Assembly: GCA_045598305.1 (NCBI GenBank)
Contig: JAZLLW010000031.1
Span: 939 to 64,938, forward strand
DNA: 64,000 nucleotides
Direction of reading: 5' to 3'
Origin: Acutalibacteraceae bacterium
GTDB lineage: Bacteria > Bacillota > Clostridia > Oscillospirales > Acutalibacteraceae
In this document: positions 1 through 64,000 of the stretch, piece after piece
Position numbering within the stretch: position 1 is the first letter of the stretch
How the letters are laid out: every line of letters begins with the position of its first letter
Made by a program: the position numbers and the translations under genes
The notes under the pieces: model-generated
Told to the model about the DNA's origin: nothing
Database searches by the model: none
The model's input: only the letters and a program-made list of their open reading frames with translations

Positions 1-1176
1 GTAGGTTGACATAAGGGCTCTGTTCCATAAGGGAGAGCCGGGGGTCTTGTTGAGGGATTCCGCATCCTCGGAATAAGTGGTGAGGTTATAGGTGGGGTAG
101 GATGCCGATGCAAGCACCGCCGAATCCTTACAGCTGAGGACCACTACCGCACCCGCACTGGGTACGATGGCGCTGTATTTGGTATTGTTTACAACGCACG
201 CCTCCGCAAGGGATTCCTGTGCTACCTTCTGAAGACCGGAATTTATGGTGAGTACCACTGTGTTGCCCTGCTCGGGCTCTTTCGTTACCTCGGTGGTACG
301 GTTGCCTTCGGAATCGGTATAGATGGTCTTGACACCGTCCTTGCCCTTGAGATATTCCTCTGCGGCAAGCTCAAGACCGCTTCTGCCGATAATATCGTTC
401 TGTGTATAGCCGAGCTCCTTCTTTTCGGCGTATTCCTCTGCGTTGATTATGCCGGTAAGACCGAGCAGATGGGGAGCGATAGAGCCGTCCGTATAGCTTC
501 TCTCCGGCACGACCTCAACGTCAACGCCGAGGTAGGTGTCGCTGTTTTCCTTGATGAGAGCGATGATTTCGGCGGGTATGTTCTCCGCAAAGGTGTAGGG
601 TGCGGAGGGGCTGAAATATTTATGTTCCATTTCAAAGAATACGGAAGAGATTTTTCTTGCCTCTCTTTTGCCGTATTTCTGAAGCTCGTATTTTTCTATA
701 AGAGCATTAAGACAGTTTTCAGCGGAGGCGTAGTCGTTAAGATTGAGATAATCACGGCTGCGCAGCAGCTTGATGAGATAATCGTTGTCTGCCTTGTAGC
801 TGATTTTTCCCTTTGCGTCAAATTCAAGGGGAAGATTATCTATCCATTCCAGCTTGTTTGCTTCAAGCAGACGGATGAGCGCGCTGACGATTTTATTGCG
901 GTTTTGCTGTTCGCTTGTTGAGGGGAAATACGCCGCGTCAAATACGATTGAATAAGACTGCTCGTTGTAAACGAGTTTTTTGCCGTTACAGTCAACGATT
1001 TCGCCTCTTGCGGCGGTAATGGGAGCGGTTCTTTCGGAAACGTTGGAAACTATGGCTTCATATTCCTTCTGCTCAAAAATCTGAAGCTTGACCAGGTCGC
1101 ACCCCAGGATGCCGAAGAAGATTATGACGAGACAGATGGATGCTATCTGTCTGCCTCTGGATAATTTAAGATGCAT
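1..1176 (-). CDS. mrdA: Penicillin-binding protein 2 / peptidoglycan D,D-transpeptidase, N-terminal part (gene continues past the left window edge)
   Basis: Not in the ORF track because it is open at the edge. Reverse-strand ATG at 1176 is preceded by AAGGAGG. My translation MHLKLSRGRQIASICLVIIFFGILGCDLVKLQIFEQKEYEAIVSNVSERTAPITAARGEIVDCNGKKLVYNE shows a TM anchor and the PBP2-type RGxIxDxNG motif. It lies directly downstream of mreBCD. Confidence 0.75.
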   Translation of the reverse strand, partial: MHLKLSRGRQIASICLVIIFFGILGCDLVKLQIFEQKEYEAIVSNVSERTAPITAARGEIVDCNGKKLVYNEQSYSIVFDAAYFPSTSEQQNRNKIVSALIRLLEANKLEWIDNLPLEFDAKGKISYKADNDYLIKLLRSRDYLNLNDYASAENCLNALIEKYELQKYGKREARKISSVFFEMEHKYFSPSAPYTFAENIPAEIIALIKENSDTYLGVDVEVVPERSYTDGSIAPHLLGLTGIINAEEYAEKKELGYTQNDIIGRSGLELAAEEYLKGKDGVKTIYTDSEGNRTTEVTKEPEQGNTVVLTINSGLQKVAQESLAEACVVNNTKYSAIVPSAGAVVVLSCKDSAVLASASYPTYNLTTYSEDAESLNKTPGSPLWNRALMSTY

Positions 1177-1194
1177 TGATCTGCCTCCTTTACC

Positions 1195-1764
1195 TTACAG
1201 AGTGAAGTCCTTTTCTCTGTAATGATTTTCAATCCACCTGACAAAGAAGAAAATGAGAGGGGAAAGAATGGCGGTGTAAAGCGATGAGACAAAATAAAAT
1301 CTCATGAGCATGAAAAACGATTTATCGAGTCCGGGTGCGATGAAGTGGAATATCCAGTATCCCAGATTATAAATCCCCACGGAAAAGGCGCTGAGTATCA
1401 GATGGGTAATGAAATTGTTTCTCATAATCGTGTTTATGAGAGTGCCGCAGGTATATCCCACGATGACGAGGAATACGGCATTGAAGCTGCTGCCGTCTGC
1501 GGTAATATCCCAGAGAGCGCCTGCAAACAGACCGAAGAGAATACCCGAAATATCCCTCTCATACATAGCGGCTGCCGTTACGAGAGGAATAAGAATCAGG
1601 GCCCGCGTGCCGAAAAATGTGGGGAACAGGCCGTCCGTATTCTGAACTACGGAAAAGACCAGTATCGCCAGGGCAAGCCAGAACCTGCGTATAAAAAGCT
1701 TTTTCTTTGAAATCCGGTCTGACCGGATGGGTTGAATAGTCATATCAGTTTGTCTGTTCGTCAA
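1195..1764 (-). CDS. mreD: Rod shape-determining protein MreD (polytopic membrane protein)
   Basis: 189-aa hydrophobic ORF that overlaps the mreC stop by 20 nt and follows mreB-mreC. The start codon is uncertain. Confidence 0.7.
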   Translation of the reverse strand: MTNRQTDMTIQPIRSDRISKKKLFIRRFWLALAILVFSVVQNTDGLFPTFFGTRALILIPLVTAAAMYERDISGILFGLFAGALWDITADGSSFNAVFLVIVGYTCGTLINTIMRNNFITHLILSAFSVGIYNLGYWIFHFIAPGLDKSFFMLMRFYFVSSLYTAILSPLIFFFVRWIENHYREKDFTL

Positions 1765-2587
1765 ATTCCGTGATAATGAAAACGTCCGTAATCTGTGAGA
1801 AATCTATGCCGGAGGTGATTACGGCGGTGGTGGATGTGTCGGTGGTTGAGTCAACGATATCCGTTACGGTACCGATAATAAGGTCGGGAGGGAATTTGCC
1901 GCCTACACCTGCGGTACATACGAGCGAGCCGATGTTGATTGCGGTGTTGGTGGGAAGACCGGGCATAATGCACTGCCCCTCGCGGGAGTAAGCCACCGTT
2001 GTGGTGACGTAGCTTACCTCACGGGTACGGATTTCATAAGCGCTGACGTTATTGCGCGGATTGAGGATGGTCATTACCGTACACTGGGTGGGAGTGACAC
2101 TGCTGACGACACCTACGAGGTATTTGCCGTAGATGACGGGGTCGTTGACCTTGATGCCGGAAGCGGAGCCCTTGTTGAGCGTGAAGGTGCTGAAGGTGTT
2201 TGCGGGGTCTCTGCCGATGATGGCGGCTTCCGCAAAGCTGTAATCCGTATGCTCCTCACGAAGCTCCAGGAATTCCTTGTAAAATTCATTCTGATGAACT
2301 ACGTCCTCGTAGTCAACGAGCTGTTCCTTGAGTCCGTCTATTTCTTTCTCAAGGGAAGCGACCTTTTCTTTGTAGTAGGATGATGACCTGAAAGAAACGG
2401 GAAGACCTTTGAATTCGGAAACCACGGCACCCGCAAGTCTGTGAGCAGGACCGAAAACCACGCTTGTAATTTTATTGAGAGGGGATGAACCCGAACGGTC
2501 GGCAACGGCGAATACACTGCCCACGAGAAGGGCAGCGATAATTACGCAAAACAGTTTGAAGCCGGTACTTTTGAAGAAACGGGTCAT
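1745..2587 (-). CDS. mreC: Rod shape-determining protein MreC
   Basis: 280 aa with an N-terminal TM segment, a coiled-coil segment (LEKEIDGLKEQLVDYEDV) and a beta-rich C-terminal domain. It sits between mreB and mreD. Confidence 0.85.
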   Translation of the reverse strand: MTRFFKSTGFKLFCVIIAALLVGSVFAVADRSGSSPLNKITSVVFGPAHRLAGAVVSEFKGLPVSFRSSSYYKEKVASLEKEIDGLKEQLVDYEDVVHQNEFYKEFLELREEHTDYSFAEAAIIGRDPANTFSTFTLNKGSASGIKVNDPVIYGKYLVGVVSSVTPTQCTVMTILNPRNNVSAYEIRTREVSYVTTTVAYSREGQCIMPGLPTNTAINIGSLVCTAGVGGKFPPDLIIGTVTDIVDSTTDTSTTAVITSGIDFSQITDVFIITEFDEQTN

Positions 2588-2598
2588 TTTTTATCTCC

Positions 2599-3615
2599 TC
2601 AGATATATTTTTTGCCTGACGTTGAGCCGTTGGGAGTGCCTTCAAGACAGATTCCCGTGCCCAGAGCAACACAGTCGAGAGGTCTCTGTGCCACATAAAC
2701 GGGGATTTTCGTTTCCTCGAAAATGAGCTTGTCGAGACCCTTGATGAGAGCACCGCCGCCAGTAAGCACGATACCCTTGTCTATGATGTCGGAGGAAAGC
2801 TCGGGAGGAGTTCTCTCCAGAGTGCTTCTGATAAGGTCAAGAATCTGAGCGATGGGGTCAGCCATGGCCTCGCGGATTTCCTCGCTTGTTACGTCAATGT
2901 TCTTGGGCAGACCGTCCATAAGATTTCTGCCTTTGATATTCATAGTGCCTTCGCCCTCATACGGATAGGCGGAGCCGATTTTGATTTTGATATCCTCCGC
3001 GGTACGGTTTCCTATAAGCAGATTGTACTTTTTCTTGATGTAGGAAACGATTGCCTCGTCGAGAGCACCGCCCGCAACACGGCAGGAGTTGGCGGTAACC
3101 ACACCGCCCAGGGATATTACGGCAACCTCGGAGGTACCGCCGCCGATATCCACTACCATACTGCCTACGGCTTCGCTTACGGGCATACCCGCGCCGATTG
3201 CGGCAGCCATGGGCTCTTCAATAAGGGAAACCGAGCCGGCACCTGCGCTTTTTGCCGCATCGTGAACTGCTTTTCTTTCAACCTCCGTAACACCCGAGGG
3301 AATGCAGATAAGCACTCTGATTCTGGTGAGAGGATTCTTTTTGATTGTACGCTTGATAAACGCCTCTATCATTTCGGCGGTAATGTCAAAGTCTGCGATT
3401 ACACCGTCCTTAAGGGGCGAAACGGCAACGATGGAGCCGGGAGTCCTGCCTATCATTTCCTTTGCCTCCGTACCCACGGCAACTACCTTGGGGGGAGTGC
3501 TTTTCTGGTCAACGGCAACGACCGAGGGCTCTCTGATGACGATACCCTTTCCTCTGACGTAAACGAGAGTATTCGCGGTACCGAGGTCTATGCCTATATC
3601 CTGAGTCAGTATCAT
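2599..3615 (-). CDS. mreB: Rod shape-determining actin homolog MreB
   Basis: 338 aa carrying the actin-fold phosphate motifs [14 protein letters not shown] and [18 protein letters not shown]. Confidence 0.95.
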
Positions 3616-3626
3616 TATGCTTCTCC

Positions 3627-4289
3627 TTAGTTTGTAAACTCGATGGTATTGAGAACGGCAACGATATCGTTCATATTGTTTGTCAGGTCCTCTGCGGATT
3701 CAACGTAAACGCGCAGGAGGATGCCGTCTTTTTCAATGTAGATATAACCCATGAATCCGAGTGCGTTTTCGGGCACTTCGGGGATAAATACGCAAATGAA
3801 CTGACGGTCCTTGCCGAGAATCTTTACCTTGCTTTCGGTAATCTTTGCATCGGGATATTTACTCTTGACCGTGTTGAAGATTGATTTTGCATTCGCGATT
3901 TCGTTTGTCATATCCGCATCCGTCTTATACATAATACGGATGTGATTGCCCTTGTCGTCAACAAGGTTTGCATCGTTTGCCGAGCTCTCGTTTTTCCAGC
4001 CCTCGGGAATGGTGATATTGTAAAGGTCATAATAAATCTTGTCGCCGTAAACGATACCGAAATCGGCATCGTGTATCTGAGTGACCTTTTTGCCGTTCAT
4101 ATCGGTAACCACCTCAAGGAAGTCGCCGTTTTCGTTTGTTTCGGGAGTGCCTCCCTTTTCGGTCTTGAGGTTATAGGTTTCGCCGTTATTCTGTGTAACC
4201 TGCTCGGTGCCTCTGTATTTCTTTTTACATCCGGCAAAGCAGCAGAGGATGATTGCAAGAATCGTTAAAAGGGATATTGCTCTTTTCAT
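3627..4289 (-). CDS. Hypothetical lipoprotein
   Basis: 220 aa with a signal peptide and lipobox ([10 protein letters not shown]). I recognise no catalytic motif. Confidence 0.6.
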
Positions 4290-4312
4290 AATGGTTCTCC
4301 TTTGCGAAAATA

Positions 4313-5905
4313 TCAGCCGTTAAGGGCCTTGAATGCCTTTTTGTTGTTGGCATAGAGAGTCTTGTAAACTTCAAAGTTCTTGTCGTAGACGGGCTTGTTT
4401 GCGGGATCGGGCTTGAAGGTCTTGGTCGCTCTGACGAGCTTCTTTGCTTCCTCAACCTCGTTGATTACGCCCAGACCTACCGCCATGATGACTGCGGCAC
4501 CGACAGCACCTACGTTCTGGGGACTTTCAACGGTTTCAATCGTTCTGCCCGTAACGTCCGCGAGAATCTGGCAGGTAACGTCGCTGAGCGCACCGCCGCC
4601 TACGAAGCGGACGACGTCGGAGGTCTTCGTCTTCTTATCCTGGGTCTCAATGAACCACCGCATGTGGAAGCATACGCCCTCGATAACGGAACGGATGAGC
4701 TCCGTCTTGCCCGTATCAAGACTGATGTTGAAGAACATTCCTCTTGAGTTGGGGTCTTCAAAGGGACAGCGGTTGCCGTGGAGCCAGGGAGTGAAGATAA
4801 CACCGTTGCTGCCTGCGGGAGTTTCGCTGATTACCTTTGACAGATAGTCGTAAAGGGAGGTGTAAACGGCTTCCTTTGACTCTGCAACGTGTTTCTTTTC
4901 AAGGTAGATGCCGATTTCGTCAAGAGCAAGGTGGTCCTTTACCCATTCAAGGCACTTGCCTGCGGTTTCAAGCTCTGCGAAATAGACGAATTTGTTTTTC
5001 TGAGCGCCTACTATGGCGGCAATCATTGCGGAGGTATCAACGATACTCTTGTCAACTACGGTGCCTACCCAGCCGGAGGTGCCCTGATAGATGTGGGTGT
5101 CGCCCATACCTACCGCGCCTGCGCCTACGCCGATGAGGGAAGCGTCACCGCCGCCGCCGAATACAGCCGTACCTTCAACGAGACCGAGCTCTTCGGCTGC
5201 CTGCTTCGTAAGGCCGCCTACCTTGTCCGTTGAGTCAATGACGTCGGGAAGGTGATTGAAGTCAACGCCGAGAATGTCGCACATCTTCTTGCTGAAGCAC
5301 TGCTGCTTGTAATCGTAAAGGAGAGTGCCAAAGGCAGAGTCCTTTGTCATAACGAATTTGCCTGTCATACGGGCAATGAGGTATTCCTTGACGTCAAGCC
5401 ACTTGTGAATCTTCTTGAAATTCTGCGGCTCGTTATCCTTTACCCAGTGATATTTCCATACGGGGTCCTTGACGGAGCAGGAAACCGCGCCGGTGATCAT
5501 AAGAGAGGGAAGAAGCTTTGCAATGTTTGCGCCCGCTATCTGGGGACCGTATGCCATACCCTCTTTTATCTGCTTTGTAGCGCGCTGGTCCATATAGCTG
5601 AATGCTCTGTGAACGGGCTTGCAGTCCTTATCAACAAGGACAAGGCCCTGCATCTGCGAGCAGAATGAAATACCTTCGATCTGTTCGGGTTTTACGAGGT
5701 CTGTCTGAGAAAATACCTTTGCCGTCGTATTGCAGAGAGCGTCCCACCATTCATCCGGGTCCTGCTCTGCTCCTCCTCCGGGAAGAACGTAGAGCTGGTA
5801 GCCCTGCATGGCTGCGGAAATAAGCTTGATTTCATTTTCAATTTCAAAAATGCAGGTTTTTACGCCGGTGGTACCGATATCATAGGAAATAACGTATTTT
5901 TTCAT
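4313..5905 (-). CDS. FGGY-family carbohydrate kinase (xylulokinase/glycerol-kinase-like, substrate unknown)
   Basis: The ORF track gives 4313..5941. I prefer the internal start MKKYVISYDIGTTGVKT at 5905, which is preceded by GAAGGAGG. It has the FGGY N-terminal DIGTTGVK motif and the C-terminal GGGA motif. Confidence 0.85.
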   Translation of the reverse strand: MKKYVISYDIGTTGVKTCIFEIENEIKLISAAMQGYQLYVLPGGGAEQDPDEWWDALCNTTAKVFSQTDLVKPEQIEGISFCSQMQGLVLVDKDCKPVHRAFSYMDQRATKQIKEGMAYGPQIAGANIAKLLPSLMITGAVSCSVKDPVWKYHWVKDNEPQNFKKIHKWLDVKEYLIARMTGKFVMTKDSAFGTLLYDYKQQCFSKKMCDILGVDFNHLPDVIDSTDKVGGLTKQAAEELGLVEGTAVFGGGGDASLIGVGAGAVGMGDTHIYQGTSGWVGTVVDKSIVDTSAMIAAIVGAQKNKFVYFAELETAGKCLEWVKDHLALDEIGIYLEKKHVAESKEAVYTSLYDYLSKVISETPAGSNGVIFTPWLHGNRCPFEDPNSRGMFFNISLDTGKTELIRSVIEGVCFHMRWFIETQDKKTKTSDVVRFVGGGALSDVTCQILADVTGRTIETVESPQNVGAVGAAVIMAVGLGVINEVEEAKKLVRATKTFKPDPANKPVYDKNFEVYKTLYANNKKAFKALNG

Positions 5906-5961
5906 AGGGTGACCTCCTTCATTTTCGGGCAAAATTCGCATTTTACCGATTATAATACACC

Positions 5962-5990
5962 ATTATATATAACTTCTATAAAAAATACAA
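5962..5990 (-). promoter_or_regulatory. Sigma-A-type promoter for the FGGY kinase gene
   Basis: The reverse strand reads TTGTAT, 17 nt, TATAAT (-35 at 5985-5990, -10 at 5962-5967). It lies just downstream of the terminator of the preceding operon. Confidence 0.5.
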
Positions 5991-6004
5991 GATTTTTTTT
6001 GTTA

Positions 6005-6033
6005 ACAAAAAAGCCCGCGGTCTTTCCGCGGGC
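6005..6033 (-). terminator. Rho-independent terminator ending the 13.9-6.0 kb operon
   Basis: Stem GCCCGCGG (6013-6020) pairs with CCGCGGGC (6026-6033). On the reverse strand it is followed by TTTTTTGTT. It sits 11 nt after the symporter stop. Confidence 0.7.
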
Positions 6034-6043
6034 AGATTCATCT

Positions 6044-7477
6044 TTAATTTTCGGCAGACGCTTCTTTTTCGGCTGCTCTGTGCACGTTGAGTTCCTCGTG
6101 CATGACTTCAAGATTTTTCTTGCCGAATTTATATCCGAAGGCGAGCGTGACGAACATAATGAGCAGGGTGATTGCGGGAACGAGGGTGGAAATATCGTAA
6201 ATCTTTGACAGAACGGACGCACTCTGCTGAATGCCGCTTGAGGCGAGCTCCGAATCGTAGCCGATTTTTTCAATCAGCAGGGCGGTACCCGTACCCGCAA
6301 GGGTCTGACCGAGCTTGCGCATGAAGGTGAATACGGAGTAGCAGGTGCCTTCCTCGTGTCTGCCGGTACGAAGCTCGTGATAGTCTATGACGTCCATAAC
6401 GAGCGCCCATACTTCAAGAACGAGGAACGTCATTCCCGCTCCGCTGAGGAAGCAGGCGGCAAGGAATACATAGGGGTTTGCCGCAAGGGAGGTGCCTCTG
6501 ATACCGAAGGCAATGAAGTTTGCGAGTGCGGAGAAGGCAAGTCCAGCCGAGCAGATTTCCTTTTTGCCGAAGCGTCTTATCAGCTTCGCCATAAACGGAA
6601 CGAAGAGAGCCATGGGCAGATAGGTGCTGACGGTGACGAAGGTGTAAAGACCGCCGTTGCCGTAAACGTTGTCAAACAGATAGTTGTAACAGGTCTGGGT
6701 GTAATACTGATAGGCGATGAGAAGCATGGAAACTATGCTGACAACGATGAATTCCTTGTTGCGTACAAGGTCTTTTACCGTTTGGAAGAAATTGTAGTTT
6801 CCGTCCTTCTGTGCGGCGGAAACCGTAACTCTTTCCTTTGTCATCCTGAAGTGGATGAAATAGGTCAGAGCAGAGAAGACGGAGAGCAGGATTACCGCGA
6901 CAAACAGCTTGTTGCCGTCAAAGCTCTTGACACCCGTATTCTCATTGGTGGAGTAAACGATCATGGGCAGTATTATCTGTCCGGGAAGACCGCCGAGGCC
7001 GGCGCCGATGGAACGCCATAAGGAAAGGGATGAGCGTTCGATTTCGTCATCCGTAATAACCGATGCAAGTGAGCCGTAGGGGATATTGGTGCCCGTGTAC
7101 ATCATGCCGTAGAAGATATACGTGACGGCGGCGAGAATGACCACGGTTATGGGGTTTCCGTTCTTGAGGAAGGGAGCAAACATAAGTACCGAGGCAATGG
7201 CGTAAGGAATTGCCGCACCTAAAATGTAGGGGCGGAAACGGCCGTGCTTCGTGGGCTTCCTTGAATCAACGAACGAGCCCCAGATAGGGTCGTTGATTGC
7301 GTCCCAGATTCTTGCCACGAGCAGAAGAATAGCCGCGTGACCGCCTGACATGCCGAGGAAATCCGTGTAGAATTTCATCTGGAAGGTGGTGACTACCGCA
7401 TTGGTCAGCAGACCTGCGGTATCGCCGAGAGCGTAGCCGACTTTGTCTTTGAATTTGATGCCGTGTGTACTTTCCAA
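6044..7477 (-). CDS. Glycoside-pentoside-hexuronide (GPH):cation symporter family transporter (YihO/MelB-like)
   Basis: 477 aa, about 12 TM segments, with a GPH-type N-terminus (KVGYALGDTAGLL...FYTDFLG). Confidence 0.85.
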   Translation of the reverse strand: MESTHGIKFKDKVGYALGDTAGLLTNAVVTTFQMKFYTDFLGMSGGHAAILLLVARIWDAINDPIWGSFVDSRKPTKHGRFRPYILGAAIPYAIASVLMFAPFLKNGNPITVVILAAVTYIFYGMMYTGTNIPYGSLASVITDDEIERSSLSLWRSIGAGLGGLPGQIILPMIVYSTNENTGVKSFDGNKLFVAVILLSVFSALTYFIHFRMTKERVTVSAAQKDGNYNFFQTVKDLVRNKEFIVVSIVSMLLIAYQYYTQTCYNYLFDNVYGNGGLYTFVTVSTYLPMALFVPFMAKLIRRFGKKEICSAGLAFSALANFIAFGIRGTSLAANPYVFLAACFLSGAGMTFLVLEVWALVMDVIDYHELRTGRHEEGTCYSVFTFMRKLGQTLAGTGTALLIEKIGYDSELASSGIQQSASVLSKIYDISTLVPAITLLIMFVTLAFGYKFGKKNLEVMHEELNVHRAAEKEASAEN

Positions 7478-7492
7478 AGTAATCTCTCCTTA

Positions 7493-8224
7493 TTATTTGA
7501 TGAGCAGGGATATTCCGCTTATGAGCATAAGCACGTAAGTGAGCTGAAGGAAGAAGCTCCGGCTCATTTTTTTACAAATCAGATTGCCGACAACCAGCGC
7601 CGCCGCAAGCGCCGCCGTTGAAACGGCTGCAAGCTTTACTGTAGATAGGGTAAAATATCCGTCGTGGATATCCGTGGCGAAAATAATGCCGTTGAGCAGT
7701 ACCCACACAAGACTCAGAGTGCCGCGGAAGGTATTCTTGTCCCTGATTTTACCGCTTGCGTAGGTTACCAGCAGAGGGCCGCCGCATACGAACATTCCGT
7801 GTACGATGCCGCCTATGACCGCCAGAGGGACGGCAACGGGCTCCGGGAGGGGCTTGTCATCTTTTCCCGTATAGAATTTTATTGCGTTCATCACGGCGAA
7901 AACGATGACGGTAACGCCGAGAATAATATAGAGCAGAGAGGGATTTCCCGAGAAATATCTCTTGAGAAAAATTCCCGCTGCCATACCAATGAACATGAGC
8001 CCCGCCATTTTGCCGAATTCTTTTATATCAATGCTTTTGCGGCAGACGATAACTACGTATACCGATGCCAGAAGACCCAGCAGATTGAGGATTGAACGGG
8101 CGGAGTCAAGACCTATGAGCCGTATGGAAAAGGGCATTGCGAGTACCGTACCCGCAAATCCCGTTATGCATTGGATTATGTTTGTAAGGAATACCGTTAC
8201 GAGAAACAGGATTTTCGGGAGCAT
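7493..8224 (-). CDS. TauE/SafE (TSUP, DUF81) family anion exporter
   Basis: 243-aa polytopic membrane protein with the typical TSUP N-terminus (ITGFAGTVLAMP). Its ATG shares one nucleotide with the stop of the upstream isomerase gene. Confidence 0.8.
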   Translation of the reverse strand: MLPKILFLVTVFLTNIIQCITGFAGTVLAMPFSIRLIGLDSARSILNLLGLLASVYVVIVCRKSIDIKEFGKMAGLMFIGMAAGIFLKRYFSGNPSLLYIILGVTVIVFAVMNAIKFYTGKDDKPLPEPVAVPLAVIGGIVHGMFVCGGPLLVTYASGKIRDKNTFRGTLSLVWVLLNGIIFATDIHDGYFTLSTVKLAAVSTAALAAALVVGNLICKKMSRSFFLQLTYVLMLISGISLLIK

Positions 8225-9567
8225 CAGTATTCAAGCACCTCTGTTCCCAGCATATTTCCGAACGCTCTGATACGGGAAGCGATACCGTCGGAGGCAATTA
8301 CAAAATGGGGCTCCCAGCCGTCCTTTACGGCGTTTTCCACAAGGTCTTTTGCGGGTCCGTCCGTTCTGACTACCACGGAAGTGCCGTTGAACTGCTTGGG
8401 CTTGTCAAGTGCTTTGCCCGATGAGAGGAAAAACCTGAACGAGCCGTCGGGATTCCTGCCGATTCTGAAAATCGTTACCTTATCGACGGCTTTACAGCCG
8501 AAATCAAGCGTGGGACCGATTTTTCTGTTGCAGTGAAGACCTGCGCAGGCACCCGTATCCTCCCTTGCCATGGAGCAGGGAGCCATACCGCAATGCCAGA
8601 AGGTGACCGTGTTTTCTTTTTCGTCAAGGGAAACGGGGTCGCCGAAGAATACGCTTCTGCCCGAAAGGAAGGAAGCCGCGAACATTGATAGCGCGCCGTA
8701 GGAATCCGCTTCGCAGGCGCAGGGAATACCCAGGTCGTTGAGTATGCCGAGCACCGCACATACGGGAGTGCCGAAGGCGGTAAAGAAATCGGGCCAGCAT
8801 CTTGATGCGAGAGCACCGATGTTGTTTTCCTTCACGTAGTCGGAATATGCCTTGTAAAGACGGGCAAAATCCGAAACGTTTTGCGGATCGATTTTATCAA
8901 GACCGCAGATTCGCTTTTCCGCATCCGAAAGATAGGGTGCGATATCGTCGTCTGTAAAGGCTTTTGCCTTGTCAATCAGTTCTCTTGCCTCTATTGACTC
9001 CGCCGTAACGCCGAACGCTTTCAGCATATCAAGGTCAAGCGCTCTGCCGAAGCCGAAGCCCTGCGGAGTATGTCCGATCTGGGCAAGCTTCAGCCCCCGC
9101 ATTGCCTTCTTTAACCTTGCGGCATCAATGACCGCGGAGATTTTTTCTTTTACTTCGTCCTCATCGGGAGAGCCGAAAACGTATTCAAAATTCCTGCCGA
9201 AGCCCCGCAGAGTATTAGCCGCCGAAAACGCACCCGTAAGGGAATTGAGACGAAGCCGCGTGCCGTCAATCACGGGCTCACGGAGAGTCCAAAGCAGCAC
9301 CGGGCAGTCAAGGGAAGTGAGAATTTCACTCATATAGGCGGCGTTTGCAAAGGTGAGATTCTGCACGATTGCAAGGTCGGGCCTGAGGGATGAAATATAC
9401 GCTTTGAGCTTATCAACGGTAAGCAGCATTTCGTCGGGAAAGACAACGCACGGGTCAAGCTCCTTCAGCAGAGAAATACTGTCTTCAAAGGCCTTTCCGG
9501 CGCTTTCAAGATGAAACGTGCCGACACCGATCGGTATATATGCGGATCTGAAATCCATCATTATCAC
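8224..9567 (-). CDS. L-fucose/L-arabinose isomerase-family sugar isomerase (substrate unknown)
   Basis: 447 aa with the motif RCWPDFFTAFGTPVCAVLGILNDLGIPCACEADSYGALS. This matches the metal-site region of FucI/AraA-like isomerases. It is a paralog of the gene at 23438..24907. Confidence 0.75.
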   Translation of the reverse strand: MIMMDFRSAYIPIGVGTFHLESAGKAFEDSISLLKELDPCVVFPDEMLLTVDKLKAYISSLRPDLAIVQNLTFANAAYMSEILTSLDCPVLLWTLREPVIDGTRLRLNSLTGAFSAANTLRGFGRNFEYVFGSPDEDEVKEKISAVIDAARLKKAMRGLKLAQIGHTPQGFGFGRALDLDMLKAFGVTAESIEARELIDKAKAFTDDDIAPYLSDAEKRICGLDKIDPQNVSDFARLYKAYSDYVKENNIGALASRCWPDFFTAFGTPVCAVLGILNDLGIPCACEADSYGALSMFAASFLSGRSVFFGDPVSLDEKENTVTFWHCGMAPCSMAREDTGACAGLHCNRKIGPTLDFGCKAVDKVTIFRIGRNPDGSFRFFLSSGKALDKPKQFNGTSVVVRTDGPAKDLVENAVKDGWEPHFVIASDGIASRIRAFGNMLGTEVLEY

Positions 9568-9568
9568 C

Positions 9569-10423
9569 TTACTCGTTTACAATTTTATAGGTTGACCTGA
9601 AATCGTCCTTGCCGAGACCTTCCTTCATGCCTCTTTCGTAAACGGAGAGGATGTTGTCAAGTCCGGGCATAAGCATATCCTGCTCGTCTGCAAGACGGCG
9701 GCAGATATTCAAGTCCTTATTTTCATTTTCAAGAGAAAATGCGGTAGTCCAGTTTTCGTTTTTGAGATTTTCCTTCTGGGATTCAAGGTAGAAATTGCCT
9801 GCACCGCCGTAGGAAACCGCCGTAGCGAAATCGTCAACGGAAATGCCGAGCTTACGGGCAAGTCCCAGAGTTTCGTTTACGCCGTTCTGAATCTGACCGA
9901 CAAGGCAGTTGTGACAGATTTTCATGGCGATGCCCTTGCCGTTTTCACCCATGCGGATAATGTTGCAGCCCATGTATTTCAGTATGGGTTCTATAACGGG
10001 GAAGAGCTCTTCGTCACAGCCGGCGAGAATGCCGAGAGTACCGTTGATTGCGGCGGGCTTTGACTTGACGACGGGGCAGTCCGCAAACTGCGCGCCCTTT
10101 GCCTTTATCATTCCCGCACATTCAAGGGAAACGGAGGGATCAATGGTGCTCATATCAATGCAGATTTTACTGCTGTCAATGTAGGGCAGAAGCTCGGTGT
10201 AAACCGCTTTGACGTGCTCCGATTTGGGAACCATCGTGATAATGACGTCGGCGTTTTTTGCCACCTCGATATTGTCCTCGCAGGGGATTCCGCCGAGACC
10301 TGCCAGCTTTTCCACCTGCGCCTTGTTGATGTCGGAAACGAAGACCTTGTCATCGTGTTTTTTGATAATGTTTTCGCTCATGGATTCGCCCATGATACCA
10401 AGTCCGATAAATCCGATTTTCAT
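9569..10423 (-). CDS. NAD(P)-dependent beta-hydroxyacid dehydrogenase family reductase (HIBADH/YihU/GarR-like)
   Basis: 284 aa with the Rossmann motif MKIGFIGLGIMG and a 6-PGDH-type C-terminal domain. Confidence 0.85.
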   Translation of the reverse strand: MKIGFIGLGIMGESMSENIIKKHDDKVFVSDINKAQVEKLAGLGGIPCEDNIEVAKNADVIITMVPKSEHVKAVYTELLPYIDSSKICIDMSTIDPSVSLECAGMIKAKGAQFADCPVVKSKPAAINGTLGILAGCDEELFPVIEPILKYMGCNIIRMGENGKGIAMKICHNCLVGQIQNGVNETLGLARKLGISVDDFATAVSYGGAGNFYLESQKENLKNENWTTAFSLENENKDLNICRRLADEQDMLMPGLDNILSVYERGMKEGLGKDDFRSTYKIVNE

Positions 10424-10435
10424 AGTATTGACCTC

Positions 10436-11122
10436 TTATTCGGTGATTGTATTGTCCCATGCCGACCGGAATTTTGCCAGACCGTAATCGGTGAAGGGAT
10501 GATAGAAGCTGTCCTTGAATACCTGAAGACCTGCGGTCACGATATCCGCGCCCGCAACTGCGCAGTCAACTATCTGCTTGCCGTTTCTTACTGCGGCACA
10601 TATAATTTCCGTCTTGCCGAGGAAACCGTAATTTCTGTAAATCTCAACTATATCGCTGATGTACTGAACGCAGTCCTCACCGCTGTTCTCTTTCCAGCCG
10701 ATGAAGGGGGAAACGAAGAGAGAATTGTTCTTTCCCGCGATAAGTGCCTGGGAAGCGGAGAAAACGAGGGTAAGGTTGGTACGAATGCCTTTCTTTTCAA
10801 GGCGTCTTGCGGCGGTAATGCCCGCTTCGGTGCAGGGGATTTTGATTACGAAGTTACTGCACATAGCCGATATTTTCTCTGCCATGGCGAACATTTCGTC
10901 CGCATCGTCAAGGTGGGGATTGATTTCAACGGAAATGGGGAAAACGTCCCAGCCCTCAATGCCCTTTTCCTTTACGAAATCCGCAAGTTCCGCGATAACG
11001 GTGTAAAAGGGCTTGCCGCTGTTCATGATATGATTGGGATTTGTGGTGATTCCGTCGATTCCGAAGGTGTCGTATGCCTCGCGGATCTCGTCGATTTTTG
11101 CACTGTCAAGAAAGTATTTCAT
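10436..11122 (-). CDS. Transaldolase / fructose-6-phosphate aldolase family (subfamily 3B, about 220 aa)
   Basis: 228 aa reading MKYFLDSAKIDEI...DGITTNPNHI, with the Schiff-base lysine context FVIKIPCT. Confidence 0.85.
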   Translation of the reverse strand: MKYFLDSAKIDEIREAYDTFGIDGITTNPNHIMNSGKPFYTVIAELADFVKEKGIEGWDVFPISVEINPHLDDADEMFAMAEKISAMCSNFVIKIPCTEAGITAARRLEKKGIRTNLTLVFSASQALIAGKNNSLFVSPFIGWKENSGEDCVQYISDIVEIYRNYGFLGKTEIICAAVRNGKQIVDCAVAGADIVTAGLQVFKDSFYHPFTDYGLAKFRSAWDNTITE

Positions 11123-11134
11123 CTTTATCTCTCC

Positions 11135-11827
11135 TTAAAGCTTTTCAAGTATTTCGGGGTGCTGAGTAAGGTCGTATCTCTTATAGCCGTCATTCGCGTC
11201 AAAGAACCATACCCTCGCATCCGGTCTTTTGGGTGATATCTTAACGGAATATTTACCGTCAATATAGCATAATGCGGTATCGTTTTCGCAGGCGATAGTG
11301 GAGAGAGCGGTCCTGTCGGCATATTCGTCAAACTGATGCCAGAAAGCACCCTCGTAATGGGGAACATTATTGTAGGGAATGATGTCGGTGCAGTCAACGA
11401 ACATGAAATCGCCTCTCGGACCGCAGTCGTCAAAGCCCTGTCTGAACCAGCACATGCTGCCCGAGGATTCGCCGAAAAGCACCTTGCCCGCGTCAAACGC
11501 CTCTCTGAGATATTTGATTACGCCGGTCTTTTTCCAGGTTTTCAGACAGAAATTGAGGTTGCCGCCCGGAACGTGAATCACGTCTGCCCAACGGATTTTT
11601 TCCGCGATCAGCTCCTCCGTGATATATGGATGAGTGAGATAGAGAACATCCGTATCACAGCCCATTTTGCTGTATCTGCCCACGTCGCAGGGGCTTGAAT
11701 CGTAACCCGTTGTGGGGATTTCAAGATAGTTGGGATATTCTTTGCCTGAAAGACCCATTATGTATTCCGCAAAGTCCCATGCGTATTCGTCTCCGAAACC
11801 GCCGCCGATAGCTATTATTTTACCCAT
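11135..11827 (-). CDS. Peptidase S51 (dipeptidase E/cyanophycinase-like) family serine hydrolase
   Basis: The ORF track starts at 11863. I prefer MGKIIAIGGGF at 11827, one nucleotide after the GH31 stop. It has the nucleophile-elbow-like motif GESSGSMCW. Confidence 0.7.
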   Translation of the reverse strand: MGKIIAIGGGFGDEYAWDFAEYIMGLSGKEYPNYLEIPTTGYDSSPCDVGRYSKMGCDTDVLYLTHPYITEELIAEKIRWADVIHVPGGNLNFCLKTWKKTGVIKYLREAFDAGKVLFGESSGSMCWFRQGFDDCGPRGDFMFVDCTDIIPYNNVPHYEGAFWHQFDEYADRTALSTIACENDTALCYIDGKYSVKISPKRPDARVWFFDANDGYKRYDLTQHPEILEKL

Positions 11828-11828
11828 G

Positions 11829-13847
11829 TCAGAACTCCTTTGCTGCTTTTTCAAATATTTCAAGGGCTTCGGGGGAAGCGTTCTTTCTGTAAAACGCCGC
11901 GGGTGTGCCGACGGGGGCTTTGACCGTGTGCTTTCCGCCCTTATATTCTTTTCCCGTTGAAAATTCTATCCATTCGTCATCGGGAAGATAAACGTTCTTT
12001 TTATTCGTGTCCGGTCTTAAAACGGGAGCAACGAGTATATCCCTGCCCAGCAGGTATTCGTATGCCAGCACCTTTGATGCCTCGTCGTCATAGTGGAAGA
12101 AGAGGGGTCTTATAACGCCCGTACCCTTTTCGGCATTCTGCCTTACCGCTTCTCTGATATACGGCTTGAGAGCACAGTGTATCCTGCTCATTTTTGCCTG
12201 ATGCTCAAGGGTTTCGGAGCTTGCGTCAAACTGGGCGTTCAGATCGGGATTGTTGCCCTCGTGACTTCTCATAACGGGTGAAAATACATTCATTTCGCAC
12301 CAGCGCATATACAGCTCCTCGTTTCTGCACATCTTGCCGAAGGTGGTATATCCGCCTATATCCGAATGACTCAGACCGTAACCGCTGCAGGTGAGGGAAA
12401 GGGATGCTGGAATGACGGACGGCAGACCGTTATCCATGGAAAAGTCCACGTGATTGTCGCCGTTCCACATCATCGTGGAGTATTTCGGCGTTTCGGTGAA
12501 GCCCGCTCTGGTAAAGAACATTGTTTCGCCGAGCTTTCCGCTTTCCTCAACGACCTCTCTGTTGAGCTTCGCCCATCTTGCGGGCCATGTATTGTGGGCA
12601 AGCTCGGGGTCTTCGCCGCTGTAAAGCACACAGTCGGTGGGCAGATATTCGCCGAAATCCGCCATCCAGCCGGACAGACCGAAATCTATCATGTTTTCTT
12701 TAATCTTCTTTTTAAGCCAATCCCACGCATCGGGATTTGTCAGGTCAACTATCGCGGCGGGGAAGGTGGTGATGGTAACGAGATAATCGCTGCCGCTTTT
12801 ATCCTTTACGCAGTAGCCCTTTTCGGCGGCTTCCTTATACATCGGTTTTTCAATGGCAAGGAAGGTGTTGCAGTAGCCGAGTACCTTGATGTTCTTTGCG
12901 TTCAGCTCTTTTATCGCTTCGGGAAGACCGGGATAAAGCTCCCTGTCCCATTCCCAGTTCCATTGGAGCTGTTTGCCGAAGGCGGTCACACGTCTGCCCT
13001 CCCAGTCCTGAATCCAGACACCCGCGACCCTTGTGCCGTGTTCAAGGCAGGCGTTCACTTTATTCATCATTATTTCCGTGCCGCCCTGAATGCCGAGAAT
13101 CACGCCGTCATAAACCCAGTCGGGAAGCTCGGGCTGTCTGCCCAGACGCGCCGTAAGGCATTCCATGACCTCCTCAAAGCTGTCGCCGAAGCCGATTTCA
13201 AAACCCTCGACACAGTCAAACTTGAGGCGGTGATATTTTTTATCGGTAAAATCAAATTCGCATCTTGAAGTCGCAGAGGAATGAAAGCTGTATTTACGGC
13301 TTGAGAGGAAGGTCGGCTGGGCGTAATAGGTTTCGTAGGTTTCAAATTTGTTTTTGCGTTTGCCGTTGCGAAATCCGAGAGTGACCTTGGTAATCTTTTT
13401 TGATATCATTTTCGCATTCTGATGCTCGGCGACCCAGATGTTTGCCTTATGACCTCTCAGGTCAAATTCGGTGAAGGTTTCGCCCGTGCCGTAGATATGC
13501 TCCTTTTCGTCTGCGGGGAGGGAAATCCAAAGGCGGTTGTAGGCGGAAAGTTCGTAAAAATCCGCTTTCAGACTGTTTCCGTCAACGGAAAGGACCGCGC
13601 TGCCCTCCGTGAGCGAAATCTCCGCACGGTTACCCGACAACAGAATATCCCTAACGAAAAGGGGCTTGCGGCAGTATATTTTTTCTTTGATGGTGAAGCT
13701 GCCTCTGTCCATTTTGTAATTGTTTTCGCCGTAGCCGGTTTCAGCAGCGATTTCACCCTGCCGGAGTGTGAAAACGGGGGAGGAATTACGAAGAAGCACG
13801 AGCGCTCCGTCCGTTATTGCAAGTTCAACCAAGAAACACACCTCCAT
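11829..13847 (-). CDS. GH31 alpha-glycosidase, YihQ (sulfoquinovosidase)-like subfamily
   Basis: 672 aa with the nucleophile context GWMADFGEYLP, the acid/base context WNGD, and HSDIGGY. An alternative TTG start at 13832 lies behind a GGAGG box. Confidence 0.85.
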   Translation of the reverse strand: MEVCFLVELAITDGALVLLRNSSPVFTLRQGEIAAETGYGENNYKMDRGSFTIKEKIYCRKPLFVRDILLSGNRAEISLTEGSAVLSVDGNSLKADFYELSAYNRLWISLPADEKEHIYGTGETFTEFDLRGHKANIWVAEHQNAKMISKKITKVTLGFRNGKRKNKFETYETYYAQPTFLSSRKYSFHSSATSRCEFDFTDKKYHRLKFDCVEGFEIGFGDSFEEVMECLTARLGRQPELPDWVYDGVILGIQGGTEIMMNKVNACLEHGTRVAGVWIQDWEGRRVTAFGKQLQWNWEWDRELYPGLPEAIKELNAKNIKVLGYCNTFLAIEKPMYKEAAEKGYCVKDKSGSDYLVTITTFPAAIVDLTNPDAWDWLKKKIKENMIDFGLSGWMADFGEYLPTDCVLYSGEDPELAHNTWPARWAKLNREVVEESGKLGETMFFTRAGFTETPKYSTMMWNGDNHVDFSMDNGLPSVIPASLSLTCSGYGLSHSDIGGYTTFGKMCRNEELYMRWCEMNVFSPVMRSHEGNNPDLNAQFDASSETLEHQAKMSRIHCALKPYIREAVRQNAEKGTGVIRPLFFHYDDEASKVLAYEYLLGRDILVAPVLRPDTNKKNVYLPDDEWIEFSTGKEYKGGKHTVKAPVGTPAAFYRKNASPEALEIFEKAAKEF

Positions 13848-13861
13848 AATACAATTAACTT

Positions 13862-13890
13862 ATTATATAGTGCGCGGGAAAATAATTCAA
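13862..13890 (-). promoter_or_regulatory. Sigma-A-type promoter of the GH31 operon
   Basis: The reverse strand reads TTGAAT (13885-13890), exactly 17 nt, then TATAAT (13862-13867). Confidence 0.55.
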
Positions 13891-13998
13891 CAGAAAACGC
13901 GAGAAAAATACCCGTATTAAAGAAAATAATAAAATCTGTTTTTAATGTGGATTTATTAACAATTGTGTGATATCATTAAAAAGTTAGGAGTGAATCAG

Positions 13999-15855
13999 AT
14001 GTATCCCGAAAAGCTTGAGAAATTTTTGTTGAAGGTGCAGAAGCCGGGAAGGTATACGGGCGGCGAGCTAAACAGTATCGTAAAGCCCCGTGACAGCGTT
14101 GATATCAGCTATGCCTTCTGCTTCCCCGACACTTACGAAATAGGTATGTCCCATCTGGGAATGAAGATACTTTACTCCCTTGTGAACGCAAGAGAGGATG
14201 CAAGGTGCGAAAGAGTTTTTGCACCCGATACGGATATGGAAGAAATAATGAGGGCAAACGATATTCCCCTCTATGCCCTTGAAAGCGGAGAGCCGATAAA
14301 GGATTTTGACATTATCGGCTTCACCATGCAGTATGAATTGAGCTACACAAACGTACTCAATATGCTGGATTTAGCCGGTCTGCCCGTAAAGAGTGCCGAC
14401 AGAACGGCGCTTACTCCCATCGTCATTGCGGGAGGTACCTGCGTATGCAACGCGGAGCCGATGGCGGATTTCTTTGATATCACCCTTCCCGGCGACGGCG
14501 AAGAGGTTACCGGCGAGCTTATCGATTTGCTTAAGGAATACAAGGCAAAGGGCGCATCCAAGCGGGAATTTCTCATTGCCGCCGCACAGATTCCCGGAGT
14601 TTACGTTCCCTCTCTCTATAAAGTTGAGTATAACGGGGACTGCACGGTAAAATCGGTCACTCCCACCGAGGGCGCACCCGCAAAGGTAATCAAGAGAAAC
14701 GTAAAGAATCTCGATACCATGTTCAGCCCCGATTCCTTTGTTGTTCCCTTCATTGAAACCGTATTTGACAGAACGACCGTTGAAATCTTCCGCGGATGTA
14801 TCAGAGGATGCCGTTTCTGTCAGGCGGGATTCCTTACCAGACCTCTGAGAGAGAAATCTCCCGAGGTGGTCGAGAAGCAGTGCCGTGCAATATGCGAAAA
14901 AACGGGATATGATGAAATCTCTCTCTGCTCACTGAGTACGAGCGACTATAAGGGTCTCTACAAACTGCTGAACAGTATGATTCCGTGGGCAGATGAAAAC
15001 AAGATAAATATTGCCCTTCCCTCACTGCGTGTTGACAATTTCCCCAGAGAGCTTATGGAAAAGCTCAATTCCGTACGCAGAAGTGGTCTTACCTTTGCTC
15101 CCGAAGCGGGCACACAGCGCCTGAGAGACGTTATCAATAAGAATATCACCGAAAAGGAAGTCCTTTCCACCTCCGCGCAGGCATTTGAAGGCGGCTGGAC
15201 GGCAGTCAAGCTTTACTTCATGATAGGTCTTCCCACGGAAACGAATGAGGATATAGAAGGTATCGCAAATCTTGCCCAGGCGGTGGTCGACGAATATTAC
15301 CGCTGTGAAAACAAGCCGAAGGGCAAGAGCGTTGCCGTCAATATTTCTCTGGCATCTCTCGTTCCCAAGCCCTTCACTCCCTTCCAGTGGGAGCCGCAGG
15401 ACAGACCCGAGGTGCTGATTGAAAAGCAGGATTATCTGCTCTCCTGCATCAAAACGAAAAAGGTTCAGCTTTCAAGACATGTTCCCTGGACGAGCTTTCT
15501 TGAGGGTGTATTCTCAAGAGGCGACCGCCGTCTGGGCGAGGTAATATATACCGCCTGGAAAAAGGGATGTCATTTTGACAGCTGGGAGGAACATCTTGAC
15601 CGCGAAAAATGGATGCAGAGCTTTGAGGAATGCGGAATTGACCCGTATTTCTATACCGCAAGAAGGCGTGACCTTGATGAGGTCCTGCCCTGGGATCACA
15701 TGGATTACGGTGTGACCAAGAGCTTCCTTCAGAGAGAGAATAAAAAAGCGCATGCAGGCGAAACGACTCCCTGCTGCCGTGAAAAATGTGCCGGATGCGG
15801 TGCCGCAAGACTGAACGGAGGTGTGTGCAATGAACTCGGTGAGAATCTGGTATAA
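13999..15855 (+). CDS. B12-binding-domain radical SAM protein (TIGR03960 family)
   Basis: I chose the start MYPEKLEKF, which follows AGGAG. It carries the radical-SAM cluster motif CIRGCRFCQAG, and its partner DUF2344 gene follows. Confidence 0.85.
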   Translation: MYPEKLEKFLLKVQKPGRYTGGELNSIVKPRDSVDISYAFCFPDTYEIGMSHLGMKILYSLVNAREDARCERVFAPDTDMEEIMRANDIPLYALESGEPIKDFDIIGFTMQYELSYTNVLNMLDLAGLPVKSADRTALTPIVIAGGTCVCNAEPMADFFDITLPGDGEEVTGELIDLLKEYKAKGASKREFLIAAAQIPGVYVPSLYKVEYNGDCTVKSVTPTEGAPAKVIKRNVKNLDTMFSPDSFVVPFIETVFDRTTVEIFRGCIRGCRFCQAGFLTRPLREKSPEVVEKQCRAICEKTGYDEISLCSLSTSDYKGLYKLLNSMIPWADENKINIALPSLRVDNFPRELMEKLNSVRRSGLTFAPEAGTQRLRDVINKNITEKEVLSTSAQAFEGGWTAVKLYFMIGLPTETNEDIEGIANLAQAVVDEYYRCENKPKGKSVAVNISLASLVPKPFTPFQWEPQDRPEVLIEKQDYLLSCIKTKKVQLSRHVPWTSFLEGVFSRGDRRLGEVIYTAWKKGCHFDSWEEHLDREKWMQSFEECGIDPYFYTARRRDLDEVLPWDHMDYGVTKSFLQRENKKAHAGETTPCCREKCAGCGAARLNGGVCNELGENLV

Positions 15856-16492
15856 GAAATCGGGACTCGCGATTTACACCTCACACCTTGATATGAACCG
15901 CTGTTTCACAAGGGCGGTCACCCGTGCGGGCATTCCCCTCTGGTATACCGAGGGCTTCAACCCCCATCCCTATCTGAATTTCCTGCTGCCCCTTCCTCTG
16001 GGACAGACGGGTATGAGGGAGCCCATTGATATCCGCATAGAAAAGGATATGACAAAAGAGGAAATAAAGGAAAAGCTCAATGCGGTATTTCCCGAAGGCA
16101 TTGAGATAGTTGACGTTACCGACCCCGTCGGGAAGGTGAACGAAGTCGTTTCCTCAAAATACGTTATAGATATGTCTTTTGACACCGAGGGGGAGGCAGA
16201 GGGCTTTGCCGCCTGCGTTTCCTCAATCATGGACGAGGGCATACTCAACGCGGAAAAACGCTCAAAGAGAGGTATAAAGACCGTTAATCTCTGCGAGTTT
16301 GTCAATTCATTTGAAATAAGCCAAACCGAAAATAAAATCAGAATCGAAACCGTGCTCGCCACGGGTACGGAAAAGAATCTGAACGCCAATCTGCTGGTTG
16401 ACGCGCTCTGCTCTCAGATTGCCGCGGATTACGCATCCCTGAGCATAATGAGAACGGAAATATATATAAAAAACAAAAAAATATTTGAATAA
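15830..16492 (+). CDS. Radical-SAM-associated protein (TIGR03936/DUF2344 family)
   Basis: About 220 aa (MNSVRIWYKKSG...). It overlaps the end of the radical SAM gene, which is the conserved gene pair in Clostridia. Confidence 0.8.
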   Translation: MNSVRIWYKKSGLAIYTSHLDMNRCFTRAVTRAGIPLWYTEGFNPHPYLNFLLPLPLGQTGMREPIDIRIEKDMTKEEIKEKLNAVFPEGIEIVDVTDPVGKVNEVVSSKYVIDMSFDTEGEAEGFAACVSSIMDEGILNAEKRSKRGIKTVNLCEFVNSFEISQTENKIRIETVLATGTEKNLNANLLVDALCSQIAADYASLSIMRTEIYIKNKKIFE

Positions 16493-16504
16493 AACGAAAA
16501 AACA

Positions 16505-16533
16505 CTTGCATTTGAAATAAACCTGTGGTATAG
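16505..16533 (+). promoter_or_regulatory. Sigma-A-type promoter upstream of rplS
   Basis: TTGCAT (16505-16510), 17 nt, TATAGT (16528-16533), with a TG extended -10 element. Confidence 0.5.
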
Positions 16534-16539
16534 TGGTCA

Positions 16540-16658
16540 AGCATTTATACCGTCAATAGGTGTTGCGGCACCGAAGACGGGGTTTAATATGACTATTAAA
16601 ACGGATGTTCCTCTGGCGATAGGTGTATGAACATCTGAAAAAAACGGAGGTTATTTCA
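16540..16658 (+). promoter_or_regulatory. Structured 5' leader of rplS (candidate L19 autoregulatory leader)
   Basis: There are two hairpins: CCGTC 16549-53 with GACGG 16575-79, and GATGTTC 16603-09 with GAACATC 16628-34. Each presents the same octamer ATAGGTGT. Confidence 0.35.
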
Positions 16659-17003
16659 ATGGATGCACTCAAGTTAATCGCACAGGATTCTCTCAAAGCA
16701 GAAATCCCCGCAGTTGAAATCGGTGATACCGTTAAGGTACACGTTAAAATCCGCGAGGGTGAAAAGGAAAGAATCCAGGTATTCGAGGGAACAGTTATCG
16801 CTCGTAGAGGTTCCGGCGTTTCCGAAACCTTCACAGTTCGCCGTATTTCCTACGGTGTAGGTGTTGAAAGAGTATTCCCCATTCATTCCCCCAACGTTGC
16901 CAAGGTTGAGCTCGTAAGACACGGTCGTGTCCGCAGAAGCAAGCTCTACTATCTTCGTGACAGAGTCGGTAAGGCAGCTAAGGTTAAGGAAGAAATCAGA
17001 TAA
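16659..17003 (+). CDS. rplS: 50S ribosomal protein L19
   Basis: [10 protein letters not shown]...[30 protein letters not shown] is the canonical L19 sequence. ATG at 16659 follows GGAGG. Confidence 0.95.
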
Positions 17004-17015
17004 CAAAACTTGTGA

Positions 17016-17060
17016 GGGTGTTGCAGTTTGTTCAAATTGTAACATCCTTATTTTAATTTT
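17016..17060 (+). terminator. Rho-independent terminator after rplS
   Basis: Stem GGGTGTTGCA pairs with TGTAACATCC (two G-U pairs) and is followed by TTATTTTAATTTTT. Confidence 0.6.
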
Positions 17061-17212
17061 TGGGAACTGCAGCCGAAATAAATTGCCGTAACGATGGCAT
17101 CATTTCCCCCTGCCTTCGCCCGCAAATCTTGAAATACACAAAGTATTCCTGCGATTTGTGTTCATCGGCAGAAGAAAAATCCGCTCACCGTTTACGGTTG
17201 GCAAGATATAAA

Positions 17213-17243
17213 CGGAGCGAAGCGACCCTTAACTATTCACTAT
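17213..17243 (+). repeat. Copy 1 of the dispersed short repeat CCGGAGCGAAGCGACC-N-TATTCACT
   Basis: CGGAGCGAAGCGACCCTTAACTATTCACTAT. It matches 41579..41618 (same orientation) and 21888..21930 (inverted). Confidence 0.7.
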
Positions 17244-17266
17244 ATATTCCCGAGGGAGGTGAGACG

Positions 17267-17866
17267 GTGAAAGCTGAAAGACAGACAGAAGTTTATTACG
17301 TAATTTTTCCCGGAAAAGCCGATATGGTCCATTCGGCATTTTTTGATCTGGTTGATATTCTGAAGGGCGCTTTCGTAATCGGTTTTATGCTGTTTTTGCT
17401 TGTGTTCAGAGTCAGCGGTGTTGTGGGTTCCTCCATGAACAACACCTTCAAGGAAGGAGACAGATTGCTTATCACCGCCATCACGACCAATATTAAGAGA
17501 GGCGACGTTGTTATCATCTGTCAGCCCTGGGCAGACGACAAGCTCCTTGTCAAGAGAGTTATCGGAGTTGAGGGCGATACCATAGATATTGACTTTGAAA
17601 AAGGTGAGGTCTACCGTAACGGCGAGATGCTTGACGAGCCCTATATCAGGGACTACGGCAGGGAGGGTACCGCCCGCAGCGGAGACGTCCTTTTCCCCGT
17701 GACCGTTCCCGAGGGCGAGGTTTTCGTAATGGGCGATAACCGTAATAATTCAAGGGACAGCCGATTCAAGGCAATCGGCTTTATCAGAGAAGAATATATC
17801 ATGGGCAGAGCGTTTTACCGTGTTTCTCCCAAAGCAACAAAGATTGAAAGGTTGGAACGAAAATGA
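17267..17866 (+). CDS. lepB: Signal peptidase I
   Basis: It carries S26 motifs (SGVVGSSMNNTF, GDVVI, LVKRVIG, VMGDNRNNSRDSR). I prefer the GTG start at 17267 after GAGGGAGG. The annotated 5' extension covers an intergenic repeat. Confidence 0.8.
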   Translation: MKAERQTEVYYVIFPGKADMVHSAFFDLVDILKGAFVIGFMLFLLVFRVSGVVGSSMNNTFKEGDRLLITAITTNIKRGDVVIICQPWADDKLLVKRVIGVEGDTIDIDFEKGEVYRNGEMLDEPYIRDYGREGTARSGDVLFPVTVPEGEVFVMGDNRNNSRDSRFKAIGFIREEYIMGRAFYRVSPKATKIERLERK

Positions 17867-18399
17867 TAAAGAGTGAAAAACTGGGCGGACTTTTTGATAT
17901 AGTGTCAATTTTTGCCTCCGCTACGGTAATAGTTGCGGTTGCTTTTCTGGCATTTTTCCGCACGATTGCCGTTGACGGCGAATCAATGCTCCAGACTCTT
18001 CAGGATAAGGACCGCCTTATCGTCACCGCTTTTGCCGAGCCCGAGCCCGGTGATATCGTGGTAACCTGCCAGCCCTCTTACATTTCATATATGGAATCCA
18101 CTCTTGTAAAGAGAGTAATCGCCACGGAGGGACAGACCGTGGATATAGATTTTGAAAAAGGCATCGTTTACGTTGACGGCAAAGCCCTTGACGAGCCCTA
18201 TACCAACACCCCCACCAACCGTGAGGAGGGTATGCCCTTCCCCATCGTCGTTCCCGAGGGACATGTTTTTGTAATGGGTGATAACCGAAACGGCTCAAGC
18301 GACAGCCGTGATATCAGAATAGGTACAATCAGGACCGAGTACGTTCTCGGAAAGGCTCTTTTCAGAATCATACCTTTCGGAAAGTTTAAGATAGGTTAA
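17863..18399 (+). CDS. lepB: Signal peptidase I (second tandem copy)
   Basis: 178 aa with the S26 motifs AVDGESMLQTL, LVKRVIA and VMGDNRNGSSDSR. An ATGA overlap links it to the first copy. Confidence 0.85.
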   Translation: MIKSEKLGGLFDIVSIFASATVIVAVAFLAFFRTIAVDGESMLQTLQDKDRLIVTAFAEPEPGDIVVTCQPSYISYMESTLVKRVIATEGQTVDIDFEKGIVYVDGKALDEPYTNTPTNREEGMPFPIVVPEGHVFVMGDNRNGSSDSRDIRIGTIRTEYVLGKALFRIIPFGKFKIG

Positions 18400-18402
18400 A
18401 GC

Positions 18403-19254
18403 ATGAATGAAAAAATGACAGTTCAGTGGTTTCCCGGCCACATGGCAAAGACAAGGCGGCTTATCAAGGAAAGTCTGCCCCTTGTTGATGCGGTATGTGA
18501 AATAGTGGATGCCCGTCTTCCCGAAAGCAGCAGAAACCCCGAAATTGATGAAATAGTCGGCTCAAAGCCGAGAATAATCCTGCTCAATAAGGCAGACCTT
18601 GCAGACGATAAGGCGACAGCCGACAGAATAAAGAAATTTGCCGAAGCAGGCATAAAGGCGCTTCCCGTTGACTGCCGGAGCGGTAAGGGACTGGAAAAAT
18701 TCCAGCTCGCCGTCAAAGAGGTGCTGAAAGATAAGATTCAGGCCAATATTGACAGAGGAATGGGCGGAAAGACCCTGCGCGTAATGGTAGTCGGCATTCC
18801 CAATACCGGCAAATCCTCCTTCATCAACCGTATGGCGGGAGGAGTAAAGGCAAAGGTTGCCGATAAGCCCGGCGTAACGAGAGGAAATCAGTGGTTCAAT
18901 ATCGGGCAGGGTATCGAGCTGCTTGATACTCCCGGTGTATTGTGGCCTAAATTTGAAGACCCCGAGGTGGGCTTCAAGCTTACCTTCATCGGCTCGGTAA
19001 AGGATGACATCCTTGATATCCAGGAAATTGCCGTCAGACTTCTTCTCGTAATGCAGAAGAATTATCCCGACCGTCTTGAAGCGAGATATAAAATAAGTGA
19101 TTTTGAAGACCTTGAGCCCTATGAATTGCTTGAGCTTATCGCCCGCAAGCGCGGAATGCTGCTCAGAAAGGGCGAGTACGATACCGAAAGGGCGGCGGTC
19201 ATGCTCCTTGACGAATACCGCGGGGGCAAGCTGGGCAAAATCACACTTGACTGA
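18403..19254 (+). CDS. rbgA: Ribosome biogenesis GTPase A (YlqF/RbgA)
   Basis: It shows circularly permuted GTPase motifs (QWFPGHM, LLNKADL, GIPNTGKSS, DTPG). Confidence 0.9.
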   Translation: MNEKMTVQWFPGHMAKTRRLIKESLPLVDAVCEIVDARLPESSRNPEIDEIVGSKPRIILLNKADLADDKATADRIKKFAEAGIKALPVDCRSGKGLEKFQLAVKEVLKDKIQANIDRGMGGKTLRVMVVGIPNTGKSSFINRMAGGVKAKVADKPGVTRGNQWFNIGQGIELLDTPGVLWPKFEDPEVGFKLTFIGSVKDDILDIQEIAVRLLLVMQKNYPDRLEARYKISDFEDLEPYELLELIARKRGMLLRKGEYDTERAAVMLLDEYRGGKLGKITLD

Positions 19255-19277
19255 TAACAGAGAAAGGAGATACGGTA

Positions 19278-20414
19278 ATGAGAAAAATAATGGGGTTTTT
19301 TCTTGCGGCAGTATTATTCCTTGATATGGTCAGCGTCGGAGTAATCGTTTACACAAGAGCAAAAGAGCTTTCCAGGCAGGGTGAGGATGATGTTTACGCC
19401 AGAGCCACGGTCGCGGCAATGGGCAACAACCTCATTAGTGACGAAATGAACAGACAGGCGTCTGAGAGGGGCTCCGGCGAGGGCTACGACTATAAATTCT
19501 TTTATGAAGGCATATCCGATGAAATCGGAGGTAAGGATATCGTTCTGCTTACCCTTGAATCCGTAATGTCTTCAGACCATGAGGTTACGGGAGGCAGTCT
19601 GCTGAATGCCCCCGATGAACTGGCGGACACTCTTACGGCACTGGGCGTGAACGTGGTCAATCTTGCATCACCCCACGTACTTGACTACGGCGAAAAGGGG
19701 CTGGAAAACACTCTTGCCTGCTGGTCGGGGAAAGGTGTTTCCGCCATCGGCGCATACAAGAAAACGAAGGACGGTCTCAAGCCCGTTATCCGCAATGTGA
19801 ACGGAATAAAAATCGGCTTTGTCGGATATACGGAAAAGACGGATGGTTTAAGCGGCAGCTCAAAATTTGCGGTCATGAATCCTCAGGCGGAAACCGCGAT
19901 CAGAGACCTTATTACCGAAACCAAGGCGAAGGCGGACGTGGTAATCGTCTGCGCCAACTGGGGCGAGGAATTCAGCGCCGAAATAACCGAAAAGCAGAGA
20001 GAAAGTGCACAGAAGCTTTCCGACTGGGGAGCCGATGTTGTCGTAGGTACGTTCCCCAGAGTTATTCAGCCCATTGAATATATCGTCAGAGAGGACGGAA
20101 CGAAAACCCTCGTGGCATATTCCCTCGGCAATCTTATTTCCACGGGCGGCAGTCCCGAATCCCTTTTAGGCGGAATACTTGAATTTGATATCGTGCGCAA
20201 GACCGCAAAATCCGCGGCGGAAATCAAAAATATCAGAATCAGAGGCGTTATCACTCACTACGGTGAGAATATGACCAAAATCAGAAGCTATATGCTTTCC
20301 GATTATAACGAAGAGCTGGCATCCGGGCACGCCATTTACGGTGAGACCGAATGGAAGTATGAATGGCTCAGCGGGCTGTTTGAAAAAACCTTTGCCGGTG
20401 AATTCAGAGGATAA
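19278..20414 (+). CDS. CapA-family (PGA_cap) metallophosphatase-like membrane-anchored protein
   Basis: 378 aa with an N-terminal TM segment and a CapA-like core (NLASPHVLDYG, HWGEE-like ANWGEEFS). Confidence 0.7.
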   Translation: MRKIMGFFLAAVLFLDMVSVGVIVYTRAKELSRQGEDDVYARATVAAMGNNLISDEMNRQASERGSGEGYDYKFFYEGISDEIGGKDIVLLTLESVMSSDHEVTGGSLLNAPDELADTLTALGVNVVNLASPHVLDYGEKGLENTLACWSGKGVSAIGAYKKTKDGLKPVIRNVNGIKIGFVGYTEKTDGLSGSSKFAVMNPQAETAIRDLITETKAKADVVIVCANWGEEFSAEITEKQRESAQKLSDWGADVVVGTFPRVIQPIEYIVREDGTKTLVAYSLGNLISTGGSPESLLGGILEFDIVRKTAKSAAEIKNIRIRGVITHYGENMTKIRSYMLSDYNEELASGHAIYGETEWKYEWLSGLFEKTFAGEFRG

Positions 20415-20417
20415 TAT

Positions 20418-21017
20418 ATGGAATATAATTATGAGATTTCCGCAGGCGAAAAGGGATATAAATCAATATGTGGCATAGACGAGGCAGGCAGAGGTCCTCT
20501 TGCGGGTCCCGTTTATGCGGCGGCGGTAATTCTGCCCGTCGGGCTTGAAATACCCGGTCTCAACGATTCAAAAAAGCTTACCGAAAAAAAGAGGGAAGAG
20601 CTTTTTGACATCATAACGGAAAAGGCAGTCGCCTGTTCAATCGCTTCTGCGACCGCAAAGGAAATTGACGAAATAAACATCCTGCAGGCAACCTTTCTTG
20701 CAATGAAAAGGGCTCAGGAGGGTCTGAACATTCCCGCCGACTACGCTCTCATTGACGGCAACAGAATGCCTCCCCTCGCCATTGACGGCGAAACGATTAT
20801 CAAGGGGGATGCAAAAAGCCCCTCCATCGCCGCGGCATCGATTCTTGCCAAGGTCAGCAGGGACAGATATATGTATGAGCTTGATAAGCAGTTTCCTCAG
20901 TATTGCTTCGCAAAGCATAAGGGCTACGGCACAAAGCTTCATTATGAATGCATTGAAAAATACGGCATTTCGGAGCATCACCGTCTGACGTTTCTCAAAA
21001 ATATAATCAACAAGTGA
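20418..21017 (+). CDS. rnhB: Ribonuclease HII
   Basis: GIDEAGRGPLAGPV and DSKKL motifs. Confidence 0.9.
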   Translation: MEYNYEISAGEKGYKSICGIDEAGRGPLAGPVYAAAVILPVGLEIPGLNDSKKLTEKKREELFDIITEKAVACSIASATAKEIDEINILQATFLAMKRAQEGLNIPADYALIDGNRMPPLAIDGETIIKGDAKSPSIAAASILAKVSRDRYMYELDKQFPQYCFAKHKGYGTKLHYECIEKYGISEHHRLTFLKNIINK

Positions 21018-21018
21018 T

Positions 21019-21372
21019 ATGATTAAGAATAAATCGGGTGTCTGGGGCGAGGTTTACGCCGCAAGATACCTCAGAGACAACGGATATAAGATAATAACCT
21101 CAAACTATGCGTGCCGTTTCGGTGAGCTTGACCTGGTTGCTCTCAAAAACAAAACGCTGTGCATAGTTGAAGTCAAGACCAGAGAAGAAAATACCTCCGT
21201 CAGACCCATGGAGGCGGTTGACGAAAACAAGCAGGAGAAAATCACAATGGCGGCAAACAGCTTCCTGCGTTACTCAAAGCTTGATTATCCGATAAGATTT
21301 GATGTGTGCGAGGTGTATCTTGATACGGATTATAAGCCGGTAAAAATAAATTATATTGAAAATGCTTTCTGA
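21019..21372 (+). CDS. YraN-family (UPF0102) endonuclease-like protein
   Basis: 117 aa reading GELDLVA...IVEVKTR. The position after rnhB is conserved. Confidence 0.85.
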   Translation: MIKNKSGVWGEVYAARYLRDNGYKIITSNYACRFGELDLVALKNKTLCIVEVKTREENTSVRPMEAVDENKQEKITMAANSFLRYSKLDYPIRFDVCEVYLDTDYKPVKINYIENAF

Positions 21373-21389
21373 AGGGGGGAGCGAAAACC

Positions 21390-21887
21390 TTGGAGTCTGC
21401 AGTAAACAGTATAATCAACTTCTTTACGGATACGACCCCGAAGGAGCTTATAGTTTTCCTCGTTTCTCTCTTGCCCGTTCTTGAATGCAGAGGCGGTATG
21501 CTTGCCGCAAAGCTGCTCGGAGTAAAGCTCTGGAAAGCGTTTATCATCTGCTACGCGGGTAATATTATTCCAATACCGTTCATTCTTCTTTTTGTCCGTA
21601 AGCTTTTCAGATTTCTGGGCAAATTTGAATGGTCAAAGAAGCTGGTTGACAAATTCGTAAACCGCTCCCTTAAAAAAGGCGATAAGGTGGTTAAATACAA
21701 GGGCTGGGGTCTGCTTCTTTTCGTGTCGATTCCTTTGCCGGGTACGGGGGGATGGACGGGCGCCGTGCTTGCAGATATACTTGACCTGAGATTCAAGTAT
21801 TCTCTGCCCATAATTGCCGTTGGTGTACTTATAGCAGACCTTATCATGACGGCTCTGTCCTACGGCCTTCTGGGGCTTGTGATATAA
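21390..21887 (+). CDS. Small multidrug export-like membrane protein (COG2426 type)
   Basis: 165 aa, 4 TM segments, with the motif LPVLECRGG. TTG start follows a GGGGGA box. Confidence 0.65.
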   Translation: MESAVNSIINFFTDTTPKELIVFLVSLLPVLECRGGMLAAKLLGVKLWKAFIICYAGNIIPIPFILLFVRKLFRFLGKFEWSKKLVDKFVNRSLKKGDKVVKYKGWGLLLFVSIPLPGTGGWTGAVLADILDLRFKYSLPIIAVGVLIADLIMTALSYGLLGLVI

Positions 21888-21930
21888 GTGAATAGTGAAG
21901 AGTGAATAGTTAAAGGTCGCTTCGCTCCGG
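21888..21930 (-). repeat. Copy 2 (inverted) of the dispersed short repeat CCGGAGCGAAGCGACC-N-TATTCACT
   Basis: The reverse complement reads CCGGAGCGAAGCGACCTTTAACTATTCACTCTTCACTATTCAC. Confidence 0.7.
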
Positions 21931-21944
21931 TTATATTATCCAAA

Positions 21945-21992
21945 GTAAAAACACAGCATCTGCTCAGAATCGGGCAGATGCTGTTTCTGTTA
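21945..21992. terminator. Bidirectional rho-independent terminator between convergent genes
   Basis: Stem ACAGCATCTGC (21953-63) pairs with GCAGATGCTGT (21974-84). It is flanked by an A-run upstream and TTTCTGTTATTT downstream. Confidence 0.7.
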
Positions 21993-22001
21993 TTTGTTCG
22001 T

Positions 22002-23435
22002 TTATTCATCAATAACCTTTGCGGCTTGGTATAACTTCAGGTATTTCAGGTATTTCTTTTCATAAAAATCCGTGAGAGATTTGTCGGGGCGGATTGTTTC
22101 CCTTGTACCGTAAAAAGCGGGAGAAATATCCTTTCCCGTTCCCTTTGCCGCAAGAATGCACGCACCGAGTACGCCTCCGTGCTCAAGCAGGGGGATTTTG
22201 ATATTTATATCCAGCACGGTTGCCGTCAGCTGAGTCCAGAAAAGGCTTTTTGTACCGCCGCCGCAGATACCCGATTCGGTTATATTCACGCCGAGGGATT
22301 TTATGATTTCAACATTCTGTTTAAGTGAAAAAGCTACACCCTCAAGCACCGCAAGAGCCATTTCCTCCCTTGTGGTGTTCATGGAAAGACCGTAAAACAT
22401 ACCTCTTACTTTTGTGTCGTTTACGGGGGAGCGTTCACCCATAAGATAGGGCAGGAAAACGACGTCGCTTTTGCCTGCATACCGCTTCACTTCGTCGCTG
22501 TAATCGGTTTTGAGTATATCCTCAATCCACCATTTGTTGCATGATGCGGCGGTGAGAGTGCAGGCGAGGTAATGATATTTTCCGTTTGCGGAGCAGAAGG
22601 AATGAATGGCATTCTCTCTGTCGCAGTTGAATTTATCCGAGCAAACGAAAACCGTACCCGAGGTGCCGAGCGAAATGTTGCAGTCGCCGTCGCTGACGGC
22701 TCCCGTTCCGATTGCCGAGGCGGCATTGTCGCCGGCACCGATGACGATTTTAACCTCATCAAAGCCAAGCTCCTGCGCTATTTCCTTTTTCAGATTGCCT
22801 ATCGGCTCATAGCTTTCAGATACCTTCGGAAGCTTATCCTCGGATATATGGCATATTTCAAGCATTTCGTCTGACCAGCATCTGTTTTTCGTATCAAAGT
22901 AGAGTGTGCCTGCCGCATCCGAGGTGTCAGTTGCAAAAACGCCCGACATCATATACGCAACGTAATCCTTGGGCAGACAGATTTTTTCCGCCCTTGCGAA
23001 ATTTTTCGGCTCGTTATTGTAAACCCAGAGAAGCTTGGGCGCGGTGAAGCCGGCAAACGCTATATTTCCCGTTTTGTCAAGCAGGAAATCCCTGCCGATT
23101 TCATCGTTAAGGAAGGAAACCTCCTTTTCGCTCCTGCCGTCATTCCAGAGGATGGCGGGGCGGATAACCTTATCCTCTTTGTCAAGCATAACAAGGCCGT
23201 GCATCTGACCGGAAAAGCTGATTGCCCTTACCTCGCTTTTATCAATACCGGCGGTGAGCTCTTTTATTGCGTCAATGCTTTCACCGTACCAGTCTTCGGG
23301 ATTCTGTTCCGACCATCCGCTGTGGGGAAAGGAGAGAGGATAATCCCTTGATACCGTGCCGATTATTTCGCTGTCGCTTGTGAGCATCGCCTTAACCGAG
23401 GAGGTGCCCACGTCAAGTCCGATATAGTAATTCAT
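22002..23435 (-). CDS. xylB: Xylulokinase-like FGGY kinase
   Basis: 477 aa reading MNYYIGLDVGTSSVKAML, with the FGGY C-terminal GGGTKS motif. Confidence 0.8.
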   Translation of the reverse strand: MNYYIGLDVGTSSVKAMLTSDSEIIGTVSRDYPLSFPHSGWSEQNPEDWYGESIDAIKELTAGIDKSEVRAISFSGQMHGLVMLDKEDKVIRPAILWNDGRSEKEVSFLNDEIGRDFLLDKTGNIAFAGFTAPKLLWVYNNEPKNFARAEKICLPKDYVAYMMSGVFATDTSDAAGTLYFDTKNRCWSDEMLEICHISEDKLPKVSESYEPIGNLKKEIAQELGFDEVKIVIGAGDNAASAIGTGAVSDGDCNISLGTSGTVFVCSDKFNCDRENAIHSFCSANGKYHYLACTLTAASCNKWWIEDILKTDYSDEVKRYAGKSDVVFLPYLMGERSPVNDTKVRGMFYGLSMNTTREEMALAVLEGVAFSLKQNVEIIKSLGVNITESGICGGGTKSLFWTQLTATVLDINIKIPLLEHGGVLGACILAAKGTGKDISPAFYGTRETIRPDKSLTDFYEKKYLKYLKLYQAAKVIDE

Positions 23436-23437
23436 AA

Positions 23438-24907
23438 TTACCCCCAGGGATTTTCGGTAGGATATCTGACCTCTTTCGGCTGATTATATCCGATATCTGA
23501 TACACCGAAATATCTGAATACCTCATAGAGTGCCTTTCCGCAGTGTGAGAATGCGACCGCACCGTGATGAGGGAATTTCTTTTCAATGAGAATATGACGG
23601 TAGAATCTGCCCATTTCGGGGATGGCGAATACACCTATACCGCCGAAGGAACGGGTGGCAACGGGAAGTACCTCGCCTTGGGCGATATATGACCTGAGAT
23701 TGCCCTCACTGTCGCATTGCAGACGGTAGAAGGTGATATCCGAGGGAGCTATATCTCCCTCAAGAGTGCCTCTCGTGAAGTCGGGCTCGCTTCCCGCGGG
23801 CTCAAGCAGTCTGTGCTGAATGAGCTGATATTTTACACCGCAGCCGTCACACATCTTGCATGACGGAGTGTTTCCGCAATGGAAGCCCATAAAGGTATCT
23901 GTGATACCGTAATTGAATTTTCCTTTGATATTTTCTTCATAGATGTATGAGGGAACGGAATTGTTGATATCAAGCAGGGTGACCGCATCTTTTGTTACGC
24001 AGGCACCGATATATTCCGAAAGAGCGCCGTAAATATCCACCTCGCAGGCAATGGGGATACCCTTTGAAGCAAGGCGTGAATTGACGTAGCAGGGTTCAAA
24101 GCCGAACTGCTCGGGGAATGCGGGCCAGCATTTATCGGCAAAGACGACGTACTCTCTGTCGCCCTTGTGTGCGTCTGCCCAGTCAAGGAGAGTCAGCTCA
24201 AAGCGTGCCATTCTCTCAAGCATATCCTCATAAACGTTTTTGCCCATTTCGGCTTTCATTTCTTCAATGATTGCGTTTACTCTTGAGTCGCCTTTAAGTG
24301 CATTATATGCAACGAGCAGGTCAAGCTCGCTGTTTTCCTCAATCTCAACTCCCAGCTCGTAAAGTCCCTTTATGGGGGCGTTGCAGGCAAAGAAATCCTG
24401 GGGTCTGGGACCGAAGGTGATGATTTTAAGATTTGAAACACCGATGATTCCTCTTGCAACGGGGATAAATTCCCTTATTATTGAGGCGCATTCATCAGCC
24501 GTACCGACGGGATATGAGGGAATGTAAGCCCTCAGATGACGCATACCGAGATTGTATGAGCAGTTGAGCATACCGCAGTAGGCATCGCCTCTGCCGTTTA
24601 TCATATCTCCGTCACCCTCTGCGGCGGCAATCACCATTGAGGGACCTCTGAATTTCTTTACGAGGAGTGTTTCGGGAGTTTCGGGACCGAAGTTACCCAG
24701 GAATACGACGAGCGCATTTACGCCGTGGGCTTCAATGTCGGCTATTGCCTTTGCTGCGTCCGCTTCATTTTCAACGGTTACGGGGCATTCATAGAGTCCT
24801 TCACCGAATGCTTTGACTATATTTGCTCTGCGCATTTCGGAAAGTGCGATGGGGAAGCAGTCACGGGAAACTGCGATTATGCCGGGCTTTACTGACGGAA
24901 TATTCAT
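23438..24907 (-). CDS. L-fucose/L-arabinose isomerase-family sugar isomerase (second paralog)
   Basis: 489 aa with the motif KCWPAFPEQFGFEPCYVNSRLASKGIPIACEVDIYGALS. The same signature appears at 8224..9567. Confidence 0.8.
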   Translation of the reverse strand: MNIPSVKPGIIAVSRDCFPIALSEMRRANIVKAFGEGLYECPVTVENEADAAKAIADIEAHGVNALVVFLGNFGPETPETLLVKKFRGPSMVIAAAEGDGDMINGRGDAYCGMLNCSYNLGMRHLRAYIPSYPVGTADECASIIREFIPVARGIIGVSNLKIITFGPRPQDFFACNAPIKGLYELGVEIEENSELDLLVAYNALKGDSRVNAIIEEMKAEMGKNVYEDMLERMARFELTLLDWADAHKGDREYVVFADKCWPAFPEQFGFEPCYVNSRLASKGIPIACEVDIYGALSEYIGACVTKDAVTLLDINNSVPSYIYEENIKGKFNYGITDTFMGFHCGNTPSCKMCDGCGVKYQLIQHRLLEPAGSEPDFTRGTLEGDIAPSDITFYRLQCDSEGNLRSYIAQGEVLPVATRSFGGIGVFAIPEMGRFYRHILIEKKFPHHGAVAFSHCGKALYEVFRYFGVSDIGYNQPKEVRYPTENPWG

Positions 24908-24919
24908 AATAACCTCCGG

Positions 24920-26986
24920 TTACAGTTCAATTTCAATTTTCTTTTTCATTGCATCCTCTGCATCCTGACCGATGTAGAGGGTGTATTTCTTCTCATTGTA
25001 GGTTGATTTTGTCGCGGGATCGTAAAATGCAAGACGGCTGAGCGGAATCGAAAGAGTCACTCTCTGACTTTCGCCTGCCGCCGCAAGTACCTTTTTGAAG
25101 CCCTTGAGCTGTTTTACGGGGTGGTCACCCTCTGCGCCCGCATAGACCTGAATGACGGTTTTGCCGTCTCTGTCGCCCTTGTTTCTGACTGTAAGGGAGA
25201 CCCGCACCTCGTCTTTTACGACCTTTGCGGTTACCCTCTGATAGTCAAATTTTGTATATGACAGACCGAAGCCGAATGGGAAGGATGCGGCTTTGCCTTC
25301 CTTGTCAAGAAGGGTATAGCCGTGGTAATAGCCGTAAAGCATATCCCTCTCTTTGCTTCCGGGGAAGAGGAACGGGGGATAATCGTCTTCGTCTTTTGCA
25401 ACGGTAAAGGGCAGATGACCCGAGGGGTTCACGTTGCCTGCGATGATATCCGCAAGCGCGTTGCCGCCCTCCATACCGCCGTAAAACGAATGAAGGATTG
25501 CGCTGACGCTGTCCTTCCATTCGTCAATTACGTAGGCACTGCCGCCGATTATATTGACGATAACGTTTTTGCAGGATGCGACGGCGTGACGGATGAGAGC
25601 CGTTTCGTCCTTTGAAATACGCAGGGAGTATCTGTCTCCGCCCATACCCATTTCGGCTACGTCGTCGTTTTTGGTGAAGTTGGCGAGATTTTCGCCCTCC
25701 TGCTTATAGTCGCTGCCTACACAGATGATTACCGCATCGCACTTCTTGATTTCGGATTCCTTGGGAGTAAGACTCGTTCCCTCAAGAAGCACCACGTTGT
25801 TTTTGCCGAAAACGTTGCAAAGACCCTCGTAGGGTGTGACGGTGTACGGGCTGTAAACGGAGCTGGAGCCGTGGTCACCGACGTTGATTTTATCTGCATA
25901 TCTGCCGACTACGGCAACCTTCATTGATTTGTCAAGAGGAAGCAGACCGTCGTTTTTGAGCAGTACCGTTCCTTCTGCCGCGGCTCTGCGGGCAAGGGCG
26001 GTGTGCTCTTTGCTCGCAATGACGGATTTGTCGGCCTTTTTAAGCTTCGGATTGATTTTTATCAGGCTCCTCAGAATGCTCTGAACGGAGGAATTTATGT
26101 CATCCTCGGATACCTTGCCCGCCTTCAGATTGAATGGCAGAGTGGCATAGTGCATTATCTGGGGCATTTCGATATCAAGACCCGCCTTCAGCGCCTTGGG
26201 AGCATTTCTGACACCCATAAGAAAATCGGAAATGGTAAAGCCCGTAAATCCCCATTGGTCACGCAGGATATCTTTGAGCAGATATCTGCTTTCACAGCAG
26301 TGATCTCCTCTGAAAAGATTGTATGCGCCCATGATTGACATTGCACCCGCGTCGATGCACGCCTTGAAATGAGGCAGATAAACCTCATGAAGGGTGATTT
26401 CGTCGCAGTTGACGTTAACGTCAAAGCGGATGTTTTCAATGCTGTTGAGAGCGAAGTGCTTGGGGCAGGCGATAACGCCCTTATCCTGCACCGCCCTTGT
26501 CAGAGCAGCGCCCATTTCGGAAAGGAGATACGGGTCTTCGCCGTAGGTTTCCTGAGCTCTGCCCCAGCGGGGATTCCGCAGCAGATTGATGCAGATACCC
26601 GCAAAGTAGTTTCCGCCCTGAGCGGTGACCTCGTCGGCGATGGCGGAGCCGATTTCGTATTCAAGCTCGCTGTCAAAGGATGCACCTCTGAGCATGGAAA
26701 CGGGGAAACAGGTGCTTTTACCCATTACGCATCCTCTCGGGCCGTCGGAGAAAGCAACCTCGGGGATTCCCAGACGCTTTACGCCGCCCGCGATGCAGGG
26801 ACGGCAGTTATATTTCTGACCGTTGACGAAAAGGTCGTAGCCGTTTCTGATAAAAAACTGCCTGCCCGAAAGCATACCCAGTTTCTCTTTCAGCGTCAGC
26901 TCGCCGCACAGTTTTTCCGCGGCATCGTAAAGACCTTCGTCGGTGGGGTTTTCGCTGTAATATTTAACGGCATCATCAAAATTCAT
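24920..26986 (-). CDS. GH3 beta-glucosidase/beta-xylosidase (no signal peptide)
   Basis: 688 aa carrying the GH3 motifs SDGPRG and KHFALNS, and the nucleophile context GFTISDF. Confidence 0.9.
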   Translation of the reverse strand: MNFDDAVKYYSENPTDEGLYDAAEKLCGELTLKEKLGMLSGRQFFIRNGYDLFVNGQKYNCRPCIAGGVKRLGIPEVAFSDGPRGCVMGKSTCFPVSMLRGASFDSELEYEIGSAIADEVTAQGGNYFAGICINLLRNPRWGRAQETYGEDPYLLSEMGAALTRAVQDKGVIACPKHFALNSIENIRFDVNVNCDEITLHEVYLPHFKACIDAGAMSIMGAYNLFRGDHCCESRYLLKDILRDQWGFTGFTISDFLMGVRNAPKALKAGLDIEMPQIMHYATLPFNLKAGKVSEDDINSSVQSILRSLIKINPKLKKADKSVIASKEHTALARRAAAEGTVLLKNDGLLPLDKSMKVAVVGRYADKINVGDHGSSSVYSPYTVTPYEGLCNVFGKNNVVLLEGTSLTPKESEIKKCDAVIICVGSDYKQEGENLANFTKNDDVAEMGMGGDRYSLRISKDETALIRHAVASCKNVIVNIIGGSAYVIDEWKDSVSAILHSFYGGMEGGNALADIIAGNVNPSGHLPFTVAKDEDDYPPFLFPGSKERDMLYGYYHGYTLLDKEGKAASFPFGFGLSYTKFDYQRVTAKVVKDEVRVSLTVRNKGDRDGKTVIQVYAGAEGDHPVKQLKGFKKVLAAAGESQRVTLSIPLSRLAFYDPATKSTYNEKKYTLYIGQDAEDAMKKKIEIEL

Positions 26987-26997
26987 ATCTGTACCTC

Positions 26998-29463
26998 TCA
27001 GATGTTTTTGGTGGGCTGACCTCCGAATATGGACCTGAAGAATGCGATGATAATCGTGATTATATTTTTCTTTACGTTGACCTGAACGGTCTTGCTGATT
27101 TCTTTTCCTGCCGAATTCAATGCGGGAGAGCCGTCGGGAGCGATAATCTTAACGGTAAATGATCGCGATGCGTCAAGCTCACCTGACGTTACGCTGACCG
27201 AGGAAGCACCCCTGCCGATTTCACTTTTTCCGTCATAAACCGCAATGCAGTATCCCTCGGGAAGAGTTCCGTTTACGGAAGCGGTAAACGCTGCCTTGTT
27301 CTTATAGTCAACCGTTCCGCTGTCGGGAGCTTTGATTGAAACACGGTCAAGAAGATATTTATTGTGTAGTCCGGCATCCAGCAGAGCGGAACAGAAATCG
27401 CAGAGTCCGTCTCTGTTTGAATCTTTATGTTCCGTAACGGGAATCGTCTGCCGGTCTTCCTTTGCTTCACATTCCGAGCAGTGCCAGCCGTCGGTAAGTC
27501 CCGTGTTTTTGCAGGTGGCGGGATAGCCGCGGTCAACTATTACGGTATGACCTTTGGGAATTACGGACTGCGGTGTAAGCACGGCAGTGCATCTTGCGCA
27601 GTGAGAGCCGTCGGTGAGACCGTCTTCTGTGCAGGTCTTGGGATATCCCTTATCCGTTACGGGATTATGACCGAGAGCCGGTATGGTTTCCGCTTCCTTC
27701 TGAACGTAATCGCATTCGGAGCAGTAGATTCTGTCGGTAAGTCCGTCTGCAAGGCAGGTGGCGGGAGTACCATTTTCCGTTACGATGGTGTGTACCTTAC
27801 ATTCCGTTCTTAAGTATTTTCCGCAGAGGGAACAGTAAACATCAACGCGGTTTGCGTTCTGAGCGTTAGTAACCTCGGTGGTATCGGTATGAAGGCAGGT
27901 AGTGAAAACATGCATGAAGATATTGCCCTGAGTAAACGTGACGGCATCCGAATAGTTGTCGGTCATTATGCCGTTTTCGGTACGGGTGAAGTAGCTCTGC
28001 TTCGGACCCGAAACGTAGAAGGGACTTGATTCGGATTTGTTGTAGCGCTCAAAGGGAATCTGAAGGGAGCATCCCCGGGAGTCGTGAAGCAGAATGACTA
28101 CCGAAAAGATTTCGTTTTTTGAAACGGAAACCTTTGTGGGAAAGTCAAAGGTATAGTAGCCCTCATTGGTATAGTGCCTGGATACGGTGAACATACAGGT
28201 GCCGTCCGTAGGAGAAGTATAGTTTGAGGGAAGATTTTTATATACCCTGAATGTTGCGGTAACGTCCGTGATGCTTTCACCCGCTTTGGGAGCAAGCAGG
28301 AATCCCACGCTGTCAATCTTACCTGCGACGTCTGCGGTAAATACGTTGGAGTACTGAGGAAATTCACCGTAATAGTAGTAATTGGGAACTCTCTCGGTGT
28401 ATGTGTAGTTTCTGTTGATACCGGGATTTTCCATGGCCTTCAGACCGTTTACGGAGCCGAGGAACTGACCGTAGGAAACGTACATATAGTTTTCGTCGTA
28501 GTATTCCTGAGGAACGCCGTTTCTGGTGAGACCTACGGTATTCTTGACTATCCACGCACCGTTGACGGCGGGGGTATAGGTCGCCTGAGGAGCATTGTCT
28601 GCCTTTTCACCGTTTGAGTAATATCTGGACTCCGTGTGGGTAAAGGCACTTGCGGGAATCGTATCGTCCCAGCCAATGATGGTAATGCCGTGATTGGTGA
28701 CGGGAGACGAATTGAGGGAGCTTCCGTTCCATACGAGGGAATCGTTGAACATATAGCCGTCGTTGAGCTCTGTCTGAAGTACGGAAGCGTAAACGGCGCC
28801 GTTTTCCGAAATCCAGTTTTTGATTTCGCCTGTGGTTGTGAGAGAAACCGCCTCGTCAAGAACGTATCCGCTGCCCGTATTGTATCTATCGGATTCGGAA
28901 AGGGTAACCTCGCCCGGAGTCAGATTATTGGGAAAATCGGATTTGTTTGCAATGCCCTCAAGATTTGAAAGAGCGCCGATGGTGTCGTTGATGTTTCCGC
29001 CGGAGCTGAAGGGATACTGATAGAAATACCCCTCGTTTGCGGGTTTTTTGGCGAAATAGGTAAGGTGTGTTTTTGAAAAATGGGGCTCATCATAGCCCTG
29101 CTTCATTACGTTGGATTCAAGGGAAGAGATGGAAGCGAACGCCCAGCAGTTTCCCGAATACTGACATTCGGGTCTTGTGACGTAGCTTTTGCCGTCAACA
29201 TTTCTCAGATCGTAGACGGCGGGCAGAGAGGAGCTCGTGCCCCAAACGGTTTCGACCTCTTTGCGGTATATGCCGCCCTCACCGTCTGTTTCATAGATAT
29301 CCGTGCCGTCGCTGATAATTTGCCCCACGGGAATCTGCTCGGTATTGCCCGGGGGAGGAAGGAAGATTTCATCCGCAGATACGCTCTGGAAAAGGAGCGT
29401 GGCGGTAAGCATAAGGATGCACATAAGCCGTACCGCAAATTTAACGATATATTTTCTCTTCAT
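26998..29463 (-). CDS. Secreted papain-like (C1 family) cysteine peptidase with C-terminal Cys-rich repeats and TM anchor
   Basis: 821 aa with a signal peptide. The catalytic Cys is in GNCWAFAS (C106) and the catalytic His in TNHGITIIGWDD (H258). It has three repeats of about 40 aa between aa 558 and 680, and a C-terminal hydrophobic tail. Confidence 0.8.
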   Translation of the reverse strand: MKRKYIVKFAVRLMCILMLTATLLFQSVSADEIFLPPPGNTEQIPVGQIISDGTDIYETDGEGGIYRKEVETVWGTSSSLPAVYDLRNVDGKSYVTRPECQYSGNCWAFASISSLESNVMKQGYDEPHFSKTHLTYFAKKPANEGYFYQYPFSSGGNINDTIGALSNLEGIANKSDFPNNLTPGEVTLSESDRYNTGSGYVLDEAVSLTTTGEIKNWISENGAVYASVLQTELNDGYMFNDSLVWNGSSLNSSPVTNHGITIIGWDDTIPASAFTHTESRYYSNGEKADNAPQATYTPAVNGAWIVKNTVGLTRNGVPQEYYDENYMYVSYGQFLGSVNGLKAMENPGINRNYTYTERVPNYYYYGEFPQYSNVFTADVAGKIDSVGFLLAPKAGESITDVTATFRVYKNLPSNYTSPTDGTCMFTVSRHYTNEGYYTFDFPTKVSVSKNEIFSVVILLHDSRGCSLQIPFERYNKSESSPFYVSGPKQSYFTRTENGIMTDNYSDAVTFTQGNIFMHVFTTCLHTDTTEVTNAQNANRVDVYCSLCGKYLRTECKVHTIVTENGTPATCLADGLTDRIYCSECDYVQKEAETIPALGHNPVTDKGYPKTCTEDGLTDGSHCARCTAVLTPQSVIPKGHTVIVDRGYPATCKNTGLTDGWHCSECEAKEDRQTIPVTEHKDSNRDGLCDFCSALLDAGLHNKYLLDRVSIKAPDSGTVDYKNKAAFTASVNGTLPEGYCIAVYDGKSEIGRGASSVSVTSGELDASRSFTVKIIAPDGSPALNSAGKEISKTVQVNVKKNIITIIIAFFRSIFGGQPTKNI

Positions 29464-29472
29464 GGTATCACC

Positions 29473-30612
29473 TCAGAAGCTGCCGCAGAAAAATGTATTT
29501 TTCTGCGGGAATGCTTTGTACAAATCGGGATTATTGTTTATGATTTCAAGTCCGTTCAGATACGGGGCATCATCTGGACTTATTCCGCACAGGAAAATTT
29601 TTGACATCGCGAAGCTTTCCATAACGAAATCGGGGCTGCCGTCACAGTCTGTCAATGTGTGACCTCCGTCTCCGTATTCAAGGAAAAAGGTACCGCTGTT
29701 GGCGGAAACGGTGTCGTTCACCCTAAATGTGAAGCCGCCTTTTTCAAGAGGCCAATCCACTTTGCCGAGGACGTTTTTAAGATTGATTATCCTTATCGCA
29801 CCCGTATTCTGCAGCTGCCGCTTTGCATTTCCCTCATTGACGAGATAGCGGATTATCGGGGAGGAGAGAGGGAGCATCGTAAATCTGATGAGCGGAAGAT
29901 TGCTCTCATACTGCCTGAGATAACCAAGCAGATTCAGCATGGCTTTCTTATCTTCAAAGCAGATTTCGGACACCTCAAGCGTTTCCTCGCTTCTCTTTAC
30001 GGAAAAGCTCACCATACCGTCGGGTCTGCCGTTTTCGTCAAGGGACAGATAAGTGTAATCTGGCGTGTCAAAGGGCTTAAGGTTAAAGAATCCGCCGTCT
30101 TTTCTTTCATAGGCCAGATTGTACCGGGAAGCAAGACGGTTATATACCTCAAGCAGCTCTTCAAGGTTATCCTCCCGGACGCATTTCACTCTGTCGGAGC
30201 AGGGGATAAAAGCGAAATTATCCGCACCCGTTTCAAGAGATATGAAATCCGCCGAGGTTTCGTATCCGAATTTCCTGTAATACGACGTGGAGAAGGGATG
30301 GAGTATGCTTATATCGTAACCGGATTCAAAGAGCTTATTGAAAAGGGCACGCACCGTGCCTTTGTGTCTGTACTGAGGAAGAGTCGCAACGCCTCCCACT
30401 CCCGCACAGCGAAGCTTACCCTTTCCGTAAAAGCAGGTATAGTCGTTGACCTCGATTTGTGACATAAGAGTCTTATCGTCGTCTGCAAACGCCGCGAGTA
30501 TTTCGTAGGGGGGCATCGTCATATCATCGGCTGTGATTTCTCCGCCGAAGGACTGAACGGCACATTCCGCCGAAGCACGCAGGTCCTTTTCCTCAACTTT
30601 TCTGATTATCAT
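29473..30612 (-). CDS. GNAT-family N-acetyltransferase, Eis-like (GNAT plus SCP2-like C-terminal domain)
   Basis: I prefer the start MIIRKVEEKD at 30612, downstream of the MFS terminator. It has the acetyl-CoA motif LPQYRHKGTVRAL and is about 380 aa long. Confidence 0.7.
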   Translation of the reverse strand: MIIRKVEEKDLRASAECAVQSFGGEITADDMTMPPYEILAAFADDDKTLMSQIEVNDYTCFYGKGKLRCAGVGGVATLPQYRHKGTVRALFNKLFESGYDISILHPFSTSYYRKFGYETSADFISLETGADNFAFIPCSDRVKCVREDNLEELLEVYNRLASRYNLAYERKDGGFFNLKPFDTPDYTYLSLDENGRPDGMVSFSVKRSEETLEVSEICFEDKKAMLNLLGYLRQYESNLPLIRFTMLPLSSPIIRYLVNEGNAKRQLQNTGAIRIINLKNVLGKVDWPLEKGGFTFRVNDTVSANSGTFFLEYGDGGHTLTDCDGSPDFVMESFAMSKIFLCGISPDDAPYLNGLEIINNNPDLYKAFPQKNTFFCGSF

Positions 30613-30635
30613 ATAAACATCACCACACTGACGGT

Positions 30636-30677
30636 TTTTATTTTCAAAATGCGGCTGCCGCAAAATGCAGCAGCCGC
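30636..30677 (-). terminator. Probable rho-independent terminator after the MFS gene
   Basis: Stem GCGGCTGC (30651-58) pairs with GCAGCCGC (30670-77). On the reverse strand it is followed by ATTTTGAAAATAAAAA. Confidence 0.5.
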
Positions 30678-30690
30678 AGACACAGTTATA

Positions 30691-32211
30691 TCAGTCTTCG
30701 TTTTCGTCTCTGATTTTTTCTATCATTTCGTCGGAAATCGTCTGTGCTTCACCGTGCTTTACAACAAGGATGCAGAGCAGGGAAAGAATGAAGCAGGCGG
30801 GGCAGTAATAGAACAGAGTTTTGTACGTATTGGTAATCATTGCAACGATACCGAATACGATGGGAGTTGCGATCTGTGCCGAGAAGGTAGCGGTGTAATA
30901 GTAGCCGGTGAATGTGCCGACCTTGTTGATGCCGCCGATTTCAAGCACGAGGGGAAGGGTGTTTACGGTAATGAAAATCTGACCGAAGCCGCCTACGATG
31001 AGGGCAACCCAGATAAGAACGTTCATAAGAGGAACACTGTGAAGCACGTCCTGAGCAAAGATGTATGAGCCGAATGCCGCAAGGTAAACGATGAGACCGA
31101 GGATGATGGTCTTCTTACGGCCGAGATGCTTGCCGAGCCAGCCGGCGGGGATTGCACCTACTGCGACTGCTGCGCCGAGAGCGGTAGCCATAAGGGTCGC
31201 TTCGGATGCGGTCTTGTGAAGGATTTCATCAGCGAAAAGAGCAAAGAAGGTGGTAACTGCGTTAGTACCGCAGAAGAGGAAGAACAGACAGCCCATCATA
31301 AAAATAAGACTCTTGCGCTCCGCACCTGAAAGCTTCTCTGCCTTGAGAGCTTCCTTCTCCGCCTTTGCGGCTTCCTTTTCCGCCTTTGCCTTTGCCGCTT
31401 CGTCAGCTGCCTGAGCCGCTTCCGAAACCGCCTTGAGTCTGCTGTCGGGCTCTTTGACCGTGAAGTAAACCACCAGCGTGCAGATAATCATTACGACTGC
31501 GCCCAGAAGGAATACGTACGGGAAGGTGTTCAGCTCGTCAAAAACATCGCTTTTTTTATCAATGCCCGTAACAAGGCAGTAAACTGCGGTGACGATAGTA
31601 CCGGCAACCATGCCGACTACGCTGCCTACGCCGCCTACGAGGTTGATGATCGCGTTACCCTCGGAACGGAGTTCGTTGGGGCAAAGGTCGGGCATAAGCG
31701 CAACGCAGGGAGCTCTCCAGAGAGACATGATGAATACGTAAAGAATGATGCACACCATCGTCAGGGGGAGAGAACCGGTTTTGATTGCGATAACGGGGAT
31801 AAGAGCAAAGAAGAGGGCTGAAGCGGGAGCGCCGAAAACGATGTAGGGCTTACGCTTACCCATCTTTGAATGAGTCCTGTCGGAAATTTTGCCGAAGGTG
31901 GGCTGGAAGATAACACCGAAGATGTTATCAAAGGTCATAATAATACCGATGAAAAGGGGAACAAGGCCGAGAGCGGCAACGTCGTCACCCTGTGTCGCGG
32001 AAAATTTAACCAGGAAGGGAAGCTTCTCCGAAAGCACGCTGCTCCAATGGGTGATGGTGGGGTTTGCCTGAAGAAGTCTGTTGAGAATCTTGGTTACGAA
32101 GGGGTCGTAAATCGCCCATGCGATTGAGGATGCCAGAAAAGCAAAACCCGTAAGAATGGTGTGGGGATAGTGAAGCTTGCCGTCCGGCTTTGCACAGAAT
32201 TTAGTGTTCAT
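30691..32211 (-). CDS. MFS transporter with a Lys/Ala/Glu-rich central loop
   Basis: I prefer the start MNTKF at 32211, behind AAGGAGA. It has about 12 TM segments and a central loop AAQAADEAAKAKAEKEAAKAEKEALKAEK. Confidence 0.8.
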   Translation of the reverse strand: MNTKFCAKPDGKLHYPHTILTGFAFLASSIAWAIYDPFVTKILNRLLQANPTITHWSSVLSEKLPFLVKFSATQGDDVAALGLVPLFIGIIMTFDNIFGVIFQPTFGKISDRTHSKMGKRKPYIVFGAPASALFFALIPVIAIKTGSLPLTMVCIILYVFIMSLWRAPCVALMPDLCPNELRSEGNAIINLVGGVGSVVGMVAGTIVTAVYCLVTGIDKKSDVFDELNTFPYVFLLGAVVMIICTLVVYFTVKEPDSRLKAVSEAAQAADEAAKAKAEKEAAKAEKEALKAEKLSGAERKSLIFMMGCLFFLFCGTNAVTTFFALFADEILHKTASEATLMATALGAAVAVGAIPAGWLGKHLGRKKTIILGLIVYLAAFGSYIFAQDVLHSVPLMNVLIWVALIVGGFGQIFITVNTLPLVLEIGGINKVGTFTGYYYTATFSAQIATPIVFGIVAMITNTYKTLFYYCPACFILSLLCILVVKHGEAQTISDEMIEKIRDENED

Positions 32212-32398
32212 ATTATTTCTCCTTAGATTGCGGCGCACATTCGCCGAGTATAAAAACATTATATCATCACTTATATAATTTTTGAATACTACAATATGAA
32301 CTAAAAAATAGGATATTTTTTATACAACTTGTCTAATCAAAAATTTGCAAGTTTGTGATATAATCCCTTGCATAGATTCGGATACAGGAGGACTGATT

Positions 32399-32947
32399 AT
32401 GGACCTTACCGAAAAAACAGTTAATAAAAACTACGTGTTCAACGGCAGAATCATCAACGTCAGATGTGACGATGCCCTGCTTCCCGACGGCAAGCCGTGT
32501 ACGAGAGAAGTGGTTGAGCATCCCGGCGGAGTCTGCCTTGCACCTGTCACCGATAAAGGAGAGCTTATCTTCGTCAGACAGTACCGCTATCCCTATTCCG
32601 AGGTGGTGCTGGAGCTTCCCGCCGGCAAGCTTGAAAAGGGAGAGGATCCCTTTGAGGCGGGCAGGAGAGAGTTGGAGGAGGAAACGGGATATACGGCAGA
32701 TAATTATTATGACTGCGGAAAGTTCTATCCCACACCCGGCTACTGCGGTGAGATAATCCATTTCTATGCCGCGTGGAATCTCAACGCCACTCAGATGCAT
32801 CCCGACGAGGACGAATTCCTTGAGGTTGAGAAAATTCCCGTTGAAAAAGCGGTTGAAATGGTACTTAATAACGAAATCCGTGACGGTAAGACGCAGGCGT
32901 TTGTCCTCAAGGCAGCCGCTCTTATCGGGAAAGGAATAATCGGATGA
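32399..32947 (+). CDS. NUDIX hydrolase (ADP-ribose pyrophosphatase-like)
   Basis: Start MDLTEKTV follows CAGGAGG. The Nudix box reads GKLEKGEDPFEAGRRELEEETG. Confidence 0.85.
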   Translation: MDLTEKTVNKNYVFNGRIINVRCDDALLPDGKPCTREVVEHPGGVCLAPVTDKGELIFVRQYRYPYSEVVLELPAGKLEKGEDPFEAGRRELEEETGYTADNYYDCGKFYPTPGYCGEIIHFYAAWNLNATQMHPDEDEFLEVEKIPVEKAVEMVLNNEIRDGKTQAFVLKAAALIGKGIIG

Positions 32948-33507
32948 AAAAGATAATTCTCGCATCGTCATCACCCAGACGCAGAGAGCTGCTTGCCAAT
33001 GCGGAGCTGAAATTTGACGTATGCATCAAAAACGTTGACGAAACACCTCCCGAGGGACTTGCTCCCGCGGAAGCCGTGGAATATATCGCAAAGAAAAAGG
33101 CACTTGCCATTTCCGCCATTGCGGAGGACGCAATCGTAATCGGCGCGGATACCGTGGTCGTGCTTGAGGGCAAGATAATGGGCAAGCCCAAAGATAAGGA
33201 GCACGCCTGCCAGATGCTTTCCGCACTTTCGGGGAAGGAACACGAGGTCATCACGGGTGTCTGCCTCGCGTACGACGGTAAAGAGGAGACCTTCCATTGT
33301 GTAAGCAAGGTCAAATTCTGGGATCTTACCGATGAGGAAATCAAACACTACGTTACGGGCGGCGAGCCCATGGATAAGGCAGGGGCCTACGGCATCCAGG
33401 GCAAGGGCAGTGTCCTTGTTGAGAGGATAGAGGGCGATTACTTCAACATCGTCGGATTGCCCGTTTCAAGAGTGGTCCGCGAAATCCGCAGAATTCAGAA
33501 AAAGTGA
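32944..33507 (+). CDS. maf: Maf-family nucleoside triphosphate pyrophosphatase
   Basis: LASSSPRRRELL and GADTVV motifs, with a 4-nt overlap with the NUDIX gene. Confidence 0.9.
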   Translation: MKKIILASSSPRRRELLANAELKFDVCIKNVDETPPEGLAPAEAVEYIAKKKALAISAIAEDAIVIGADTVVVLEGKIMGKPKDKEHACQMLSALSGKEHEVITGVCLAYDGKEETFHCVSKVKFWDLTDEEIKHYVTGGEPMDKAGAYGIQGKGSVLVERIEGDYFNIVGLPVSRVVREIRRIQKK

Positions 33508-33516
33508 GGGAATTTT

Positions 33517-34575
33517 ATGTCACTTGCGGAACTTAAATCAACCCTCGGAAACGGGGAAGCGTACCTCATTACCTCCAACCCGGATATCCGCTATCTGACG
33601 GACTTCTGTCTTGACGACGGATATCTTCTGGTAACGAAGGAAAAAAGCATAATGCTGGCGGATTCGAGATACTGCGAGGCGGCAGGTCAGAAAGCGGGAG
33701 AATGCGATGAGATAATGCTGCTCAGACGGGCAGAGGAACAGCTGAACGAATTGCTGTCAAAGCTTTGTATATCAATGGTTTACACCGAGAGCGCAAACCT
33801 TTCCGTAGCGGATTTCAACCGCCTTGAAAATATGCTTGAAGCATCGGTTTTTTCTAAGAAAACAGACGATGAAATCCTGGCTCTCAGACGGCGCAAAAAA
33901 GAGTATGAAAAGCAGAGAATAATCGCCGCTCAGAGGATAGCCGAGGGCGCTTTCGGGCATATTCTGACCTTCATAAAACCCGGAGTTTCCGAGAAGGATA
34001 TACGGCTTGAGCTTGAGTATTTCATGCTGAAAAACGGTGCAGATGATTTATCCTTTTCCACCATCGCTGTCAGCGGCGAAAATACCTCCAAGCCCCACGG
34101 AGTACCAACGGAAAAGAAGGTAAAAAGCGGGGAATTCGTCACCATGGATTACGGTGCCGTTGTGGACGGATATCACAGTGATATGACCAGGACCGTTGCC
34201 GTCGGAAGCGTTACGGATAAGATGGCGGAAGTCTACGAAACCGTACTGAAGGCACAGCTTGCCTGCCTTGACGTGCTCGGGCCGGGAGTACCCTGCAAAA
34301 CGGCGGATGCCGCAGCAAGGGACATTATTTCCGCCGCGGGCTACGGCGACTGCTTCGGCCACGGAACGGGACACGGTGTCGGCATAGATATCCACGAGGG
34401 TCCCTCCGTCAGTCCGCGCAGCGAGGCGGTGCTTCAGCTGGGCGACGTGGTAACGGATGAGCCGGGAATCTATATCCCGGGCGAGTTCGGGGTTCGGATT
34501 GAGGATATGGCGTTTATCACCGATACGGGATATGAAAACCTCACAAATTGCGAAAAATCCCTCATTGTGTTGTGA
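33517..34575 (+). CDS. Xaa-Pro aminopeptidase (M24B family)
   Basis: It carries the M24 metal-ligand motifs (DYGAVVDGYHSDMTRT, GHGTGHGVGIDIHE, EPGIY). Confidence 0.9.
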   Translation: MSLAELKSTLGNGEAYLITSNPDIRYLTDFCLDDGYLLVTKEKSIMLADSRYCEAAGQKAGECDEIMLLRRAEEQLNELLSKLCISMVYTESANLSVADFNRLENMLEASVFSKKTDDEILALRRRKKEYEKQRIIAAQRIAEGAFGHILTFIKPGVSEKDIRLELEYFMLKNGADDLSFSTIAVSGENTSKPHGVPTEKKVKSGEFVTMDYGAVVDGYHSDMTRTVAVGSVTDKMAEVYETVLKAQLACLDVLGPGVPCKTADAAARDIISAAGYGDCFGHGTGHGVGIDIHEGPSVSPRSEAVLQLGDVVTDEPGIYIPGEFGVRIEDMAFITDTGYENLTNCEKSLIVL

Positions 34576-34662
34576 CATAGTGAAAAAAACACTTGAAAAA
34601 AGGCAGAATATAGTATAGAATACTTGTGTTAATCACTTAAACTAAACTAAGGAGACAAAATT

Positions 34663-35220
34663 ATGGTATCAGCAGGCGATTTCAGAAACGGCGTTACCTT
34701 CGAAATGGAAGGTCAGGTTTATCAGATTATCGAATTCCAGCATGTTAAGCCCGGTAAAGGTGCAGCTTTTGTAAGGACCAAGATAAAAAACGTTATCGGC
34801 GGCGCAGTAGTTGAGCGTACTTTCAACCCCACCGATAAATTCCCCACCGCATACATTGAGCGCAAGGAAATGGAATATTCCTACAATGACGGCGATCTCT
34901 ATTATTTCATGGATCCCGAAACTTATGACATGGCTCCCATCGGTGCAGACACTCTTCCCGACAACTTCAAGTTCGTCAAGGAAAATACCGTTTGCCGTAT
35001 CCTTTCCTACAAGGGCAACGTTTTCGGTATTGAGCCCCCCACGTCCGTAACTCTTCAGGTTACACAGACCGATCCCGGCTTTGCAGGCAACACGGCTACC
35101 AATGCTACCAAGCCCGCTACTCTTGAAACCGGTGCAGAGGTCAAGGTTCCCCTTTTCATCGACGAAGGCGAAATGATCATTATCGATACCAGAACAGGCG
35201 AATATCTTTCCAGAGCATAA
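34663..35220 (+). CDS. efp: Elongation factor P
   Basis: 185 aa. [19 protein letters not shown] is canonical for EF-P. Confidence 0.95.
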
Positions 35221-35259
35221 GTTCGGAAATACGGATTTATATTTAAGGAGGAAATAATT

Positions 35260-35688
35260 ATGTCAATGACAGAGAAGGTTGCTTACCTTAAAGGCCTTGC
35301 AGACGGAATCAAGCTCGACGAGAGCAAGGATACCGATAAGCTTCTCAAGGCAATTATCAATACTCTCGGCGAAATCGCCGCTGAGGTTGACGATCTTGAC
35401 GATGACCTCGACGTATTTGCAGAGCAGCTTGTCGCTGTTGACGAAGACCTTGCAGACCTCGAAGCATATATCGACGGTGAAGACGATTACGATGACTGTG
35501 ATTGCTGCTGCGATGACGACTACGACGAAGAAGAGTTTTACGACGTTGAGTGCCCCGAGTGCGGCGAAGTTATCTGCATAGATGACGAAATCCTCGACGA
35601 GGGTAAGCTTGAATGCCCCAACTGCGGCACACTCCTTGAGTTCGATTGCGAATGCGATTGTGACGAATGTGACGGCTGCGAAGAATAA
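35260..35688 (+). CDS. Highly acidic protein with zinc-ribbon and Cys/Asp clusters (function unknown)
   Basis: 142 aa. The N-terminal helical part is followed by DDCDCCCDDDYDEEE, then CPECG...CPNCG, then CECDCDECDGCEE. Confidence 0.6.
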   Translation: MSMTEKVAYLKGLADGIKLDESKDTDKLLKAIINTLGEIAAEVDDLDDDLDVFAEQLVAVDEDLADLEAYIDGEDDYDDCDCCCDDDYDEEEFYDVECPECGEVICIDDEILDEGKLECPNCGTLLEFDCECDCDECDGCEE

Positions 35689-35702
35689 GAAGCAATAAAA
35701 TT

Positions 35703-35737
35703 GCCCGGATTCATTTGAATCCGGGCTTTTCTTTTTG
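35703..35737. terminator. Rho-independent terminator, probably bidirectional
   Basis: Stem GCCCGGATT pairs with AATCCGGGC and is followed by TTTTCTTTTTG. It lies between the convergent acidic-protein and TetR genes. Confidence 0.7.
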
Positions 35738-35740
35738 CCG

Positions 35741-36304
35741 TTACTGCTTTATTTTTTTGTTTCTGAATTCGTAGTATTCCTGCTCAACCTTTTCACCTAT
35801 GTTTTCACAGATGAAATCCACAATCTGCTCCACACTTTCGTGCATACCCGATTCAAGCCAGATTCTGAAAACGGAGGTAATCGCCCCTATATAAAAGCCG
35901 GTGGCGTATCCCGTACGCACATCGGTCCTGATGATGGGGAAAAGACTGCTGAAAATATCGTTCATGACCCTCATGGAGTCGTTGATAAGGTTTGCCTTGA
36001 TGATGGCTTTGATGAGGATGATGTTATCCGAAAAGAAATTACCCGCCATCATTAGTATATCCCTGAGGGTATGCTCACGGTTTACGATGTACTCGGCAAA
36101 GGCGGAGCCCTCGTCTGCAAGGTAGCTGACGATTATTTCGTCCTTGCTCTTGTAGTGACGGTAATAAGCCATGCGTGACACTCCCGCTTTTTCCGTGATA
36201 TCCGTTATCGTGATATCATCATAATCCTTTTCCTCCGATAGCAGAAGCAGAGCGGTTGTGATACATTCTCTTGTGAGACGAGAAGTTTCGTTTCTTTTTT
36301 TCAT
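35741..36304 (-). CDS. TetR/AcrR-family transcriptional regulator
   Basis: 187 aa with an N-terminal HTH (ITDITEKAGVSRMAYYRHYKSKDEI). Confidence 0.85.
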   Translation of the reverse strand: MKKRNETSRLTRECITTALLLLSEEKDYDDITITDITEKAGVSRMAYYRHYKSKDEIIVSYLADEGSAFAEYIVNREHTLRDILMMAGNFFSDNIILIKAIIKANLINDSMRVMNDIFSSLFPIIRTDVRTGYATGFYIGAITSVFRIWLESGMHESVEQIVDFICENIGEKVEQEYYEFRNKKIKQ

Positions 36305-36381
36305 TACAAATTTGCCTCGTATGTAACTTTTAGATTTAATGTTATTGAATTATTCATAAAATAATGATAGAATTGCCTTGC

Positions 36382-36411
36382 GTTACATCTGTAACTGTTA
36401 CAAATGTAACA
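36382..36411. promoter_or_regulatory. Two adjacent perfect palindromes, candidate TetR operators
   Basis: GTTACA-TC-TGTAAC (36382-36395) is followed immediately by TGTTACA-AA-TGTAACA (36396-36411). They lie in the divergent TetR/ABC intergenic region. Confidence 0.55.
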
Positions 36412-36458
36412 CCAACAGCAAAATTTGTCAAGAATTTTTTCCGGAAGGAAGTTTGAAT

Positions 36459-39400
36459 ATGCTTCAGTTAAAAGACATCGTTAAAGAATATCCCACCGGG
36501 GATACTACCGTAACGGCTCTTAAGGGTGTCAGCGTCAGCTTTCGAAGCTGCGAATTTGTTTCCATCCTCGGTCACTCCGGATGCGGCAAGACTACGCTCC
36601 TGAATATCATCGGCGGTCTTGATCAGTATACGTCCGGCGACCTTATCATTGAGGGTGTTTCCACAAAGGATTACAAGGACCGTGACTGGGATAATTACCG
36701 TAATCACAAGGTCGGTTTCGTATTCCAGAGCTACAACCTCATTCCTCATCAGACCGTACTTGCAAATGTTGAGCTTGCCCTTACTCTTTCGGGTGTTTCA
36801 AAGGCAGAGCGTAAGCAGAGAGCAAAGGATGCTCTTGAGAAGGTGGGTCTGAGCGACCAGCTCAACAAGAAGCCCAACCAGCTTTCCGGCGGTCAGATGC
36901 AGAGAGTTGCCATCGCAAGAGCTCTTGTAAACAACCCCGAAATCCTCCTTGCCGACGAGCCCACCGGCGCTCTTGACTCCGAAACGAGCGTTCAGGTAAT
37001 GGACATCCTCAGAGAAATCAGCAAGACCAAGCTTGTCGTAATGGTAACCCACAACCCCGAGCTTGCCGAGGAATATTCCACCAGAATCATCCGCCTCATT
37101 GACGGTAAGATTACCGATGATTCCAATCCCTTTGACGGTGCAGAAGAAGAGAATAAACCCGAAACGGCAGAAGAGAACACGGAAGCCGTGACGGAGAAAA
37201 AGACGGAAAAGAAGGAAAGCTCCAAGAAGCCCTCAATGTCTTTCTTCACGGCTCTTTCCCTTTCCACCAACAACCTGCTTACAAAGAAAATGCGTACCTT
37301 CCTTACCTCCTTTGCAGGCAGTATCGGTATCATAGGCATCGCTCTTATTCTTTCGCTTTCGTCGGGCTTCCAGGCATATATTGATTCAATTCAGCAGGAA
37401 ACCCTTACATCTTATCCCATTACCATTGACAAGACCACGACCGACTCCTCCTCCGCAATGACCGCCATGGCGGGAATGACTCCCGGCGGCACGGGCGAAG
37501 CCGAGCATGAGCTGGACAAGGTTTATTCAAATACCATGCTCTCGCAGCTTGCAAATTCATTCTCGGCTGCAATCTGGAGCAACGACCTTTCCTCATTCAA
37601 GAAATTCATTGAAAGCGGAGAGAGCAATATCAAGGATTATGCAAGCTCAATCCAGTATAAATACAGCTGCGATATGAATATCTATGCACCTGTCACCGAG
37701 GAAAAGGGTATTACTCAGGTTTATCCCAGCCCCATCCTTGAGCTGATGAGCGCTTATATGGGCAATATGAATCTCGGCTCAATGGGTATTGATACCTCCA
37801 CCATGGAGTCCTATGCCGAAATGTACAATTCATGGATAGAGCTTGTTGACAACGAAGAGCTCGTCAAGAAGCAGTATGACCTCATTGCAGGCAAATGGAA
37901 CGATTTCGGCAACCCCAATCAGGCAGTTCTTATCATTGATAAGCATAACGAAATCAGCTCCCTTGCGGTCCTCGGCCTCGGCCTTGCAAACGCCGATGAT
38001 ATGATGGAGGCAATGACAAGTCTTATGCAGGGCGGAAAGGTCAGCGAGGAATCCTTCGTGCTTGAATATGACGAAATCGTCGGCAAGAAGTTCAAGCTTA
38101 TCACCGAGCCCGAATATTACGATTACGACGAAGAAACCAAGCAGTGGGTTGACAAGCATGAGGACGAGAAATTCGTTAAAAAGCTTATCAACAAAGCCGA
38201 AGATATTGAAATCGTAGGCATCATCCGTCCCGCGGACGATTCCGTTATGGTCAACACGATGGGCGGTATCGGTTACACCGAGGCACTCATTGAGCACGTT
38301 GTAAATAAGACGAACGAAGCGGAAATCGTAAAACAGCAGAAGGCAAATCCCGACGTTGACGTATTCACCGGCCTTCCCTTCCCCGTTGAGGAAGAGGATG
38401 CAAAGAAGGATAAGGACGGCAAGAAGGAAGAAACGACCGCAAAGACGGAGGCAACCGAGGTATGGGAAACTCCCACGGTATCTGCCCTTGATTTTGACGG
38501 TAAAGCTCCCGAAGCAAGCTTTACGGCTGTACCCTCAATGCCCGACCTCAACTCCATTCCTCCCATTTCGGAATCTGAGATCTATGCAAAGATTGATGCC
38601 ACAATGAGCGGAAACGAAGCGGCTCAGGCAAAGCGCCTTGTTGAGCTTATGCTCAAGGACGGTCTTTCATCATCCGAAAAGTCCGAGCTTACCTCAATGC
38701 TGGGCAATATGATGTCACAGAGCGGCATCCCCATTTCCGGCTCCCTTGCGTACAGCTACCTGAGCAAATACAGCAGAGACGACAAGCTGAAGCTCATCAG
38801 CTACTTTATGATACAGGGCGAAGCAAACGTACCCTCGGAAGAGCCCGAGGAGCCCGTTGAAGAGGAACCCGAAGAGGAAGAACCCCAGCCCCTTGCGAAG
38901 AGCTATGACGAGGCAATGGATATCCTGGGTGTAGGCAGTCTTGACCAACCCAGACAGATTAACATTTATCCCCTTGATTTTGAGTCAAAAGATATGATTT
39001 CGAGCATCATTGACGAATATAACGCAAGCGACAAGAACGACAAGAATGATATCAAGTATACGGATTACATCGCCATTCTCCTTAAATCTGTTACAAAGAT
39101 TGTCAACATCATTTCTTACGTTCTGATAGCGTTCGTTGCGATTTCGCTGGTCGTATCCTCAATTATGATCGGTATCATCACCTATATCTCCGTTCTTGAA
39201 AGAACGAAGGAAATCGGTATTCTCCGTGCAATCGGTGCTTCCAAGAGAGATATTTCCAGAGTGTTCAACGCGGAAACGATTATCGTCGGATTTGTTTCGG
39301 GCGCAATCGGTATCGGCGTAACGATGCTGCTGAATATCCCCATCAATATGATTATCAAGCATCTTACGTCAATTCCTCACGTTGCGCAGCTTCCCACGGA

Positions 39401-39512
39401 GGGTGCAATCGCACTGGTAGTCATCAGCATGGTGCTGACGTTTATTGCGGGACTTATTCCTTCGGGAATTGCATCACGCAAGGATCCGGTAGTAGCACTC
39501 CGCACCGAATAA
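36459..39512 (+). CDS. Fused ABC transporter ATP-binding protein / FtsX-type permease (MacB-like) with a very large extracytoplasmic domain
   Basis: Start MLQLKDIVKEY at 36459. It has Walker A GHSGCGKTT, the signature LSGGQMQR and Walker B LLADEPT. TM1 sits near aa 300, about 600 aa of non-membrane sequence follows, and a C-terminal FtsX domain has 3 TM segments. Confidence 0.85.
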   Translation: MLQLKDIVKEYPTGDTTVTALKGVSVSFRSCEFVSILGHSGCGKTTLLNIIGGLDQYTSGDLIIEGVSTKDYKDRDWDNYRNHKVGFVFQSYNLIPHQTVLANVELALTLSGVSKAERKQRAKDALEKVGLSDQLNKKPNQLSGGQMQRVAIARALVNNPEILLADEPTGALDSETSVQVMDILREISKTKLVVMVTHNPELAEEYSTRIIRLIDGKITDDSNPFDGAEEENKPETAEENTEAVTEKKTEKKESSKKPSMSFFTALSLSTNNLLTKKMRTFLTSFAGSIGIIGIALILSLSSGFQAYIDSIQQETLTSYPITIDKTTTDSSSAMTAMAGMTPGGTGEAEHELDKVYSNTMLSQLANSFSAAIWSNDLSSFKKFIESGESNIKDYASSIQYKYSCDMNIYAPVTEEKGITQVYPSPILELMSAYMGNMNLGSMGIDTSTMESYAEMYNSWIELVDNEELVKKQYDLIAGKWNDFGNPNQAVLIIDKHNEISSLAVLGLGLANADDMMEAMTSLMQGGKVSEESFVLEYDEIVGKKFKLITEPEYYDYDEETKQWVDKHEDEKFVKKLINKAEDIEIVGIIRPADDSVMVNTMGGIGYTEALIEHVVNKTNEAEIVKQQKANPDVDVFTGLPFPVEEEDAKKDKDGKKEETTAKTEATEVWETPTVSALDFDGKAPEASFTAVPSMPDLNSIPPISESEIYAKIDATMSGNEAAQAKRLVELMLKDGLSSSEKSELTSMLGNMMSQSGIPISGSLAYSYLSKYSRDDKLKLISYFMIQGEANVPSEEPEEPVEEEPEEEEPQPLAKSYDEAMDILGVGSLDQPRQINIYPLDFESKDMISSIIDEYNASDKNDKNDIKYTDYIAILLKSVTKIVNIISYVLIAFVAISLVVSSIMIGIITYISVLERTKEIGILRAIGASKRDISRVFNAETIIVGFVSGAIGIGVTMLLNIPINMIIKHLTSIPHVAQLPTEGAIALVVISMVLTFIAGLIPSGIASRKDPVVALRTE

Positions 39513-39519
39513 AAATCTC

Positions 39520-40170
39520 CTGTTTCGCTTGAATCTATCGGCGAAGAACGGCAAAACAAATAACAAAGCGGGCTTGCCTTAAAGGTGAGCCCGTTGATTT
39601 TTATAAAATAAGGTAAATGATTATAAGTTTTGCCTCATCGTTTTTGCGCCCTCCCCGTACCTCGGTACTGTGTTCGGTCGCAAAGACGATTTCTTCATCC
39701 GATATCTTCTGCGCGTACCGCTTGAATAACTTTTGATTTACGCTTGATTATTTTGGTGAAGAACAAACCAAACAAGAAATAGTTGTTTTTATGCAGGCAC
39801 TTATCTGACGGTAAGTGTCTGCATTTATTATGGAAATTATAGTGTTTGGTTTTAAGCCGTTTTACTCATTCCCCGTACAATATGGGGTCCCCGACAAGTG
39901 ATAACTTGTTGGGGAGAGGACGAGCAGCGGAGTGAATGAGAGTTCGCTTTTACGCGGGCGCGAATGATACGGAGCTTGTGAGGACGAGTGTTCATTCGTA
40001 AAACGACTTTCTTCACTCAAACTAATCTTCGCTTTGCTACTGCTTGATTATTTTGAGGAAGAACATACCAAACTAAATAATGTAAATTTTGAGGCAGGTA
40101 TTTATCTGACGGTAGATGTCTGCCTTTTTCAGAAATTAAAATGTTTTGGCTTAAGCGATTTTTACCTACG
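39520..40170. repeat. Array A of a composite structured intergenic repeat (modules Y''-X'-Y-invX-X-Y')
   Basis: The 138-bp module 39741-39878 is about 92% identical to 50343-50480. The 51-bp module 39988-40038 is identical to 50490-50540. No convincing ORF is present. Confidence 0.8.
39569..39603 (+). terminator. Probable terminator of the ABC gene (embedded in the first repeat module)
   Basis: Stem CGGGCT (39569-74) pairs with AGCCCG (39588-93) and is followed by TTGATTTTTAT. Confidence 0.5.
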
Positions 40171-40349
40171 CCGTGAAGACGTTTGTCAATCGGGAGGCGT
40201 CTGTTTTCGGAACATGTTTACATTCAGACATATCGCATCGGCTGTCTCTTGACAAATCGGGCACGGATATAGTAATTTGAATACATAAACACTTATCCCT
40301 TGCGGCGGGATAACTTAAATTGTCCGTATGATAAAGAAAGGAAGATATT

Positions 40350-41465
40350 ATGAAAAAGACAAATAAGATTTTGTCGGTCATACTGTGCCTTGCCGTTGCT
40401 CTGATTCCGCTTACGGCATGGGCAAATGAATCAAGTCCCAAGGATAATCTCAAGGTGACCGTAACGACCGATAAAGGAAGCTACCGTCTTTTTGATAAGG
40501 CGGTCATTACCGTAACGGTGGAAAACGTCGGCGAAGCGGCTGTATCAAACGTCAGCGCGGGCGTATCCGGCGGCAATTATCTCCCTCTCAGAGGAAGCAC
40601 CACCTATTGCAAAGCACCTGTGCTTATGCCCGGCAAATCCTGTTCCGTTTCGTTTACTGCAATTCTTTCCCCCGATACTCAGGGACTTAATTTCATTCAG
40701 AGTCTGCTTCTGAAATTCAGAGGGCTTTTCGTTAAAACGGATAAAATTCCTTTGACGGGAATCAGCCCCGAATATGCTCAGTACACCAACACACAGGTCA
40801 CCCACGCGGGTGTGACCGCATCGGTTTCCGCCTATGCGGTATGCGGCGAGGCCCTTACCGTTGCCGAGGGAGAAACCGCCGAAGACCTCCTTGCCATGTA
40901 TAATTCCGCCGTTAAGAATACCAACGAAAAGGGTGAAATCAGCGGAGCAAATTATTTTGAGTTAAGCAAAATGGAGGCCGAAGGAAGCGTCGGCTTATTG
41001 ATGAATGAAATGATTCCGATTGCCCAAAATGCCTTGCGCAGACAAAAGTATGAAGTGAATTCGATACCGGGAGAAGGCGAGCTGACAATGGACGATATTG
41101 AAGGTATCGCCTATTTGCAAAACGCCGGAAAAACCTCGCTGCTCATCTTTGTCAAGGGACAGACGGACGGCTTGGACGGAGACCCCGAAAACAGCGGACC
41201 GGTTTCAAAAGCAATAGGCAGTATCGGCTCGCTTGATGCTGCTTTTGAAGAGCTGGGTGCGGAAATAGAATCCGGGAAAGAGAGCGTTACCTTTGAATAT
41301 TCTGACTCATATATAGCATGTGAAATAGATGAAGACGGAATTATTACAGGCGGTACGTGGAGTTATACCGTAAATATGAACCTTGATGATTTTAAGATCC
41401 TTTTTGGTGGCATTAATCTGAGCATGAGTGTAAAAATAACATTTTCAAGCGTAATCGAGTTTTAA
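40350..41465 (+). CDS. Secreted hypothetical protein (signal peptide, CARDB/DUF11-like beta-sandwich, then a shared C-terminal domain)
   Basis: 371 aa with signal peptide ...LTAWA-NE. The C-terminal part, about 200 aa, is paralogous to 41670..42530. Confidence 0.6.
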   Translation: MKKTNKILSVILCLAVALIPLTAWANESSPKDNLKVTVTTDKGSYRLFDKAVITVTVENVGEAAVSNVSAGVSGGNYLPLRGSTTYCKAPVLMPGKSCSVSFTAILSPDTQGLNFIQSLLLKFRGLFVKTDKIPLTGISPEYAQYTNTQVTHAGVTASVSAYAVCGEALTVAEGETAEDLLAMYNSAVKNTNEKGEISGANYFELSKMEAEGSVGLLMNEMIPIAQNALRRQKYEVNSIPGEGELTMDDIEGIAYLQNAGKTSLLIFVKGQTDGLDGDPENSGPVSKAIGSIGSLDAAFEELGAEIESGKESVTFEYSDSYIACEIDEDGIITGGTWSYTVNMNLDDFKILFGGINLSMSVKITFSSVIEF

Positions 41466-41492
41466 TTTTCAAATCAATCAATACATAATAAA

Positions 41493-41530
41493 GGCAGGCA
41501 CTTATTTAACCGTAAGTGCCTGCCTTTTCG
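41493..41530 (+). terminator. Rho-independent terminator (member of the GCAGGCACTTA hairpin family)
   Basis: GGCAGGCACTTA (41493-504) pairs with TAAGTGCCTGCC (41513-24) and is followed by TTTTCG. Confidence 0.75.
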
Positions 41531-41578
41531 TGGCGGTGTATGCGATTGGCTTGATTTTAAGGGAGCAGTAAATACAAT

Positions 41579-41618
41579 CCGGAGCGAAGCGACCCGGAAT
41601 ATTCACTCTTCACTGAAT
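41579..41618 (+). repeat. Copy 3 of the dispersed short repeat CCGGAGCGAAGCGACC-N-TATTCACT
   Basis: CCGGAGCGAAGCGACCCGGAATATTCACTCTTCACTGAAT. Confidence 0.7.
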
Positions 41619-41622
41619 ACGC

Positions 41623-41649
41623 AAAAAGACCTCAGCCGAAGCTGAGGTC
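41623..41649 (-). terminator. Rho-independent terminator of the 41670..42530 gene
   Basis: Stem GACCTCAGC pairs with GCTGAGGTC around loop CGAA. The reverse strand follows with TTTTTGCG. Confidence 0.7.
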
Positions 41650-41669
41650 CGTTTTGTTATTGGTTTATA

Positions 41670-42530
41670 TTAGCCAACCTGAACTGTGTAGTCGATGGGA
41701 GCTTTGAGATTCTTAAGAGTAAGGGAGATGCCGAGCTTTGCCTTAGCATCCTTAACAAGAACGTTTACTGTGAAGTGGTATGTTGCCTTCTTGATAAGCT
41801 TTGTTTCGGGATTGATTACGCAGTTCTTAATATATGCGTTGTTGTATGTAAGAGTAACAGTATTTCTGCCTTCAGTGATTTCTGCGCCGAGTTCCTTAAG
41901 AGCGTTCTCGATACTGCCGAGTGTGCTTACACCACGAGCAACTGCGCCGCCGTTCTTGGAGTCGCCGTCGGGACCGTCTATCTGGTTCTTGAGGTTGATG
42001 TTGATAACGATGTTGCCGTTAGCGTCCTTTGAAGCTGTTGCACTTGTAACGTCGGATTCAAGGACGGGCTGGCTGTCATGAGCGGGGATATAGTCAGTTG
42101 ACTTGGAGTTCTTGGAAAGAGCTTTCTCAGCTGCGGGCTGAAGAACCTTAAGGATAATGCCGATAGCGCCGTCACCGCCGATGTCGCCGGCAAGCTTCAT
42201 TGTCTGGAAGCCGGCAGGAGCTTTACCCTGGTCAGCTGTGGTCTTACGAGCTTCGTTGTAATAAGCAACGATCTTAGCAACGTCCCATGTTGAAGGATCT
42301 TCGTCGTCAGCAGCTTCTGTTTCTTTTTCGGAAACATCTTCGCCGTTTTCGTCGGTTACTTCAGCTTCGGTAGCGTCTACTTTTGAAGCTTCTTCGGTGG
42401 TGTCTGTTACTTCTTCGGAAACGGAAGTATCAGCTTCTGTTGTTGTGGCTTCGGGTTCGTCCTTGCCGCATGCTGCGAATACTACGCAGACCATTGCGAG
42501 TACAAGTAAAACTGCAAGAATCTTTTTCAT
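41670..42530 (-). CDS. Hypothetical lipoprotein with an acidic Thr/Glu-rich linker and a shared C-terminal domain
   Basis: 286 aa with lipobox VFAAC-GKDE. The C-terminal domain aligns with that of 40350..41465 (for example LGSIENALKELGAEITEGRNTVTLTYNNAYI against IGSLDAAFEELGAEIESGKESVTFEYSDSYI). Confidence 0.65.
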   Translation of the reverse strand: MKKILAVLLVLAMVCVVFAACGKDEPEATTTEADTSVSEEVTDTTEEASKVDATEAEVTDENGEDVSEKETEAADDEDPSTWDVAKIVAYYNEARKTTADQGKAPAGFQTMKLAGDIGGDGAIGIILKVLQPAAEKALSKNSKSTDYIPAHDSQPVLESDVTSATASKDANGNIVININLKNQIDGPDGDSKNGGAVARGVSTLGSIENALKELGAEITEGRNTVTLTYNNAYIKNCVINPETKLIKKATYHFTVNVLVKDAKAKLGISLTLKNLKAPIDYTVQVG

Positions 42531-42792
42531 GTTTTTTCCTCCGGATTAAATAATTTGATTTCCGGCAGAACTCCGAATTAATCCGGAAGAAATGCCGTAT
42601 ACAACAATAAAATACACTATGCCTTTTTCTTTGTCAAGACAGCTAAATATTTTGATTACATTTCAACAAAAAACGGGGCATAAATTTGTGAATTAAAATA
42701 GCATTATGAGTTCACAATTTATTTATAAATAAAAGGGTGACAAATGAATCATATTGTGCTATAATCAAACATTATTATGGGAGAGTATGTTT

Positions 42793-43551
42793 ATGAAAAA
42801 ACTTGTTTCCTGGAATGTAAACGGAATACGCGCCTGTTTGGGCAAGGATTTTTATTACAGCTTCGCAAGTCTTAATGCGGATATCTTCTGCCTTCAGGAG
42901 ACGAAGATGCAGCAGGGTCAGGCAGAGCTTGATTTACCCGGATATCATCAGTACTGGAATTATGCGGAAAAGAAGGGCTATTCGGGTACGGCGATTTTTA
43001 CAAAGGAAGAACCCCTTGCGGTCACTTACGGTATCGGCATAGAGGAGCATGACCACGAAGGAAGGGTAATCACCCTTGAATTTGACGGTTACTATTTCGT
43101 GACGGTATACGTACCCAATTCGCAGGACGGTCTTAAAAGACTGGATTACCGTATGAAATGGGAGGATGATTTCAGAGCGTACATAAAATCCCTTGACGAA
43201 AAGAAGCCCGTTATCTACTGCGGCGACCTGAACGTTGCCCATAACGAGATAGATATCAAAAATCCCGCCGCGAACAGACACAACGCCGGCTTTACCGATG
43301 AGGAAAGAGGCAAGATGACCGAGATGCTCCGGAGCGGATTTACCGATACCTTCAGATATCTTTATCCCGATGAAAGTGATGCTTACTCTTGGTGGTCCTA
43401 CCGCTTCTCCGCAAGAGAGAGAAACGCGGGCTGGAGAATAGATTATTTCATCGTATCCGAACGGCTTAATGACAGGATAAAGGATGCAAAAATACATACG
43501 GGAATTTTCGGCTCGGACCACTGTCCCGTTGAGCTTGATATAGAATTGTGA
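42793..43551 (+). CDS. xth: Exodeoxyribonuclease III
   Basis: Start MKKLVSWNVNGIRA. It has the motifs CLQETK, GDLNVAH and SDHCPV. Confidence 0.9.
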   Translation: MKKLVSWNVNGIRACLGKDFYYSFASLNADIFCLQETKMQQGQAELDLPGYHQYWNYAEKKGYSGTAIFTKEEPLAVTYGIGIEEHDHEGRVITLEFDGYYFVTVYVPNSQDGLKRLDYRMKWEDDFRAYIKSLDEKKPVIYCGDLNVAHNEIDIKNPAANRHNAGFTDEERGKMTEMLRSGFTDTFRYLYPDESDAYSWWSYRFSARERNAGWRIDYFIVSERLNDRIKDAKIHTGIFGSDHCPVELDIEL

Positions 43552-43561
43552 GGAAGACGCA

Positions 43562-44854
43562 ATGAAAAAGACCTTACCGATTATAATGGCAGCTGTTATG
43601 GTTGCCTCCGTGCTTGTATTCTTCGTGGTGAAATCCAAAAAGACAAATGAGGAATATGAGATTTCCGCGCCTACCGGCGAAAAGGTGGAATTCGTGCTTG
43701 AAAACAGCGAATACACAAGGAAGCTGACTACCGCAGGTGAAAACGGTGAAATCTTTTTGCCTACGGATAAAGAAGGGCTTTACTACACGGCAACCCTTGA
43801 AAACGAAATAAAATTCTGGAATTACGCTTCGGGTAAATTCACCCCCGCTTCCTACGAAACGAAAAAGGCATCCGTCAGCGTGAATTCCTCCGGTGTGAGC
43901 GTACCTGTTACGCTTACCTATATTGATGCGGACAGTCTTACCGTTGGTTACGGCGTATTTACGTCGGCTATGAATCCTTCCATTGACGTTTACTCGTACG
44001 CCTTCTGCAAGATAGCAAAGAATCCCGCCGGCTACGGTGACGGCTATATGCTTCTCTGCGATTTCAATAAGGAAAACTTCTGGAGGGCGGATAAGATTTT
44101 CAGCGAAATATATACGAATTTCGTTCCCGGCAGTACCTCCTCCGTTTCCTGCGGACTCAATCAGAATACCCGTCTTGTTGATAAAAACGGCGGTTTAAAG
44201 CAGAGCTGGTCAATGATGACGGATGAATTTATGGCAAATGAAGGCGGCGAAAAGCTGTTCCTTTCATCAAGATATTACACAGCCGAAGAGTACGGTGAGA
44301 GAGCCGACGTTATGGTTTACTCCTCCGCTTACCGTCCTTCAATCGTTGCAAAGGACATAATTGATTGCTGGTTTGTCAGCGATGATGAAGGTTTTCACTA
44401 TATGATAAAAGACGGTGAAAACTTCAAGAGCGTCACCGTAAAGGACGGTGCGGTCTACGATGCAGTCAAATTTGACAGCCCGTGGTCATCGTATCTCAGA
44501 AGCGGAAATTACGTTGTCAATAAGGATACAAACGTGATGACGAATCTGCTTACGGGTGACGAGGTCACGCTCAAGGATATAAATATCAGATCCGCAAGCG
44601 AGTTTTCCGTAAACGGCGACGGTACGAATATGGTATTCGCATCCGCTGTGGAGGATATCGGCAACGGTACTCCCTCTCAGGCAATCACCTACTATTCAGC
44701 CGCATCGGGCAAGGGCGAAAGCTTCGTTGAGCCCCTTATCCGCAGCGAAGAGAGCGACTTCGTGTGGGTTGACGGCAACAGAGTGATGAGCGTAAGAGCA
44801 CTTACGAATGAAGGCACGCCCTGCGGCAGTGTTATCTATACTTTCGGAAACTGA
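43562..44854 (+). CDS. Membrane-anchored hypothetical protein
   Basis: 430 aa with a single N-terminal TM segment. I recognise no motifs. Confidence 0.5.
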   Translation: MKKTLPIIMAAVMVASVLVFFVVKSKKTNEEYEISAPTGEKVEFVLENSEYTRKLTTAGENGEIFLPTDKEGLYYTATLENEIKFWNYASGKFTPASYETKKASVSVNSSGVSVPVTLTYIDADSLTVGYGVFTSAMNPSIDVYSYAFCKIAKNPAGYGDGYMLLCDFNKENFWRADKIFSEIYTNFVPGSTSSVSCGLNQNTRLVDKNGGLKQSWSMMTDEFMANEGGEKLFLSSRYYTAEEYGERADVMVYSSAYRPSIVAKDIIDCWFVSDDEGFHYMIKDGENFKSVTVKDGAVYDAVKFDSPWSSYLRSGNYVVNKDTNVMTNLLTGDEVTLKDINIRSASEFSVNGDGTNMVFASAVEDIGNGTPSQAITYYSAASGKGESFVEPLIRSEESDFVWVDGNRVMSVRALTNEGTPCGSVIYTFGN

Positions 44855-44878
44855 CTATAAACAAGGAGAAACACACAA

Positions 44879-47641
44879 ATGGGTTTATTCAAGAAAATTT
44901 TCGGTGATTATTCATCAAAGGAAGTAAAGAGAGTCCGTCCCATAGCCGATAAAGTCATGGCGCTTGAAGGGGAATACTCAAAGCTTACGGACGAACAGCT
45001 TCAGGCAAAAACTGCCGAGTTCAAAGAGAGACTTGCAAAGGGCGAAACCCTTGACGATATCCTTCCCGAAGCATTTGCCACCTGCCGTGAGGCATCATGG
45101 AGAGTCATAGGACTCAAGCACTTCTACGTCCAGATTATCGGCGGTATCATCCTGCATCAGGGCAGAATTGCGGAAATGAAGACAGGTGAAGGTAAAACCC
45201 TCGTTGCGACCCTTCCCGCATACCTTAACGCACTTTCGGGTGAGGGCGTTCATATCGTAACCGTAAACGATTATCTTGCCCGCCGTGACTCCGAATGGAT
45301 GGGTAAGGTTTACCGCTTCCTCGGTCTTAAGGTCGGTCTTATCATTCACGAAAAGGAAAACGAGGAAAGACAGGAAGCATATAACGCAGACATCACCTAC
45401 GGTACAAATAACGAGATGGGCTTCGACTACCTGAGAGACAATATGGTAGTTTACAAGGAGCAGAAGGTACAGAGAGGTCACAGCTTCGCCATTGTGGACG
45501 AGGTGGACTCCATCCTTATCGATGAAGCCAGAACACCCCTTATCATTTCGGGCAGAGGCGAAAAATCTACCGACCTTTACAAGCTTGCAAATTCCTTTGC
45601 CATGGGACTCAAATGCAAGAGAATCAAAGAGGTTGACTCCAAGACTGACGTTGATGACGTGGTTGATGCGGACGTTGACTACGTAGTTGATGAAAAAGCA
45701 AGGACTGCCACCCTTACCGCCGGAGGCGTTGCAAAGGCGGAGAAGTTCTTTAATCTTGAAAACCTGATGGATTCCGAAAACATGACGCTTCAGCATCATA
45801 TCAATCAGGCAATCAAGGCAATCGGCGTAATGAGAAAGGACGTTGACTACGTCGTAAAGGATAACGAGGTACTCATCGTTGACGAATTTACCGGTCGTAT
45901 CATGCTGGGCAGAAGATACAACGAGGGACTTCATCAGGCGATTGAAGCCAAGGAAGGCGTAAACGTTGAGCACGAAAGCAAGACTCTTGCCACCATCACA
46001 TTCCAGAATTACTTCCGTCTTTACAAGAAGCTTTCCGGTATGACGGGTACCGCAATGACCGAGGAAAACGAATTCAATCAGATTTATTCCCTTGACGTTA
46101 TTGAAGTTCCCACCAACAAGCCCATGATCCGTGAGGATTTACCCGACGTCGTTTATAAGACGGAAAGGGCAAAATTCAACGCGGTAATCGACCAGATTGT
46201 TGCCTGCCACGAAAAGGGGCAGCCCGTACTGGTTGGTACCGTTTCCATTGAAAAATCCGAAGCACTCTCACATCTGCTCAAGAAGAGAGGCATCAAGCAT
46301 AACGTACTGAACGCCAAGTATCACGACAAGGAAGCCGAAATCGTTGCCCAGGCAGGTAAAGAGGGCTCTGTTACCATCGCCACCAATATGGCGGGCCGCG
46401 GTACCGATATCAAGCTCGGCGGTAACTCCGAATTCCTTGCCACCTCGGAAATGAGAAAAATGGGTTACTCCGAGGAGCTTATTGCCGAGGCAACGGGCTT
46501 CGCGGAAACGGACAACGAGGAAATCCTTGAAGCGAGAAGGCAGTATTCAGAGCTGGAAAAGAAATATGACGAGGAAATCGCACCCGAGGCAGACAGAGTA
46601 CGTGCGGCAGGCGGTCTTTGCATCATCGGAACGGAGCGTCACGAATCAAGACGAATCGACAACCAGCTTCGCGGACGTTCCGGCCGTCAGGGTGACCCCG
46701 GTGTCAGCCGTTTCTATCTTTCACTTGACGATGACCTTATGCGTCTTTTCGGCGGTGATAAAATCACGATGCTCATGGACACCCTCAAGGTTGACGAAAA
46801 TATGCCCATTGAAGCAAGGATGATTTCCAATACCGTTGAAAGCTCACAGAAGAAGATTGAGGGCAGAAACTTCGGTATCAGAAAGAACGTTCTCCAGTAC
46901 GACGACGTTATGAACCGTCAGAGAGAGCTTATCTATAAGCAGAGAGACCAGGTGCTTGACGGCGAGGACCTTACTCCCGTTATCACCAGAATGATTCACG
47001 GCACGATTGACGCTGCCGTTGACGGTTACCTCGTTGACAGAAAGACGGAATGGAATTTAGCGGGTCTTAAAGATAAATTCAAGGGCTGGCTCATTGCGGA
47101 GAGCGATTTCACCGACGAAAATACCGATAAGGAAGAAATCCGCGAAACCCTCTATGAGAGAGCCGAAAAGATACTTGCCGATAAGGAAGCCGAATTCGGC
47201 GAAAACGAAGACGGCGAAAAGATTATGGGCGAGCTTGAAAAGATGATTCTTCTGCGTAATGTTGACAAGCACTGGATGGATCATATTGACCAGATGGACC
47301 AGCTCCGCAAGGGTATCGGCCTTCGTGCATACGGTCAGACGGACCCCGTTGTAGCTTACAGAGAAGTGGGCTCGGATATGTTTGACGATATGAACCTTGA
47401 CATCCGTGAAGAAACGGTCATGCAGCTTCTTACCGCCTCAATCAAGAGAAAAGAGGACACTCAGCGTAAGCAGGTCGCTACGATTACAAGCACAAGCGGT
47501 TCCTCCGACGGCACAGTCAAGCAGCAGCCCAAACGCAACACGGAGAAAAAGGTCGGCCCCAATGATCCCTGTCCCTGCGGAAGCGGCAAGAAATACAAGA
47601 AATGCTGCGGCAGCGTAAACGCACAGGGCGGTCAGCAGTAA
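44879..47641 (+). CDS. secA: Preprotein translocase ATPase SecA
   Basis: 920 aa with [32 protein letters not shown], and the C-terminal zinc motif [14 protein letters not shown]. Confidence 0.97.
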
Positions 47642-47665
47642 ACTCCCGGAAAACGGAGTGATTAT

Positions 47666-48685
47666 ATGAAAAGAGTGACGAGGGGAATCGTTGCTTTGCT
47701 GATGATGATTTCCCTTACTCTCACCGCTTCGGCGGAGAAAATCAACATAAAAATCGACGGCAAAAACGAAAATAAAGAGTGGTTTGATGCTCAGACCGAA
47801 ATTCTGTTTAAGGAATCGGAGCAAAACGGCAACAACGTTGTCACAGCCGTAATGAAATATCTGTTTGACACTTCCTCGGAAAACCGCGTTTACTGTATGA
47901 TTTCCGTCTGGACAAAGGAAATAACGGACGGGGGATTGCCGAAGGTAAAATTCAGCATCAACGGCAGCGAAATGATAACGGTGTATGCAGAAACCGAAGA
48001 AACGCCGCATCCCCTTATCAATAACGACGATTATCTCATTGATGCCTGCCTTAAGACAGAAACGTCCGATTCCTACATCCTGGAAATCAAGTTTGATGAT
48101 AAATCGGGGCTGGGCGGGGCTCCTTCCTGGACTGTTCAGGTGGGAGACGAGCAGGGCGTTTTATCGGATGCAAGAGGCGGAAGATTTGAAAATCCTCTCT
48201 ACACTACCCCGGCTTCAACCACGGAAAAAACGACCGTAAGGAAGACGACCGTCAGAGCCGGAAAGACAGAGAAAAATACTCAGAGGACAACAAGACCCAC
48301 CACTACCTACAAATCACATCTTACAAAAAAAGCTTCAGCCGAAAAAACGACCGTGAAAGCGGAAAAAGCCGTTTCCTCAAAGGCGGCAGAGAAGGTAACG
48401 ACCGAAAAGCCGTATTCCGAAGCGAAAAGCTCCGAAGCCTTAAGAATTTCAACGTCTGCCGTAAGTACGGCGGCGGGCGGAGATTCTCTGTTTGACGAAA
48501 GCGGTCTTTCAAGAGCATCAGTATATAAAATCGCGGTCTGTGCGGGTGCGGTGATTCTTTTCGGAATCCTCGGCCTTTGGGCAATCCGTACAAGAGCGGA
48601 TGCCGACAGGGCGGAAAAGGAAGAAGCGCCGTCGGAAAAGGACGACACAGACTCTGAAGATAAAGACAACAACCACGGAGAATAA
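47666..48685 (+). CDS. Cell-surface hypothetical protein (signal peptide, Thr/Lys-rich linker, C-terminal TM anchor)
   Basis: 339 aa with signal peptide ...LTASA-EK, the low-complexity stretch TTEKTTVRKTTVRAGKTEKNTQRTTRPTTT, and a TM segment near the C-terminus. Confidence 0.5.
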   Translation: MKRVTRGIVALLMMISLTLTASAEKINIKIDGKNENKEWFDAQTEILFKESEQNGNNVVTAVMKYLFDTSSENRVYCMISVWTKEITDGGLPKVKFSINGSEMITVYAETEETPHPLINNDDYLIDACLKTETSDSYILEIKFDDKSGLGGAPSWTVQVGDEQGVLSDARGGRFENPLYTTPASTTEKTTVRKTTVRAGKTEKNTQRTTRPTTTYKSHLTKKASAEKTTVKAEKAVSSKAAEKVTTEKPYSEAKSSEALRISTSAVSTAAGGDSLFDESGLSRASVYKIAVCAGAVILFGILGLWAIRTRADADRAEKEEAPSEKDDTDSEDKDNNHGE

Positions 48686-48686
48686 T

Positions 48687-49421
48687 ATGTTAGAACTGAA
48701 AAATCTTTCATTCAATGTTGATACCGATAACGGTAATCTTGAAATCATTGATGATATTAACCTTGTAATTCCCGACGGTCAGTTCACCGTCATTACGGGA
48801 CCGAACGGCGGAGGCAAATCCACCCTTGCAAGACTGATTATGGGAATTGAAAAGCCCACAAGCGGTCAGATTCTCTTCAACGGCACGGATATTACGGATA
48901 TGTCCGTTACCGAAAGGGCAAAGCTCGGCATCGGCTACGCCTTCCAGCAGCCCCCCAGATTCAAGGGACTTACCGTCAGACGCCTTCTCTCCCTTGCGGC
49001 AGGCAGTGAGCTTCCCGAGGATGAATGCTGCGGCTATCTTACGGGTGTGGGACTCTGTTCAAAGGATTATCTGAACAGAGAGATGGACGCTTCTCTTTCG
49101 GGCGGCGAAGCCAAGAGAATAGAAATTGCTACACTTATGGCAAGAAAGCTTGAGCTGGCCATCTTTGATGAGCCGGAGGCGGGTATTGACCTGTGGAGCT
49201 TCTCCGTTCTTGTTGAAAGCTTCAAGGCAATGACCAACGGCAGACACAACGGCGTTATCGTCATTTCCCATCAGGAAAGAATTATGAATCTTGCCGATTC
49301 GATGATAGTCATTGCGAACGGCAAGGTCAAATCTCAGGGCACAAAGGAAGAAATCTTCCCCACTCTGCTTGGTGAATTTACGCAGGCCTGCGATTTCAGA
49401 GGCAAAGGAGGACAGGAATGA
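48687..49421 (+). CDS. sufC: Fe-S cluster assembly ATPase SufC
   Basis: Start MLELKNLSF at 48687 follows ACGGAG. It has Walker A GPNGGGKST, the signature LSGGEAKR and Walker B AIFDEPEAG. The longer annotated start overlaps the previous gene. Confidence 0.85.
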   Translation: MLELKNLSFNVDTDNGNLEIIDDINLVIPDGQFTVITGPNGGGKSTLARLIMGIEKPTSGQILFNGTDITDMSVTERAKLGIGYAFQQPPRFKGLTVRRLLSLAAGSELPEDECCGYLTGVGLCSKDYLNREMDASLSGGEAKRIEIATLMARKLELAIFDEPEAGIDLWSFSVLVESFKAMTNGRHNGVIVISHQERIMNLADSMIVIANGKVKSQGTKEEIFPTLLGEFTQACDFRGKGGQE

Positions 49422-50338
49422 TGGATAAAATTGATTCGGGTCTTCTTCAGGAAATAGCAGACATTCACGAAACTCCCATCGGAGCTTATAATCTGAGAAA
49501 AAACGGCGAGGGTGTTGAAAGACATACCACCGCAAATATTGAAATCATAACGAAAAAGGACAAGCCCGGCATAGATATCATTGTTGCTCCCGACACAAAG
49601 AACGAGAGCATCCATATTCCCGTTATTCTTACGGAAACGGGCATCAACGACGTGGTTTACAACGATTTTTATATCGGCGACAATGCGGACGTGCTTATCG
49701 TTGCGGGATGCGGAATTCACAACTGCGGCGACCAGAAGTCACAGCACGACGGTATCCACTCCTTCCATATCGGCAAGGGTGCAAAAATCAAATACGTTGA
49801 GAAGCATTACGGCGAAGGAAACGGCACGGGCGAGAGAGTTCTCAATCCCGTAACCGTCGTTGAGCAGGATGAAAATTCCGTCTGCGAAATGGAAATGGTA
49901 CAGATAAGGGGCGTTGACTCCACAAAGAGAGACACCACCGCTTCCCTCAAGGCGGGCGCGCGGCTTATCGTTACCGAGCGTCTTCTCACGGACGGCGACC
50001 AGTTCGCACATTCAAATATTGAGGTACAGCTCAACGGCGAGGATTCCTCCGCGCAGATAGTATCCCGTACCGTTGCAAAGGATAAGTCCGAGCAGATATT
50101 CTATTACAATGCGGTCGGCAACGACAAGTGCAGAGCCCACGTCCAGTGCGATTCAATTATTATGGACGAGGCAAAGGTCGCTTCGATTCCCGCCATACGC
50201 GCCAACAGTGCGGATGCTCAGATCATTCACGAAGCGGCAATCGGCAGAATCAATAATGACCAGCTGCTGAAGCTGATGACGTTCGGGATGAATGAGGAAG
50301 AGGCGGAAGAGGTTATTATCTCCGGCTTCTTAAAATAA
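49418..50338 (+). CDS. SufB/SufD-family Fe-S assembly protein (short form)
   Basis: 306 aa with an ATGA overlap with sufC and the beta-helix core typical of SufBD. Confidence 0.75.
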   Translation: MMDKIDSGLLQEIADIHETPIGAYNLRKNGEGVERHTTANIEIITKKDKPGIDIIVAPDTKNESIHIPVILTETGINDVVYNDFYIGDNADVLIVAGCGIHNCGDQKSQHDGIHSFHIGKGAKIKYVEKHYGEGNGTGERVLNPVTVVEQDENSVCEMEMVQIRGVDSTKRDTTASLKAGARLIVTERLLTDGDQFAHSNIEVQLNGEDSSAQIVSRTVAKDKSEQIFYYNAVGNDKCRAHVQCDSIIMDEAKVASIPAIRANSADAQIIHEAAIGRINNDQLLKLMTFGMNEEEAEEVIISGFLK

Positions 50339-50342
50339 AATG

Positions 50343-50650
50343 CGCTTGATTATTTTGGCGAAGAACAAACCAAACAAGAAATAGTTGTTAATATGCAGGC
50401 ACTTATCGGAAGGTAAGTGTCTGCATTTATTGTGGAAAAAATAATGTTTGGTTTTAAGCCGTTTTACTCATTCCCCGTACAGAAGCACTGTGTTCATTCG
50501 TAAAACGACTTTCTTCACTCAAACTAATCTTCGCTTTGCTTGATTTCTCTTGATTATTTTGGTGAAAACCGGTCAAAACAAAATACAGTATGTGACGAGA
50601 AGGCGCTTATCAGACGGTAAGTGCCTGCCTTGTTTATTATGATACGGCAT
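50343..50650. repeat. Array B of the composite structured intergenic repeat (modules Y-X-Y')
   Basis: It shares the 138-bp and 51-bp modules with array A, and contains hairpins at 50395-50424 and about 50602-50630. Confidence 0.8.
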
Positions 50651-50715
50651 AGTACTATTTTTGCATTGAATCCCTGTCGGGATTATGCTAATATTCTGTT
50701 AAAGGATGTGATTTT

Positions 50716-51660
50716 ATGTTTCTGAAAATACTTTCGATTCTTGTTTCGCTCATTCTTTTTGCCGGAGCGGGGCAGATGACGGAGCCGTACTCTCCCGCCG
50801 ATGCGGAAAATCTGAAATGCAGTGCCGTCATCCTCAGCGATATGCATATAGAGACAAATAATTTTGACCGTTTTCCCCGGGTGGGTAAGATTCTCGCCGG
50901 CGTTGTGAATGCAGCCGTAAGCCCCGACGTAGTCGGCTTTACCGGGGACAACACCATGAACGGCCAGAGCATCGAGTGGTTTGATTTTTACGGCTTTGTT
51001 AACCGTTATTTCAAAGACAGCCGTATTCTCATGTGCTTCGGAAATCATGATTTCGGCAACTGTGCGGACCACGACACCTACGTAAAGCTGCGCAAAAGAT
51101 GTATTGAAAAATACAAAACCTACTGCGGAGAAAGCATTGACGAGGTTTACTATTCAAGAGATATAAAGGGATGCAGATTTATCGTTCTCGGCTCCGAGGA
51201 TAATGCGGAGGATACGGTTGAGGTAATTACCGATAAGCAGATTGAATGGCTTTCAACACAGCTTGCGGAATGCAAAGAAAAAAATATGCCCGCAATCATT
51301 CTCAATCATAATCTTATCTACGGCAGAAACGGAAACCGCTCATACTGGGATTTCAATCAGACGACAAATAACGATGCTCTTGATTCCGCTTTGCAGGGCA
51401 GCGGAGCAAACGTACTTTTCGTCTGCGGACATTCGCATTTCGGCGTGAATGACGGCTCCGTCAGTCATGAGGGGAAAGTGATGTATATCAATCTGCCCTC
51501 AACGGGAAATACCGGCAATTACGATGCTGAGGGCGAATATGCCGACTGCGGAGTGGGGCTGTATATAGAGGTCTACGAAAACAGTATGCTTCTCTCCTTC
51601 CGTAATTTTGCAAAGGGAATCGCCCTTGAGGGATATGACAACATAGAGATTTCGCTGTAA
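50716..51660 (+). CDS. Secreted calcineurin-like metallophosphoesterase
   Basis: 314 aa with a signal peptide and the motifs SDMH, GDNTMNG, GNHDF and GHSH. Confidence 0.8.
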   Translation: MFLKILSILVSLILFAGAGQMTEPYSPADAENLKCSAVILSDMHIETNNFDRFPRVGKILAGVVNAAVSPDVVGFTGDNTMNGQSIEWFDFYGFVNRYFKDSRILMCFGNHDFGNCADHDTYVKLRKRCIEKYKTYCGESIDEVYYSRDIKGCRFIVLGSEDNAEDTVEVITDKQIEWLSTQLAECKEKNMPAIILNHNLIYGRNGNRSYWDFNQTTNNDALDSALQGSGANVLFVCGHSHFGVNDGSVSHEGKVMYINLPSTGNTGNYDAEGEYADCGVGLYIEVYENSMLLSFRNFAKGIALEGYDNIEISL

Positions 51661-51672
51661 AATATAAAGATT

Positions 51673-51699
51673 AAAGCCCCACCGAAGAGGTGGGGCTTT
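51673..51699. terminator. GC-rich hairpin, probable terminator
   Basis: AAAGCCCCACC pairs with GGTGGGGCTTT. The T-rich flank is on the reverse strand only (AATCTTTATATTTT). Confidence 0.5.
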
Positions 51700-51838
51700 A
51701 ACCATGGGGTTGAATTGAGGAGGGGTATTGCTGTGTACATAAGGGGTTGCGGCTCCCCGTCTGTACAATGAGATAATAACCCCAAAATATTAACTGGATA
51801 TGAATTGAGTTTTAACTCTTATGGGGTATTTTATGAAC

Positions 51839-52636
51839 TCATTTTTTAACAAAACGGATAACATTTATGATATCTCTGCCCCTCTTGCTCTTTCCGCCCA
51901 TGGATGAAATGATGATTCTGCCCTTGTGCCGAAGAGTGATTTTATCCCCTTCGGCAATGCGTTTATCGGGCTTCAGGCATTCGCTGTCGTTGAGGAAAAC
52001 GAGTCCCTTTGAAATCGCCTCGCATGCGGCGTCCCTTGAAACGGAAAAGCCGTTTTTGACTATACTGTCAAGGCGCGGAGAGGAAACGGTGAAGGAATCG
52101 GGAACGCCCTCGTTTCTTTCTATTCCCTTTGCATCCGCAGGGGAGATGATATTTATGTTAAGTGTGCCTCTGCCGGCGCTGACCATATTCTTTGCAATGT
52201 ATTCCGCCATATTTTTCATTACGGCGATGTGACAGCCGTTGTCGTTTACCGTAATGTCACCCGTCATTTCCCTGCTGATGCCCAGCCCCATCAGCGCACC
52301 CAGATAATCTCTGTGTGTAAGGGGTTTTGAGAATTTATCCTTGGTCACCTCAAGAAGGGCAACGGGGCAGTCATCCGGCACTTCGGCGAAATGCTTTTCA
52401 AGGGAAACGAAGTCCTCCGCTTCAATATATTCGGGCAGAAATACGGCAATCGTTCTTTCCGCATCCTCAAATCCGCCGTAAAATATCCGCTTTACCCCGT
52501 AGGGCAGCTTCAGAGCGTTTACAAGGGATTTTTCGTGCATATCAAGGAATTTTGATTCCGTTATCATCTGACGGTCAAGACATTGCTCCGCTTTCTCCGA
52601 AACGTATGAAAGCATTATTTTTTCTTCCGACGTCAA
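51839..52636 (-). CDS. YlmH-like RNA-binding protein with S4 domain
   Basis: 265 aa with a C-terminal S4 motif (RLDSIVKNGFSVSRDAACEAISKGLVFLN). Confidence 0.75.
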   Translation of the reverse strand: MTSEEKIMLSYVSEKAEQCLDRQMITESKFLDMHEKSLVNALKLPYGVKRIFYGGFEDAERTIAVFLPEYIEAEDFVSLEKHFAEVPDDCPVALLEVTKDKFSKPLTHRDYLGALMGLGISREMTGDITVNDNGCHIAVMKNMAEYIAKNMVSAGRGTLNINIISPADAKGIERNEGVPDSFTVSSPRLDSIVKNGFSVSRDAACEAISKGLVFLNDSECLKPDKRIAEGDKITLRHKGRIIISSMGGKSKRGRDIINVIRFVKK

Positions 52637-53142
52637 TTTTCGTACACCTTCACTATTTCCGCGATATACATTTTATGGTAGTCGCCGTCGGTGTTTTCAT
52701 CGTAGCAGTCCATGATTTCACCGTCAATGAAGGTGTCGGGAGTAAGCTCCGTCGCACTCATGATACGGCAGACGAGGGTGTATTTTGCTTCGCCGAAGGT
52801 CACGGTGCCGTCGGTAAAGACGGGAGTAAGTCCCGCTTCGGCGGGCTTGTCAATATCTCTGCCGCTTTTCTTTCCGCAAAGAGTGAGGGCATCGCGGTAT
52901 TTTTTGTCATAGAAGGAGAGAGTGAAAAGAGAGTTGCTCTCAAGGAATTCATAGGTATATCTTCTTTTGCGGATAAAAATGAACGCCGCATCCTTGCCCC
53001 AGATTTCACCCAGAGCGCCCCAGCTGACGGTCATCGTGTTGAATTTCCCGGCAGTTCCCGAGGTGACAAGTCCCCAGCCGTCCGAAATCAATTCGGCAGC
53101 ACTTACCCTGATATCTCTGATATTTATTTCTTTCATAATCAT
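52633..53142 (-). CDS. Flavin reductase-like FMN-binding split-barrel protein
   Basis: 169 aa. NTMTVSWGALG is typical of the flavin reductase family. Confidence 0.8.
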   Translation of the reverse strand: MIMKEINIRDIRVSAAELISDGWGLVTSGTAGKFNTMTVSWGALGEIWGKDAAFIFIRKRRYTYEFLESNSLFTLSFYDKKYRDALTLCGKKSGRDIDKPAEAGLTPVFTDGTVTFGEAKYTLVCRIMSATELTPDTFIDGEIMDCYDENTDGDYHKMYIAEIVKVYEN

Positions 53143-53240
53143 TCTCCCTTGTTTTTTCTCATATTATACCGTAAATTTGCCCGAAAAGGAAGAGAAATTT
53201 TGAGTAATAGTGTACAAATCTATAAAAATGAAAAAAGAGG

Positions 53241-53269
53241 TTGATTTTACTATGCTAATGTGATAAATT
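53241..53269 (+). promoter_or_regulatory. Sigma-A-type promoter of the amino-acid ABC operon
   Basis: TTGATT (53241-46), 17 nt, TAAATT (53264-69), with a TG extended -10 element. Confidence 0.5.
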
Positions 53270-53304
53270 ATGAACGCATTAAAATAAAAAACGGAGGTAA
53301 AAGT

Positions 53305-54159
53305 ATGAAAAAGAAAGTAATGGCACTTCTTCTTGCTGCGGTACTGGTCGTTCTTACTCTCGGCCTTGCAGGATGCGGCGTAACAAAGAAGCCGACGGAA
53401 GAAGCAGACACCACAACAACCACGGAAACAGCTTCAAACAACGAAAAGAAAGTATTCACAATGGGCATTGACGCCGAGTATCCTCCCTTCAGCTATATGG
53501 ACGATAACGGCGAATATACCGGTTTTGATGTTGAAATCTGTAAAGCCGCATGCGAAAGACTCGGCTGGGAATTCGAAGTGTTCGGTGTAAACTGGGACGA
53601 GAAGCTTATCCAGCTTGATGCCGGTGAATGTGACTGCGTATGGTCGGGCATGACAATCCTTCCCTCAATGAAAGAGGCGGGCTACGTTATTTCCGAGCCC
53701 TACTATGACAACACTCAGGTAGTTATCGTTAAGGACAGCAGCCCCATCAAGACTTCCGAAGACCTTGCAGGCAAGTCCGTTGCAGTTCAGCTCGGTACTT
53801 CCGGCGAAGCTCTCCTTGCAGATGACGGCGACTGTGCAGACCTTTCCGCAACCTTCGGTGAGCTCGTCACCTGCGAAAGCTTCCTCAAGTGCTTCGCAGA
53901 GCTTGAAGGAAACGGCGTTGACGCAGTATTTGTAGACGCTCCCGTTGCAAAGACATACGCTGCAGAGCACGAAGGATTCAGAATCATTGACGAAAATCTC
54001 GGTGCAGAGCAGTACGGTATTGCTTTCCGTGCAGACGATCAGGCAGATTGCGATGCTATTTCCGGTGCGGTTTGCTCCATGGTTGAGGACGGTACTTACG
54101 CAAAGATCGCAGAGAAGTATCCCGACATCGTCAACAATCTTCTCTTCCTCAACAAATAA
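53305..54159 (+). CDS. Amino-acid ABC transporter substrate-binding lipoprotein (family 3 SBP)
   Basis: Start MKKKVMALLL and lipobox LGLAGC. The protein shows type-3 SBP (polar amino-acid binding protein) sequence character, for example FTMGIDAEYPPFSY. Confidence 0.85.
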   Translation: MKKKVMALLLAAVLVVLTLGLAGCGVTKKPTEEADTTTTTETASNNEKKVFTMGIDAEYPPFSYMDDNGEYTGFDVEICKAACERLGWEFEVFGVNWDEKLIQLDAGECDCVWSGMTILPSMKEAGYVISEPYYDNTQVVIVKDSSPIKTSEDLAGKSVAVQLGTSGEALLADDGDCADLSATFGELVTCESFLKCFAELEGNGVDAVFVDAPVAKTYAAEHEGFRIIDENLGAEQYGIAFRADDQADCDAISGAVCSMVEDGTYAKIAEKYPDIVNNLLFLNK

Positions 54160-54180
54160 TCAGTTTGTTTATCAGGCGTT

Positions 54181-54210
54181 TCCCGAAGATACAGTAATGT
54201 GTCTTCGGGA
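54181..54210 (+). other. Intra-operon hairpin between the SBP and permease genes
   Basis: TCCCGAAGA (54181-89) pairs with TCTTCGGGA (54202-10) and is followed by ATTTTCCC. It could be a partial terminator that sets SBP:permease stoichiometry. Confidence 0.4.
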
Positions 54211-54241
54211 ATTTTCCCTATTCTAATATCGGAGGTTGGTT

Positions 54242-54940
54242 ATGACACTGGCAACAATGATAATGAAGATGAGCGAGGGCTTGGGCAAGACCTGTGCCAT
54301 CTTTTTCCTTACACTGCTGTTCGCTCTTCCCCTGGGAATGATAGTTGCTCTGCTCAGAGGAAGCAAAATCAAGGTCATATCAAAAATCACCCAGTTCTGT
54401 ATTTCCGTGCTCAGAGGTACTCCTCTGATGCTTCAGCTTCTTGCGGTCACCTACGGTCCCTATTACCTTTCCGTAGCCGTCAACAAGCTTTCCGATATAT
54501 ATAACTGGAGCTTTTATCTGGATATCAGCATTTCAAGGAATAAGCTGATACCGGTTGTGATTGCTTTTGCCATAAATTATGCCGCCTACTTTGCGGAAAT
54601 ATACAGAAGCGGTCTGGAATCCATGCCGGCAGGTCAGTATGAGGCCGCTCACGTGCTCGGCTACAGCAAGCCCCAGACCTTCATGAAAATCATTCTTCCC
54701 CAGGTGATACGCCGTATTCTGCCCAGCATGACGAACGAAATCGTTACTCTTGTCAAGGATACGTCAATGGCGTTTACCGTTTCCTATCAGGAAATGTTTA
54801 CCATCGGTAAGCAGATAGCAAATTCACAGACCAGCTTCGTGCCCTTCATTGTTGCGGGCGTATTCTACTACATATTCAATGCGATTGTCGGATTTGTAAT
54901 GGGCAGGGTCGAAAAATCAATGAGCTACTACACGATGTAA
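54242..54940 (+). CDS. Amino-acid ABC transporter permease (His/Glu/Gln/Arg/opine family)
   Basis: ATG at 54242 follows GGAGG. It has about 5 TM segments and an EAA-like loop ([22 protein letters not shown]). Confidence 0.85.
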
Positions 54941-54951
54941 GGAGGGTTTTT

Positions 54952-55707
54952 ATGAGCGTTCTTGAAATGAATAATGTCAAAAAATCCTTCGGCTCAAATA
55001 ACGTATTGAAGGATATTTCAATCAGAGTTGAAAAGGGCGAGGTCGTTTCGATTATCGGTCCCTCCGGCTCGGGCAAATCAACGCTTCTGCGCTGTGCGAC
55101 TCTGCTTGAAACCATGGATTCGGGTACTCTTTCCTACAACGGCACCAAAGCGGCGTGGATGGAGGAAAACGGTATCAGATACACCAGAAATCTGAATGAG
55201 GTCCGTCGTCATTTCGGACTCGTTTTTCAGAATTACAATCTTTTTCCCCATTACAGCGTAATAAAGAATCTTATGGATGCTCCCGTTTCGGTCATGAAAA
55301 GAAACAAGGACGAGGTCAGACGGGAATGTATGGAGCTGCTCTCAAAAATGGGACTTGAGGATAAGGCGGATGCCTATCCCTGCCAGCTTTCGGGCGGTCA
55401 GCAGCAGAGAGTTTCAATCGCAAGAGCTCTTGCAATGAAGCCGGAAATCCTTTTCTTTGACGAGCCCACGTCGGCACTTGACCCCGAGCTTACGGGCGAG
55501 GTGCTGAAGGTAATCAAGGAGCTTGCGGAGTCAAAGATGACCATGGTAATCGTTACCCACGAAATGTCCTTTGCCCGTGCCGTTTCCGACAAGGTAATCT
55601 TCATGGACCAAGGCGTAATAGTTGAGCAGGGCGCACCCGAAGAGCTTTTCGGCAATACACAGTCGGAAAGAACGAAGCAGTTCCTACAGAATTACAACAG
55701 TATATGA
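54952..55707 (+). CDS. Amino-acid ABC transporter ATP-binding protein
   Basis: Walker [10 protein letters not shown], signature LSGGQQQR, Walker [12 protein letters not shown]. Confidence 0.9.
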
Positions 55708-56444
55708 TTGAATATTATTATCTTGACCCGTCACGGAATATTACCCTGCTGGTGACTTCTCCCGTTTTGCCGGAAGACAGAGCCCGTATCGCGTCGGAGC
55801 TGATGTTACTTGAGCCCACGGCAGAGCAGGTCGGATTTGTCAGAGGAAACCGTCTTGATATGGCAGGCGGTGAGTTTTGCGGAAACGCCGCTCTTTCTGC
55901 CGCCGCGCTTTATTGCAGGGAAAACGGCATTGACGAGGGCAGCGTAAAAATGAGCATATCAGGCGTACACAAGGAGCTGACGGTGCTTATCCGCAGGACC
56001 TCGGAGAACGGATACACGGGTACTGTGGATATGCCTTCTTCTCTCGGAATAAGGACAGTTGAGGGCTTTACGAGGGTTGATTTTGACGGTATTTCCCATA
56101 TTATTGTTGAGGGGAATATGGAAAAGGAGAAGGCAGAGGAGCTGGCAAAAAGAGTATGTGCCGTGCTCGGAGCCGATGCCGTCGGAGTGATGCTCCTTGA
56201 CGAAAAAGAAAGCCGGTTGACCCCTCTCGTTTACGTTCCCGCCGCAGACACGATGTGCTGGGAAAATTCCTGCGCAAGCGGAACGACCGCCGTGGGAGTT
56301 TATCTTGCAGATAAATACGGCAGCGAAATCACGGCTGATTTCATTCAGCCCGGCGGTATTCTCAGAGTGACCGCTTCGCCGAATAAAAAACCCGCCTTCA
56401 CGGGTACCGTAATAATCGGTGAGCTCAAAAAAGCGGATATATAA
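55704..56444 (+). CDS. DapF-fold (diaminopimelate epimerase-like) two-cysteine racemase/epimerase candidate
   Basis: 246 aa. [13 protein letters not shown] and [12 protein letters not shown] resemble the two catalytic Cys loops of DapF (MCGNG and ACGTGA). An ATGA overlap links it to the ABC ATPase gene. Confidence 0.55.
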
Positions 56445-56450
56445 CATAAA

Positions 56451-56488
56451 CAAAAAATCCTCCGATTCAGGTCGGAGGATTTCTTTTT
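56451..56488. terminator. Bidirectional rho-independent terminator
   Basis: ATCCTCCGA (56457-65) pairs with TCGGAGGAT (56472-80). An A-run on the left and a T-run on the right make it functional in both directions. Confidence 0.8.
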
Positions 56489-56489
56489 A

Positions 56490-57020
56490 TCAATAATTGT
56501 AGCCGGTGTCAAGCGCCTTGAAGTTGATTTCCTTCAGATTTGCCTTTCTTGCGGATACGACCTTATCAAGTGCCTTGTCAATGTTATCGTAGGGAACGAT
56601 ACCCGTTTCCTTGATAACCTTGCCTATCATAATCATGTTGGCAAGTGTGGGGGCGTCGATATCCTTTGCAAGCTTTGTTGCGGGAATGTAGAATACCTTG
56701 ACGTCGTCTCTCTTGACCTTTCTCTCAATGAGAGTGGAGTCAACGAAGATATAACCGCCGGGAACTACGTCATTCTCGTACTTGTCAAGCGAAGGAAGGT
56801 TCATAACCATAAGAACGTCGGGCTTTGAAACGATAGGTGAGCCGACGGGCTCATCGCTTACGATAACGGAGCAGTTAGCCGTACCGCCGCGCATTTCGGG
56901 ACCGTATGAGGGAAGCCAGGAAAGCTGCTTTTCTTCAAGCAGTGCCTTATATGCAAGGAATTTACCTGCAAAGAGAACGCCCTGACCGCCGAAGCCGGCA
57001 ATAAGCATCTGAGTTGTCAT
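56490..57020 (-). CDS. 2-oxoacid:ferredoxin oxidoreductase, gamma subunit
   Basis: 176 aa. [14 protein letters not shown] is typical of the OFOR gamma domain. Confidence 0.85.
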
Positions 57021-57021
57021 A

Positions 57022-57777
57022 TTACTCGGCCTCCTTTTCTGCGCTTCTGTCCTTATAAACGCCGAGAGGATAGTAGGGAATCATCTTCTCATCAATCCAG
57101 TTGAGAGCGTCCTGAGGAGTCATACCCCAGTTTGTGGGGCAGGAAGATACTACTTCAACAAGGGAGAAGCCCTTGCCGTTAATCTGATTTTCAAAGGCCT
57201 TCTTGATTGCCTTCTGTGCCTGCTTAACGTTCTTTACGTTATTTACGGCTACGCGGGTGATATATTCGGGACCGTCAAGGGTAGCGAGCATTTCGCATAC
57301 TCTGATGGGGAAGCCGGCTGTGGTTACGTCTCTGCCGTAAGGAGAGGTCTGGGTGACCTGACCGGGGAGAGAGGTGGGAGCCATCTGACCGCCTGTCATA
57401 CCGTAGATTGCATTGTTGACAAAGATTACGGTGATGTTTTCATTTCTGGTTGCTGAATGAACTGTCTCTGCCATACCGATGGAAGCAAGGTCACCGTCAC
57501 CCTGATAGGTGAAGATAACGTTTTCGGGCATTGCTCTCTTAAGACCCGTTGCAACCGCGGGAGCTCTGCCGTGAGCGGCCTCTACCATATCGCATGAGAA
57601 GTAATTGTAAGCCATAACCGCGCAGCCGACGGGTGCAACGCCTACGGTCTTGCCTTCTATGCCGAGTTCATCGATTGCCTGGGCAACAAGACGGTGAATG
57701 ATACCGTGAGTACAGCCGGGGCAATAATGAAGAGGAGCATCTGTCAGACTTTTCGGTTTTTCAAAAACAACTGCCAT
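57022..57777 (-). CDS. 2-oxoacid:ferredoxin oxidoreductase, beta (TPP-binding) subunit
   Basis: 251 aa with YCPGCTHG and the TPP motif GDGD...[11 protein letters not shown]. Confidence 0.9.
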
Positions 57778-58838
57778 TATTCATTACCTCCTGCTGCTTT
57801 TTTGATTGATTCAAGCACCTGCTCGGGTGAAGGAATCATGCCGCCTACTCTATAGCACAGATCAACGGGCTTCTTGCAGTTTGTTGCAAGCTTGATATCC
57901 TCAATCATCTGTCCCATGGAAAGCTCAACGCTGATGAAGGACTTGACCTTATCTGCTGCTTCTGCAATGGGCTTCTTGGGGAAGGGCCATACTGTGATAG
58001 GTCTGATCATACCGACCTTGATGCCCTGCTTTCTTGCTTCAACTACTGCGTTTCTGGATACTCTGGCTGCGATGCCGAAGGCAACAACACAGATTTCCGC
58101 ATCGTCCATCATGAAGCTTTCGTAACGTGCTTCATTCTCTTCAATGTATTTATATCTTTCAAATCTTTCGTTATTCGTCTTTTCGAGTTCTTCGGGAACG
58201 AGGTAGAGGGAGTTGACGATATTGTGCTCTCTCTTCATTCCGGTACCCGTAACTGCCCAGGGCTTCTCAATCATATTGGGAGCTTCATCGGGAAGCTCGA
58301 CGGGCTCCATCATCTGACCCATCGTGCCGTCTGCAAGAAGCATGGCGGGCATTCTGTATTTATCTGCAAGGTCAAATGCGAGACTTACGAGGTCAGCCAT
58401 TTCCTGAACGGAAGCGGGAGTGAGAACGATAAGGTGATAGTCACCGTGTCCGCCGCCCTTTGTTGCCTGGAAATAGTCGGACTGTGAGGGCTGGATGCCG
58501 CCGAGACCGGGGCCGCCTCTCTGAACATTGACGATAAGTGCGGGAAGGTCGGCACCTGCGATATAGGAAATGCCTTCCTGCTTGAGTGATACTCCGGGGC
58601 TGGAGGAGGAGGTCATTACTCTCTTACCTGCCGAGGAAACACCGTAAACCATATTGATTGCAGCAATTTCGCTTTCTGCCTGCAGGAAAGTTCCGCCGAT
58701 TTTCGGCATTCTCTTTGCCATGTAAGCGGCAAGCTCAGTCTGCGGAGTGATGGGGTATCCGAAGTAATGGAGACAGCCGGCTCTGATAGCGGCCTCTGCG
58801 ATTGCCTCGTTGCCCTTCATAAGTACTTTTTCAGACAT
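57777..58838 (-). CDS. 2-oxoacid:ferredoxin oxidoreductase, alpha subunit (VorB/KorA type)
   Basis: 353 aa reading [27 protein letters not shown] 1-nt overlap links it to the beta subunit gene. Confidence 0.9.
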
Positions 58839-58848
58839 TATTCACACC

Positions 58849-59055
58849 TCACTTTTCTACTGTTATGACGCAGTCGGGACACATGGTTGCACAGAAAGCA
58901 CAGCCGATGCACTTTGACTGGTCGGTCATTTCAGCGGGGGAATGTCCTTTTTTGTTGATTTTGTCCTTTGCGATAACTATAAGCTGCTTGGGACACGCCG
59001 TAACACACAGACCGCAGCCCTTGCAGGTATCTGTTTCAAAGGTAACTTTTGCCAT
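58849..59055 (-). CDS. 2-oxoacid:ferredoxin oxidoreductase, delta subunit (2x[4Fe-4S] ferredoxin)
   Basis: 68 aa with CKGCGLCVTACP and CIGCAFCATMCP. Confidence 0.85.
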   Translation of the reverse strand: MAKVTFETDTCKGCGLCVTACPKQLIVIAKDKINKKGHSPAEMTDQSKCIGCAFCATMCPDCVITVEK

Positions 59056-59072
59056 AAGAACACATTCCTTTC

Positions 59073-59732
59073 TTAATAATATTTTGCCTGTAAATCAAGC
59101 GGCAGGATACCGTCATCGGCATCGCCGGAGATTAAATTACGTTTGACGGTGGTCATTACAACGGGAATACCGCTTATCCTTGCAAGCTCATCTGCAAGAG
59201 AAGCCGTTTTTTCAACGTCCTCAAGAGTCGTTTCCTCGCCGAGATTTGAATTGTTGACAATTCCCGTAAAGGGAATTTTGCCCGCAATTTCAATTTCTCT
59301 CATAACCTCAAGGGCCTCCTCGGGAGTTCTTGTAAGGGGACGGTAAAAGTTTGCGACAAACAGATTGTTGTAGTCGTTTTCTTCAAGGATGAAGGGAGAA
59401 AATCTGCCCAGGGCGTAAGCACCTCTGTCATCTCCGCCTATATCGAGCACGGCGTATTTGTCGTGAAACTCAAACAGACCGTAAAGCTCCTGGGGGAGAG
59501 AGGGCAGGTCAATGTTGGTGTTGGCGTAATGAGGGGAAATCAGATTGATTCCTGCCTCGTTAAGCTCCTTTTCGCTGTCCTTCGTGCGGAAATAGGGATT
59601 TACTATATCCATATCCGCAACGTTGACTTCCTTGCCCAGCTTCCTGAGAAGAAAAGCGTAGTTGACCGCAATATTTGTTTTGCCGCTGCCGTAATGACCG
59701 CAGAAGAGGGTTACTCTTTTGTGATTCAGCAT
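59073..59732 (-). CDS. MinD/ParA/CooC-like (SIMIBI) P-loop NTPase
   Basis: I prefer the start MLNHKRVTLFCGHYGSGKTN at 59732, which overlaps the ilvE stop (ATGCTGA). It has Walker A GHYGSGKT and a Walker B-like VLDIGGDD. Confidence 0.7.
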   Translation of the reverse strand: MLNHKRVTLFCGHYGSGKTNIAVNYAFLLRKLGKEVNVADMDIVNPYFRTKDSEKELNEAGINLISPHYANTNIDLPSLPQELYGLFEFHDKYAVLDIGGDDRGAYALGRFSPFILEENDYNNLFVANFYRPLTRTPEEALEVMREIEIAGKIPFTGIVNNSNLGEETTLEDVEKTASLADELARISGIPVVMTTVKRNLISGDADDGILPLDLQAKYY

Positions 59733-60793
59733 ACCTTGTGGCACCAGCCGTCTTTGTCTTCGATTTTGCCCCACTGGATACCGGTGAGCTCGTCATAGAG
59801 TGCCTGGGTAACTTCACCGATCTTGCCGCCGTTTACAACGAATTCCTCGTCCTTGTAGCTGAGCCAGCCGATGGGAGATACGACTGCAGCAGTACCTGTG
59901 CCCCATGCTTCCTCAAGAGTACCGTTCTTGGCTGCTTCGTAAAGCTCGTCAATGGAGATAAGTCTCTCGGAAACCTTGTAGCCCTTTGCCTTGAGAAGCT
60001 CTACGCAGCTCTTTCTGGTGATGCCGGGAAGAACGGAGCCGGTAAGCTCGGGAGTAACGATTTCGCCGTTGATTTTGAACATTACGTTCATTGAGCCGAC
60101 TTCTTCGATATACTTTCTGTGAACGCCGTCAAGCCAGAGAACCTGAGTGAAGCCCTTCTTCTCTGCCTTTTCGCCTGCACGGAGAGAAGCAGCATAGTTG
60201 CCGCCGCACTTTGCATAGCCGGTGCCGCCCTTGACTGCTCTTACGTCTTCGCTCTCGATGGCGATTTTAACGGGATTGATGCCCTCTGCGTAGTAAGCAC
60301 CAACGGGGGAGCAGATAACTATGTAGGTAGCTTCTTTAACGGCATGAACGCCGAGGTGGGGCTCGTTACCGTACATAAAGGGACGAAGATAAAGTGAAGT
60401 GCCTTCCGAATGAGGAACCCAGTCCTTTTCGCATTCAACGATGGCATCAAGAATCTGCATAGCGTCATCCTCGGGAATTTCGGGGAGGCAGAGTCTCTCA
60501 GCGGAATTGTTCATTCTTCTGATATTTTCAATGGGTCTGAACATACGGATTTCACCGTCAGCTGTTCTGTATGCTTTAAGGCCTTCGAAAATTTCCGTGC
60601 CGTAGTGGAGAACTGTTGAAGCGGGGTGAATGGGGATGGGAGCAAAGGGAACGATTCTTGCATCGTGCCAGCCGAGCTCTGCCGAGTAGTCCATCATAAA
60701 CATGTGGTCGGTGAAGATGCGGCCGAAGCCGAGCTTGGATTCATCGACGGGTTTTTCTTTGGGACAGGTTGTCTTTGTGAATTTGATTTCCAT
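59726..60793 (-). CDS. ilvE: Branched-chain amino acid aminotransferase
   Basis: 355 aa, class IV PLP enzyme. Motifs: FEGLKAYR, the KxGGNY-type motif AKCGGNYAASL, and LTGSVLPGITR. Confidence 0.92.
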   Translation of the reverse strand: MEIKFTKTTCPKEKPVDESKLGFGRIFTDHMFMMDYSAELGWHDARIVPFAPIPIHPASTVLHYGTEIFEGLKAYRTADGEIRMFRPIENIRRMNNSAERLCLPEIPEDDAMQILDAIVECEKDWVPHSEGTSLYLRPFMYGNEPHLGVHAVKEATYIVICSPVGAYYAEGINPVKIAIESEDVRAVKGGTGYAKCGGNYAASLRAGEKAEKKGFTQVLWLDGVHRKYIEEVGSMNVMFKINGEIVTPELTGSVLPGITRKSCVELLKAKGYKVSERLISIDELYEAAKNGTLEEAWGTGTAAVVSPIGWLSYKDEEFVVNGGKIGEVTQALYDELTGIQWGKIEDKDGWCHKVC

Positions 60794-60819
60794 AATGTAT
60801 TTTCCTTTCTGTAATAATA

Positions 60820-63111
60820 TTAAAGCCTGTTACGCTGGATTTTTCCGCTGATTGACTTGGGAAGCTCGTCGCGGAATACCACCAGTCTGGGATATTTGTA
60901 AGGAGCCGTATGCTTTTTTACGTAATCCTGAATTTCCTTTTTGAGTTCTTCGGTACCCTCGGTACCCTTGGTAAGTACGATTGATGCTTTGACTATCTGA
61001 CCTCTTACCTCGTCGGGAGCGGCGGATACACCGCATTCCAGAACGTAGGGAAGCTCCATGATAACGCTTTCAATCTCAAAGGGTCCTATGCGGTAGCCGG
61101 AGGATTTGATAACGTCGTCAACGCGGCCAACGTACCAGAAGAAGCCGTCCTCATCCTTCCACGCCGTATCGCCGGTATGATACCAGCCGTTTTTCCACGT
61201 TTCGGCGGTTTTTTCGGGATCGTTGAAGTAGCAGGATGCAAGACCGTAGGGAAGGCCGTCCTTGATGTTGATACAGATTTCGCCTGTTTCACCTACGGGA
61301 ACGGGCTTGTCATCGGGGTCAAGGAGCTGAACGTCATATATGGGAGCGGGCTTGCCCATTGAGCCGATTTTATGGTCGGCACCTCTCATATTGCCGCAGA
61401 TAAGTGCGGATTCCGTCTGACCGAAGCCCTCGAGAATCTGAAGACCCGTTGCCTTCTCAAATAATCTGTAAACCTCGGGATTCAGCGCTTCACCCGCGGT
61501 GGTCATGTGCTGAACTGAGGAAAGGTCGTATTTTGTAATATCCTGACGGATAAGCATACGCAGTATTGTGGGGGGAGCGCAGAAGGTGGTGATGTTGTAC
61601 TGAGCGAACATGGGCAGCAAATCTTCCGCATGGAAGCGGATCTCGTCGTAAACGAAGAGCGCGGTTTCGCACATCCACTGACCGTAGAGCTTGCCCCATG
61701 CCGCCTTTGCCCAGCCCGTGTCGGAATAGGAAAGGTGGATGCCGTCGGGATCAACATCGTGCCAGTATTTTGCGGTATGGAACTGACCGAGGGGATACCA
61801 GTAATTGTGAGCTGCAAGCTTGGGATATCCGGAAGTACCCGAGGTGAAGTACATCAGCATGTAATCGGCTCCGCAGGGAGCATCGTCGGGTCTTTCGTAA
61901 TGGGTGCTGAAGCGCATATATTCCTCGTTGAAGTTTCTCCAGCCCTCTCTCTCGCCGTTGACGATGAACTTGTTGACCATGCCGTCGTATTCCTTCAGCG
62001 CTTCGTCAACGTTGTTGCAGATATTGTCGTCGTATGCGGTACAGAGGATTGAGGTCACGTTTGCAAATCTGAATCTGTAAACGTAGTCGTGGGGGAGAAG
62101 CTGGAAGGTGGCGGGAATTGCGATGGCACCTATTTTTTCAAGAGCGAGGGTAGCAAACCAGAACTGATAGTTTCTCTTGAGTACGAGCATTACTCTGTCG
62201 CCCTTCTTAATGCCCAGAGAAAGGAAATAGTTTACACAGCGGTTGGTGTGCTGCTTGACTTCCTTCCAGGTGAATCTGGTGGGAATCTTTTCGGGGGAAA
62301 CGTAGAGCATTGCGAGCTTATCAGGGTCCTTGTCTGCAATACCGTCGATTATGTCAAACGCGTAGTTGAATTTTTCCGTATTCTTGAATTTAACGGAAAC
62401 GGGAGTGCCGTTCTCGTCTTCAACGGTTTCAATGAACTTTTTATAGACACGGTCCTTCGTATCCCTGACGTGTTTCATTACGGGAGCGTCAAGCTTCTGT
62501 ACCTCTTCAAGCTCGGGAATGGGCTCGCCGGAGGGATTGAGGACGATTGCGTAGAAGCTGCAGTCCTTACCGCCTACCGCACGTTCACCGTGGGGCTTTG
62601 AGGAGTCAAAGTAGATACTGTCACCCGCACCGAGAATTTCTTTGTGGTCACCTATCTGGACCTCAAGCTGTCCTTCGATGACGATGTCGATTTCCTGACC
62701 TTTATGGGTGGTCAGCTCAATGGGATTTGTGAGGGATGCCTCATCAAATTTGCTTATAACGTAGAGGGGCTCGGAAATCCTGTTTTTGAAACCGTATGCC
62801 ATATTGTAATACGTCATACCGTGAGCATCGGAAATCCTGGGCGCCTCGCCTCTGCGGGTTACGAAGTATGAGAAAAGCTTGGGGGTATGGCCTTCAATCA
62901 GATTGGTTACGTCAACCGAAAAAGCGGACGCGCATCTGTAAAGGAAGGCGAAGTTCAGGTCTTTTTTGCCGTTTTCACATGCCAGATATTCTTCAACGCT
63001 GACACCTGTTTTTTCTGCCATATCTTCGGGGGAGAGACCTTCAATCTCTCTCAGCTCCCTGATACGGGCGGCCATTTCCTGAATTTTGAAATCGAGTTCG
63101 GAAATTTCCAT
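60820..63111 (-). CDS. Fusion protein: XRE-type HTH + cupin sensor domain + AMP-forming acyl-CoA synthetase
   Basis: 763 aa. Residues 1-70 form the HTH (IRELREIEGLSPEDMAEKTGVSVEEYLACENGKKDL). Residues about 110-200 form the cupin (HKGQEIDIVIEGQLEVQIGD...YFDSSKPHG). The remainder is ANL-superfamily (YFTSGTSGYPK, YHTGD, SISGKIQR). Confidence 0.85.
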   Translation of the reverse strand: MEISELDFKIQEMAARIRELREIEGLSPEDMAEKTGVSVEEYLACENGKKDLNFAFLYRCASAFSVDVTNLIEGHTPKLFSYFVTRRGEAPRISDAHGMTYYNMAYGFKNRISEPLYVISKFDEASLTNPIELTTHKGQEIDIVIEGQLEVQIGDHKEILGAGDSIYFDSSKPHGERAVGGKDCSFYAIVLNPSGEPIPELEEVQKLDAPVMKHVRDTKDRVYKKFIETVEDENGTPVSVKFKNTEKFNYAFDIIDGIADKDPDKLAMLYVSPEKIPTRFTWKEVKQHTNRCVNYFLSLGIKKGDRVMLVLKRNYQFWFATLALEKIGAIAIPATFQLLPHDYVYRFRFANVTSILCTAYDDNICNNVDEALKEYDGMVNKFIVNGEREGWRNFNEEYMRFSTHYERPDDAPCGADYMLMYFTSGTSGYPKLAAHNYWYPLGQFHTAKYWHDVDPDGIHLSYSDTGWAKAAWGKLYGQWMCETALFVYDEIRFHAEDLLPMFAQYNITTFCAPPTILRMLIRQDITKYDLSSVQHMTTAGEALNPEVYRLFEKATGLQILEGFGQTESALICGNMRGADHKIGSMGKPAPIYDVQLLDPDDKPVPVGETGEICINIKDGLPYGLASCYFNDPEKTAETWKNGWYHTGDTAWKDEDGFFWYVGRVDDVIKSSGYRIGPFEIESVIMELPYVLECGVSAAPDEVRGQIVKASIVLTKGTEGTEELKKEIQDYVKKHTAPYKYPRLVVFRDELPKSISGKIQRNRL

Positions 63112-63134
63112 ATAACACCTCTGTTCCGGGACTT

Positions 63135-63173
63135 AAAAAAGCTCGTCCCAAAGAAGATTACTTTGAGACGAGC
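63135..63173 (-). terminator. Intrinsic terminator of the T-box expression platform
   Basis: The reverse strand reads GCTCGTCTCAAAG, loop TAATCTT, CTTTGGGACGAGC, then TTTTTT. This is a 13-bp stem with one G-U pair. Confidence 0.85.
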
Positions 63174-63392
63174 ATGAATTTCATTACCCGCGGTACCACT
63201 CAAATTGTGTCAAAAGACACCACTCAGGCTCTGACAAGCCGTATGCATTCACGCAGCAATCACGGAGAGGTTCTACTCACTTTCGCTTTCTTCCTCCCGG
63301 CTCGGAAGCTACAATCTCAATCTGCATACTGACGGCTCGCACCAAACGCCGCCTCTCTGAAAGATGCCCGAAAGAGCTCTCTTCGTCAAAGC
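63135..63392 (-). promoter_or_regulatory. T-box riboswitch leader (specifier most likely GUA = Val)
   Basis: On the reverse strand: K-turn/AGAGAG at the 5' end, AG bulge CAGAGAG (63353-59), distal loop GGUGCGA (63337-43), and the conserved T-box sequence AAUUUGAGUGGUACCGCGGG (63187-63206). An overlapping terminator completes the leader. Confidence 0.85.
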
Positions 63393-63410
63393 CTTTTCAT
63401 ATTTTTATAT

Positions 63411-63439
63411 ATAGTAATCCAATTGAATTTGTTTGTCAA
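63411..63439 (-). promoter_or_regulatory. Sigma-A-type promoter in front of the T-box leader
   Basis: The reverse strand reads TTGACA (63434-39), 17 nt, TACTAT (63411-16). Confidence 0.5.
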
Positions 63440-63498
63440 TATTAAATTTTACACAAAAGAAGGGTCATAGATAGCCGGATTTTTTCCGATTGAACGAA

Positions 63499-64000
63499 TT
63501 AAAGCTTATTTCGCTGAATCTTACCGCTGATTGACTTGGGTAGCTCGTCACGGAATACGACAAGTCTGGGATACTTGTAGGGGGCCGTATGCTGCTTGAC
63601 GTAATTCTGTATTTCCTTCTTGAGCTCTTCCGTTCCCTCCGTACCCTTGGTAAGCACGATTGATGCCTTTACTATCTGACCTCTTACCTCGTCGGGAGCG
63701 GCAGATACACCGCATTCCAGTACGTAGGGAAGCTCCATGATAACGCTTTCAATCTCAAAAGGTCCGATACGGTAGCCGGAGGATTTGATTACGTCATCGG
63801 CACGGCCGCCATACCAGAAGTAGCCGTCCTCATCACGCCACGCCGTATCGCCTGTGTGATACATGTTTCCGCGTCTGCAGTCGACGTTCTTCTCGTCCTC
63901 ATCAATGTACTGCCTGAAAAGGCCTACGGGGTCATCGCCGTCAATATGGATTACGATTTCGCCCGTTTCACCGTTTGCAACGGGATTGCCGTCGGGATCC
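63499..64000 (-). CDS. AMP-forming acyl-CoA synthetase paralog, C-terminal part (gene continues past the right window edge)
   Basis: The frame stays open from 63999 down to the stop at 63499 (DPDGNPVANGETGEIVIHIDGDD...MYHTGD...SISGKIQRNKL). The last approximately 120 aa are nearly identical to the C-terminus of 60820..63111. Confidence 0.85.
   Translation of the reverse strand, partial: DPDGNPVANGETGEIVIHIDGDDPVGLFRQYIDEDEKNVDCRRGNMYHTGDTAWRDEDGYFWYGGRADDVIKSSGYRIGPFEIESVIMELPYVLECGVSAAPDEVRGQIVKASIVLTKGTEGTEELKKEIQNYVKQHTAPYKYPRLVVFRDELPKSISGKIQRNKL

Follow-up and report, generated by a model that had tools for sequence, protein, structure and literature searches.

The locus described here raises the question of whether a compact operon of an Acutalibacteraceae bacterium serves the breakdown of sulfoquinovose (SQ), and what an S51-family hydrolase and a GH31 glycosidase with an altered substrate pocket might be doing in it. 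About 10 billion tonnes of SQ are produced per year, and its degradation to DHPS in the gut feeds H2S-producing bacteria. We analysed a window of 64 kb (GCA_045598305.1, contig JAZLLW010000031.1, 939-64,938 of the forward strand), in which seven minus-strand genes run in one direction between a promoter (13890-13862) and a terminator (6033-6005). All seven open reading frames of the first-pass annotation were found where it had placed them, and profile searches matched the families it had named. The features are listed here in order of transcription, the protein names denoting predicted functions.

13862..13890, minus strand: sigma-70-type promoter, TTGAAT-17-TATAAT, 10/12 matches
11829..13832, minus strand: SftG-like GH31 glycosidase, YihQ type, 667 aa from TTG (PRK10426)
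11135..11827, minus strand: S51-family (PepE/cyanophycinase-like) serine hydrolase, 230 aa (PF03575)
10436..11122, minus strand: SftT/SqvA 6-deoxy-6-sulfofructose transaldolase, 228 aa (67% identity to BmSF-TAL 8BC3)
9569..10423, minus strand: SftR-type sulfolactaldehyde reductase, HIBADH family, 284 aa (PF03446 + PF14833)
8224..9558, minus strand: SftI-type sulfoquinovose isomerase, AraA/FucI superfamily, 444 aa from ATG 9558 (NF048012)
7493..8224, minus strand: SftE-type TauE/SafE organosulfonate (DHPS) exporter, 243 aa, ATG start (PF01925)
6044..7477, minus strand: SftA-type GPH:cation symporter, 477 aa, TTG start (TIGR00792)
6005..6033, minus strand: intrinsic terminator, GCCCGCGG-AAAGA-CCGCGGGC then T-run (folding energy, stem conservation)

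The promoter proposed in the first pass is indeed present. Its pattern alone is not above chance (14 sites seen versus 11 expected in 10 kb); in the sister species L009 and L010 the two hexamers do not vary, in contrast to the spacer. The leader between promoter and start codon measures only ~20-25 nt, and an Rfam search of it gave no match. The terminator, also predicted earlier, was confirmed by its energy (-20.5 kcal/mol, z = -4.55) and by its stem (6033-6013; 8 G-C pairs, then the T-run), which is kept in L009 and L010 with different loops, so that both signals are shared by all three species. A Shine-Dalgarno-like GGAG/AAGG precedes each of the seven genes. Read off the sequence, the gap is 1 nt between GH31 and S51, 12 nt on either side of the transaldolase and 15 nt between TauE and GPH; that between reductase and isomerase is 1-10 nt depending on the isomerase start codon chosen, while isomerase and TauE overlap by 1 nt (TGATG). 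The claim that genes lie at most 12 nt apart or overlap by one nucleotide thus holds for every junction except TauE/GPH. The GH31 gene most likely starts at TTG 13832, 8 nt downstream of GGAGG; the frame is open upstream to ATG 13847, which is GTG in one sister species, and GH31 homologues have 667-669 aa. Because isomerase homologues have 444 aa, ATG 9558 or 9561 is the most probable start of the isomerase, with a further alternative at 9567.

The transaldolase is 67% identical to the solved BmSF-TAL of Bacillus megaterium (8BC3) and scores 308 bits against it, versus 151 bits for the best ordinary transaldolase; its top NCBIfam match, TIGR00875 (fsa/talC), reaches 183 bits, under the cut-off of 246. 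The residues of sulfofructose transaldolase and their roles are listed in PMC11659671, which cites Snow 2023. Among the residues given there, the protein keeps the Asp-Glu-Lys catalytic triad (D6/E61/K89) and the sulfonate-orienting W138 and R172, as well as N111 and S133. For the isomerase, the SftI model NF048012 is the sole NCBIfam match, at 389 bits; this lies under the 700-bit equivalog cut-off, as does the E. rectale-type SftI (408 bits). The first-pass annotation had left it as a question whether the Firmicute isomerase of this pathway belongs to the FucI family, and the answer is yes: SftI-type isomerases carry PF02952 (Sharma 2025, PMC11968277), as do the homologues of this protein, and its AF2 model (pLDDT 85) matches L-arabinose (AraA) and L-fucose (FucI) isomerases in Foldseek with TM 0.72-0.79.

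The remaining proteins are consistent with the same pathway. The reductase carries both HIBADH-family domains (PF03446 and PF14833), and the cluster is without an aldehyde dehydrogenase; the sulfonate ligands Asn174/Ser178 of E. coli YihU are missing in it, and likewise in the E. rectale-type reductase. The TauE protein matches PF01925 with 59.6 bits and holds the same position across related operons, the E. rectale type excepted. The GPH symporter matches TIGR00792 above its cut-off (292 bits) and is presumed to be an SQ/SQ-glycerol importer.

Taken together, these data support the view that the operon represents the known sulfoquinovose transaldolase (sulfo-TAL) pathway in a version from gut Clostridia. 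As this pathway was described in 2020 (Frommeyer 2020, PMC7491151), the core of the operon is not novel. The sulfo-TAL reading had been put forward in the first pass, with the suggestion to compare the proteins to Sft and Yih proteins; it is supported by such a comparison (transaldolase to BmSF-TAL, GH31 to YihQ at 46%, isomerase to SftI only), and for none of the enzymes does an alternative fit as well as the sulfo-SFT/sulfo-TAL set. Expression of such clusters on SQ, together with excretion of DHPS, is known from E. rectale and C. symbiosum (PMC7491151). From gene content, gene order, orthology and conserved catalytic residues we infer the substrates, products and transport directions as follows. 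The GPH symporter would import sulfoquinovosyl glycerol or free SQ, the YihQ-like GH31 would release SQ, and the AraA/FucI-type isomerase would convert it to sulfofructose. SftT would then move C1-C3 to glyceraldehyde-3-phosphate, giving fructose-6-phosphate and sulfolactaldehyde; the HIBADH-family SftR would reduce the latter to DHPS with regeneration of NAD+, and TauE would export the DHPS.

The GH31 protein scores above the cut-off of the YihQ equivalog PRK10426 in NCBIfam (779 versus 553 bits) and matches E. coli YihQ with 637 bits. Its best PDB matches are four solved sulfoquinovosidases (520-637 bits), with YicI at only 147 bits, and the catalytic nucleophile Asp405 and acid/base Asp472 (YihQ numbering) are conserved. 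Sulfoquinovosidases of the YihQ/SftG type (GH31_13) carry a Q/E-RWY motif formed by Gln288 or Glu, Arg301, Trp304 and Tyr508 (PMC8006165, PMC12780224). In this enzyme the motif is incomplete: Q288, W304 and Y508 are kept, and Arg301 is replaced by Gln (FGKQLQWNW, codon 12971-12969). The same Gln is found in 121/121 of the closest GH31 homologues, and the Gln301 clade occurs in 69/74 related operons. Characterised sulfoquinovosidases all have the sulfonate-binding Arg301; by its sequence the GH31 of the operon is part of a large Gln clade. This clade is separate, in a neighbour-joining (NJ) tree, from an R-type clade containing EcYihQ and the E. rectale-type enzymes. It differs further in a conserved loop (367-373), which reads FGEFYGG in all R-type enzymes and ITTFPAA here, and in an N474H change adjoining the acid/base residue, which likewise sets it apart from all R-type enzymes. 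The E. rectale-type GH31, which shares 42% identity with the present enzyme, keeps Arg301 and reaches 987 bits on PRK10426; over a stretch of 113 aa, the protein of E. rectale-type clusters shows 81-83% identity to E. rectale SftG 6PNR, which is biochemically proven. As Arg301 is Gln, the clade must, as predicted from this exchange, bind the 6-substituent of its substrate otherwise than the characterised enzymes. Arg293, His474 and loop 367-373 of the Gln301 pocket are candidate sites of recognition for the sulfonate or for another SQ glycoside.

We then considered how widespread this gene set is. Species-representative genomes contain close relatives of the transaldolase on at least 578 stretches, of which the 80 closest were used as genome-scan loci; these are mostly herbivore-gut Clostridia MAGs. 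The order GH31-S51-TAL/FSA-HIBADH-isomerase-TauE-GPH of the operon corresponds, apart from S51, to an order common to dozens of gut MAGs. DUF4867 (SftX), described as conserved in the pathway, has no homologue across the 64-kb window; among the best 80 of at least 578 stretches, ~25 streamlined operons lack it and 55 others have it. A six-gene form lacking DUF4867, the ROK regulator and a mutarotase accounts for ~25/80 loci, in herbivore- and human-gut MAGs, and the operon is such an SftX-less, ROK-less, mutarotase-less streamlined form. A regulator and a mutarotase had been reported missing and were found neither in the operon nor in its flanks or the whole window; they had also been called unusual, and this did not hold, since the lack of a regulator is shared by the subclade and a YihR-like mutarotase is absent from every related locus searched. 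In terms of gene content, the streamlined form shows SftX, a mutarotase and a regulator of its own to be dispensable.

The S51 gene, in turn, was rightly singled out as unusual, being present in 4 of ~85 related operons examined. The protein matches PF03575 above threshold (79 bits), and its Ser-His(-Glu) triad (S121, H157, E181) is invariant or nearly so in 116 homologues. Its AF2 model (pLDDT 91) matches PepE, cyanophycinase and pseudo-CphB in Foldseek, with TM 0.64-0.75. The Ser121-His157 spacing fits that of Ser120/His157 in PepE. Like peptidase family S51 (PepE, cyanophycinase, MccG-type) it shares this fold and the GxSxG nucleophile, but it is only 16-20% identical to solved members and belongs to its own ~230-aa subfamily in gut Clostridia, here embedded in a sugar operon. 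Among the loci examined, S51 lies between GH31 and transaldolase only in three loci of one genus (that of the window, L009 and L010) and in the distant MAG L090; L011 is syntenic with the operon and is missing exactly the ~750-bp S51 gene. About 40 other S51 homologues are stand-alone in unrelated contexts, several on contigs too short for both neighbours. One orthologue (L001) comes with a promoter and a terminator of its own and without sft genes. The in-operon S51s are each nearest a stand-alone S51 (81% to L001, 73% to P0004), and in a six-protein operon tree the S51-bearing operons are not monophyletic (0/100 bootstraps). Trees of the operons and of S51 point to two independent insertions into this one junction, favoured because the in-operon proteins are closest to stand-alone ones.

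We consider it very probable that the locus is a streamlined sulfo-TAL operon with an embedded S51 gene and a GH31 whose binding of the 6-substituent is altered. An ordinary alpha-glucoside or pentose-phosphate operon with a generic FSA/TalC aldolase and no sulfonate link could be read into the TIGR00875 match, which tops the transaldolase's NCBIfam matches below the cut-off, and into the NCBI labels 'alpha-glucosidase' and 'fucose isomerase' on homologues. This is hardly credible: the score to BmSF-TAL is double that of any ordinary transaldolase or FSA, the isomerase matches no NCBIfam model but SftI, glucoside catabolism has no use for a TauE exporter, the operon contains no sugar kinase, and it is orthologous to the experimentally validated E. 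rectale-type clusters. The missing Arg301 keeps alive, weakly, another alternative of the first pass, a glucoside with another 6-substituent. In this case, or in that of SQ on a different aglycone, the remodelled GH31 pocket would serve a substrate other than an alpha-sulfoquinovoside; the prevalence of Gln301, the separate clade, its changes at 367-373 and 474 and the lower PRK10426 score would agree with it. We nevertheless regard it as very unlikely. Between Q-type and R-type operons the transaldolase is 84-98% identical, with the sulfonate-orienting Trp and Arg retained, and therefore the downstream substrate should be the same sulfofructose; the operon also has a TauE exporter and an SftR-type reductase, and its GH31 retains W304, Y508 and Q288. 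Moreover, SqgH, of a different GH31 lineage, lacks the RWY motif and has been proven to be a sulfoquinovosidase (PMC12780224), and therefore motif loss does not preclude activity.

Within the preferred sulfo-TAL reading, S51 is probably a lineage-specific addition outside the pathway logic: in this genus a resident gene of housekeeping type has most likely come to lie within the operon, co-transcribed and dispensable for pathway chemistry. That two non-sister operons carry it at an identical junction casts doubt on the view of a mere passenger. That it is a genuine accessory enzyme of a sulfoglycolysis variant, selected into the operon instead of hitch-hiking, is possible if somewhat doubtful. 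Such an enzyme could release SQ or SQ-glycerol from conjugates with an acyl group or an amide link, or could cleave an anionic Asp-like (sulfonate-bearing) conjugate; S51 enzymes can cut non-peptide aspartamide bonds (PMC9239234). The intact Ser-His(-Glu) residues, the tight spacing and own Shine-Dalgarno at an identical junction in all four operons, the lack of monophyly and the stand-alone nearest relatives, with the two insertions they favour, would fit this. Against it, the gene occurs in so few related operons, the vast majority of family members stand alone in unrelated contexts (the L001 orthologue with its own signals among them), pathway chemistry is complete without S51, and NJ trees are crude, so that recombination could mimic convergence. 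That S51 was twice and independently recruited to this junction of SftX-less sulfo-TAL operons, to act on a conjugate of SQ or another anionic conjugate, and, jointly, that the Gln301 clade, the dominant GH31 of such operons in herbivore guts, has a remodelled pocket is unlikely.

In summary, what is newly seen here is the streamlined six-gene form, S51 at the junction of GH31 and transaldolase, and the Gln301 GH31 clade. Among the 80 closest of at least 578, most related operons pair the transaldolase with a GH31 without the sulfoquinovosidase-defining arginine. Should this clade act on SQ glycosides, surveys that identify SQ degraders by the motif need to be revised; should it be inactive, a large share of the sulfoquinovosidases predicted in guts carries a wrong assignment. 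Recognition of the sulfonate or of another SQ glycoside by the clade would, if true, make the 'RWY' rule incomplete. The S51 insertion is a testable candidate for an additional step and, if that is true, S51 would be an undescribed accessory enzyme of sulfosugar catabolism.

Among known systems, the reductive sulfo-SFT clusters of E. rectale and C. symbiosum (PMC7491151, PMC11968277) share SftG GH31, SftT, SftR, SftI and SftE with the operon, and the predicted product is DHPS in both. Identity to the E. rectale-type loci L034-L038 is 89% for the transaldolase, 63% for the isomerase and 61% for the reductase. Unlike the operon, this type has SftX (DUF4867), a ROK-family regulator, an SSF in place of the GPH importer, TauE before the isomerase, no S51 and a GH31 with Arg301. 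The oxidative sulfo-SFT clusters of Bacillus (B. aryabhattai sftATXGIFDE, B. megaterium sqv) share the transaldolase, the SftI-family isomerase, GH31, an MFS/GPH importer and the TauE exporter; they differ in an SLA dehydrogenase that yields sulfolactate instead of DHPS, and in DUF4867 and a GntR regulator, all three absent from the operon (PMC7491151). With the sulfo-EMP genes yihO-W of E. coli the operon shares a YihQ-like GH31, GPH transporters (27-28% to YihO and YihP) and a HIBADH-family reductase making DHPS (29-30% to YihU). The AGE isomerase YihS, the kinase YihV and the aldolase YihT have no homologue in the window (tblastn, E <= 1e-3), nor have the mutarotase YihR and CsqR. C-C cleavage would thus be carried out by a transaldolase in the operon, whereas E. 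coli sulfo-EMP uses a kinase and an aldolase.

The minus strand from 13890 to 6005 carries seven tightly packed ORFs, and Pfam and NCBIfam together matched all seven families named in the first-pass annotation. The operon genes are given here in order, followed by their flanks, which consist of housekeeping genes.

11829-13832, minus strand: GH31; 779 bits against NCBIfam PRK10426, the YihQ model (cut-off 553)
Second gene of the operon, minus strand: S51 (Peptidase_S51)
10436-11122, minus strand: transaldolase (TAL_FSA)
Fourth gene: HIBADH-type reductase (NAD_binding_2/11)
Fifth gene: isomerase; sole NCBIfam match NF048012, "sulfoquinovose isomerase SftI", 389 bits
Last two genes: TauE; GPH symporter
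One flank: TIGR03960 radical-SAM protein and DUF2344
Other flank: XylB-like FGGY kinase, 220-aa protein and mreBCD
4313-5941, minus strand: the FGGY kinase (542 aa), directly downstream of the operon terminator, with its own promoter TTGTAT-17-TATAAT
3627-4289, minus strand: the 220-aa protein, with a weak tautomerase match

Read from the sequence, the junctions in gene order measure 1, 12, 12 and 1-10 nt, a 1-nt overlap and 15 nt, so that the spacing of at most 12 nt noted earlier is slightly off for TauE to GPH; a Shine-Dalgarno-like motif precedes every gene. The GH31 gene probably starts at TTG 13832, which has GGAGG 8 nt before it; an upstream ATG is replaced by GTG in one sister species, and GH31 homologues are 667-669 aa long. 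Both hexamers of the proposed promoter are invariant in the two sister species compared, with a variable spacer, although the pattern itself is near chance and not statistically special (14 sites observed, 11 expected). The proposed terminator is strong (-20.5 kcal/mol, z = -4.55), its stem kept while the loops differ. Another promoter-like site on the minus strand (TTGACT-17-TACAAT, 10/12, 11369-11397) is located inside the S51 gene, some 250 nt ahead of the transaldolase gene, and could allow S51-independent transcription of the downstream genes.

To place the operon among its relatives, species-representative genomes were scanned with the transaldolase, giving at least 578 confirmed matching stretches. 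Conservation of this enzyme is extraordinary, the best 80 of these matches being 84-98% identical at the amino acid level, while the genes beside it (loci L009-L088) are far more divergent (GH31 59-95%, or 42% for the Eubacterium rectale type; TauE 39-92%; GPH 52-96%). The best 80 loci belong to gut MAGs from horse, goat, sheep, deer, reindeer, rabbit and human hosts; these MAGs bear the labels Clostridia, Oscillospiraceae, Acutalibacteraceae, Ruminococcaceae or Eubacterium. Three architectures emerged when the window proteins were mapped onto these loci. The majority form, in about 55 loci, reads GH31-TAL-HIBADH-DUF4867-isomerase-TauE-ROK regulator-GPH; in most related operons DUF4867 (SftX) separates reductase from isomerase, and TauE is followed by a regulator of the HTH+ROK family (for instance L014:11557-12225 and 14314-15414, and L034:11640-12320 and 14621-15769). 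About 25 loci have a streamlined six-gene form without these two genes (GH31-TAL-HIBADH-isomerase-TauE-GPH), of which the window operon is a member, both genes having been lost in its subclade. The third, E. rectale type (five loci) differs in having an SSF importer. Two loci have gene order and flanks identical to the window and represent its sister species: L009, with 93% nucleotide identity across 20 kb, and L010, with 90%. In 14 DUF4867-containing operons, GPH is followed by a protein of 832 aa that lacks any Pfam domain (e.g., L014:16859-19357), possibly an uncharacterised accessory to the larger form. Several "cleanbin"/MAG records whose titles name Bacteroidaceae, Paludibacteraceae, Bifidobacteriaceae, Phascolarctobacterium or Bacteroides (L035-L038, L045, L057, L059) also contain sulfo-TAL operons of Clostridia type, and their transaldolases share 87-89% identity with that of the window; this suggests mislabelling or contamination of the bins or, alternatively, horizontal transfer.

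The sulfo-TAL-type reading of the first-pass annotation is supported by the transaldolase, the SftI match and orthology to the E. rectale type. The transaldolase matches the solved sulfofructose (SF) transaldolase of Bacillus megaterium (8BC3) at 308 bits and 67% identity, against at most 151 bits for ordinary transaldolases or FSA, and it keeps D6/E61/K89, N111/S133 and W138/R172; in the residue roles given by PMC11659671, which cites the SF transaldolase structure, N111/S133 are sugar-orienting and W138/R172 sulfonate-orienting. Asn30, Arg30 in B. megaterium, was considered as a lost sulfonate ligand and rejected because E. rectale-type transaldolases carry it too. For the isomerase, no PDB relative was found by sequence. 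Its homologues contain PF02952, and its AlphaFold model (pLDDT 85) aligns with L-arabinose/L-fucose isomerases at TM 0.72-0.79; since sulfo-SFT neighbourhoods have PF02952 as one of their signature families (PMC11968277), the earlier question of whether a FucI-family isomerase serves this pathway is answered. The window isomerase and the E. rectale-type SftI (408 bits) score alike and both stay below the NF048012 threshold, a cut-off that evidently reflects Bacillus sequences. The reductase shares 29-30% identity with E. coli YihU, whose Asn174/Ser178 it does not retain, and 61% with the E. rectale-type reductase, with which it has the "KICHN" substitutions in common.

Within the window, no homologue was found of DUF4867, the ROK regulator, YihR, YihS, YihT, YihV or CsqR. 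The reported absence of a regulator and a mutarotase therefore holds, and the sulfo-EMP route, which lacks YihS, YihT, YihV, YihR and CsqR here, is ruled out. The E. rectale-type transaldolase is 89% identical to the window's, and the GH31 of that type shows 81-83% identity, across a segment of 113 aa, to E. rectale SftG (6PNR), whose activity is biochemically proven. Such clusters are expressed on sulfoquinovose (SQ) in E. rectale and C. symbiosum, with excretion of DHPS (PMC7491151), so that our assignment of the operon to the reductive sulfo-SFT pathway rests on close orthology rather than on pathway logic alone.

The GH31 departs from a published motif. YihQ position 301 is Arg in all four solved sulfoquinovosidases (FGKRVMW, FGKRLQW, FGKRLMW, FGARLFW), the published sulfonate pocket being Arg301-Trp304-Tyr508 (PMC8006165) and the motif Q/E-RWY (PMC12780224), whereas the window enzyme reads FGKQLQW (Gln codon 12969-12971). 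This is not an error, as Gln301 is found in all of the approximately 120 closest homologues (61-91% identity) and in 69 of 74 related operons (L006-L088), Arg being confined to the five E. rectale-type loci; Gln is also commoner than Arg among 150 family representatives. By sequence, Gln301 is a trait of a large GH31 clade. A neighbour-joining (NJ) tree sets the window clade apart from the R-type (Arg301) clade of EcYihQ and the E. rectale-type enzymes, and the window clade further changes loop 367-373 from FGEFYGG to ITTFPAA and carries N474H beside the acid/base residue and S291E. Arg293 is near-invariant in this clade, but its association with Gln301 is not exclusive among the 150 representatives, and the idea that Arg293 compensates for Gln301 was set aside. 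Q-type (Gln301) and R-type operons have nearly the same transaldolase, from which we infer that SQ is still the product of the Q-type GH31; this enzyme would have to recognise the sulfonate or the aglycone in another way than the R-type.

The S51 gene is not a general sft component. Locus L011, syntenic on the radical-SAM side, has the operon minus exactly the ~750-bp S51 gene, and the closest S51 (L001, 81%) stands alone beside the same radical-SAM gene with its own promoter and terminator. Decay of an operon in L001 was rejected, since no GH31 or TAL remnants and no trace of sft genes flank this copy. About 40 further homologues lie in unrelated contexts, several of them on contigs that end before both neighbours are seen. 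A distant MAG has all seven genes in the order of the window operon, but with other flanks (L090, GCA_024692685.1; GH31 67% and S51 65% identical to the window's). In an NJ tree of six operon proteins, L090 is nested among S51-less operons and S51-bearing operons are monophyletic in 0 of 100 bootstraps; the S51 tree places every in-operon copy closest to one that stands alone. Two insertions at the same junction would be the simplest reading of these trees; the alternative would take at least four precise losses. On the two-insertion reading we treat S51 as a captured resident gene, most likely with no required role. Ser121-His157(-Glu181) is intact, and conserved in 116 homologues, and the predicted fold resembles PepE/cyanophycinase at 16-20% identity; a real accessory function in the operon would be the less likely reading. 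Exact look-ups returned no record for the window S51 or P0136, and our literature search found no paper linking S51 to sulfoquinovose.

Concerning regulation, a leader RNA element was rejected, the leader being too short and Rfam finding nothing in the whole window. Upstream of the operon there are only weak operator-like repeats, and at its promoter no CcpA cre site, the cre-like sites lying elsewhere in the window. As neither a regulator gene nor a riboswitch or a cre site was found at the promoter, the operon may be expressed constitutively or regulated in trans. Among Clostridial sulfo-TAL operons, the usual regulator seems to be of the ROK type rather than GntR or DeoR. The window has more cre-like matches than expected by chance (15 observed, 4 expected), and two perfect copies of the palindrome TGAAAGCGTTATCA, at 61059-61072 and 63738-63751 (2.7 kb apart), flank an HTH-cupin-AMP-binding gene (60820-63111).

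Beyond the terminator, L006, L009 and L010 keep the FGGY kinase and the 220-aa protein beside the operon, with mreBCD next in line. A role for this kinase as a glycerol kinase for SQ-glycerol is not supported, since it is XylB-like (307 bits; GlpK 145 bits) and has its promoter past the terminator. In a second sugar cluster (22002-32259, minus strand), an FGGY kinase of 477 aa is encoded together with another PF02952 fucose-isomerase-family protein (489 aa), GH3, a papain-like/lectin-like protein of 821 aa, a GNAT protein and a transporter resembling MFS/GPH; the neighbourhood is of "glycoside-aldose/ketose" type.

In the best-supported mechanism, SQ-glycerol or SQ would be imported, hydrolysis would be followed by isomerisation of SQ to SF, C1-C3 would be transferred to GAP by a transaldol reaction to give F6P, and sulfolactaldehyde would be reduced to DHPS and exported. 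The sulfo-TAL pathway has been known since 2020 and its clusters are recognised as widespread. The operon call itself is ordinary; what is new is a streamlined, S51-bearing operon with a Gln301 GH31. For sulfoglycolysis specialists, two concrete leads can be tested, namely the exception to the GH31 motif and the apparent recurrence of the S51 insertion. For the former there is a precedent in the marine SqgH clade of GH31, which has sulfoquinovosidase activity although it lacks the RWY motif (PMC12780224).

Follow-up and report, generated by a model that had tools for sequence, protein, structure and literature searches.

A probable GH31 sulfoquinovosidase with glutamine and threonine in place of the pocket arginine and glycine, predicted in a sulfofructose-transaldolase operon of gut Clostridia

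Degraders of sulfoquinovose (SQ) are usually recognised in genomes by their GH31 sulfoquinovosidases (SQases). YihQ of E. coli and the Agrobacterium tumefaciens enzyme (AtSQase) are reported to prefer SQ glycosides more than 1000-fold, and the residues Arg301, Trp304, and Tyr508 have been reported as essential in YihQ. The production of sulfoquinovose amounts to approximately 10 gigatonnes/year (PMC10755693). The same three residues have been described as the sulfonate pocket of SQases (PMC8006165; PMC12780224), a Q/E-RWY motif has been cited for these enzymes (PMC12780224), and kcat/Km values near 1e5 M-1 s-1 have been given for three SQases (PMC11968277, Table 1). Alteromonas AmSqgH is a GH31 SQase without the Q/E-RWY motif (PMC12780224), and the SLA reductase, in which no Arg side chain contacts the bound sulfonate, provides a further precedent (PMC8006165). 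Every SQase version studied carries the supposedly essential Arg at the position where the GH31 protein of the present locus carries Gln.

The window, which is the whole 64-kb stretch of DNA that was analysed, contains a GH31 ORF at 11829..13847 encoding a 672-amino-acid protein; this gene and all other features located below lie on the (-) strand. Based on the ORF, HMMER, NF007746, and the AF2 model, the product could be annotated as a YihQ/SftG-like putative SQase of the Gln/Thr pocket type. The E-value against YihQ (5AED) was 5e-190, the values for SQases ranged from 5e-190 to 1.6e-154, and YicI was matched at 8e-42. The NF007746 score of 778 bits was above the cut-off of 553. The AF2 model had a pLDDT of 94, and its best 23 PDB matches in Foldseek were all solved SQases, with TM values of 0.87-0.93 to YihQ, BmSQase, E. 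rectale SftG, and AtSQase, compared to approximately 0.73 for YicI.

Global alignment with MAFFT against the native E. coli K-12 YihQ protein from NC_000913.3 revealed 46% identity over 657 aligned residues, and MAFFT and HMMER agreed on a register without gaps over the WxQDWxGxRxTxFGKxxxWNW region. The initial annotation had given Q262, Q288, R301, W304, D405, D472, and Y508 as the signature of YihQ; all seven could be confirmed in the NC_000913.3 protein, and the proposed match of six of them at a constant offset of -8 was reproduced by the MAFFT alignment. The retained residues are Gln254 for Q262 (13086..13088) and Gln280 for Q288 (13008..13010), which preserve the Gln-Gln pair; Trp296 for W304 (12960..12962) and Tyr500 for Y508 (12348..12350) in the sulfonate pocket; and, at the catalytic centre, the nucleophile Asp397 for D405 in GWMADFGEY (12657..12659) and the general acid/base Asp464 for D472 in WNGD (12456..12458). 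The exception is R301, which both programs aligned with Gln293. Its codon at 12969..12971 reads ctg on the + strand and CAG (Gln) on the coding strand, so that the reported Gln in place of the expected Arg was borne out by alignment and codon alike. The sulfonate triad is consequently incomplete, with Trp296 and Tyr500 kept and Arg replaced, while Arg occupies this position in all four solved sulfoquinovosidases (5AED, 8R56, 6PNR, and 5OHS). Judged by motif definition, the protein is not a canonical 'RWY' SQase, and its membership of the clade is a phylogenetic assignment only.

The Arg285-Arg286 pair (12990..12995) had been considered as a displaced R301 that a corrected register might restore. 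The counterpart of Arg286 is the conserved YihQ R294, and that of Arg285 is YihQ I293, a position occupied by Lys in E. rectale SftG and BmSQase; therefore, no register shift places an Arg at 301, and this candidate was ruled out by HMMER, MAFFT, and the AF2 strand pattern, in which the register runs without gaps. A related explanation leaves the register as it is and keeps the enzyme an SQase but relocates the charge, with Arg286 or Arg285 pairing directly with the sulfonate and Gln293 serving as a spectator or orienting residue. In the AF2 model, the stretches 285-288 and 291-294 run as neighbouring strands, so that the conserved Arg286 may be near Gln293. The WEGRR motif was also invariant in the close clade, and position 286 was R/K in 88% of the sequences with Gln at 293 (Gln-type). 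However, R/K was found at 286 in 83% of the sequences with Arg (Arg-type) as well, and since Arg286 is equally conserved there it does not represent a compensating change. Position 285 was variable: the Gln-type enzyme P0122 has Q there, and K is found in SftG and BmSQase, both of the Arg type. Moreover, a mutual-information scan revealed no basic residue tracking position 293; the columns co-varying most with it were 358-361. A relocated charge is thus regarded as unlikely.

Among the nearest 90%-identity cluster representatives, Gln was present in 120 of 120 within a GKQLxWNW motif. At species level, 79 of 80 loci had Gln at 293 (CAG in 71 and CAA in 8), and one had His. These 80 species, whose GH31 proteins share 57-95% identity, are Clostridia from the rumen, the horse, the rabbit, and the human gut. 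A subclade with Gln at the position of YihQ R301, raised as a possibility in the initial annotation, exists, and its genomic neighbours are predicted sulfo-TAL genes. From these comparisons, Gln at 293 is conserved and not noise or error, and the variant has evidently reached fixation in a large lineage of uncultured rumen and gut bacteria.

The position of YihQ Gly368 was found to change together with 293, being Gly in Arg-type and Thr/Ser in Gln-type enzymes. In the window protein it is Thr360 (ACC, 12768..12770), the column co-varying most strongly with 293. Gln was accompanied by Thr/Ser in 72 of 86 sequences and Arg by Gly in 40 of 48, and the combination of Arg with Thr occurred in 0 of 48. 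The joint Q-to-R and T-to-G change mapped to seven branches of an NJ tree compared to approximately 0.5 expected. All four ACN codons were in use for Thr360 over the 80 loci; with the turnover between CAG and CAA at 293, the residues being kept, this indicates strict purifying selection on both Gln293 and Thr360. The initial annotation was silent on the coupled G368/T360 change, as it was on Gln being common in the wider YihQ-like GH31 clade.

In the AF2 model, Thr360 is located in a turn between strands 356-359 and 362-367, and the surrounding loop reads TITTF compared to (D/E)FGEF in all four solved SQases. The automatic alignment of YicI was unreliable in the 360 loop, hence it was anchored manually on D(L/F)TNP, which placed Thr360 at the position of YicI Trp380; in other GH31 enzymes this Trp belongs to the -1 subsite. 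This manually anchored placement and the remodelling of the loop (TITTFPAA against (D/E)FGEFY(C/G)G) would suit a relaxed or shifted specificity, in which the loss of Arg weakens sulfonate discrimination and the enzyme acts on SQ glycosides as well as ordinary alpha-glucosides, or prefers a particular SQ conjugate or aglycone. Nevertheless, the operon is dedicated to the sulfo-TAL pathway with no neutral-sugar catabolic genes seen in it, and the strict purifying selection on Gln and Thr argues for a tuned rather than a degraded pocket, which leaves this explanation very improbable. That the protein might be a non-catalytic or decaying homologue, such as a binding protein or pseudo-enzyme, is suggested solely because a supposedly essential residue is missing. 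It is hardly conceivable given that the ORF is intact, that the protein is conserved with 57-95% identity in 80 species, that its gene leads the operon, and that Asp397, Asp464, and about 45 other columns, Trp296 among them, are invariant in alignment A1.

As read from gene order, the GH31 gene is the first gene of a sulfofructose-transaldolase (sulfo-TAL, also called sulfo-SFT) operon that is conserved across the clade. A promoter-like site at 13862..13890, TTGAAT-17-TATAAT, occurs just upstream of the GH31 start codon, recognised by consensus match alone. The gene is followed by an accessory Peptidase_S51-family gene (11135..11863), with a likely start at ATG 11827, 1 nt past the GH31 stop, which was present in only 3 of 80 loci. 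An orthologue of the sulfofructose transaldolase SftT is located at 10436..11122 and matched BmSF-TAL (8BC3) with E = 4.5e-91 and 67% identity, whereas ordinary transaldolases scored 1e-43 or worse; SftT was found in 66 of 80 loci with 79-98% identity. The beta-hydroxyacid dehydrogenase at 9569..10423 is a putative sulfolactaldehyde reductase (SftR-like), which was present in 59 of 80 loci. It shares 31% identity with YihU and has H171/V175 at the positions of YihU N174/S178. As an independent sulfonate marker the reductase was set aside, because SftR represents a different lineage without a structure, which makes the comparison of YihU residues uninformative.

The next gene, at 8224..9567, codes for an SftI-like sulfoquinovose isomerase homologue of the fucose-isomerase fold that was found in 63 of 80 loci. 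Its sole NCBIfam match was NF048012 (SftI), obtained over the full length with E = 2.6e-116 and a score of 389 bits, below the equivalog cut-off of 700. A TauE/SafE-family (PF01925) anion exporter, putatively for DHPS (7493..8224; 50 of 80 loci), and a GPH/MFS_2 glycoside:cation symporter, putatively an importer of SQ or SQ-glycerol (6044..7477; 51 of 80 loci), complete the unit. A terminator-like hairpin of 8 G-C pairs with a T run lies 3' of the transporter gene at 6013..6033 and likely marks the end of the operon; the unit is thus flanked on both sides by promoter-like and terminator-like sites. Past the terminator, an FGGY sugar kinase of the xylulokinase/glycerol-kinase-like type (4313..5941; only 6 of 80 loci) may belong with the operon and could serve to use glycerol released from SQ-glycerol, and a glycerol kinase is encoded in the E. 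rectale cluster (PMC11968277). Transaldolase, reductase, and isomerase occurred together in 43 of the 56 related loci having at least 8 kb downstream. DUF4867 (SftX), described as conserved in the sulfo-SFT pathway in the E. rectale paper (PMC11968277), was detected in 42 of 80 related Gln-type loci and nowhere within the 64-kb window. The lack of YihU N174/S178 in the reductase, the isomerase score under the SftI cut-off, and the lack of SftX in the operon were counted against an SQase reading.

The relatives of this enzyme extend beyond the close clade. Gln-type proteins made up 86 of the 150 nearest 50%-identity cluster representatives in the wider YihQ-like GH31 clade. P0122 of Clostridium sp. 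DL1XJH146 is located in a sulfo-TAL cluster, and P0121 in a sulfo-TK-like cluster comprising RpiB, DUF4867, a fucose-isomerase-like gene, and a split transketolase. SftI-like isomerases adjoin both P0133 and P0136. A distant Gln/Thr clade, large and with proteins of about 750 amino acids, occurs in Pseudomonadales, Haloferax, and others, and no sulfoglycolysis genes were found near its members on the two long contigs examined. Since this clade, as judged from these two contigs, lies outside sulfoglycolysis clusters, Gln/Thr alone is no mark of SQ specificity. In a rough tree, Arg/Gly appeared to have arisen repeatedly, and it is conceivable, though rather doubtful, that the YihQ-like GH31 superclade as a whole started from a Gln/Thr pocket, which would also be its majority form, and not from Arg/Gly.

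The initial annotation had left two readings side by side, a variant sulfonate pocket or a glycosidase whose operon would process a different sugar. According to the latter, the substrate would be a 6-substituted alpha-glucoside that is neutral or carries a different charge, and the operon would degrade that sugar and not SQ. The missing canonical Arg, the reductase and isomerase falling under the curated cut-offs for YihU and SftI, and the position of the distant Gln/Thr clade outside sulfoglycolysis clusters are in its favour. It is contradicted by the transaldolase, which is 67% identical to the solved and validated sulfofructose transaldolase and far from ordinary ones, by the retained TauE-family anion exporter, by SftX in half of the related loci, and by the conservation of Trp296 and Tyr500. 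Furthermore, a second sulfo-TAL cluster and a sulfo-transketolase-like cluster also contain Gln-type enzymes; together with the conserved sulfo-TAL operon, this favours the variant pocket, and a different sugar is considered rather improbable.

The conservation of the Gln type, the co-variation with the G368/T360 position, and the sulfo-TAL contexts therefore point to an SQase with a remodelled pocket and not to an enzyme for another sugar. The GH31 protein is probably a retaining alpha-sulfoquinovosidase in the SftG/YihQ role, with a Gln/Thr pocket, which serves a sulfo-TAL operon of an uncultured herbivore-gut Clostridia bacterium; SQase activity is most likely on the basis of sequence and genomic context. 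SQ-glycerol or SQ would be imported by the GPH symporter, and the GH31 enzyme would cleave the alpha-glycoside with Asp397 as nucleophile and Asp464 as acid/base. The SftI-like isomerase could then yield sulfofructose, from which SftT would move C1-C3 onto glyceraldehyde-3-phosphate to give fructose-6-phosphate and sulfolactaldehyde; the dehydrogenase would convert sulfolactaldehyde to DHPS, which would leave via TauE. The pocket would represent a natural variant in which Arg301/Gly368 (YihQ numbering) are replaced by Gln293/Thr360 while Trp296, Tyr500, Gln254, and Gln280 are kept. In such a pocket the sulfonate may be held by neutral hydrogen-bond donors, namely the Gln amide, the Trp indole, Tyr via water, and perhaps the Thr hydroxyl. 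No description of the Gln variant, of R301 mutants, or of the activity of a Gln-type enzyme was found in the searchable literature, and no report of growth on SQ was found for a cultured Gln-type organism.

A remodelled pocket of this kind would affect how SQ degraders are counted. At least one survey screened GH31 proteins by a motif from published signature residues, and its conclusion was that few members of the human gut community have the sulfo-SFT pathway, a narrow distribution (PMC8397734). If that motif demands Arg, the Gln-type clade would be missed. If the Gln/Thr enzymes are true SQases, recognition of the sulfonate would commonly do without the 'essential' Arg, motif-defined censuses would under-count SQ degraders in habitats such as the rumen and gut, and the orphan clade of about 750 amino acids would consist of unrecognised SQases or of enzymes for an unknown related substrate. 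Activity of Gln-type enzymes would also imply that an SQase can dispense with Arg301 given a suitable structural context. Confirmation could improve annotation, because the proteins of all relatives are currently named 'alpha-glucosidase', and could provide better estimates of the flux of DHPS and H2S precursors in herbivore guts.

Compared to the described systems, the closest in pathway type are E. rectale SftG (6PNR) and BmSQase (8R56), which share the phylum, the sulfo-TAL/SFT pathway, and the fold (TM 0.92-0.93); their clusters likewise encode SftT, SftI, SftR, and an exporter, with a kinase in E. rectale (PMC11968277). In contrast, Arg in FGKRL and Gly in DFGEF, the canonical residues, are present in both enzymes, identity to the window protein is approximately 42%, and the window operon is without SftX (DUF4867). 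A subclade with one changed sulfonate-pocket contact, a rearranged loop, and SQ-type gene clusters has an NAD+-dependent precedent in another family, although family and mechanism differ and the change there affects a backbone-amide contact and not a charged side chain. The A. tumefaciens SQase (5OHS/5OHY, 'KERWY') is a precedent for co-evolving active-site residue pairs, as Abayakoon is said to have described in 2018 its K245/E270 in place of Q262/Q288. There the Arg-Trp-Tyr triad is intact, whereas the window protein has an altered triad with a Gln-Gln pair of the E. coli type; the pairing of Arg/Gly versus Gln/Thr would be a second case of such co-evolution in SQases. AmSqgH demonstrates that GH31 SQase activity is not strictly dependent on the RWY motif, but it lacks the connecting beta-sheets of YihQ/AtSQase and has a predicted residue set of R302, T377, K412, and F513 (PMC12780224). 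The prototype GH31 SQase, E. coli YihQ (5AED/5AEE/5OHT), shares with the window protein the domain architecture, the Asp pair, and the counterparts of Q262, Q288, W304, and Y508 (TM approximately 0.90). It differs in having Arg301/Gly368 instead of Gln293/Thr360 and the loop EFGEFYGG instead of TITTFPAA, and in serving sulfo-EMP while the window gene lies in a sulfo-TAL operon. Unlike AmSqgH, the window GH31 protein is thus a close relative of YihQ that is changed only at the Arg and its partner loop.

The GH31 glycosidase ORF (672 aa; 11829–13847, minus strand) was established by ORF calling and sequence matches. A PDB sequence search with its product revealed the four solved sulfoquinovosidases (SQases) as the best matches, namely E. 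coli YihQ (E = 5e-190), BmSQase (8R56), SftG (6PNR) and AtSQase, while the next GH31 enzyme, YicI, reached only 8e-42. The latter three SQases are those of Bacillus megaterium, Eubacterium rectale and Agrobacterium, respectively. A confident AlphaFold2 model (pLDDT 94, pTM 0.93) could be built from a 40-sequence alignment. Foldseek comparison of this model against the PDB returned only chains of the four SQases in the top 23 (TM 0.87–0.93), followed by YicI (TM ~0.73).

Global alignment with native YihQ of E. coli K-12 (sequence from NC_000913.3) revealed 46% identity. The YihQ residues named in the initial annotation (Q262, Q288, R301, W304, D405, D472 and Y508) proved right against this sequence, and six have counterparts in the window enzyme at a constant offset of −8 (Q254, Q280, W296, D397, D464 and Y500). 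The seventh, R301, corresponds to Gln293 (codon CAG, 12969–12971, minus strand), as had been claimed, and is Arg in all four solved SQases. The surrounding WxQDWxGxRxTxFGKxxxWNW stretch aligned without gaps in both global and HMMER alignments. A shifted register with R285 or R286 at the R301 position, which the annotation had considered, could be ruled out, since R286 is the conserved R294 of YihQ and R285 is its I293; the latter position is Lys in SftG and BmSQase.

The motif GKQLxWNW after WIQDWEG(R/Q)R was present in 120/120 of the nearest 90%-identity cluster representatives (61–91% identity), all metagenome-assembled Clostridia, including Oscillospiraceae, Acutalibacteraceae, Ruminococcus, Eubacterium and Faecalibacterium. 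Among 80 species-level loci from GTDB genomes (GH31 57–95% identity; rumen, horse, rabbit, reindeer and human gut), Gln occupied position 293 in 79, encoded by CAG in 71 and CAA in 8. Gln293 is a fixed trait, and the Gln subclade about which the annotation had asked does exist. The single exception, a sheep omasum MAG (L031; JAFWRV010000357.1, GH31 at 1–1617), carried His (CAC) and still retained Thr360 and the full downstream operon.

A covariation scan of 150 representatives of 50%-identity clusters (E <= 1e-94) revealed position 360 (YihQ Gly368) as by far the strongest tracker of residue 293, with a mutual information of 0.65, followed by its neighbours 358, 359 and 361. Thr or Ser was found at 360 in 72 of 86 sequences with Gln at 293 (Gln-type) and Gly in 40 of 48 with Arg (Arg-type); no sequence combined Arg with Thr. 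The surrounding loop reads TITTF in the window protein and (D/E)FGEF in all four solved SQases, and Thr360 was kept across the 80 loci with all four ACN codons in use. On a rough neighbour-joining tree of cluster representatives, constructed without these columns, Gln-type and Arg-type sequences were intermixed. Fitch parsimony on this tree gave 16 changes from Q to R and 9 from T to G; the two changes coincided on seven branches, against a chance expectation of about 0.5. In the model, residues 285–288 and 291–294 form an adjacent strand pair, with Arg286 on the first strand and Gln293 on the second, and Thr360 lies in the turn joining strands 356–359 and 362–367. An alignment anchored on the D(L/F)TNP motif brought YihQ Gly368 and Thr360 of the window enzyme into line with Trp380 of YicI, an aromatic residue that is conserved in other GH31 enzymes and lines the −1 subsite close to C6. 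Based on these placements, the co-varying Gln293 and Thr360 plausibly face the 6-substituent pocket.

The GH31 gene leads an operon (6044–13847) bounded by an upstream promoter-like site and a strong terminator-like hairpin after the last transporter gene. The order is GH31, Peptidase_S51-family protein, transaldolase, beta-hydroxyacid dehydrogenase, isomerase, TauE/SafE exporter and GPH/MFS_2 symporter. At 67% identity and E = 4.5e-91, the transaldolase matches the B. megaterium sulfofructose transaldolase of known structure, while ordinary transaldolases reached 1e-43 at best, and the sole family match of the isomerase was the sulfoquinovose (SQ) isomerase SftI (E = 2.6e-116, score under the equivalog cut-off). 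The dehydrogenase, a putative sulfolactaldehyde (SLA) reductase (9569–10423, minus strand), shares only 31% identity with E. coli YihU, whose sulfonate-binding residues Asn174 and Ser178 are replaced by His171 and Val175. Judged by these residues, the Firmicutes enzyme, if really such a reductase, must recognise the sulfonate in another way than YihU. The Peptidase_S51-family ORF (PepE/cyanophycinase-like, 242 aa; 11135–11863, minus strand) as listed runs 35 nt into the 3' end of the GH31 gene; its likely start is the ATG at 11827, 1 nt past the GH31 stop. This gene occurred in only 3/80 related loci. An FGGY-family kinase (xylulokinase-like, under the equivalog cut-off; 4313–5941, minus strand), found in only 6/80, lies just past the hairpin and may phosphorylate glycerol freed from SQ-glycerol, the role proposed for the glycerol kinase of the E. 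rectale cluster (PMC11968277). A second carbohydrate-utilisation cluster (22002–32259, minus strand) comprises an FGGY kinase, a GH3 glycosidase, an 821-aa lectin-like protein, a 396-aa protein, an MFS transporter and a 489-aa Fucose_iso_C isomerase, which may be paralogous to the SftI-like gene.

Transaldolase, reductase and isomerase accompanied the GH31 gene in 43 of 56 related loci having at least 8 kb downstream. DUF4867 (SftX), which the E. rectale paper reports to be conserved in sulfo-SFT (PMC11968277), was present in 42/80 loci and a ROK regulator in 29/80; in many sister loci SftX sits between reductase and isomerase and ROK between TauE and transporter (L032, 10013–18955). Neither gene was found in the operon or elsewhere in the 64-kb window. 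Some loci (L015, L016, L018, L019 and L028) carried GH31 and transaldolase only, without adjacent isomerase or reductase, and may represent a split or reduced pathway; in L018 (10007–14409), the one inspected, an MFS transporter follows the transaldolase. Among more distant Gln-type enzymes, P0122 (Clostridium sp. DL1XJH146, 50% identity) belongs to a cluster with TauE, ROK, transaldolase, reductase, isomerase, MFS transporter and DUF4867. The GH31 gene of P0121 (54% identity; L082, 387–12016) is last in a cluster with a fucose-isomerase-like gene, DUF4867, split transketolase, RpiB, ABC transporter, GFO/IDH/MocA oxidoreductase and xylose-isomerase-like TIM barrel, a set resembling a sulfo-transketolase pathway. 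P0133 and P0136 (Spirochaetota, Athalassotoga) adjoin SftI-like isomerases and transporters.

The annotation had offered either a variant sulfonate pocket or an operon for a different sugar. Gln/Thr is consistent with an SQ context but does not by itself indicate one, since a large distant clade of ~730–770 aa GH31 proteins, which shares the Q-Q-Q-W-D-D-Y signature of the window enzyme and in most cases its Thr360, lies outside sulfoglycolysis clusters. Its hosts include Pseudomonadales, Moraxellaceae, Marinobacteraceae, Desulfobacterales, Haloferax and Rubrobacter; at the loci of P0182 relatives (L090, 9001–11214; L091, 9001–11265) the genes stand alone with no sulfoglycolysis genes nearby, and some members are named 'sulfoquinovosidase' by JGI. 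An operon for a different sugar is difficult to square with its sulfofructose-transaldolase orthologue and TauE exporter, SftX in sister loci and the sulfo-transketolase-like context of a Gln-type relative. With the operon conserved, the variant pocket is favoured: the window enzyme is most likely, and in our judgement quite probably, an SQase whose sulfonate pocket has been remodelled. In such a pocket, the neutral donors Gln293, Trp296 and Tyr500 (via water), perhaps with Thr360, would stand in for the Arg salt bridge. In a sub-variant, the charge would be supplied by the conserved Arg286; however, this residue is equally conserved in Arg-type enzymes and thus is not a compensating substitution.

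The literature searched, which did not cover the two founding SQase papers, mentioned neither an SQase with Gln in place of the Arg nor an assay of a Gln-type enzyme. A recent rumen study assigned YihQ-encoding genomes mostly to Acutalibacteraceae, Oscillospiraceae and Lachnospiraceae and did not discuss pocket residues (PMC13219744). An earlier human-gut survey, which reported a narrowly distributed pathway, filtered GH31 proteins by a motif from published signature residues (PMC8397734); if that motif requires Arg, the Gln-type clade would have escaped it. The clade is a case, open to direct testing, of active-site residues that co-evolve at a position considered essential. E. rectale SftG, which serves the same pathway as the window operon, is Arg-type (PMC11968277), so both pocket types are used with the same downstream chemistry. 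AmSqgH is a GH31 SQase reported to lack the Q/E-RWY motif altogether (PMC12780224). A precedent for neutral sulfonate recognition exists within the same metabolism: in SLA reductase, Asn174, Ser178 and a backbone amide bind the sulfonate and no Arg side chain contacts it (PMC8006165).

Follow-up and report, generated by a model that had tools for sequence, protein, structure and literature searches.

We found an operon in the Acutalibacteraceae bacterium assembly GCA_045598305.1 (contig JAZLLW010000031.1) in which a T-box leader with a valine specifier precedes genes for an acyl-CoA ligase, a branched-chain aminotransferase, a P-loop NTPase, and the four subunits of a 2-oxoacid:ferredoxin oxidoreductase (OFOR). 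Judging from its sequence, the operon probably serves valine salvage or alternative valine biosynthesis and is triggered by uncharged tRNA-Val. It has been recognized since the 1960s that anaerobes of the rumen and gut require branched-chain volatile fatty acids, which serve as precursors of their valine, isoleucine, and leucine. To our knowledge, the genes and control of this branched-acid route have not been pinned down in the dominant Clostridia. The operon lies in a 64,000-nt window, the whole stretch of DNA analyzed here, and all of its parts are on the minus strand: promoter, full-length T-box with terminator, seven close-set genes, and bidirectional terminator (Table 1).

In the proposed route, a MacS/MbcS-like ligase would convert isobutyrate and ATP to isobutyryl-CoA, releasing AMP and PPi. 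A four-subunit VorB-family OFOR would then run in reverse, carboxylating isobutyryl-CoA with reduced ferredoxin to give 2-oxoisovalerate, and IlvE would transaminate this product to valine. An earlier note on this DNA had put forward the same succession of acid, acyl-CoA, 2-oxoacid, and amino acid under starvation control. The proposal gained support from the valine specifier, the family of the ligase, the cut-offs cleared by VorB and IlvE, and the conservation of the locus, each of which is described below.

Table 1. Features of the valine-gated operon and its surroundings, listed in the direction of transcription.
Feature	Position	Strand	Details
Ligase 1 3' end (paralogous HTH-cupin-ligase)	63499..64000	-	Truncated by window edge
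Sigma-70-type promoter	63411..63439	-	TTGACA-17-TACTAT; 10/12 positions matched; best match within 56300-64000
T-box leader	63161..63398	-	Stem I with K-turn, specifier loop, distal AGAGA/GGUG; Stem III; antiterminator
Specifier codon GUA (valine)	63310..63312	-	Rfam model columns 91-93
T-box bulge UGGUACCGCG	63189..63198	-	UGGU complementary to tRNA 3' end ACCA
T-box intrinsic terminator	63135..63173	-	13-bp stem 63173-63141, then U6
Ligase 2, HTH(XRE)-cupin-AMP-forming acyl-CoA synthetase	60820..63111	-	763 aa; domain and family searches
IlvE, class IV (type II) branched-chain amino acid aminotransferase	59726..60793	-	355 aa
P-loop NTPase, divergent SIMIBI-class	59073..59732	-	219 aa from ATG 59732
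OFOR delta, 2x[4Fe-4S] ferredoxin	58849..59055	-	68 aa; two CxxCxxCxxxCP motifs
OFOR alpha (VorB family)	57777..58838	-	353 aa; YPITP motif; POR_N + PFOR_II
OFOR beta, TPP-binding	57022..57777	-	251 aa; GDG...NN and cluster cysteines; TPP_enzyme_C
OFOR gamma	56490..57020	-	176 aa; POR domain 128 bits
Bidirectional intrinsic terminator	56452..56485	both	12-14 bp stems; T-runs each side

Locus organization and T-box leader

The architecture claimed by the earlier note was borne out for the promoter, the full-length T-box leader and its terminator, the tight packing of the seven genes, and the strong bidirectional hairpin that closes the unit. Gaps within the seven-gene block measured 26, 17, 10, and 1 nt, with two overlaps. 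The closing hairpin is common to the ends of this operon and of a convergent transporter operon. Nearly all orthologous loci had TTGACA and an extended -10 promoter at the equivalent site, and each gated unit in these loci had a strong promoter of its own. On another contig of the same species (L001), ligase 1 likewise had a promoter to itself, together with an Ile (AUC) T-box ahead of the gene.

In a local search, the leader aligned to the Rfam model RF00230 over its full length (model positions 1-219) with a score of 91.1 bits and an E-value of 2.6e-20, and the alignment included the UGA...GA K-turn, AGAGAG, and UUGGUG of Stem I. The Rfam gathering score for this model is 93 bits, 1.9 above the leader, so standard annotation misses the T-box; a scan of the whole window at the gathering threshold did not return it. 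The orthologous leader of another locus (L013) scored above the threshold, at 100.2 bits.

Both the anticodon and the 3' end of the tRNA have a predicted partner in the leader. The model columns that hold GUA here hold AUC and CUC in neighboring T-boxes, and after GUA come G at 63309 and the closing helix CUUC at 63308-63305. The specifier assigns the leader to valine, with tRNA-Val as the predicted ligand. The bulge lies within the conserved T-box sequence AAUUUGAGUGGUACCGCGGG, which has the UGGN form and is part of an antiterminator that competes with the terminator. Its UGGU pairs with ACCA and thus implies discriminator base A73. UGGU was present in every Ile, Val, and Leu leader of the loci, consistent with A73 of tRNA-Val, -Ile, and -Leu. 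An alternative specifier register, corresponding to Cys, His, or Ser, was rejected because it is contradicted by the UGGU bulge in all leaders. The terminator stem takes up sequence from the antiterminator's 3' half, making the two structures mutually exclusive. Uncharged tRNA-Val would bind with its anticodon on GUA and its free ACCA on UGGU, stabilizing the antiterminator and allowing RNA polymerase to read through into the seven genes. T-boxes activate genes in response to uncharged cognate tRNA, a logic of supply and the opposite of catabolic logic.

Ligase family and substrate pocket

Ligase 2 has an AMP-forming core (AMP-binding, 187.6 bits; AMP-binding_C, 74.2 bits in Pfam) whose A3, A5, and A10 motifs are present along with the catalytic Lys, and its PKSISGK757 motif was invariant in the ortholog alignment. 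The best solved relative of the ligase domain was MacsMa (PDB 3ETC) at 572 bits, with the second-best at 336, and the ligases share ~49-51% identity with MacsMa over the catalytic domains. The top NCBIfam model was MbcS (NF047394), but the score of 397.7 bits did not reach its equivalog cut-off of 850. Scores against acetate-CoA ligase models fell far under their cut-offs. MacsMa prefers 2-methylbutyrate, while MbcS activates 2-methylbutyrate and isobutyrate, uses isovalerate poorly, and does not activate acetate. Some relatives of ligase 2 are labeled 'acetyl-CoA synthetase' by JGI.

The roles of the pocket residues are described for AcsMt Trp416 and MacsMa Trp259 (PMC10455477). The equivalent of Acs Trp416 is Gly in ligase 2 (EGFGQTE), as in the EGFGQTE of MacsMa, and the alternate pocket Trp is kept, with DTGWAKAAW472GK of ligase 2 aligning to DSGWGKCVW259GK of MacsMa. 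Four residues before Trp472, position 468 was Ala in all Val-gated orthologs (79/79) and Gly, the MacsMa state, in all copies of the Ile-gated paralog (59/59). This was the sole fully fixed difference between the paralogs in the catalytic domain. We propose that ligase 2 is an isobutyrate-CoA ligase and that 2-methylbutyrate may be the substrate of the Ile-gated paralog.

The N-terminal HTH(XRE)-cupin module of ligase 2 spans ~200 aa, is distantly like PuuR, and has an acidic recognition helix (SVEEY). No conserved operator was seen in the promoters of orthologous loci. The fused module is possibly a sensor. BirA, the biotin protein ligase/repressor, offers an analogy only: it too forms adenylates and carries a helix-turn-helix at its N terminus. 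It differs in that the ligase HTH is XRE-type, joined to a cupin, and acidic in its recognition helix.

Aminotransferase, NTPase, and oxidoreductase

Domain searches agreed with the gene labels of the earlier note, except that 'MinD/CooC-like' proved too specific for the NTPase, which is no more than a divergent P-loop protein of the SIMIBI class. IlvE cleared the equivalog cut-offs of NF009897 (488.7 bits versus 307) and TIGR01123 (399.4 versus 250), and scored 113 bits against Pfam Aminotran_4. The NTPase more likely starts at ATG 59732 than at GTG 59774, which opens the longest ORF. Its Walker A is the classical GxxGxGKT (GHYGSGKT), without KGG. Membership of the MinD/CooC/Mrp-type ATPases, which have a deviant Walker A (KGGxGK[ST]), was rejected on this basis and because scores fell short of family cut-offs or barely passed them: CbiA scored 26.0 against 25.4, ParA was under its cut-off, and NCBIfam matches were all ≤18 bits. 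Foldseek placed the protein in the SIMIBI class only, with HypB-ATPase, SRP GTPases, and FlhG at TM 0.45-0.6. Domain, NCBIfam, and Foldseek comparisons found no close characterized relative. In the fetched loci, its gene always came immediately before that of OFOR delta, and a role in OFOR maturation is possible.

The OFOR subunit set is complete, with cofactor motifs and POR_N/PFOR_II, TPP_enzyme_C, POR, and Fer4 domains. The alpha subunit cleared the NCBIfam VorB model NF005507 with 556.3 bits against 399, aligning residues 2-350 to model positions 2-350 of 352. Its nearest solved structures are generic 2-ketoacid and 2-oxoglutarate enzymes, so VOR specificity depends on one HMM plus context. 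By NCBIfam cut-offs, no VOR-specific family was assigned to beta, gamma, or delta. The top models for beta and delta were 2-oxoglutarate OFOR models, both below cut-off (beta, 129 bits against 364; delta, under all cut-offs), and gamma barely passed the generic TIGR02175 (81.5 versus 81.1 bits). We infer that the enzyme would work in the reductive direction.

Conservation and three tRNA gates

Searching GTDB with one genome per species revealed up to 586 species-level genomes with a relative of the ligase, mostly in Acutalibacteraceae/Oscillospiraceae of rumen and gut, and 80 related loci were fetched for comparison. Metagenomes of rumen, omasum, colon, and faeces were the main source of the loci. 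The earlier note had suggested looking for co-occurrence of the gene block across Clostridia genomes that lack ilvBNCD. Taken irrespective of ilvBNCD, ~70 of the 80 loci had the block in conserved order. Such recurrence indicates that the arrangement is not due to chance. A T-box motif was found upstream of 74/76 orthologous ligase genes.

Locus comparison revealed three tandem units in which Ile, Val, and Leu T-boxes each lie ahead of a ligase. The Ile (AUC) T-box precedes the paralogous ligase just upstream of the Val unit; the Val T-box precedes ligase 2, IlvE, the P-loop NTPase, and the oxidoreductase; and the Leu (CUC/CUG) T-box precedes a nearby third ligase of a different family. A census over the 80 loci counted Val leaders with GUA (65) or GUC (3), together with 54 Ile leaders (AUC) and, before the third ligase, Leu leaders with CUC (12) or CUG (2). 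There were 5 further Leu-type leaders for which the third ligase was not within range. Gating departed from this scheme in a minority of genomes: one Ile T-box served both ligases and the whole block at L002, and the ligase was monocistronic at L003 and L012.

With Ile-, Val-, and Leu-gated ligases present, all three branched-chain amino acids are covered. The Val operon occupies the middle or the end of a larger array, in which the unrelated ligase of the Leu-tRNA-gated unit is proposed to act on isovalerate. This acid is a poor MbcS-type substrate, matching the gate at which the ligase family differs. All three units presumably supply one shared oxidoreductase and IlvE. Since these lie behind the Val gate only, starvation for Ile or Leu only would induce a ligase without the downstream enzymes, barring basal read-through or other copies.

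On a broader reading, several hundred Oscillospirales species would make their branched-chain amino acids chiefly, perhaps solely, through this array. It would have one tRNA-gated ligase per branched acid, each with an end-product sensor (for Ile and Val, the HTH-cupin fused to the ligase; for Leu, a LeuA beside the ligase that is catalytically dead but keeps its leucine-binding domain intact), and a dedicated SIMIBI NTPase needed to mature or activate a bacterial VOR for reductive carboxylation. We put this forward tentatively and consider it rather doubtful as a whole.

Alternative explanations

We considered whether the ligase instead spares valine by supplying lipid primers, in which case isobutyryl-CoA made from scavenged isobutyrate would prime branched-chain fatty acids, scarce valine would not have to be broken down for primers, and VOR and IlvE would normally run oxidatively. 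Such is the function in S. aureus of MbcS, the closest curated family, the acyl-CoA product could supply FabH, and classic rumen work reportedly found branched-chain acids incorporated into lipids as well. However, it would be senseless for a starvation signal to switch on IlvE and VOR together with the ligase if they were meant to consume valine, and three amino-acid-specific gates fit amino-acid demand rather than membrane composition. No fab genes were found in or beside the block at the loci compared, and we judge a lipid role unlikely. The T-box counts against a catabolic operon, in that it switches on with uncharged cognate tRNA. Such an operon would convert valine through IlvE to 2-oxoisovalerate and through VOR to isobutyryl-CoA, releasing isobutyrate and using the ligase for energy conservation or CoA recycling. 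OFORs of peptide fermenters are usually oxidative, and Stickland-type oxidation of branched-chain amino acids begins with IlvE and VOR. Yet an AMP-forming ligase with A3, A5, A10, and the catalytic Lys runs from acid to acyl-CoA and conserves no ATP, and the Ptb/Buk or ADP-forming synthetases usual in catabolic clusters were absent from the compared loci, making catabolism a highly improbable function.

The enzymes might also act on other substrates, with the ligase being an acetyl- or propionyl-CoA synthetase, the OFOR a pyruvate or 2-oxoglutarate synthase, and the T-box merely regulating ilvE. The JGI name of the relatives, the sub-cut-off preference of beta and delta for 2-oxoglutarate models, and the 2-oxoglutarate synthases among the nearest solved structures of alpha would all fit. 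This reading seems very unlikely given that the Trp limiting Acs to acetate or propionate is replaced by Gly in ligase 2, acetate-CoA ligase models score so poorly, MacsMa is by far the top solved relative, and alpha clears the VorB cut-off. Moreover, it is the ligase and not ilvE that always comes next after the T-box, even when it stands by itself, and ligases exist in Ile-, Val-, and Leu-gated forms. Valine supply from isobutyrate remains our preferred reading.

Implications and relation to known systems

In the 1960s-70s, Allison, Bryant, and co-workers reportedly used labeling to establish that rumen anaerobes reductively carboxylate branched-chain acids to branched-chain amino acids. Their work shares its habitat and its proposed chemistry, from acid through acyl-CoA and 2-oxoacid to amino acid, with the present loci. 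It was physiology in other organisms and named no genes or regulation, whereas the case here is known from genes and regulator alone. These loci offer a candidate gene set for the 1960s labeling result, spread over several hundred species of Clostridia from gut and rumen. The set can be tested directly: two ligases one pocket residue apart, a third proposed to take isovalerate, a putative VOR of bacterial type and its NTPase, and IlvE. Its control suggests that the cell gates the route by tRNA charging, amino acid by amino acid. Annotation pipelines would miss the route because the leaders score just below threshold in Rfam and databases label the proteins 'AMP-binding protein', 'acetyl-CoA synthetase', or 'hypothetical'. 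The genes could serve as markers to predict which gut and rumen species rely on cross-fed branched-chain acids, with relevance to gut cross-feeding models and to ruminant nutrition, where branched-chain acids are fed as supplements.

The T-box ilv-leu operons of Bacillus and Clostridia are alike in antiterminator logic, specifier, UGGN bulge, and intrinsic terminator (PMC2494555). They differ in that the targets here are an acid-CoA ligase, OFOR, and IlvE rather than the acetolactate pathway, and in that three gates (Ile, Val, and Leu) each have one ligase behind them. The main text of two T-box regulon surveys (PMC2494555, PMC3766115) includes no ferredoxin oxidoreductase or acyl-CoA ligase target. 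In agreement with the earlier note, we found no previous description of such a regulon in the literature covered, which was incomplete. If the proposed route is true, the T-box regulon extends to a ferredoxin-dependent CO2-fixing step.

MacsMa resembles ligase 2 in the Gly at the Acs pocket Trp, and both MacsMa and S. aureus MbcS prefer alpha-branched short acids. Neither has the N-terminal HTH(XRE)-cupin of ligase 2, and the present system has a pair of paralogs set apart by the fixed Gly/Ala exchange in the pocket motif. [quoted passage not shown] VOR has so far been described in archaea only (PMC7238569), and the titles of two studies cited there (Heider 1996, Tersteegen 1997) present it as reversible and, in methanogens, as anabolic. 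The archaeal enzymes, including the anabolic ones of Methanobacterium/Methanothermobacter, are likewise TPP and Fe-S OFORs with a VorB-family alpha subunit. The enzyme here differs in coming from a bacterium and in its four separate subunits, encoded in the order delta-alpha-beta-gamma and always with a P-loop NTPase gene ahead.

Architecture of the operon and its leader

As shown in the Table, promoter and leader bore out what the earlier note had read from the sequence alone: a TTGACA-17-TACTAT promoter is followed by a T-box covering the RF00230 model from end to end. The seven tightly packed open reading frames that it described on the minus strand were also recovered, separated by 26, 17, 10 and 1 nt or, at two junctions, overlapping, as was the closing hairpin, which was scored as a terminator in either direction. 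The leader terminator and the antiterminator's 3' strand have sequence in common. Scanning the whole window at the default Rfam threshold reported no T-box because the leader scores 1.9 bits below the gathering score of 93 bits. T-box leaders of the window, of L001 from the same species, and of two further related loci (L002 and L013) mostly scored just below this value, at 71-92.9 bits, and only one of the seven T-box matches in these three loci passed it. Standard Rfam-based annotation would therefore overlook these leaders.

Coordinates of features in the window and in related loci
Feature	Sequence	Position	Strand	Details
Promoter	window	63439-63411	minus	10/12 positions; best sigma-70-like match within 56300-64000
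T-box (Rfam RF00230)	window	63398-63161	minus	complete model (1-219), 91.1 bits, E 2.6e-20, local search
Leader terminator	window	63173-63135	minus	13-bp stem + U6
Ligase 2 (HTH-cupin-ligase)	window	60820-63111	minus	763 aa; HTH_19 15-72, Cupin_2 134-189, AMP-binding 259-615, AMP-binding_C 679-757
HTH of ligase 2	window	62900-63066		XRE-type, residues 15-72
P-loop protein, most likely start	window	59732		ATG; 219 aa, the length of nearly all homologues
Bidirectional terminator hairpin	window	56452-56485	both
Ligase 1, 3' part	window	63499-64000	minus	cut by window end
Ligase 1, full-length	L001	7031-9614
C-terminal segments of ligases 2 and 1	window	60820-61185; 63499-63864		also in L001 and others
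PKSISGK, ligase C-terminus	window	60820-60860
Leu unit	L001	2730-6898		Leu (CUC/CUG) T-box + two genes; also L011, L022, L025, L035, others
Solitary Val-gated ligase	L003	10001-12292
Solitary Val-gated ligase	L012	9995-12292		also L023, L055, L071
Convergent operon	window	53260-56444	plus
SufC-like ABC ATPase + SufBD	window	47666-50338	plus	about 6 kb from the operon

Leaders specify valine, isoleucine and leucine

In the Rfam alignment of the window leader, the codon columns (91-93) hold GUA, a valine codon. In this leader GAUUGUAG forms the 3' side of the specifier loop and the closing helix, CUUC, comes next; the bulge UGGU pairs with a discriminator A. L001, which is 99% identical, has three T-boxes with CUC, AUC and GUA in these columns. 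We extended this reading with a structure-guided parse of leaders across 80 related loci. The T-box motif was found 5' of ligase 2 in 74 of 76 cases (65 GUA and 3 GUC specifiers) and 5' of its paralog, ligase 1, in 56 of 58 (54 AUC), while the third ligase had 12 CUC and 2 CUG specifiers. Five more Leu-type leaders occurred at loci without a third ligase in range. All Ile, Val and Leu leaders parsed share the UGGU bulge, and its match to discriminator A73 throughout rules out a register shifted by one base (UGU-Cys, CAU-His, UCU-Ser); tRNA-Cys, -His and -Ser lack A73. The shifted register also conflicts with the Rfam model, in which GUA, AUC and CUC occupy the codon columns, and it offers no functional logic for the gated genes. 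No aromatic-acid analogues (e.g., phenylacetate to Phe) were found behind other T-boxes in the related loci, where the motifs that remained proved to be Leu or Val variants, pheS, or matches within coding sequence.

Ligase paralogs differ at a pocket residue

The best solved relative of the catalytic domain is MacsMa (3ETC), an acyl-CoA synthetase of Methanosarcina acetivorans, which scores 572 bits where the next match reaches 336. Ligase 2 shares ~49% and ligase 1 ~51% identity with MacsMa, which favours 2-methylbutyrate (PMC10455477). The top curated family, scoring below its cut-off, was MbcS, whose S. aureus member activates 2-methylbutyrate and isobutyrate, is poor with isovalerate and does not accept acetate (PMC10026030). 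Where Acs has the Trp that restricts it to acetate, a Gly is found here, and the alternate Trp259 known from MacsMa is retained.

We then compared the catalytic domains of 59 ligase-1 and 79 ligase-2 orthologs, finding that just two positions, 468 and 570, differ in conservation between the groups. Position 468, four residues ahead of the pocket Trp, holds Gly, the MacsMa residue, in 59/59 orthologs of ligase 1 and Ala in 79/79 of ligase 2. At position 570, 98% of the ligase-1 group have Leu and 92% of the ligase-2 group have Met; the window's own ligase 2 has Leu. We infer that the extra methyl of Ala relative to Gly pairs with a substrate one carbon shorter (C4 isobutyrate versus C5 2-methylbutyrate), a size argument that would agree with the Val and Ile gates. 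Isovalerate, the proposed substrate at the Leu gate, is poor for MbcS-type enzymes, and the ligase there comes from an unrelated family. This third ligase, 818 aa long, joins a xylose-isomerase-like TIM barrel to an AMP-forming ligase that is PRK12583-like (643 bits versus a cut-off of 832).

The C-terminal ~120 residues of the two paralogs are 87-97% identical in protein and 79-93% in DNA, compared with ~59% protein identity overall and 54-73% DNA identity outside this segment. Recent gene conversion or very strong constraint could be responsible; orthologs hardly vary in this segment, and constraint therefore accounts for much of the identity. The C-terminus also carries PKSISGK, matching PX4GK, the lysine-acetylation motif of AMP-forming acyl-CoA synthetases (PMC13041820), and post-translational control of the ligase is thus possible.

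IlvE, oxidoreductase and P-loop NTPase

The labels proposed earlier for IlvE and the 2-oxoacid:ferredoxin oxidoreductase (OFOR) were upheld. IlvE passes the branched-chain aminotransferase equivalog cut-off (488.7 versus 307 bits), and OFOR alpha passes that of the VorB (2-oxoisovalerate) subfamily in an end-to-end alignment (556.3 versus 399 bits). Pfam domains and cofactor motifs of the beta, gamma and delta subunits are as expected, and comparison with curated families placed none of them in a substrate-specific family. Enzymes of the VOR type are described as reversible, and as anabolic in methanogens, by references cited in PMC7238569, which itself describes VOR as known only from archaea so far.

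The third gene was labelled a MinD/CooC-like NTPase. It does encode a P-loop NTPase, but the narrower label is too specific because no curated family fits (every source names the homologues hypothetical), its Walker A motif, GHYGSGKT, is classical, and its structural similarity is general to SIMIBI-class NTPases. A confident AlphaFold model (pLDDT 84) resembles ATPase-type HypB, SRP GTPases and FlhG, with TM scores of 0.45-0.6. We rejected a NifH-like, ATP-driven electron donor, given a single cysteine, no cluster ligands and the classical Walker A.

A three-gate array across species

Scanning one genome per GTDB species gave at least 586 confirmed matching stretches, and the matches listed came almost entirely from Acutalibacteraceae, Oscillospiraceae or 'Ruminococcaceae' MAGs from rumen, omasum, colon and faeces. 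The usual layout across related loci is three tandem units, each preceded by a separate promoter with TTGACA and an extended -10. The first has an Ile T-box and ligase 1; the second has a Val T-box, ligase 2, the P-loop gene, OFOR delta-alpha-beta-gamma and ilvE; and the third has a Leu T-box, a LeuA-like protein and the TIM-barrel-ligase fusion. The window's clade departs from this layout: there ilvE follows ligase 2 directly, and the Leu unit lies upstream. L002 is an exception in placing both ligases and the whole block behind a single Ile T-box. In a minority of loci the Val-gated ligase stands alone, with opposite-strand genes next and the OFOR block absent within 10 kb.

Immediately upstream of ligase 2 lies the HTH-cupin-ligase paralog, ligase 1 (~59% identical), which in L001 has its own promoter and Ile (AUC) T-box. 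In many loci no clear terminator separates the ligase-1 stop codon from the ligase-2 promoter that it abuts, and upstream transcripts therefore run into the Val T-box terminator. VOR and IlvE sit behind the Val gate only, though both would be required for Ile and Leu as well. Possible explanations are basal read-through, other OFOR copies, or the three amino acids usually running short together.

Candidate sensor modules

The HTH-cupin module is distantly PuuR-like. Its acidic recognition helix reads SVEEY in ligase 2 and SVEDY in ligase 1, with the pattern VS-x-E-[ED]-Y kept in both paralogs. A near-palindrome between -35 and -10, AATTCAATTGGATT, was rejected as an operator for the fused HTH, as it is not conserved in at least 45 orthologous promoters; no conserved operator was seen in the promoters of the three units. 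The module may thus sense a ligand instead of binding DNA. In the LeuA-like protein of the Leu unit, the catalytic and metal residues are gone (RDGEQ to KHLAE, HCH to KVS) but the allosteric, leucine-binding LeuA_dimer domain remains, which also hints at a sensing role.

A proposed route to valine and its rivals

The leader, ligase, OFOR and IlvE assignments together support, at the sequence level, the route from acid through acyl-CoA and 2-oxoacid to amino acid put forward in the earlier note, and with it a role in valine supply. Uncharged tRNA-Val would open the leader, ligase 2 would form isobutyryl-CoA, the VorB-family OFOR would use reduced ferredoxin and CO2 to yield 2-oxoisovalerate, and IlvE would turn this into valine.

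Other roles for the same genes fit less well. Catabolism is at odds with both T-box logic and an AMP-forming ligase. Supplying lipid primers would leave the co-transcribed IlvE and VOR unexplained, along with three amino-acid-specific gates. Acetate or 2-oxoglutarate as substrates would likewise be a poorer match, contradicted by the pocket Gly, the similarity to MacsMa and the VorB score.

Through this gene set, the old observation of branched-chain acid carboxylation in the rumen becomes open to direct experiment. The isobutyrate/2-methylbutyrate requirement reported for Ruminococcus bromii may be connected with such a system. A full-text literature search, with subscription journals mostly outside it, returned nothing linking a T-box to an OFOR or acyl-CoA ligase, and the main text of two T-box regulon surveys (PMC2494555, PMC3766115) lists neither as a target. 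The individual parts are all of known kinds; novelty appears to lie in how they are combined, in the three-gate layout, in the paralog-specific pocket residue and in the OFOR-linked NTPase.

Genomic surroundings

The window is an ordinary chromosomal context, and within its 64 kb there are no ilv/leu genes besides the operon's own ilvE. The same bidirectional terminator is used by a convergent operon encoding a polar amino-acid ABC transporter (SBP_bac_3, permease, ATPase) and then a 246-aa protein. The latter has no Pfam match and is distantly related to histidine racemases (NF052224, 145 bits versus a cut-off of 400; PDB 9CR6, 91 bits). The nearby Suf genes, for Fe-S cluster assembly, probably reflect ordinary housekeeping context.
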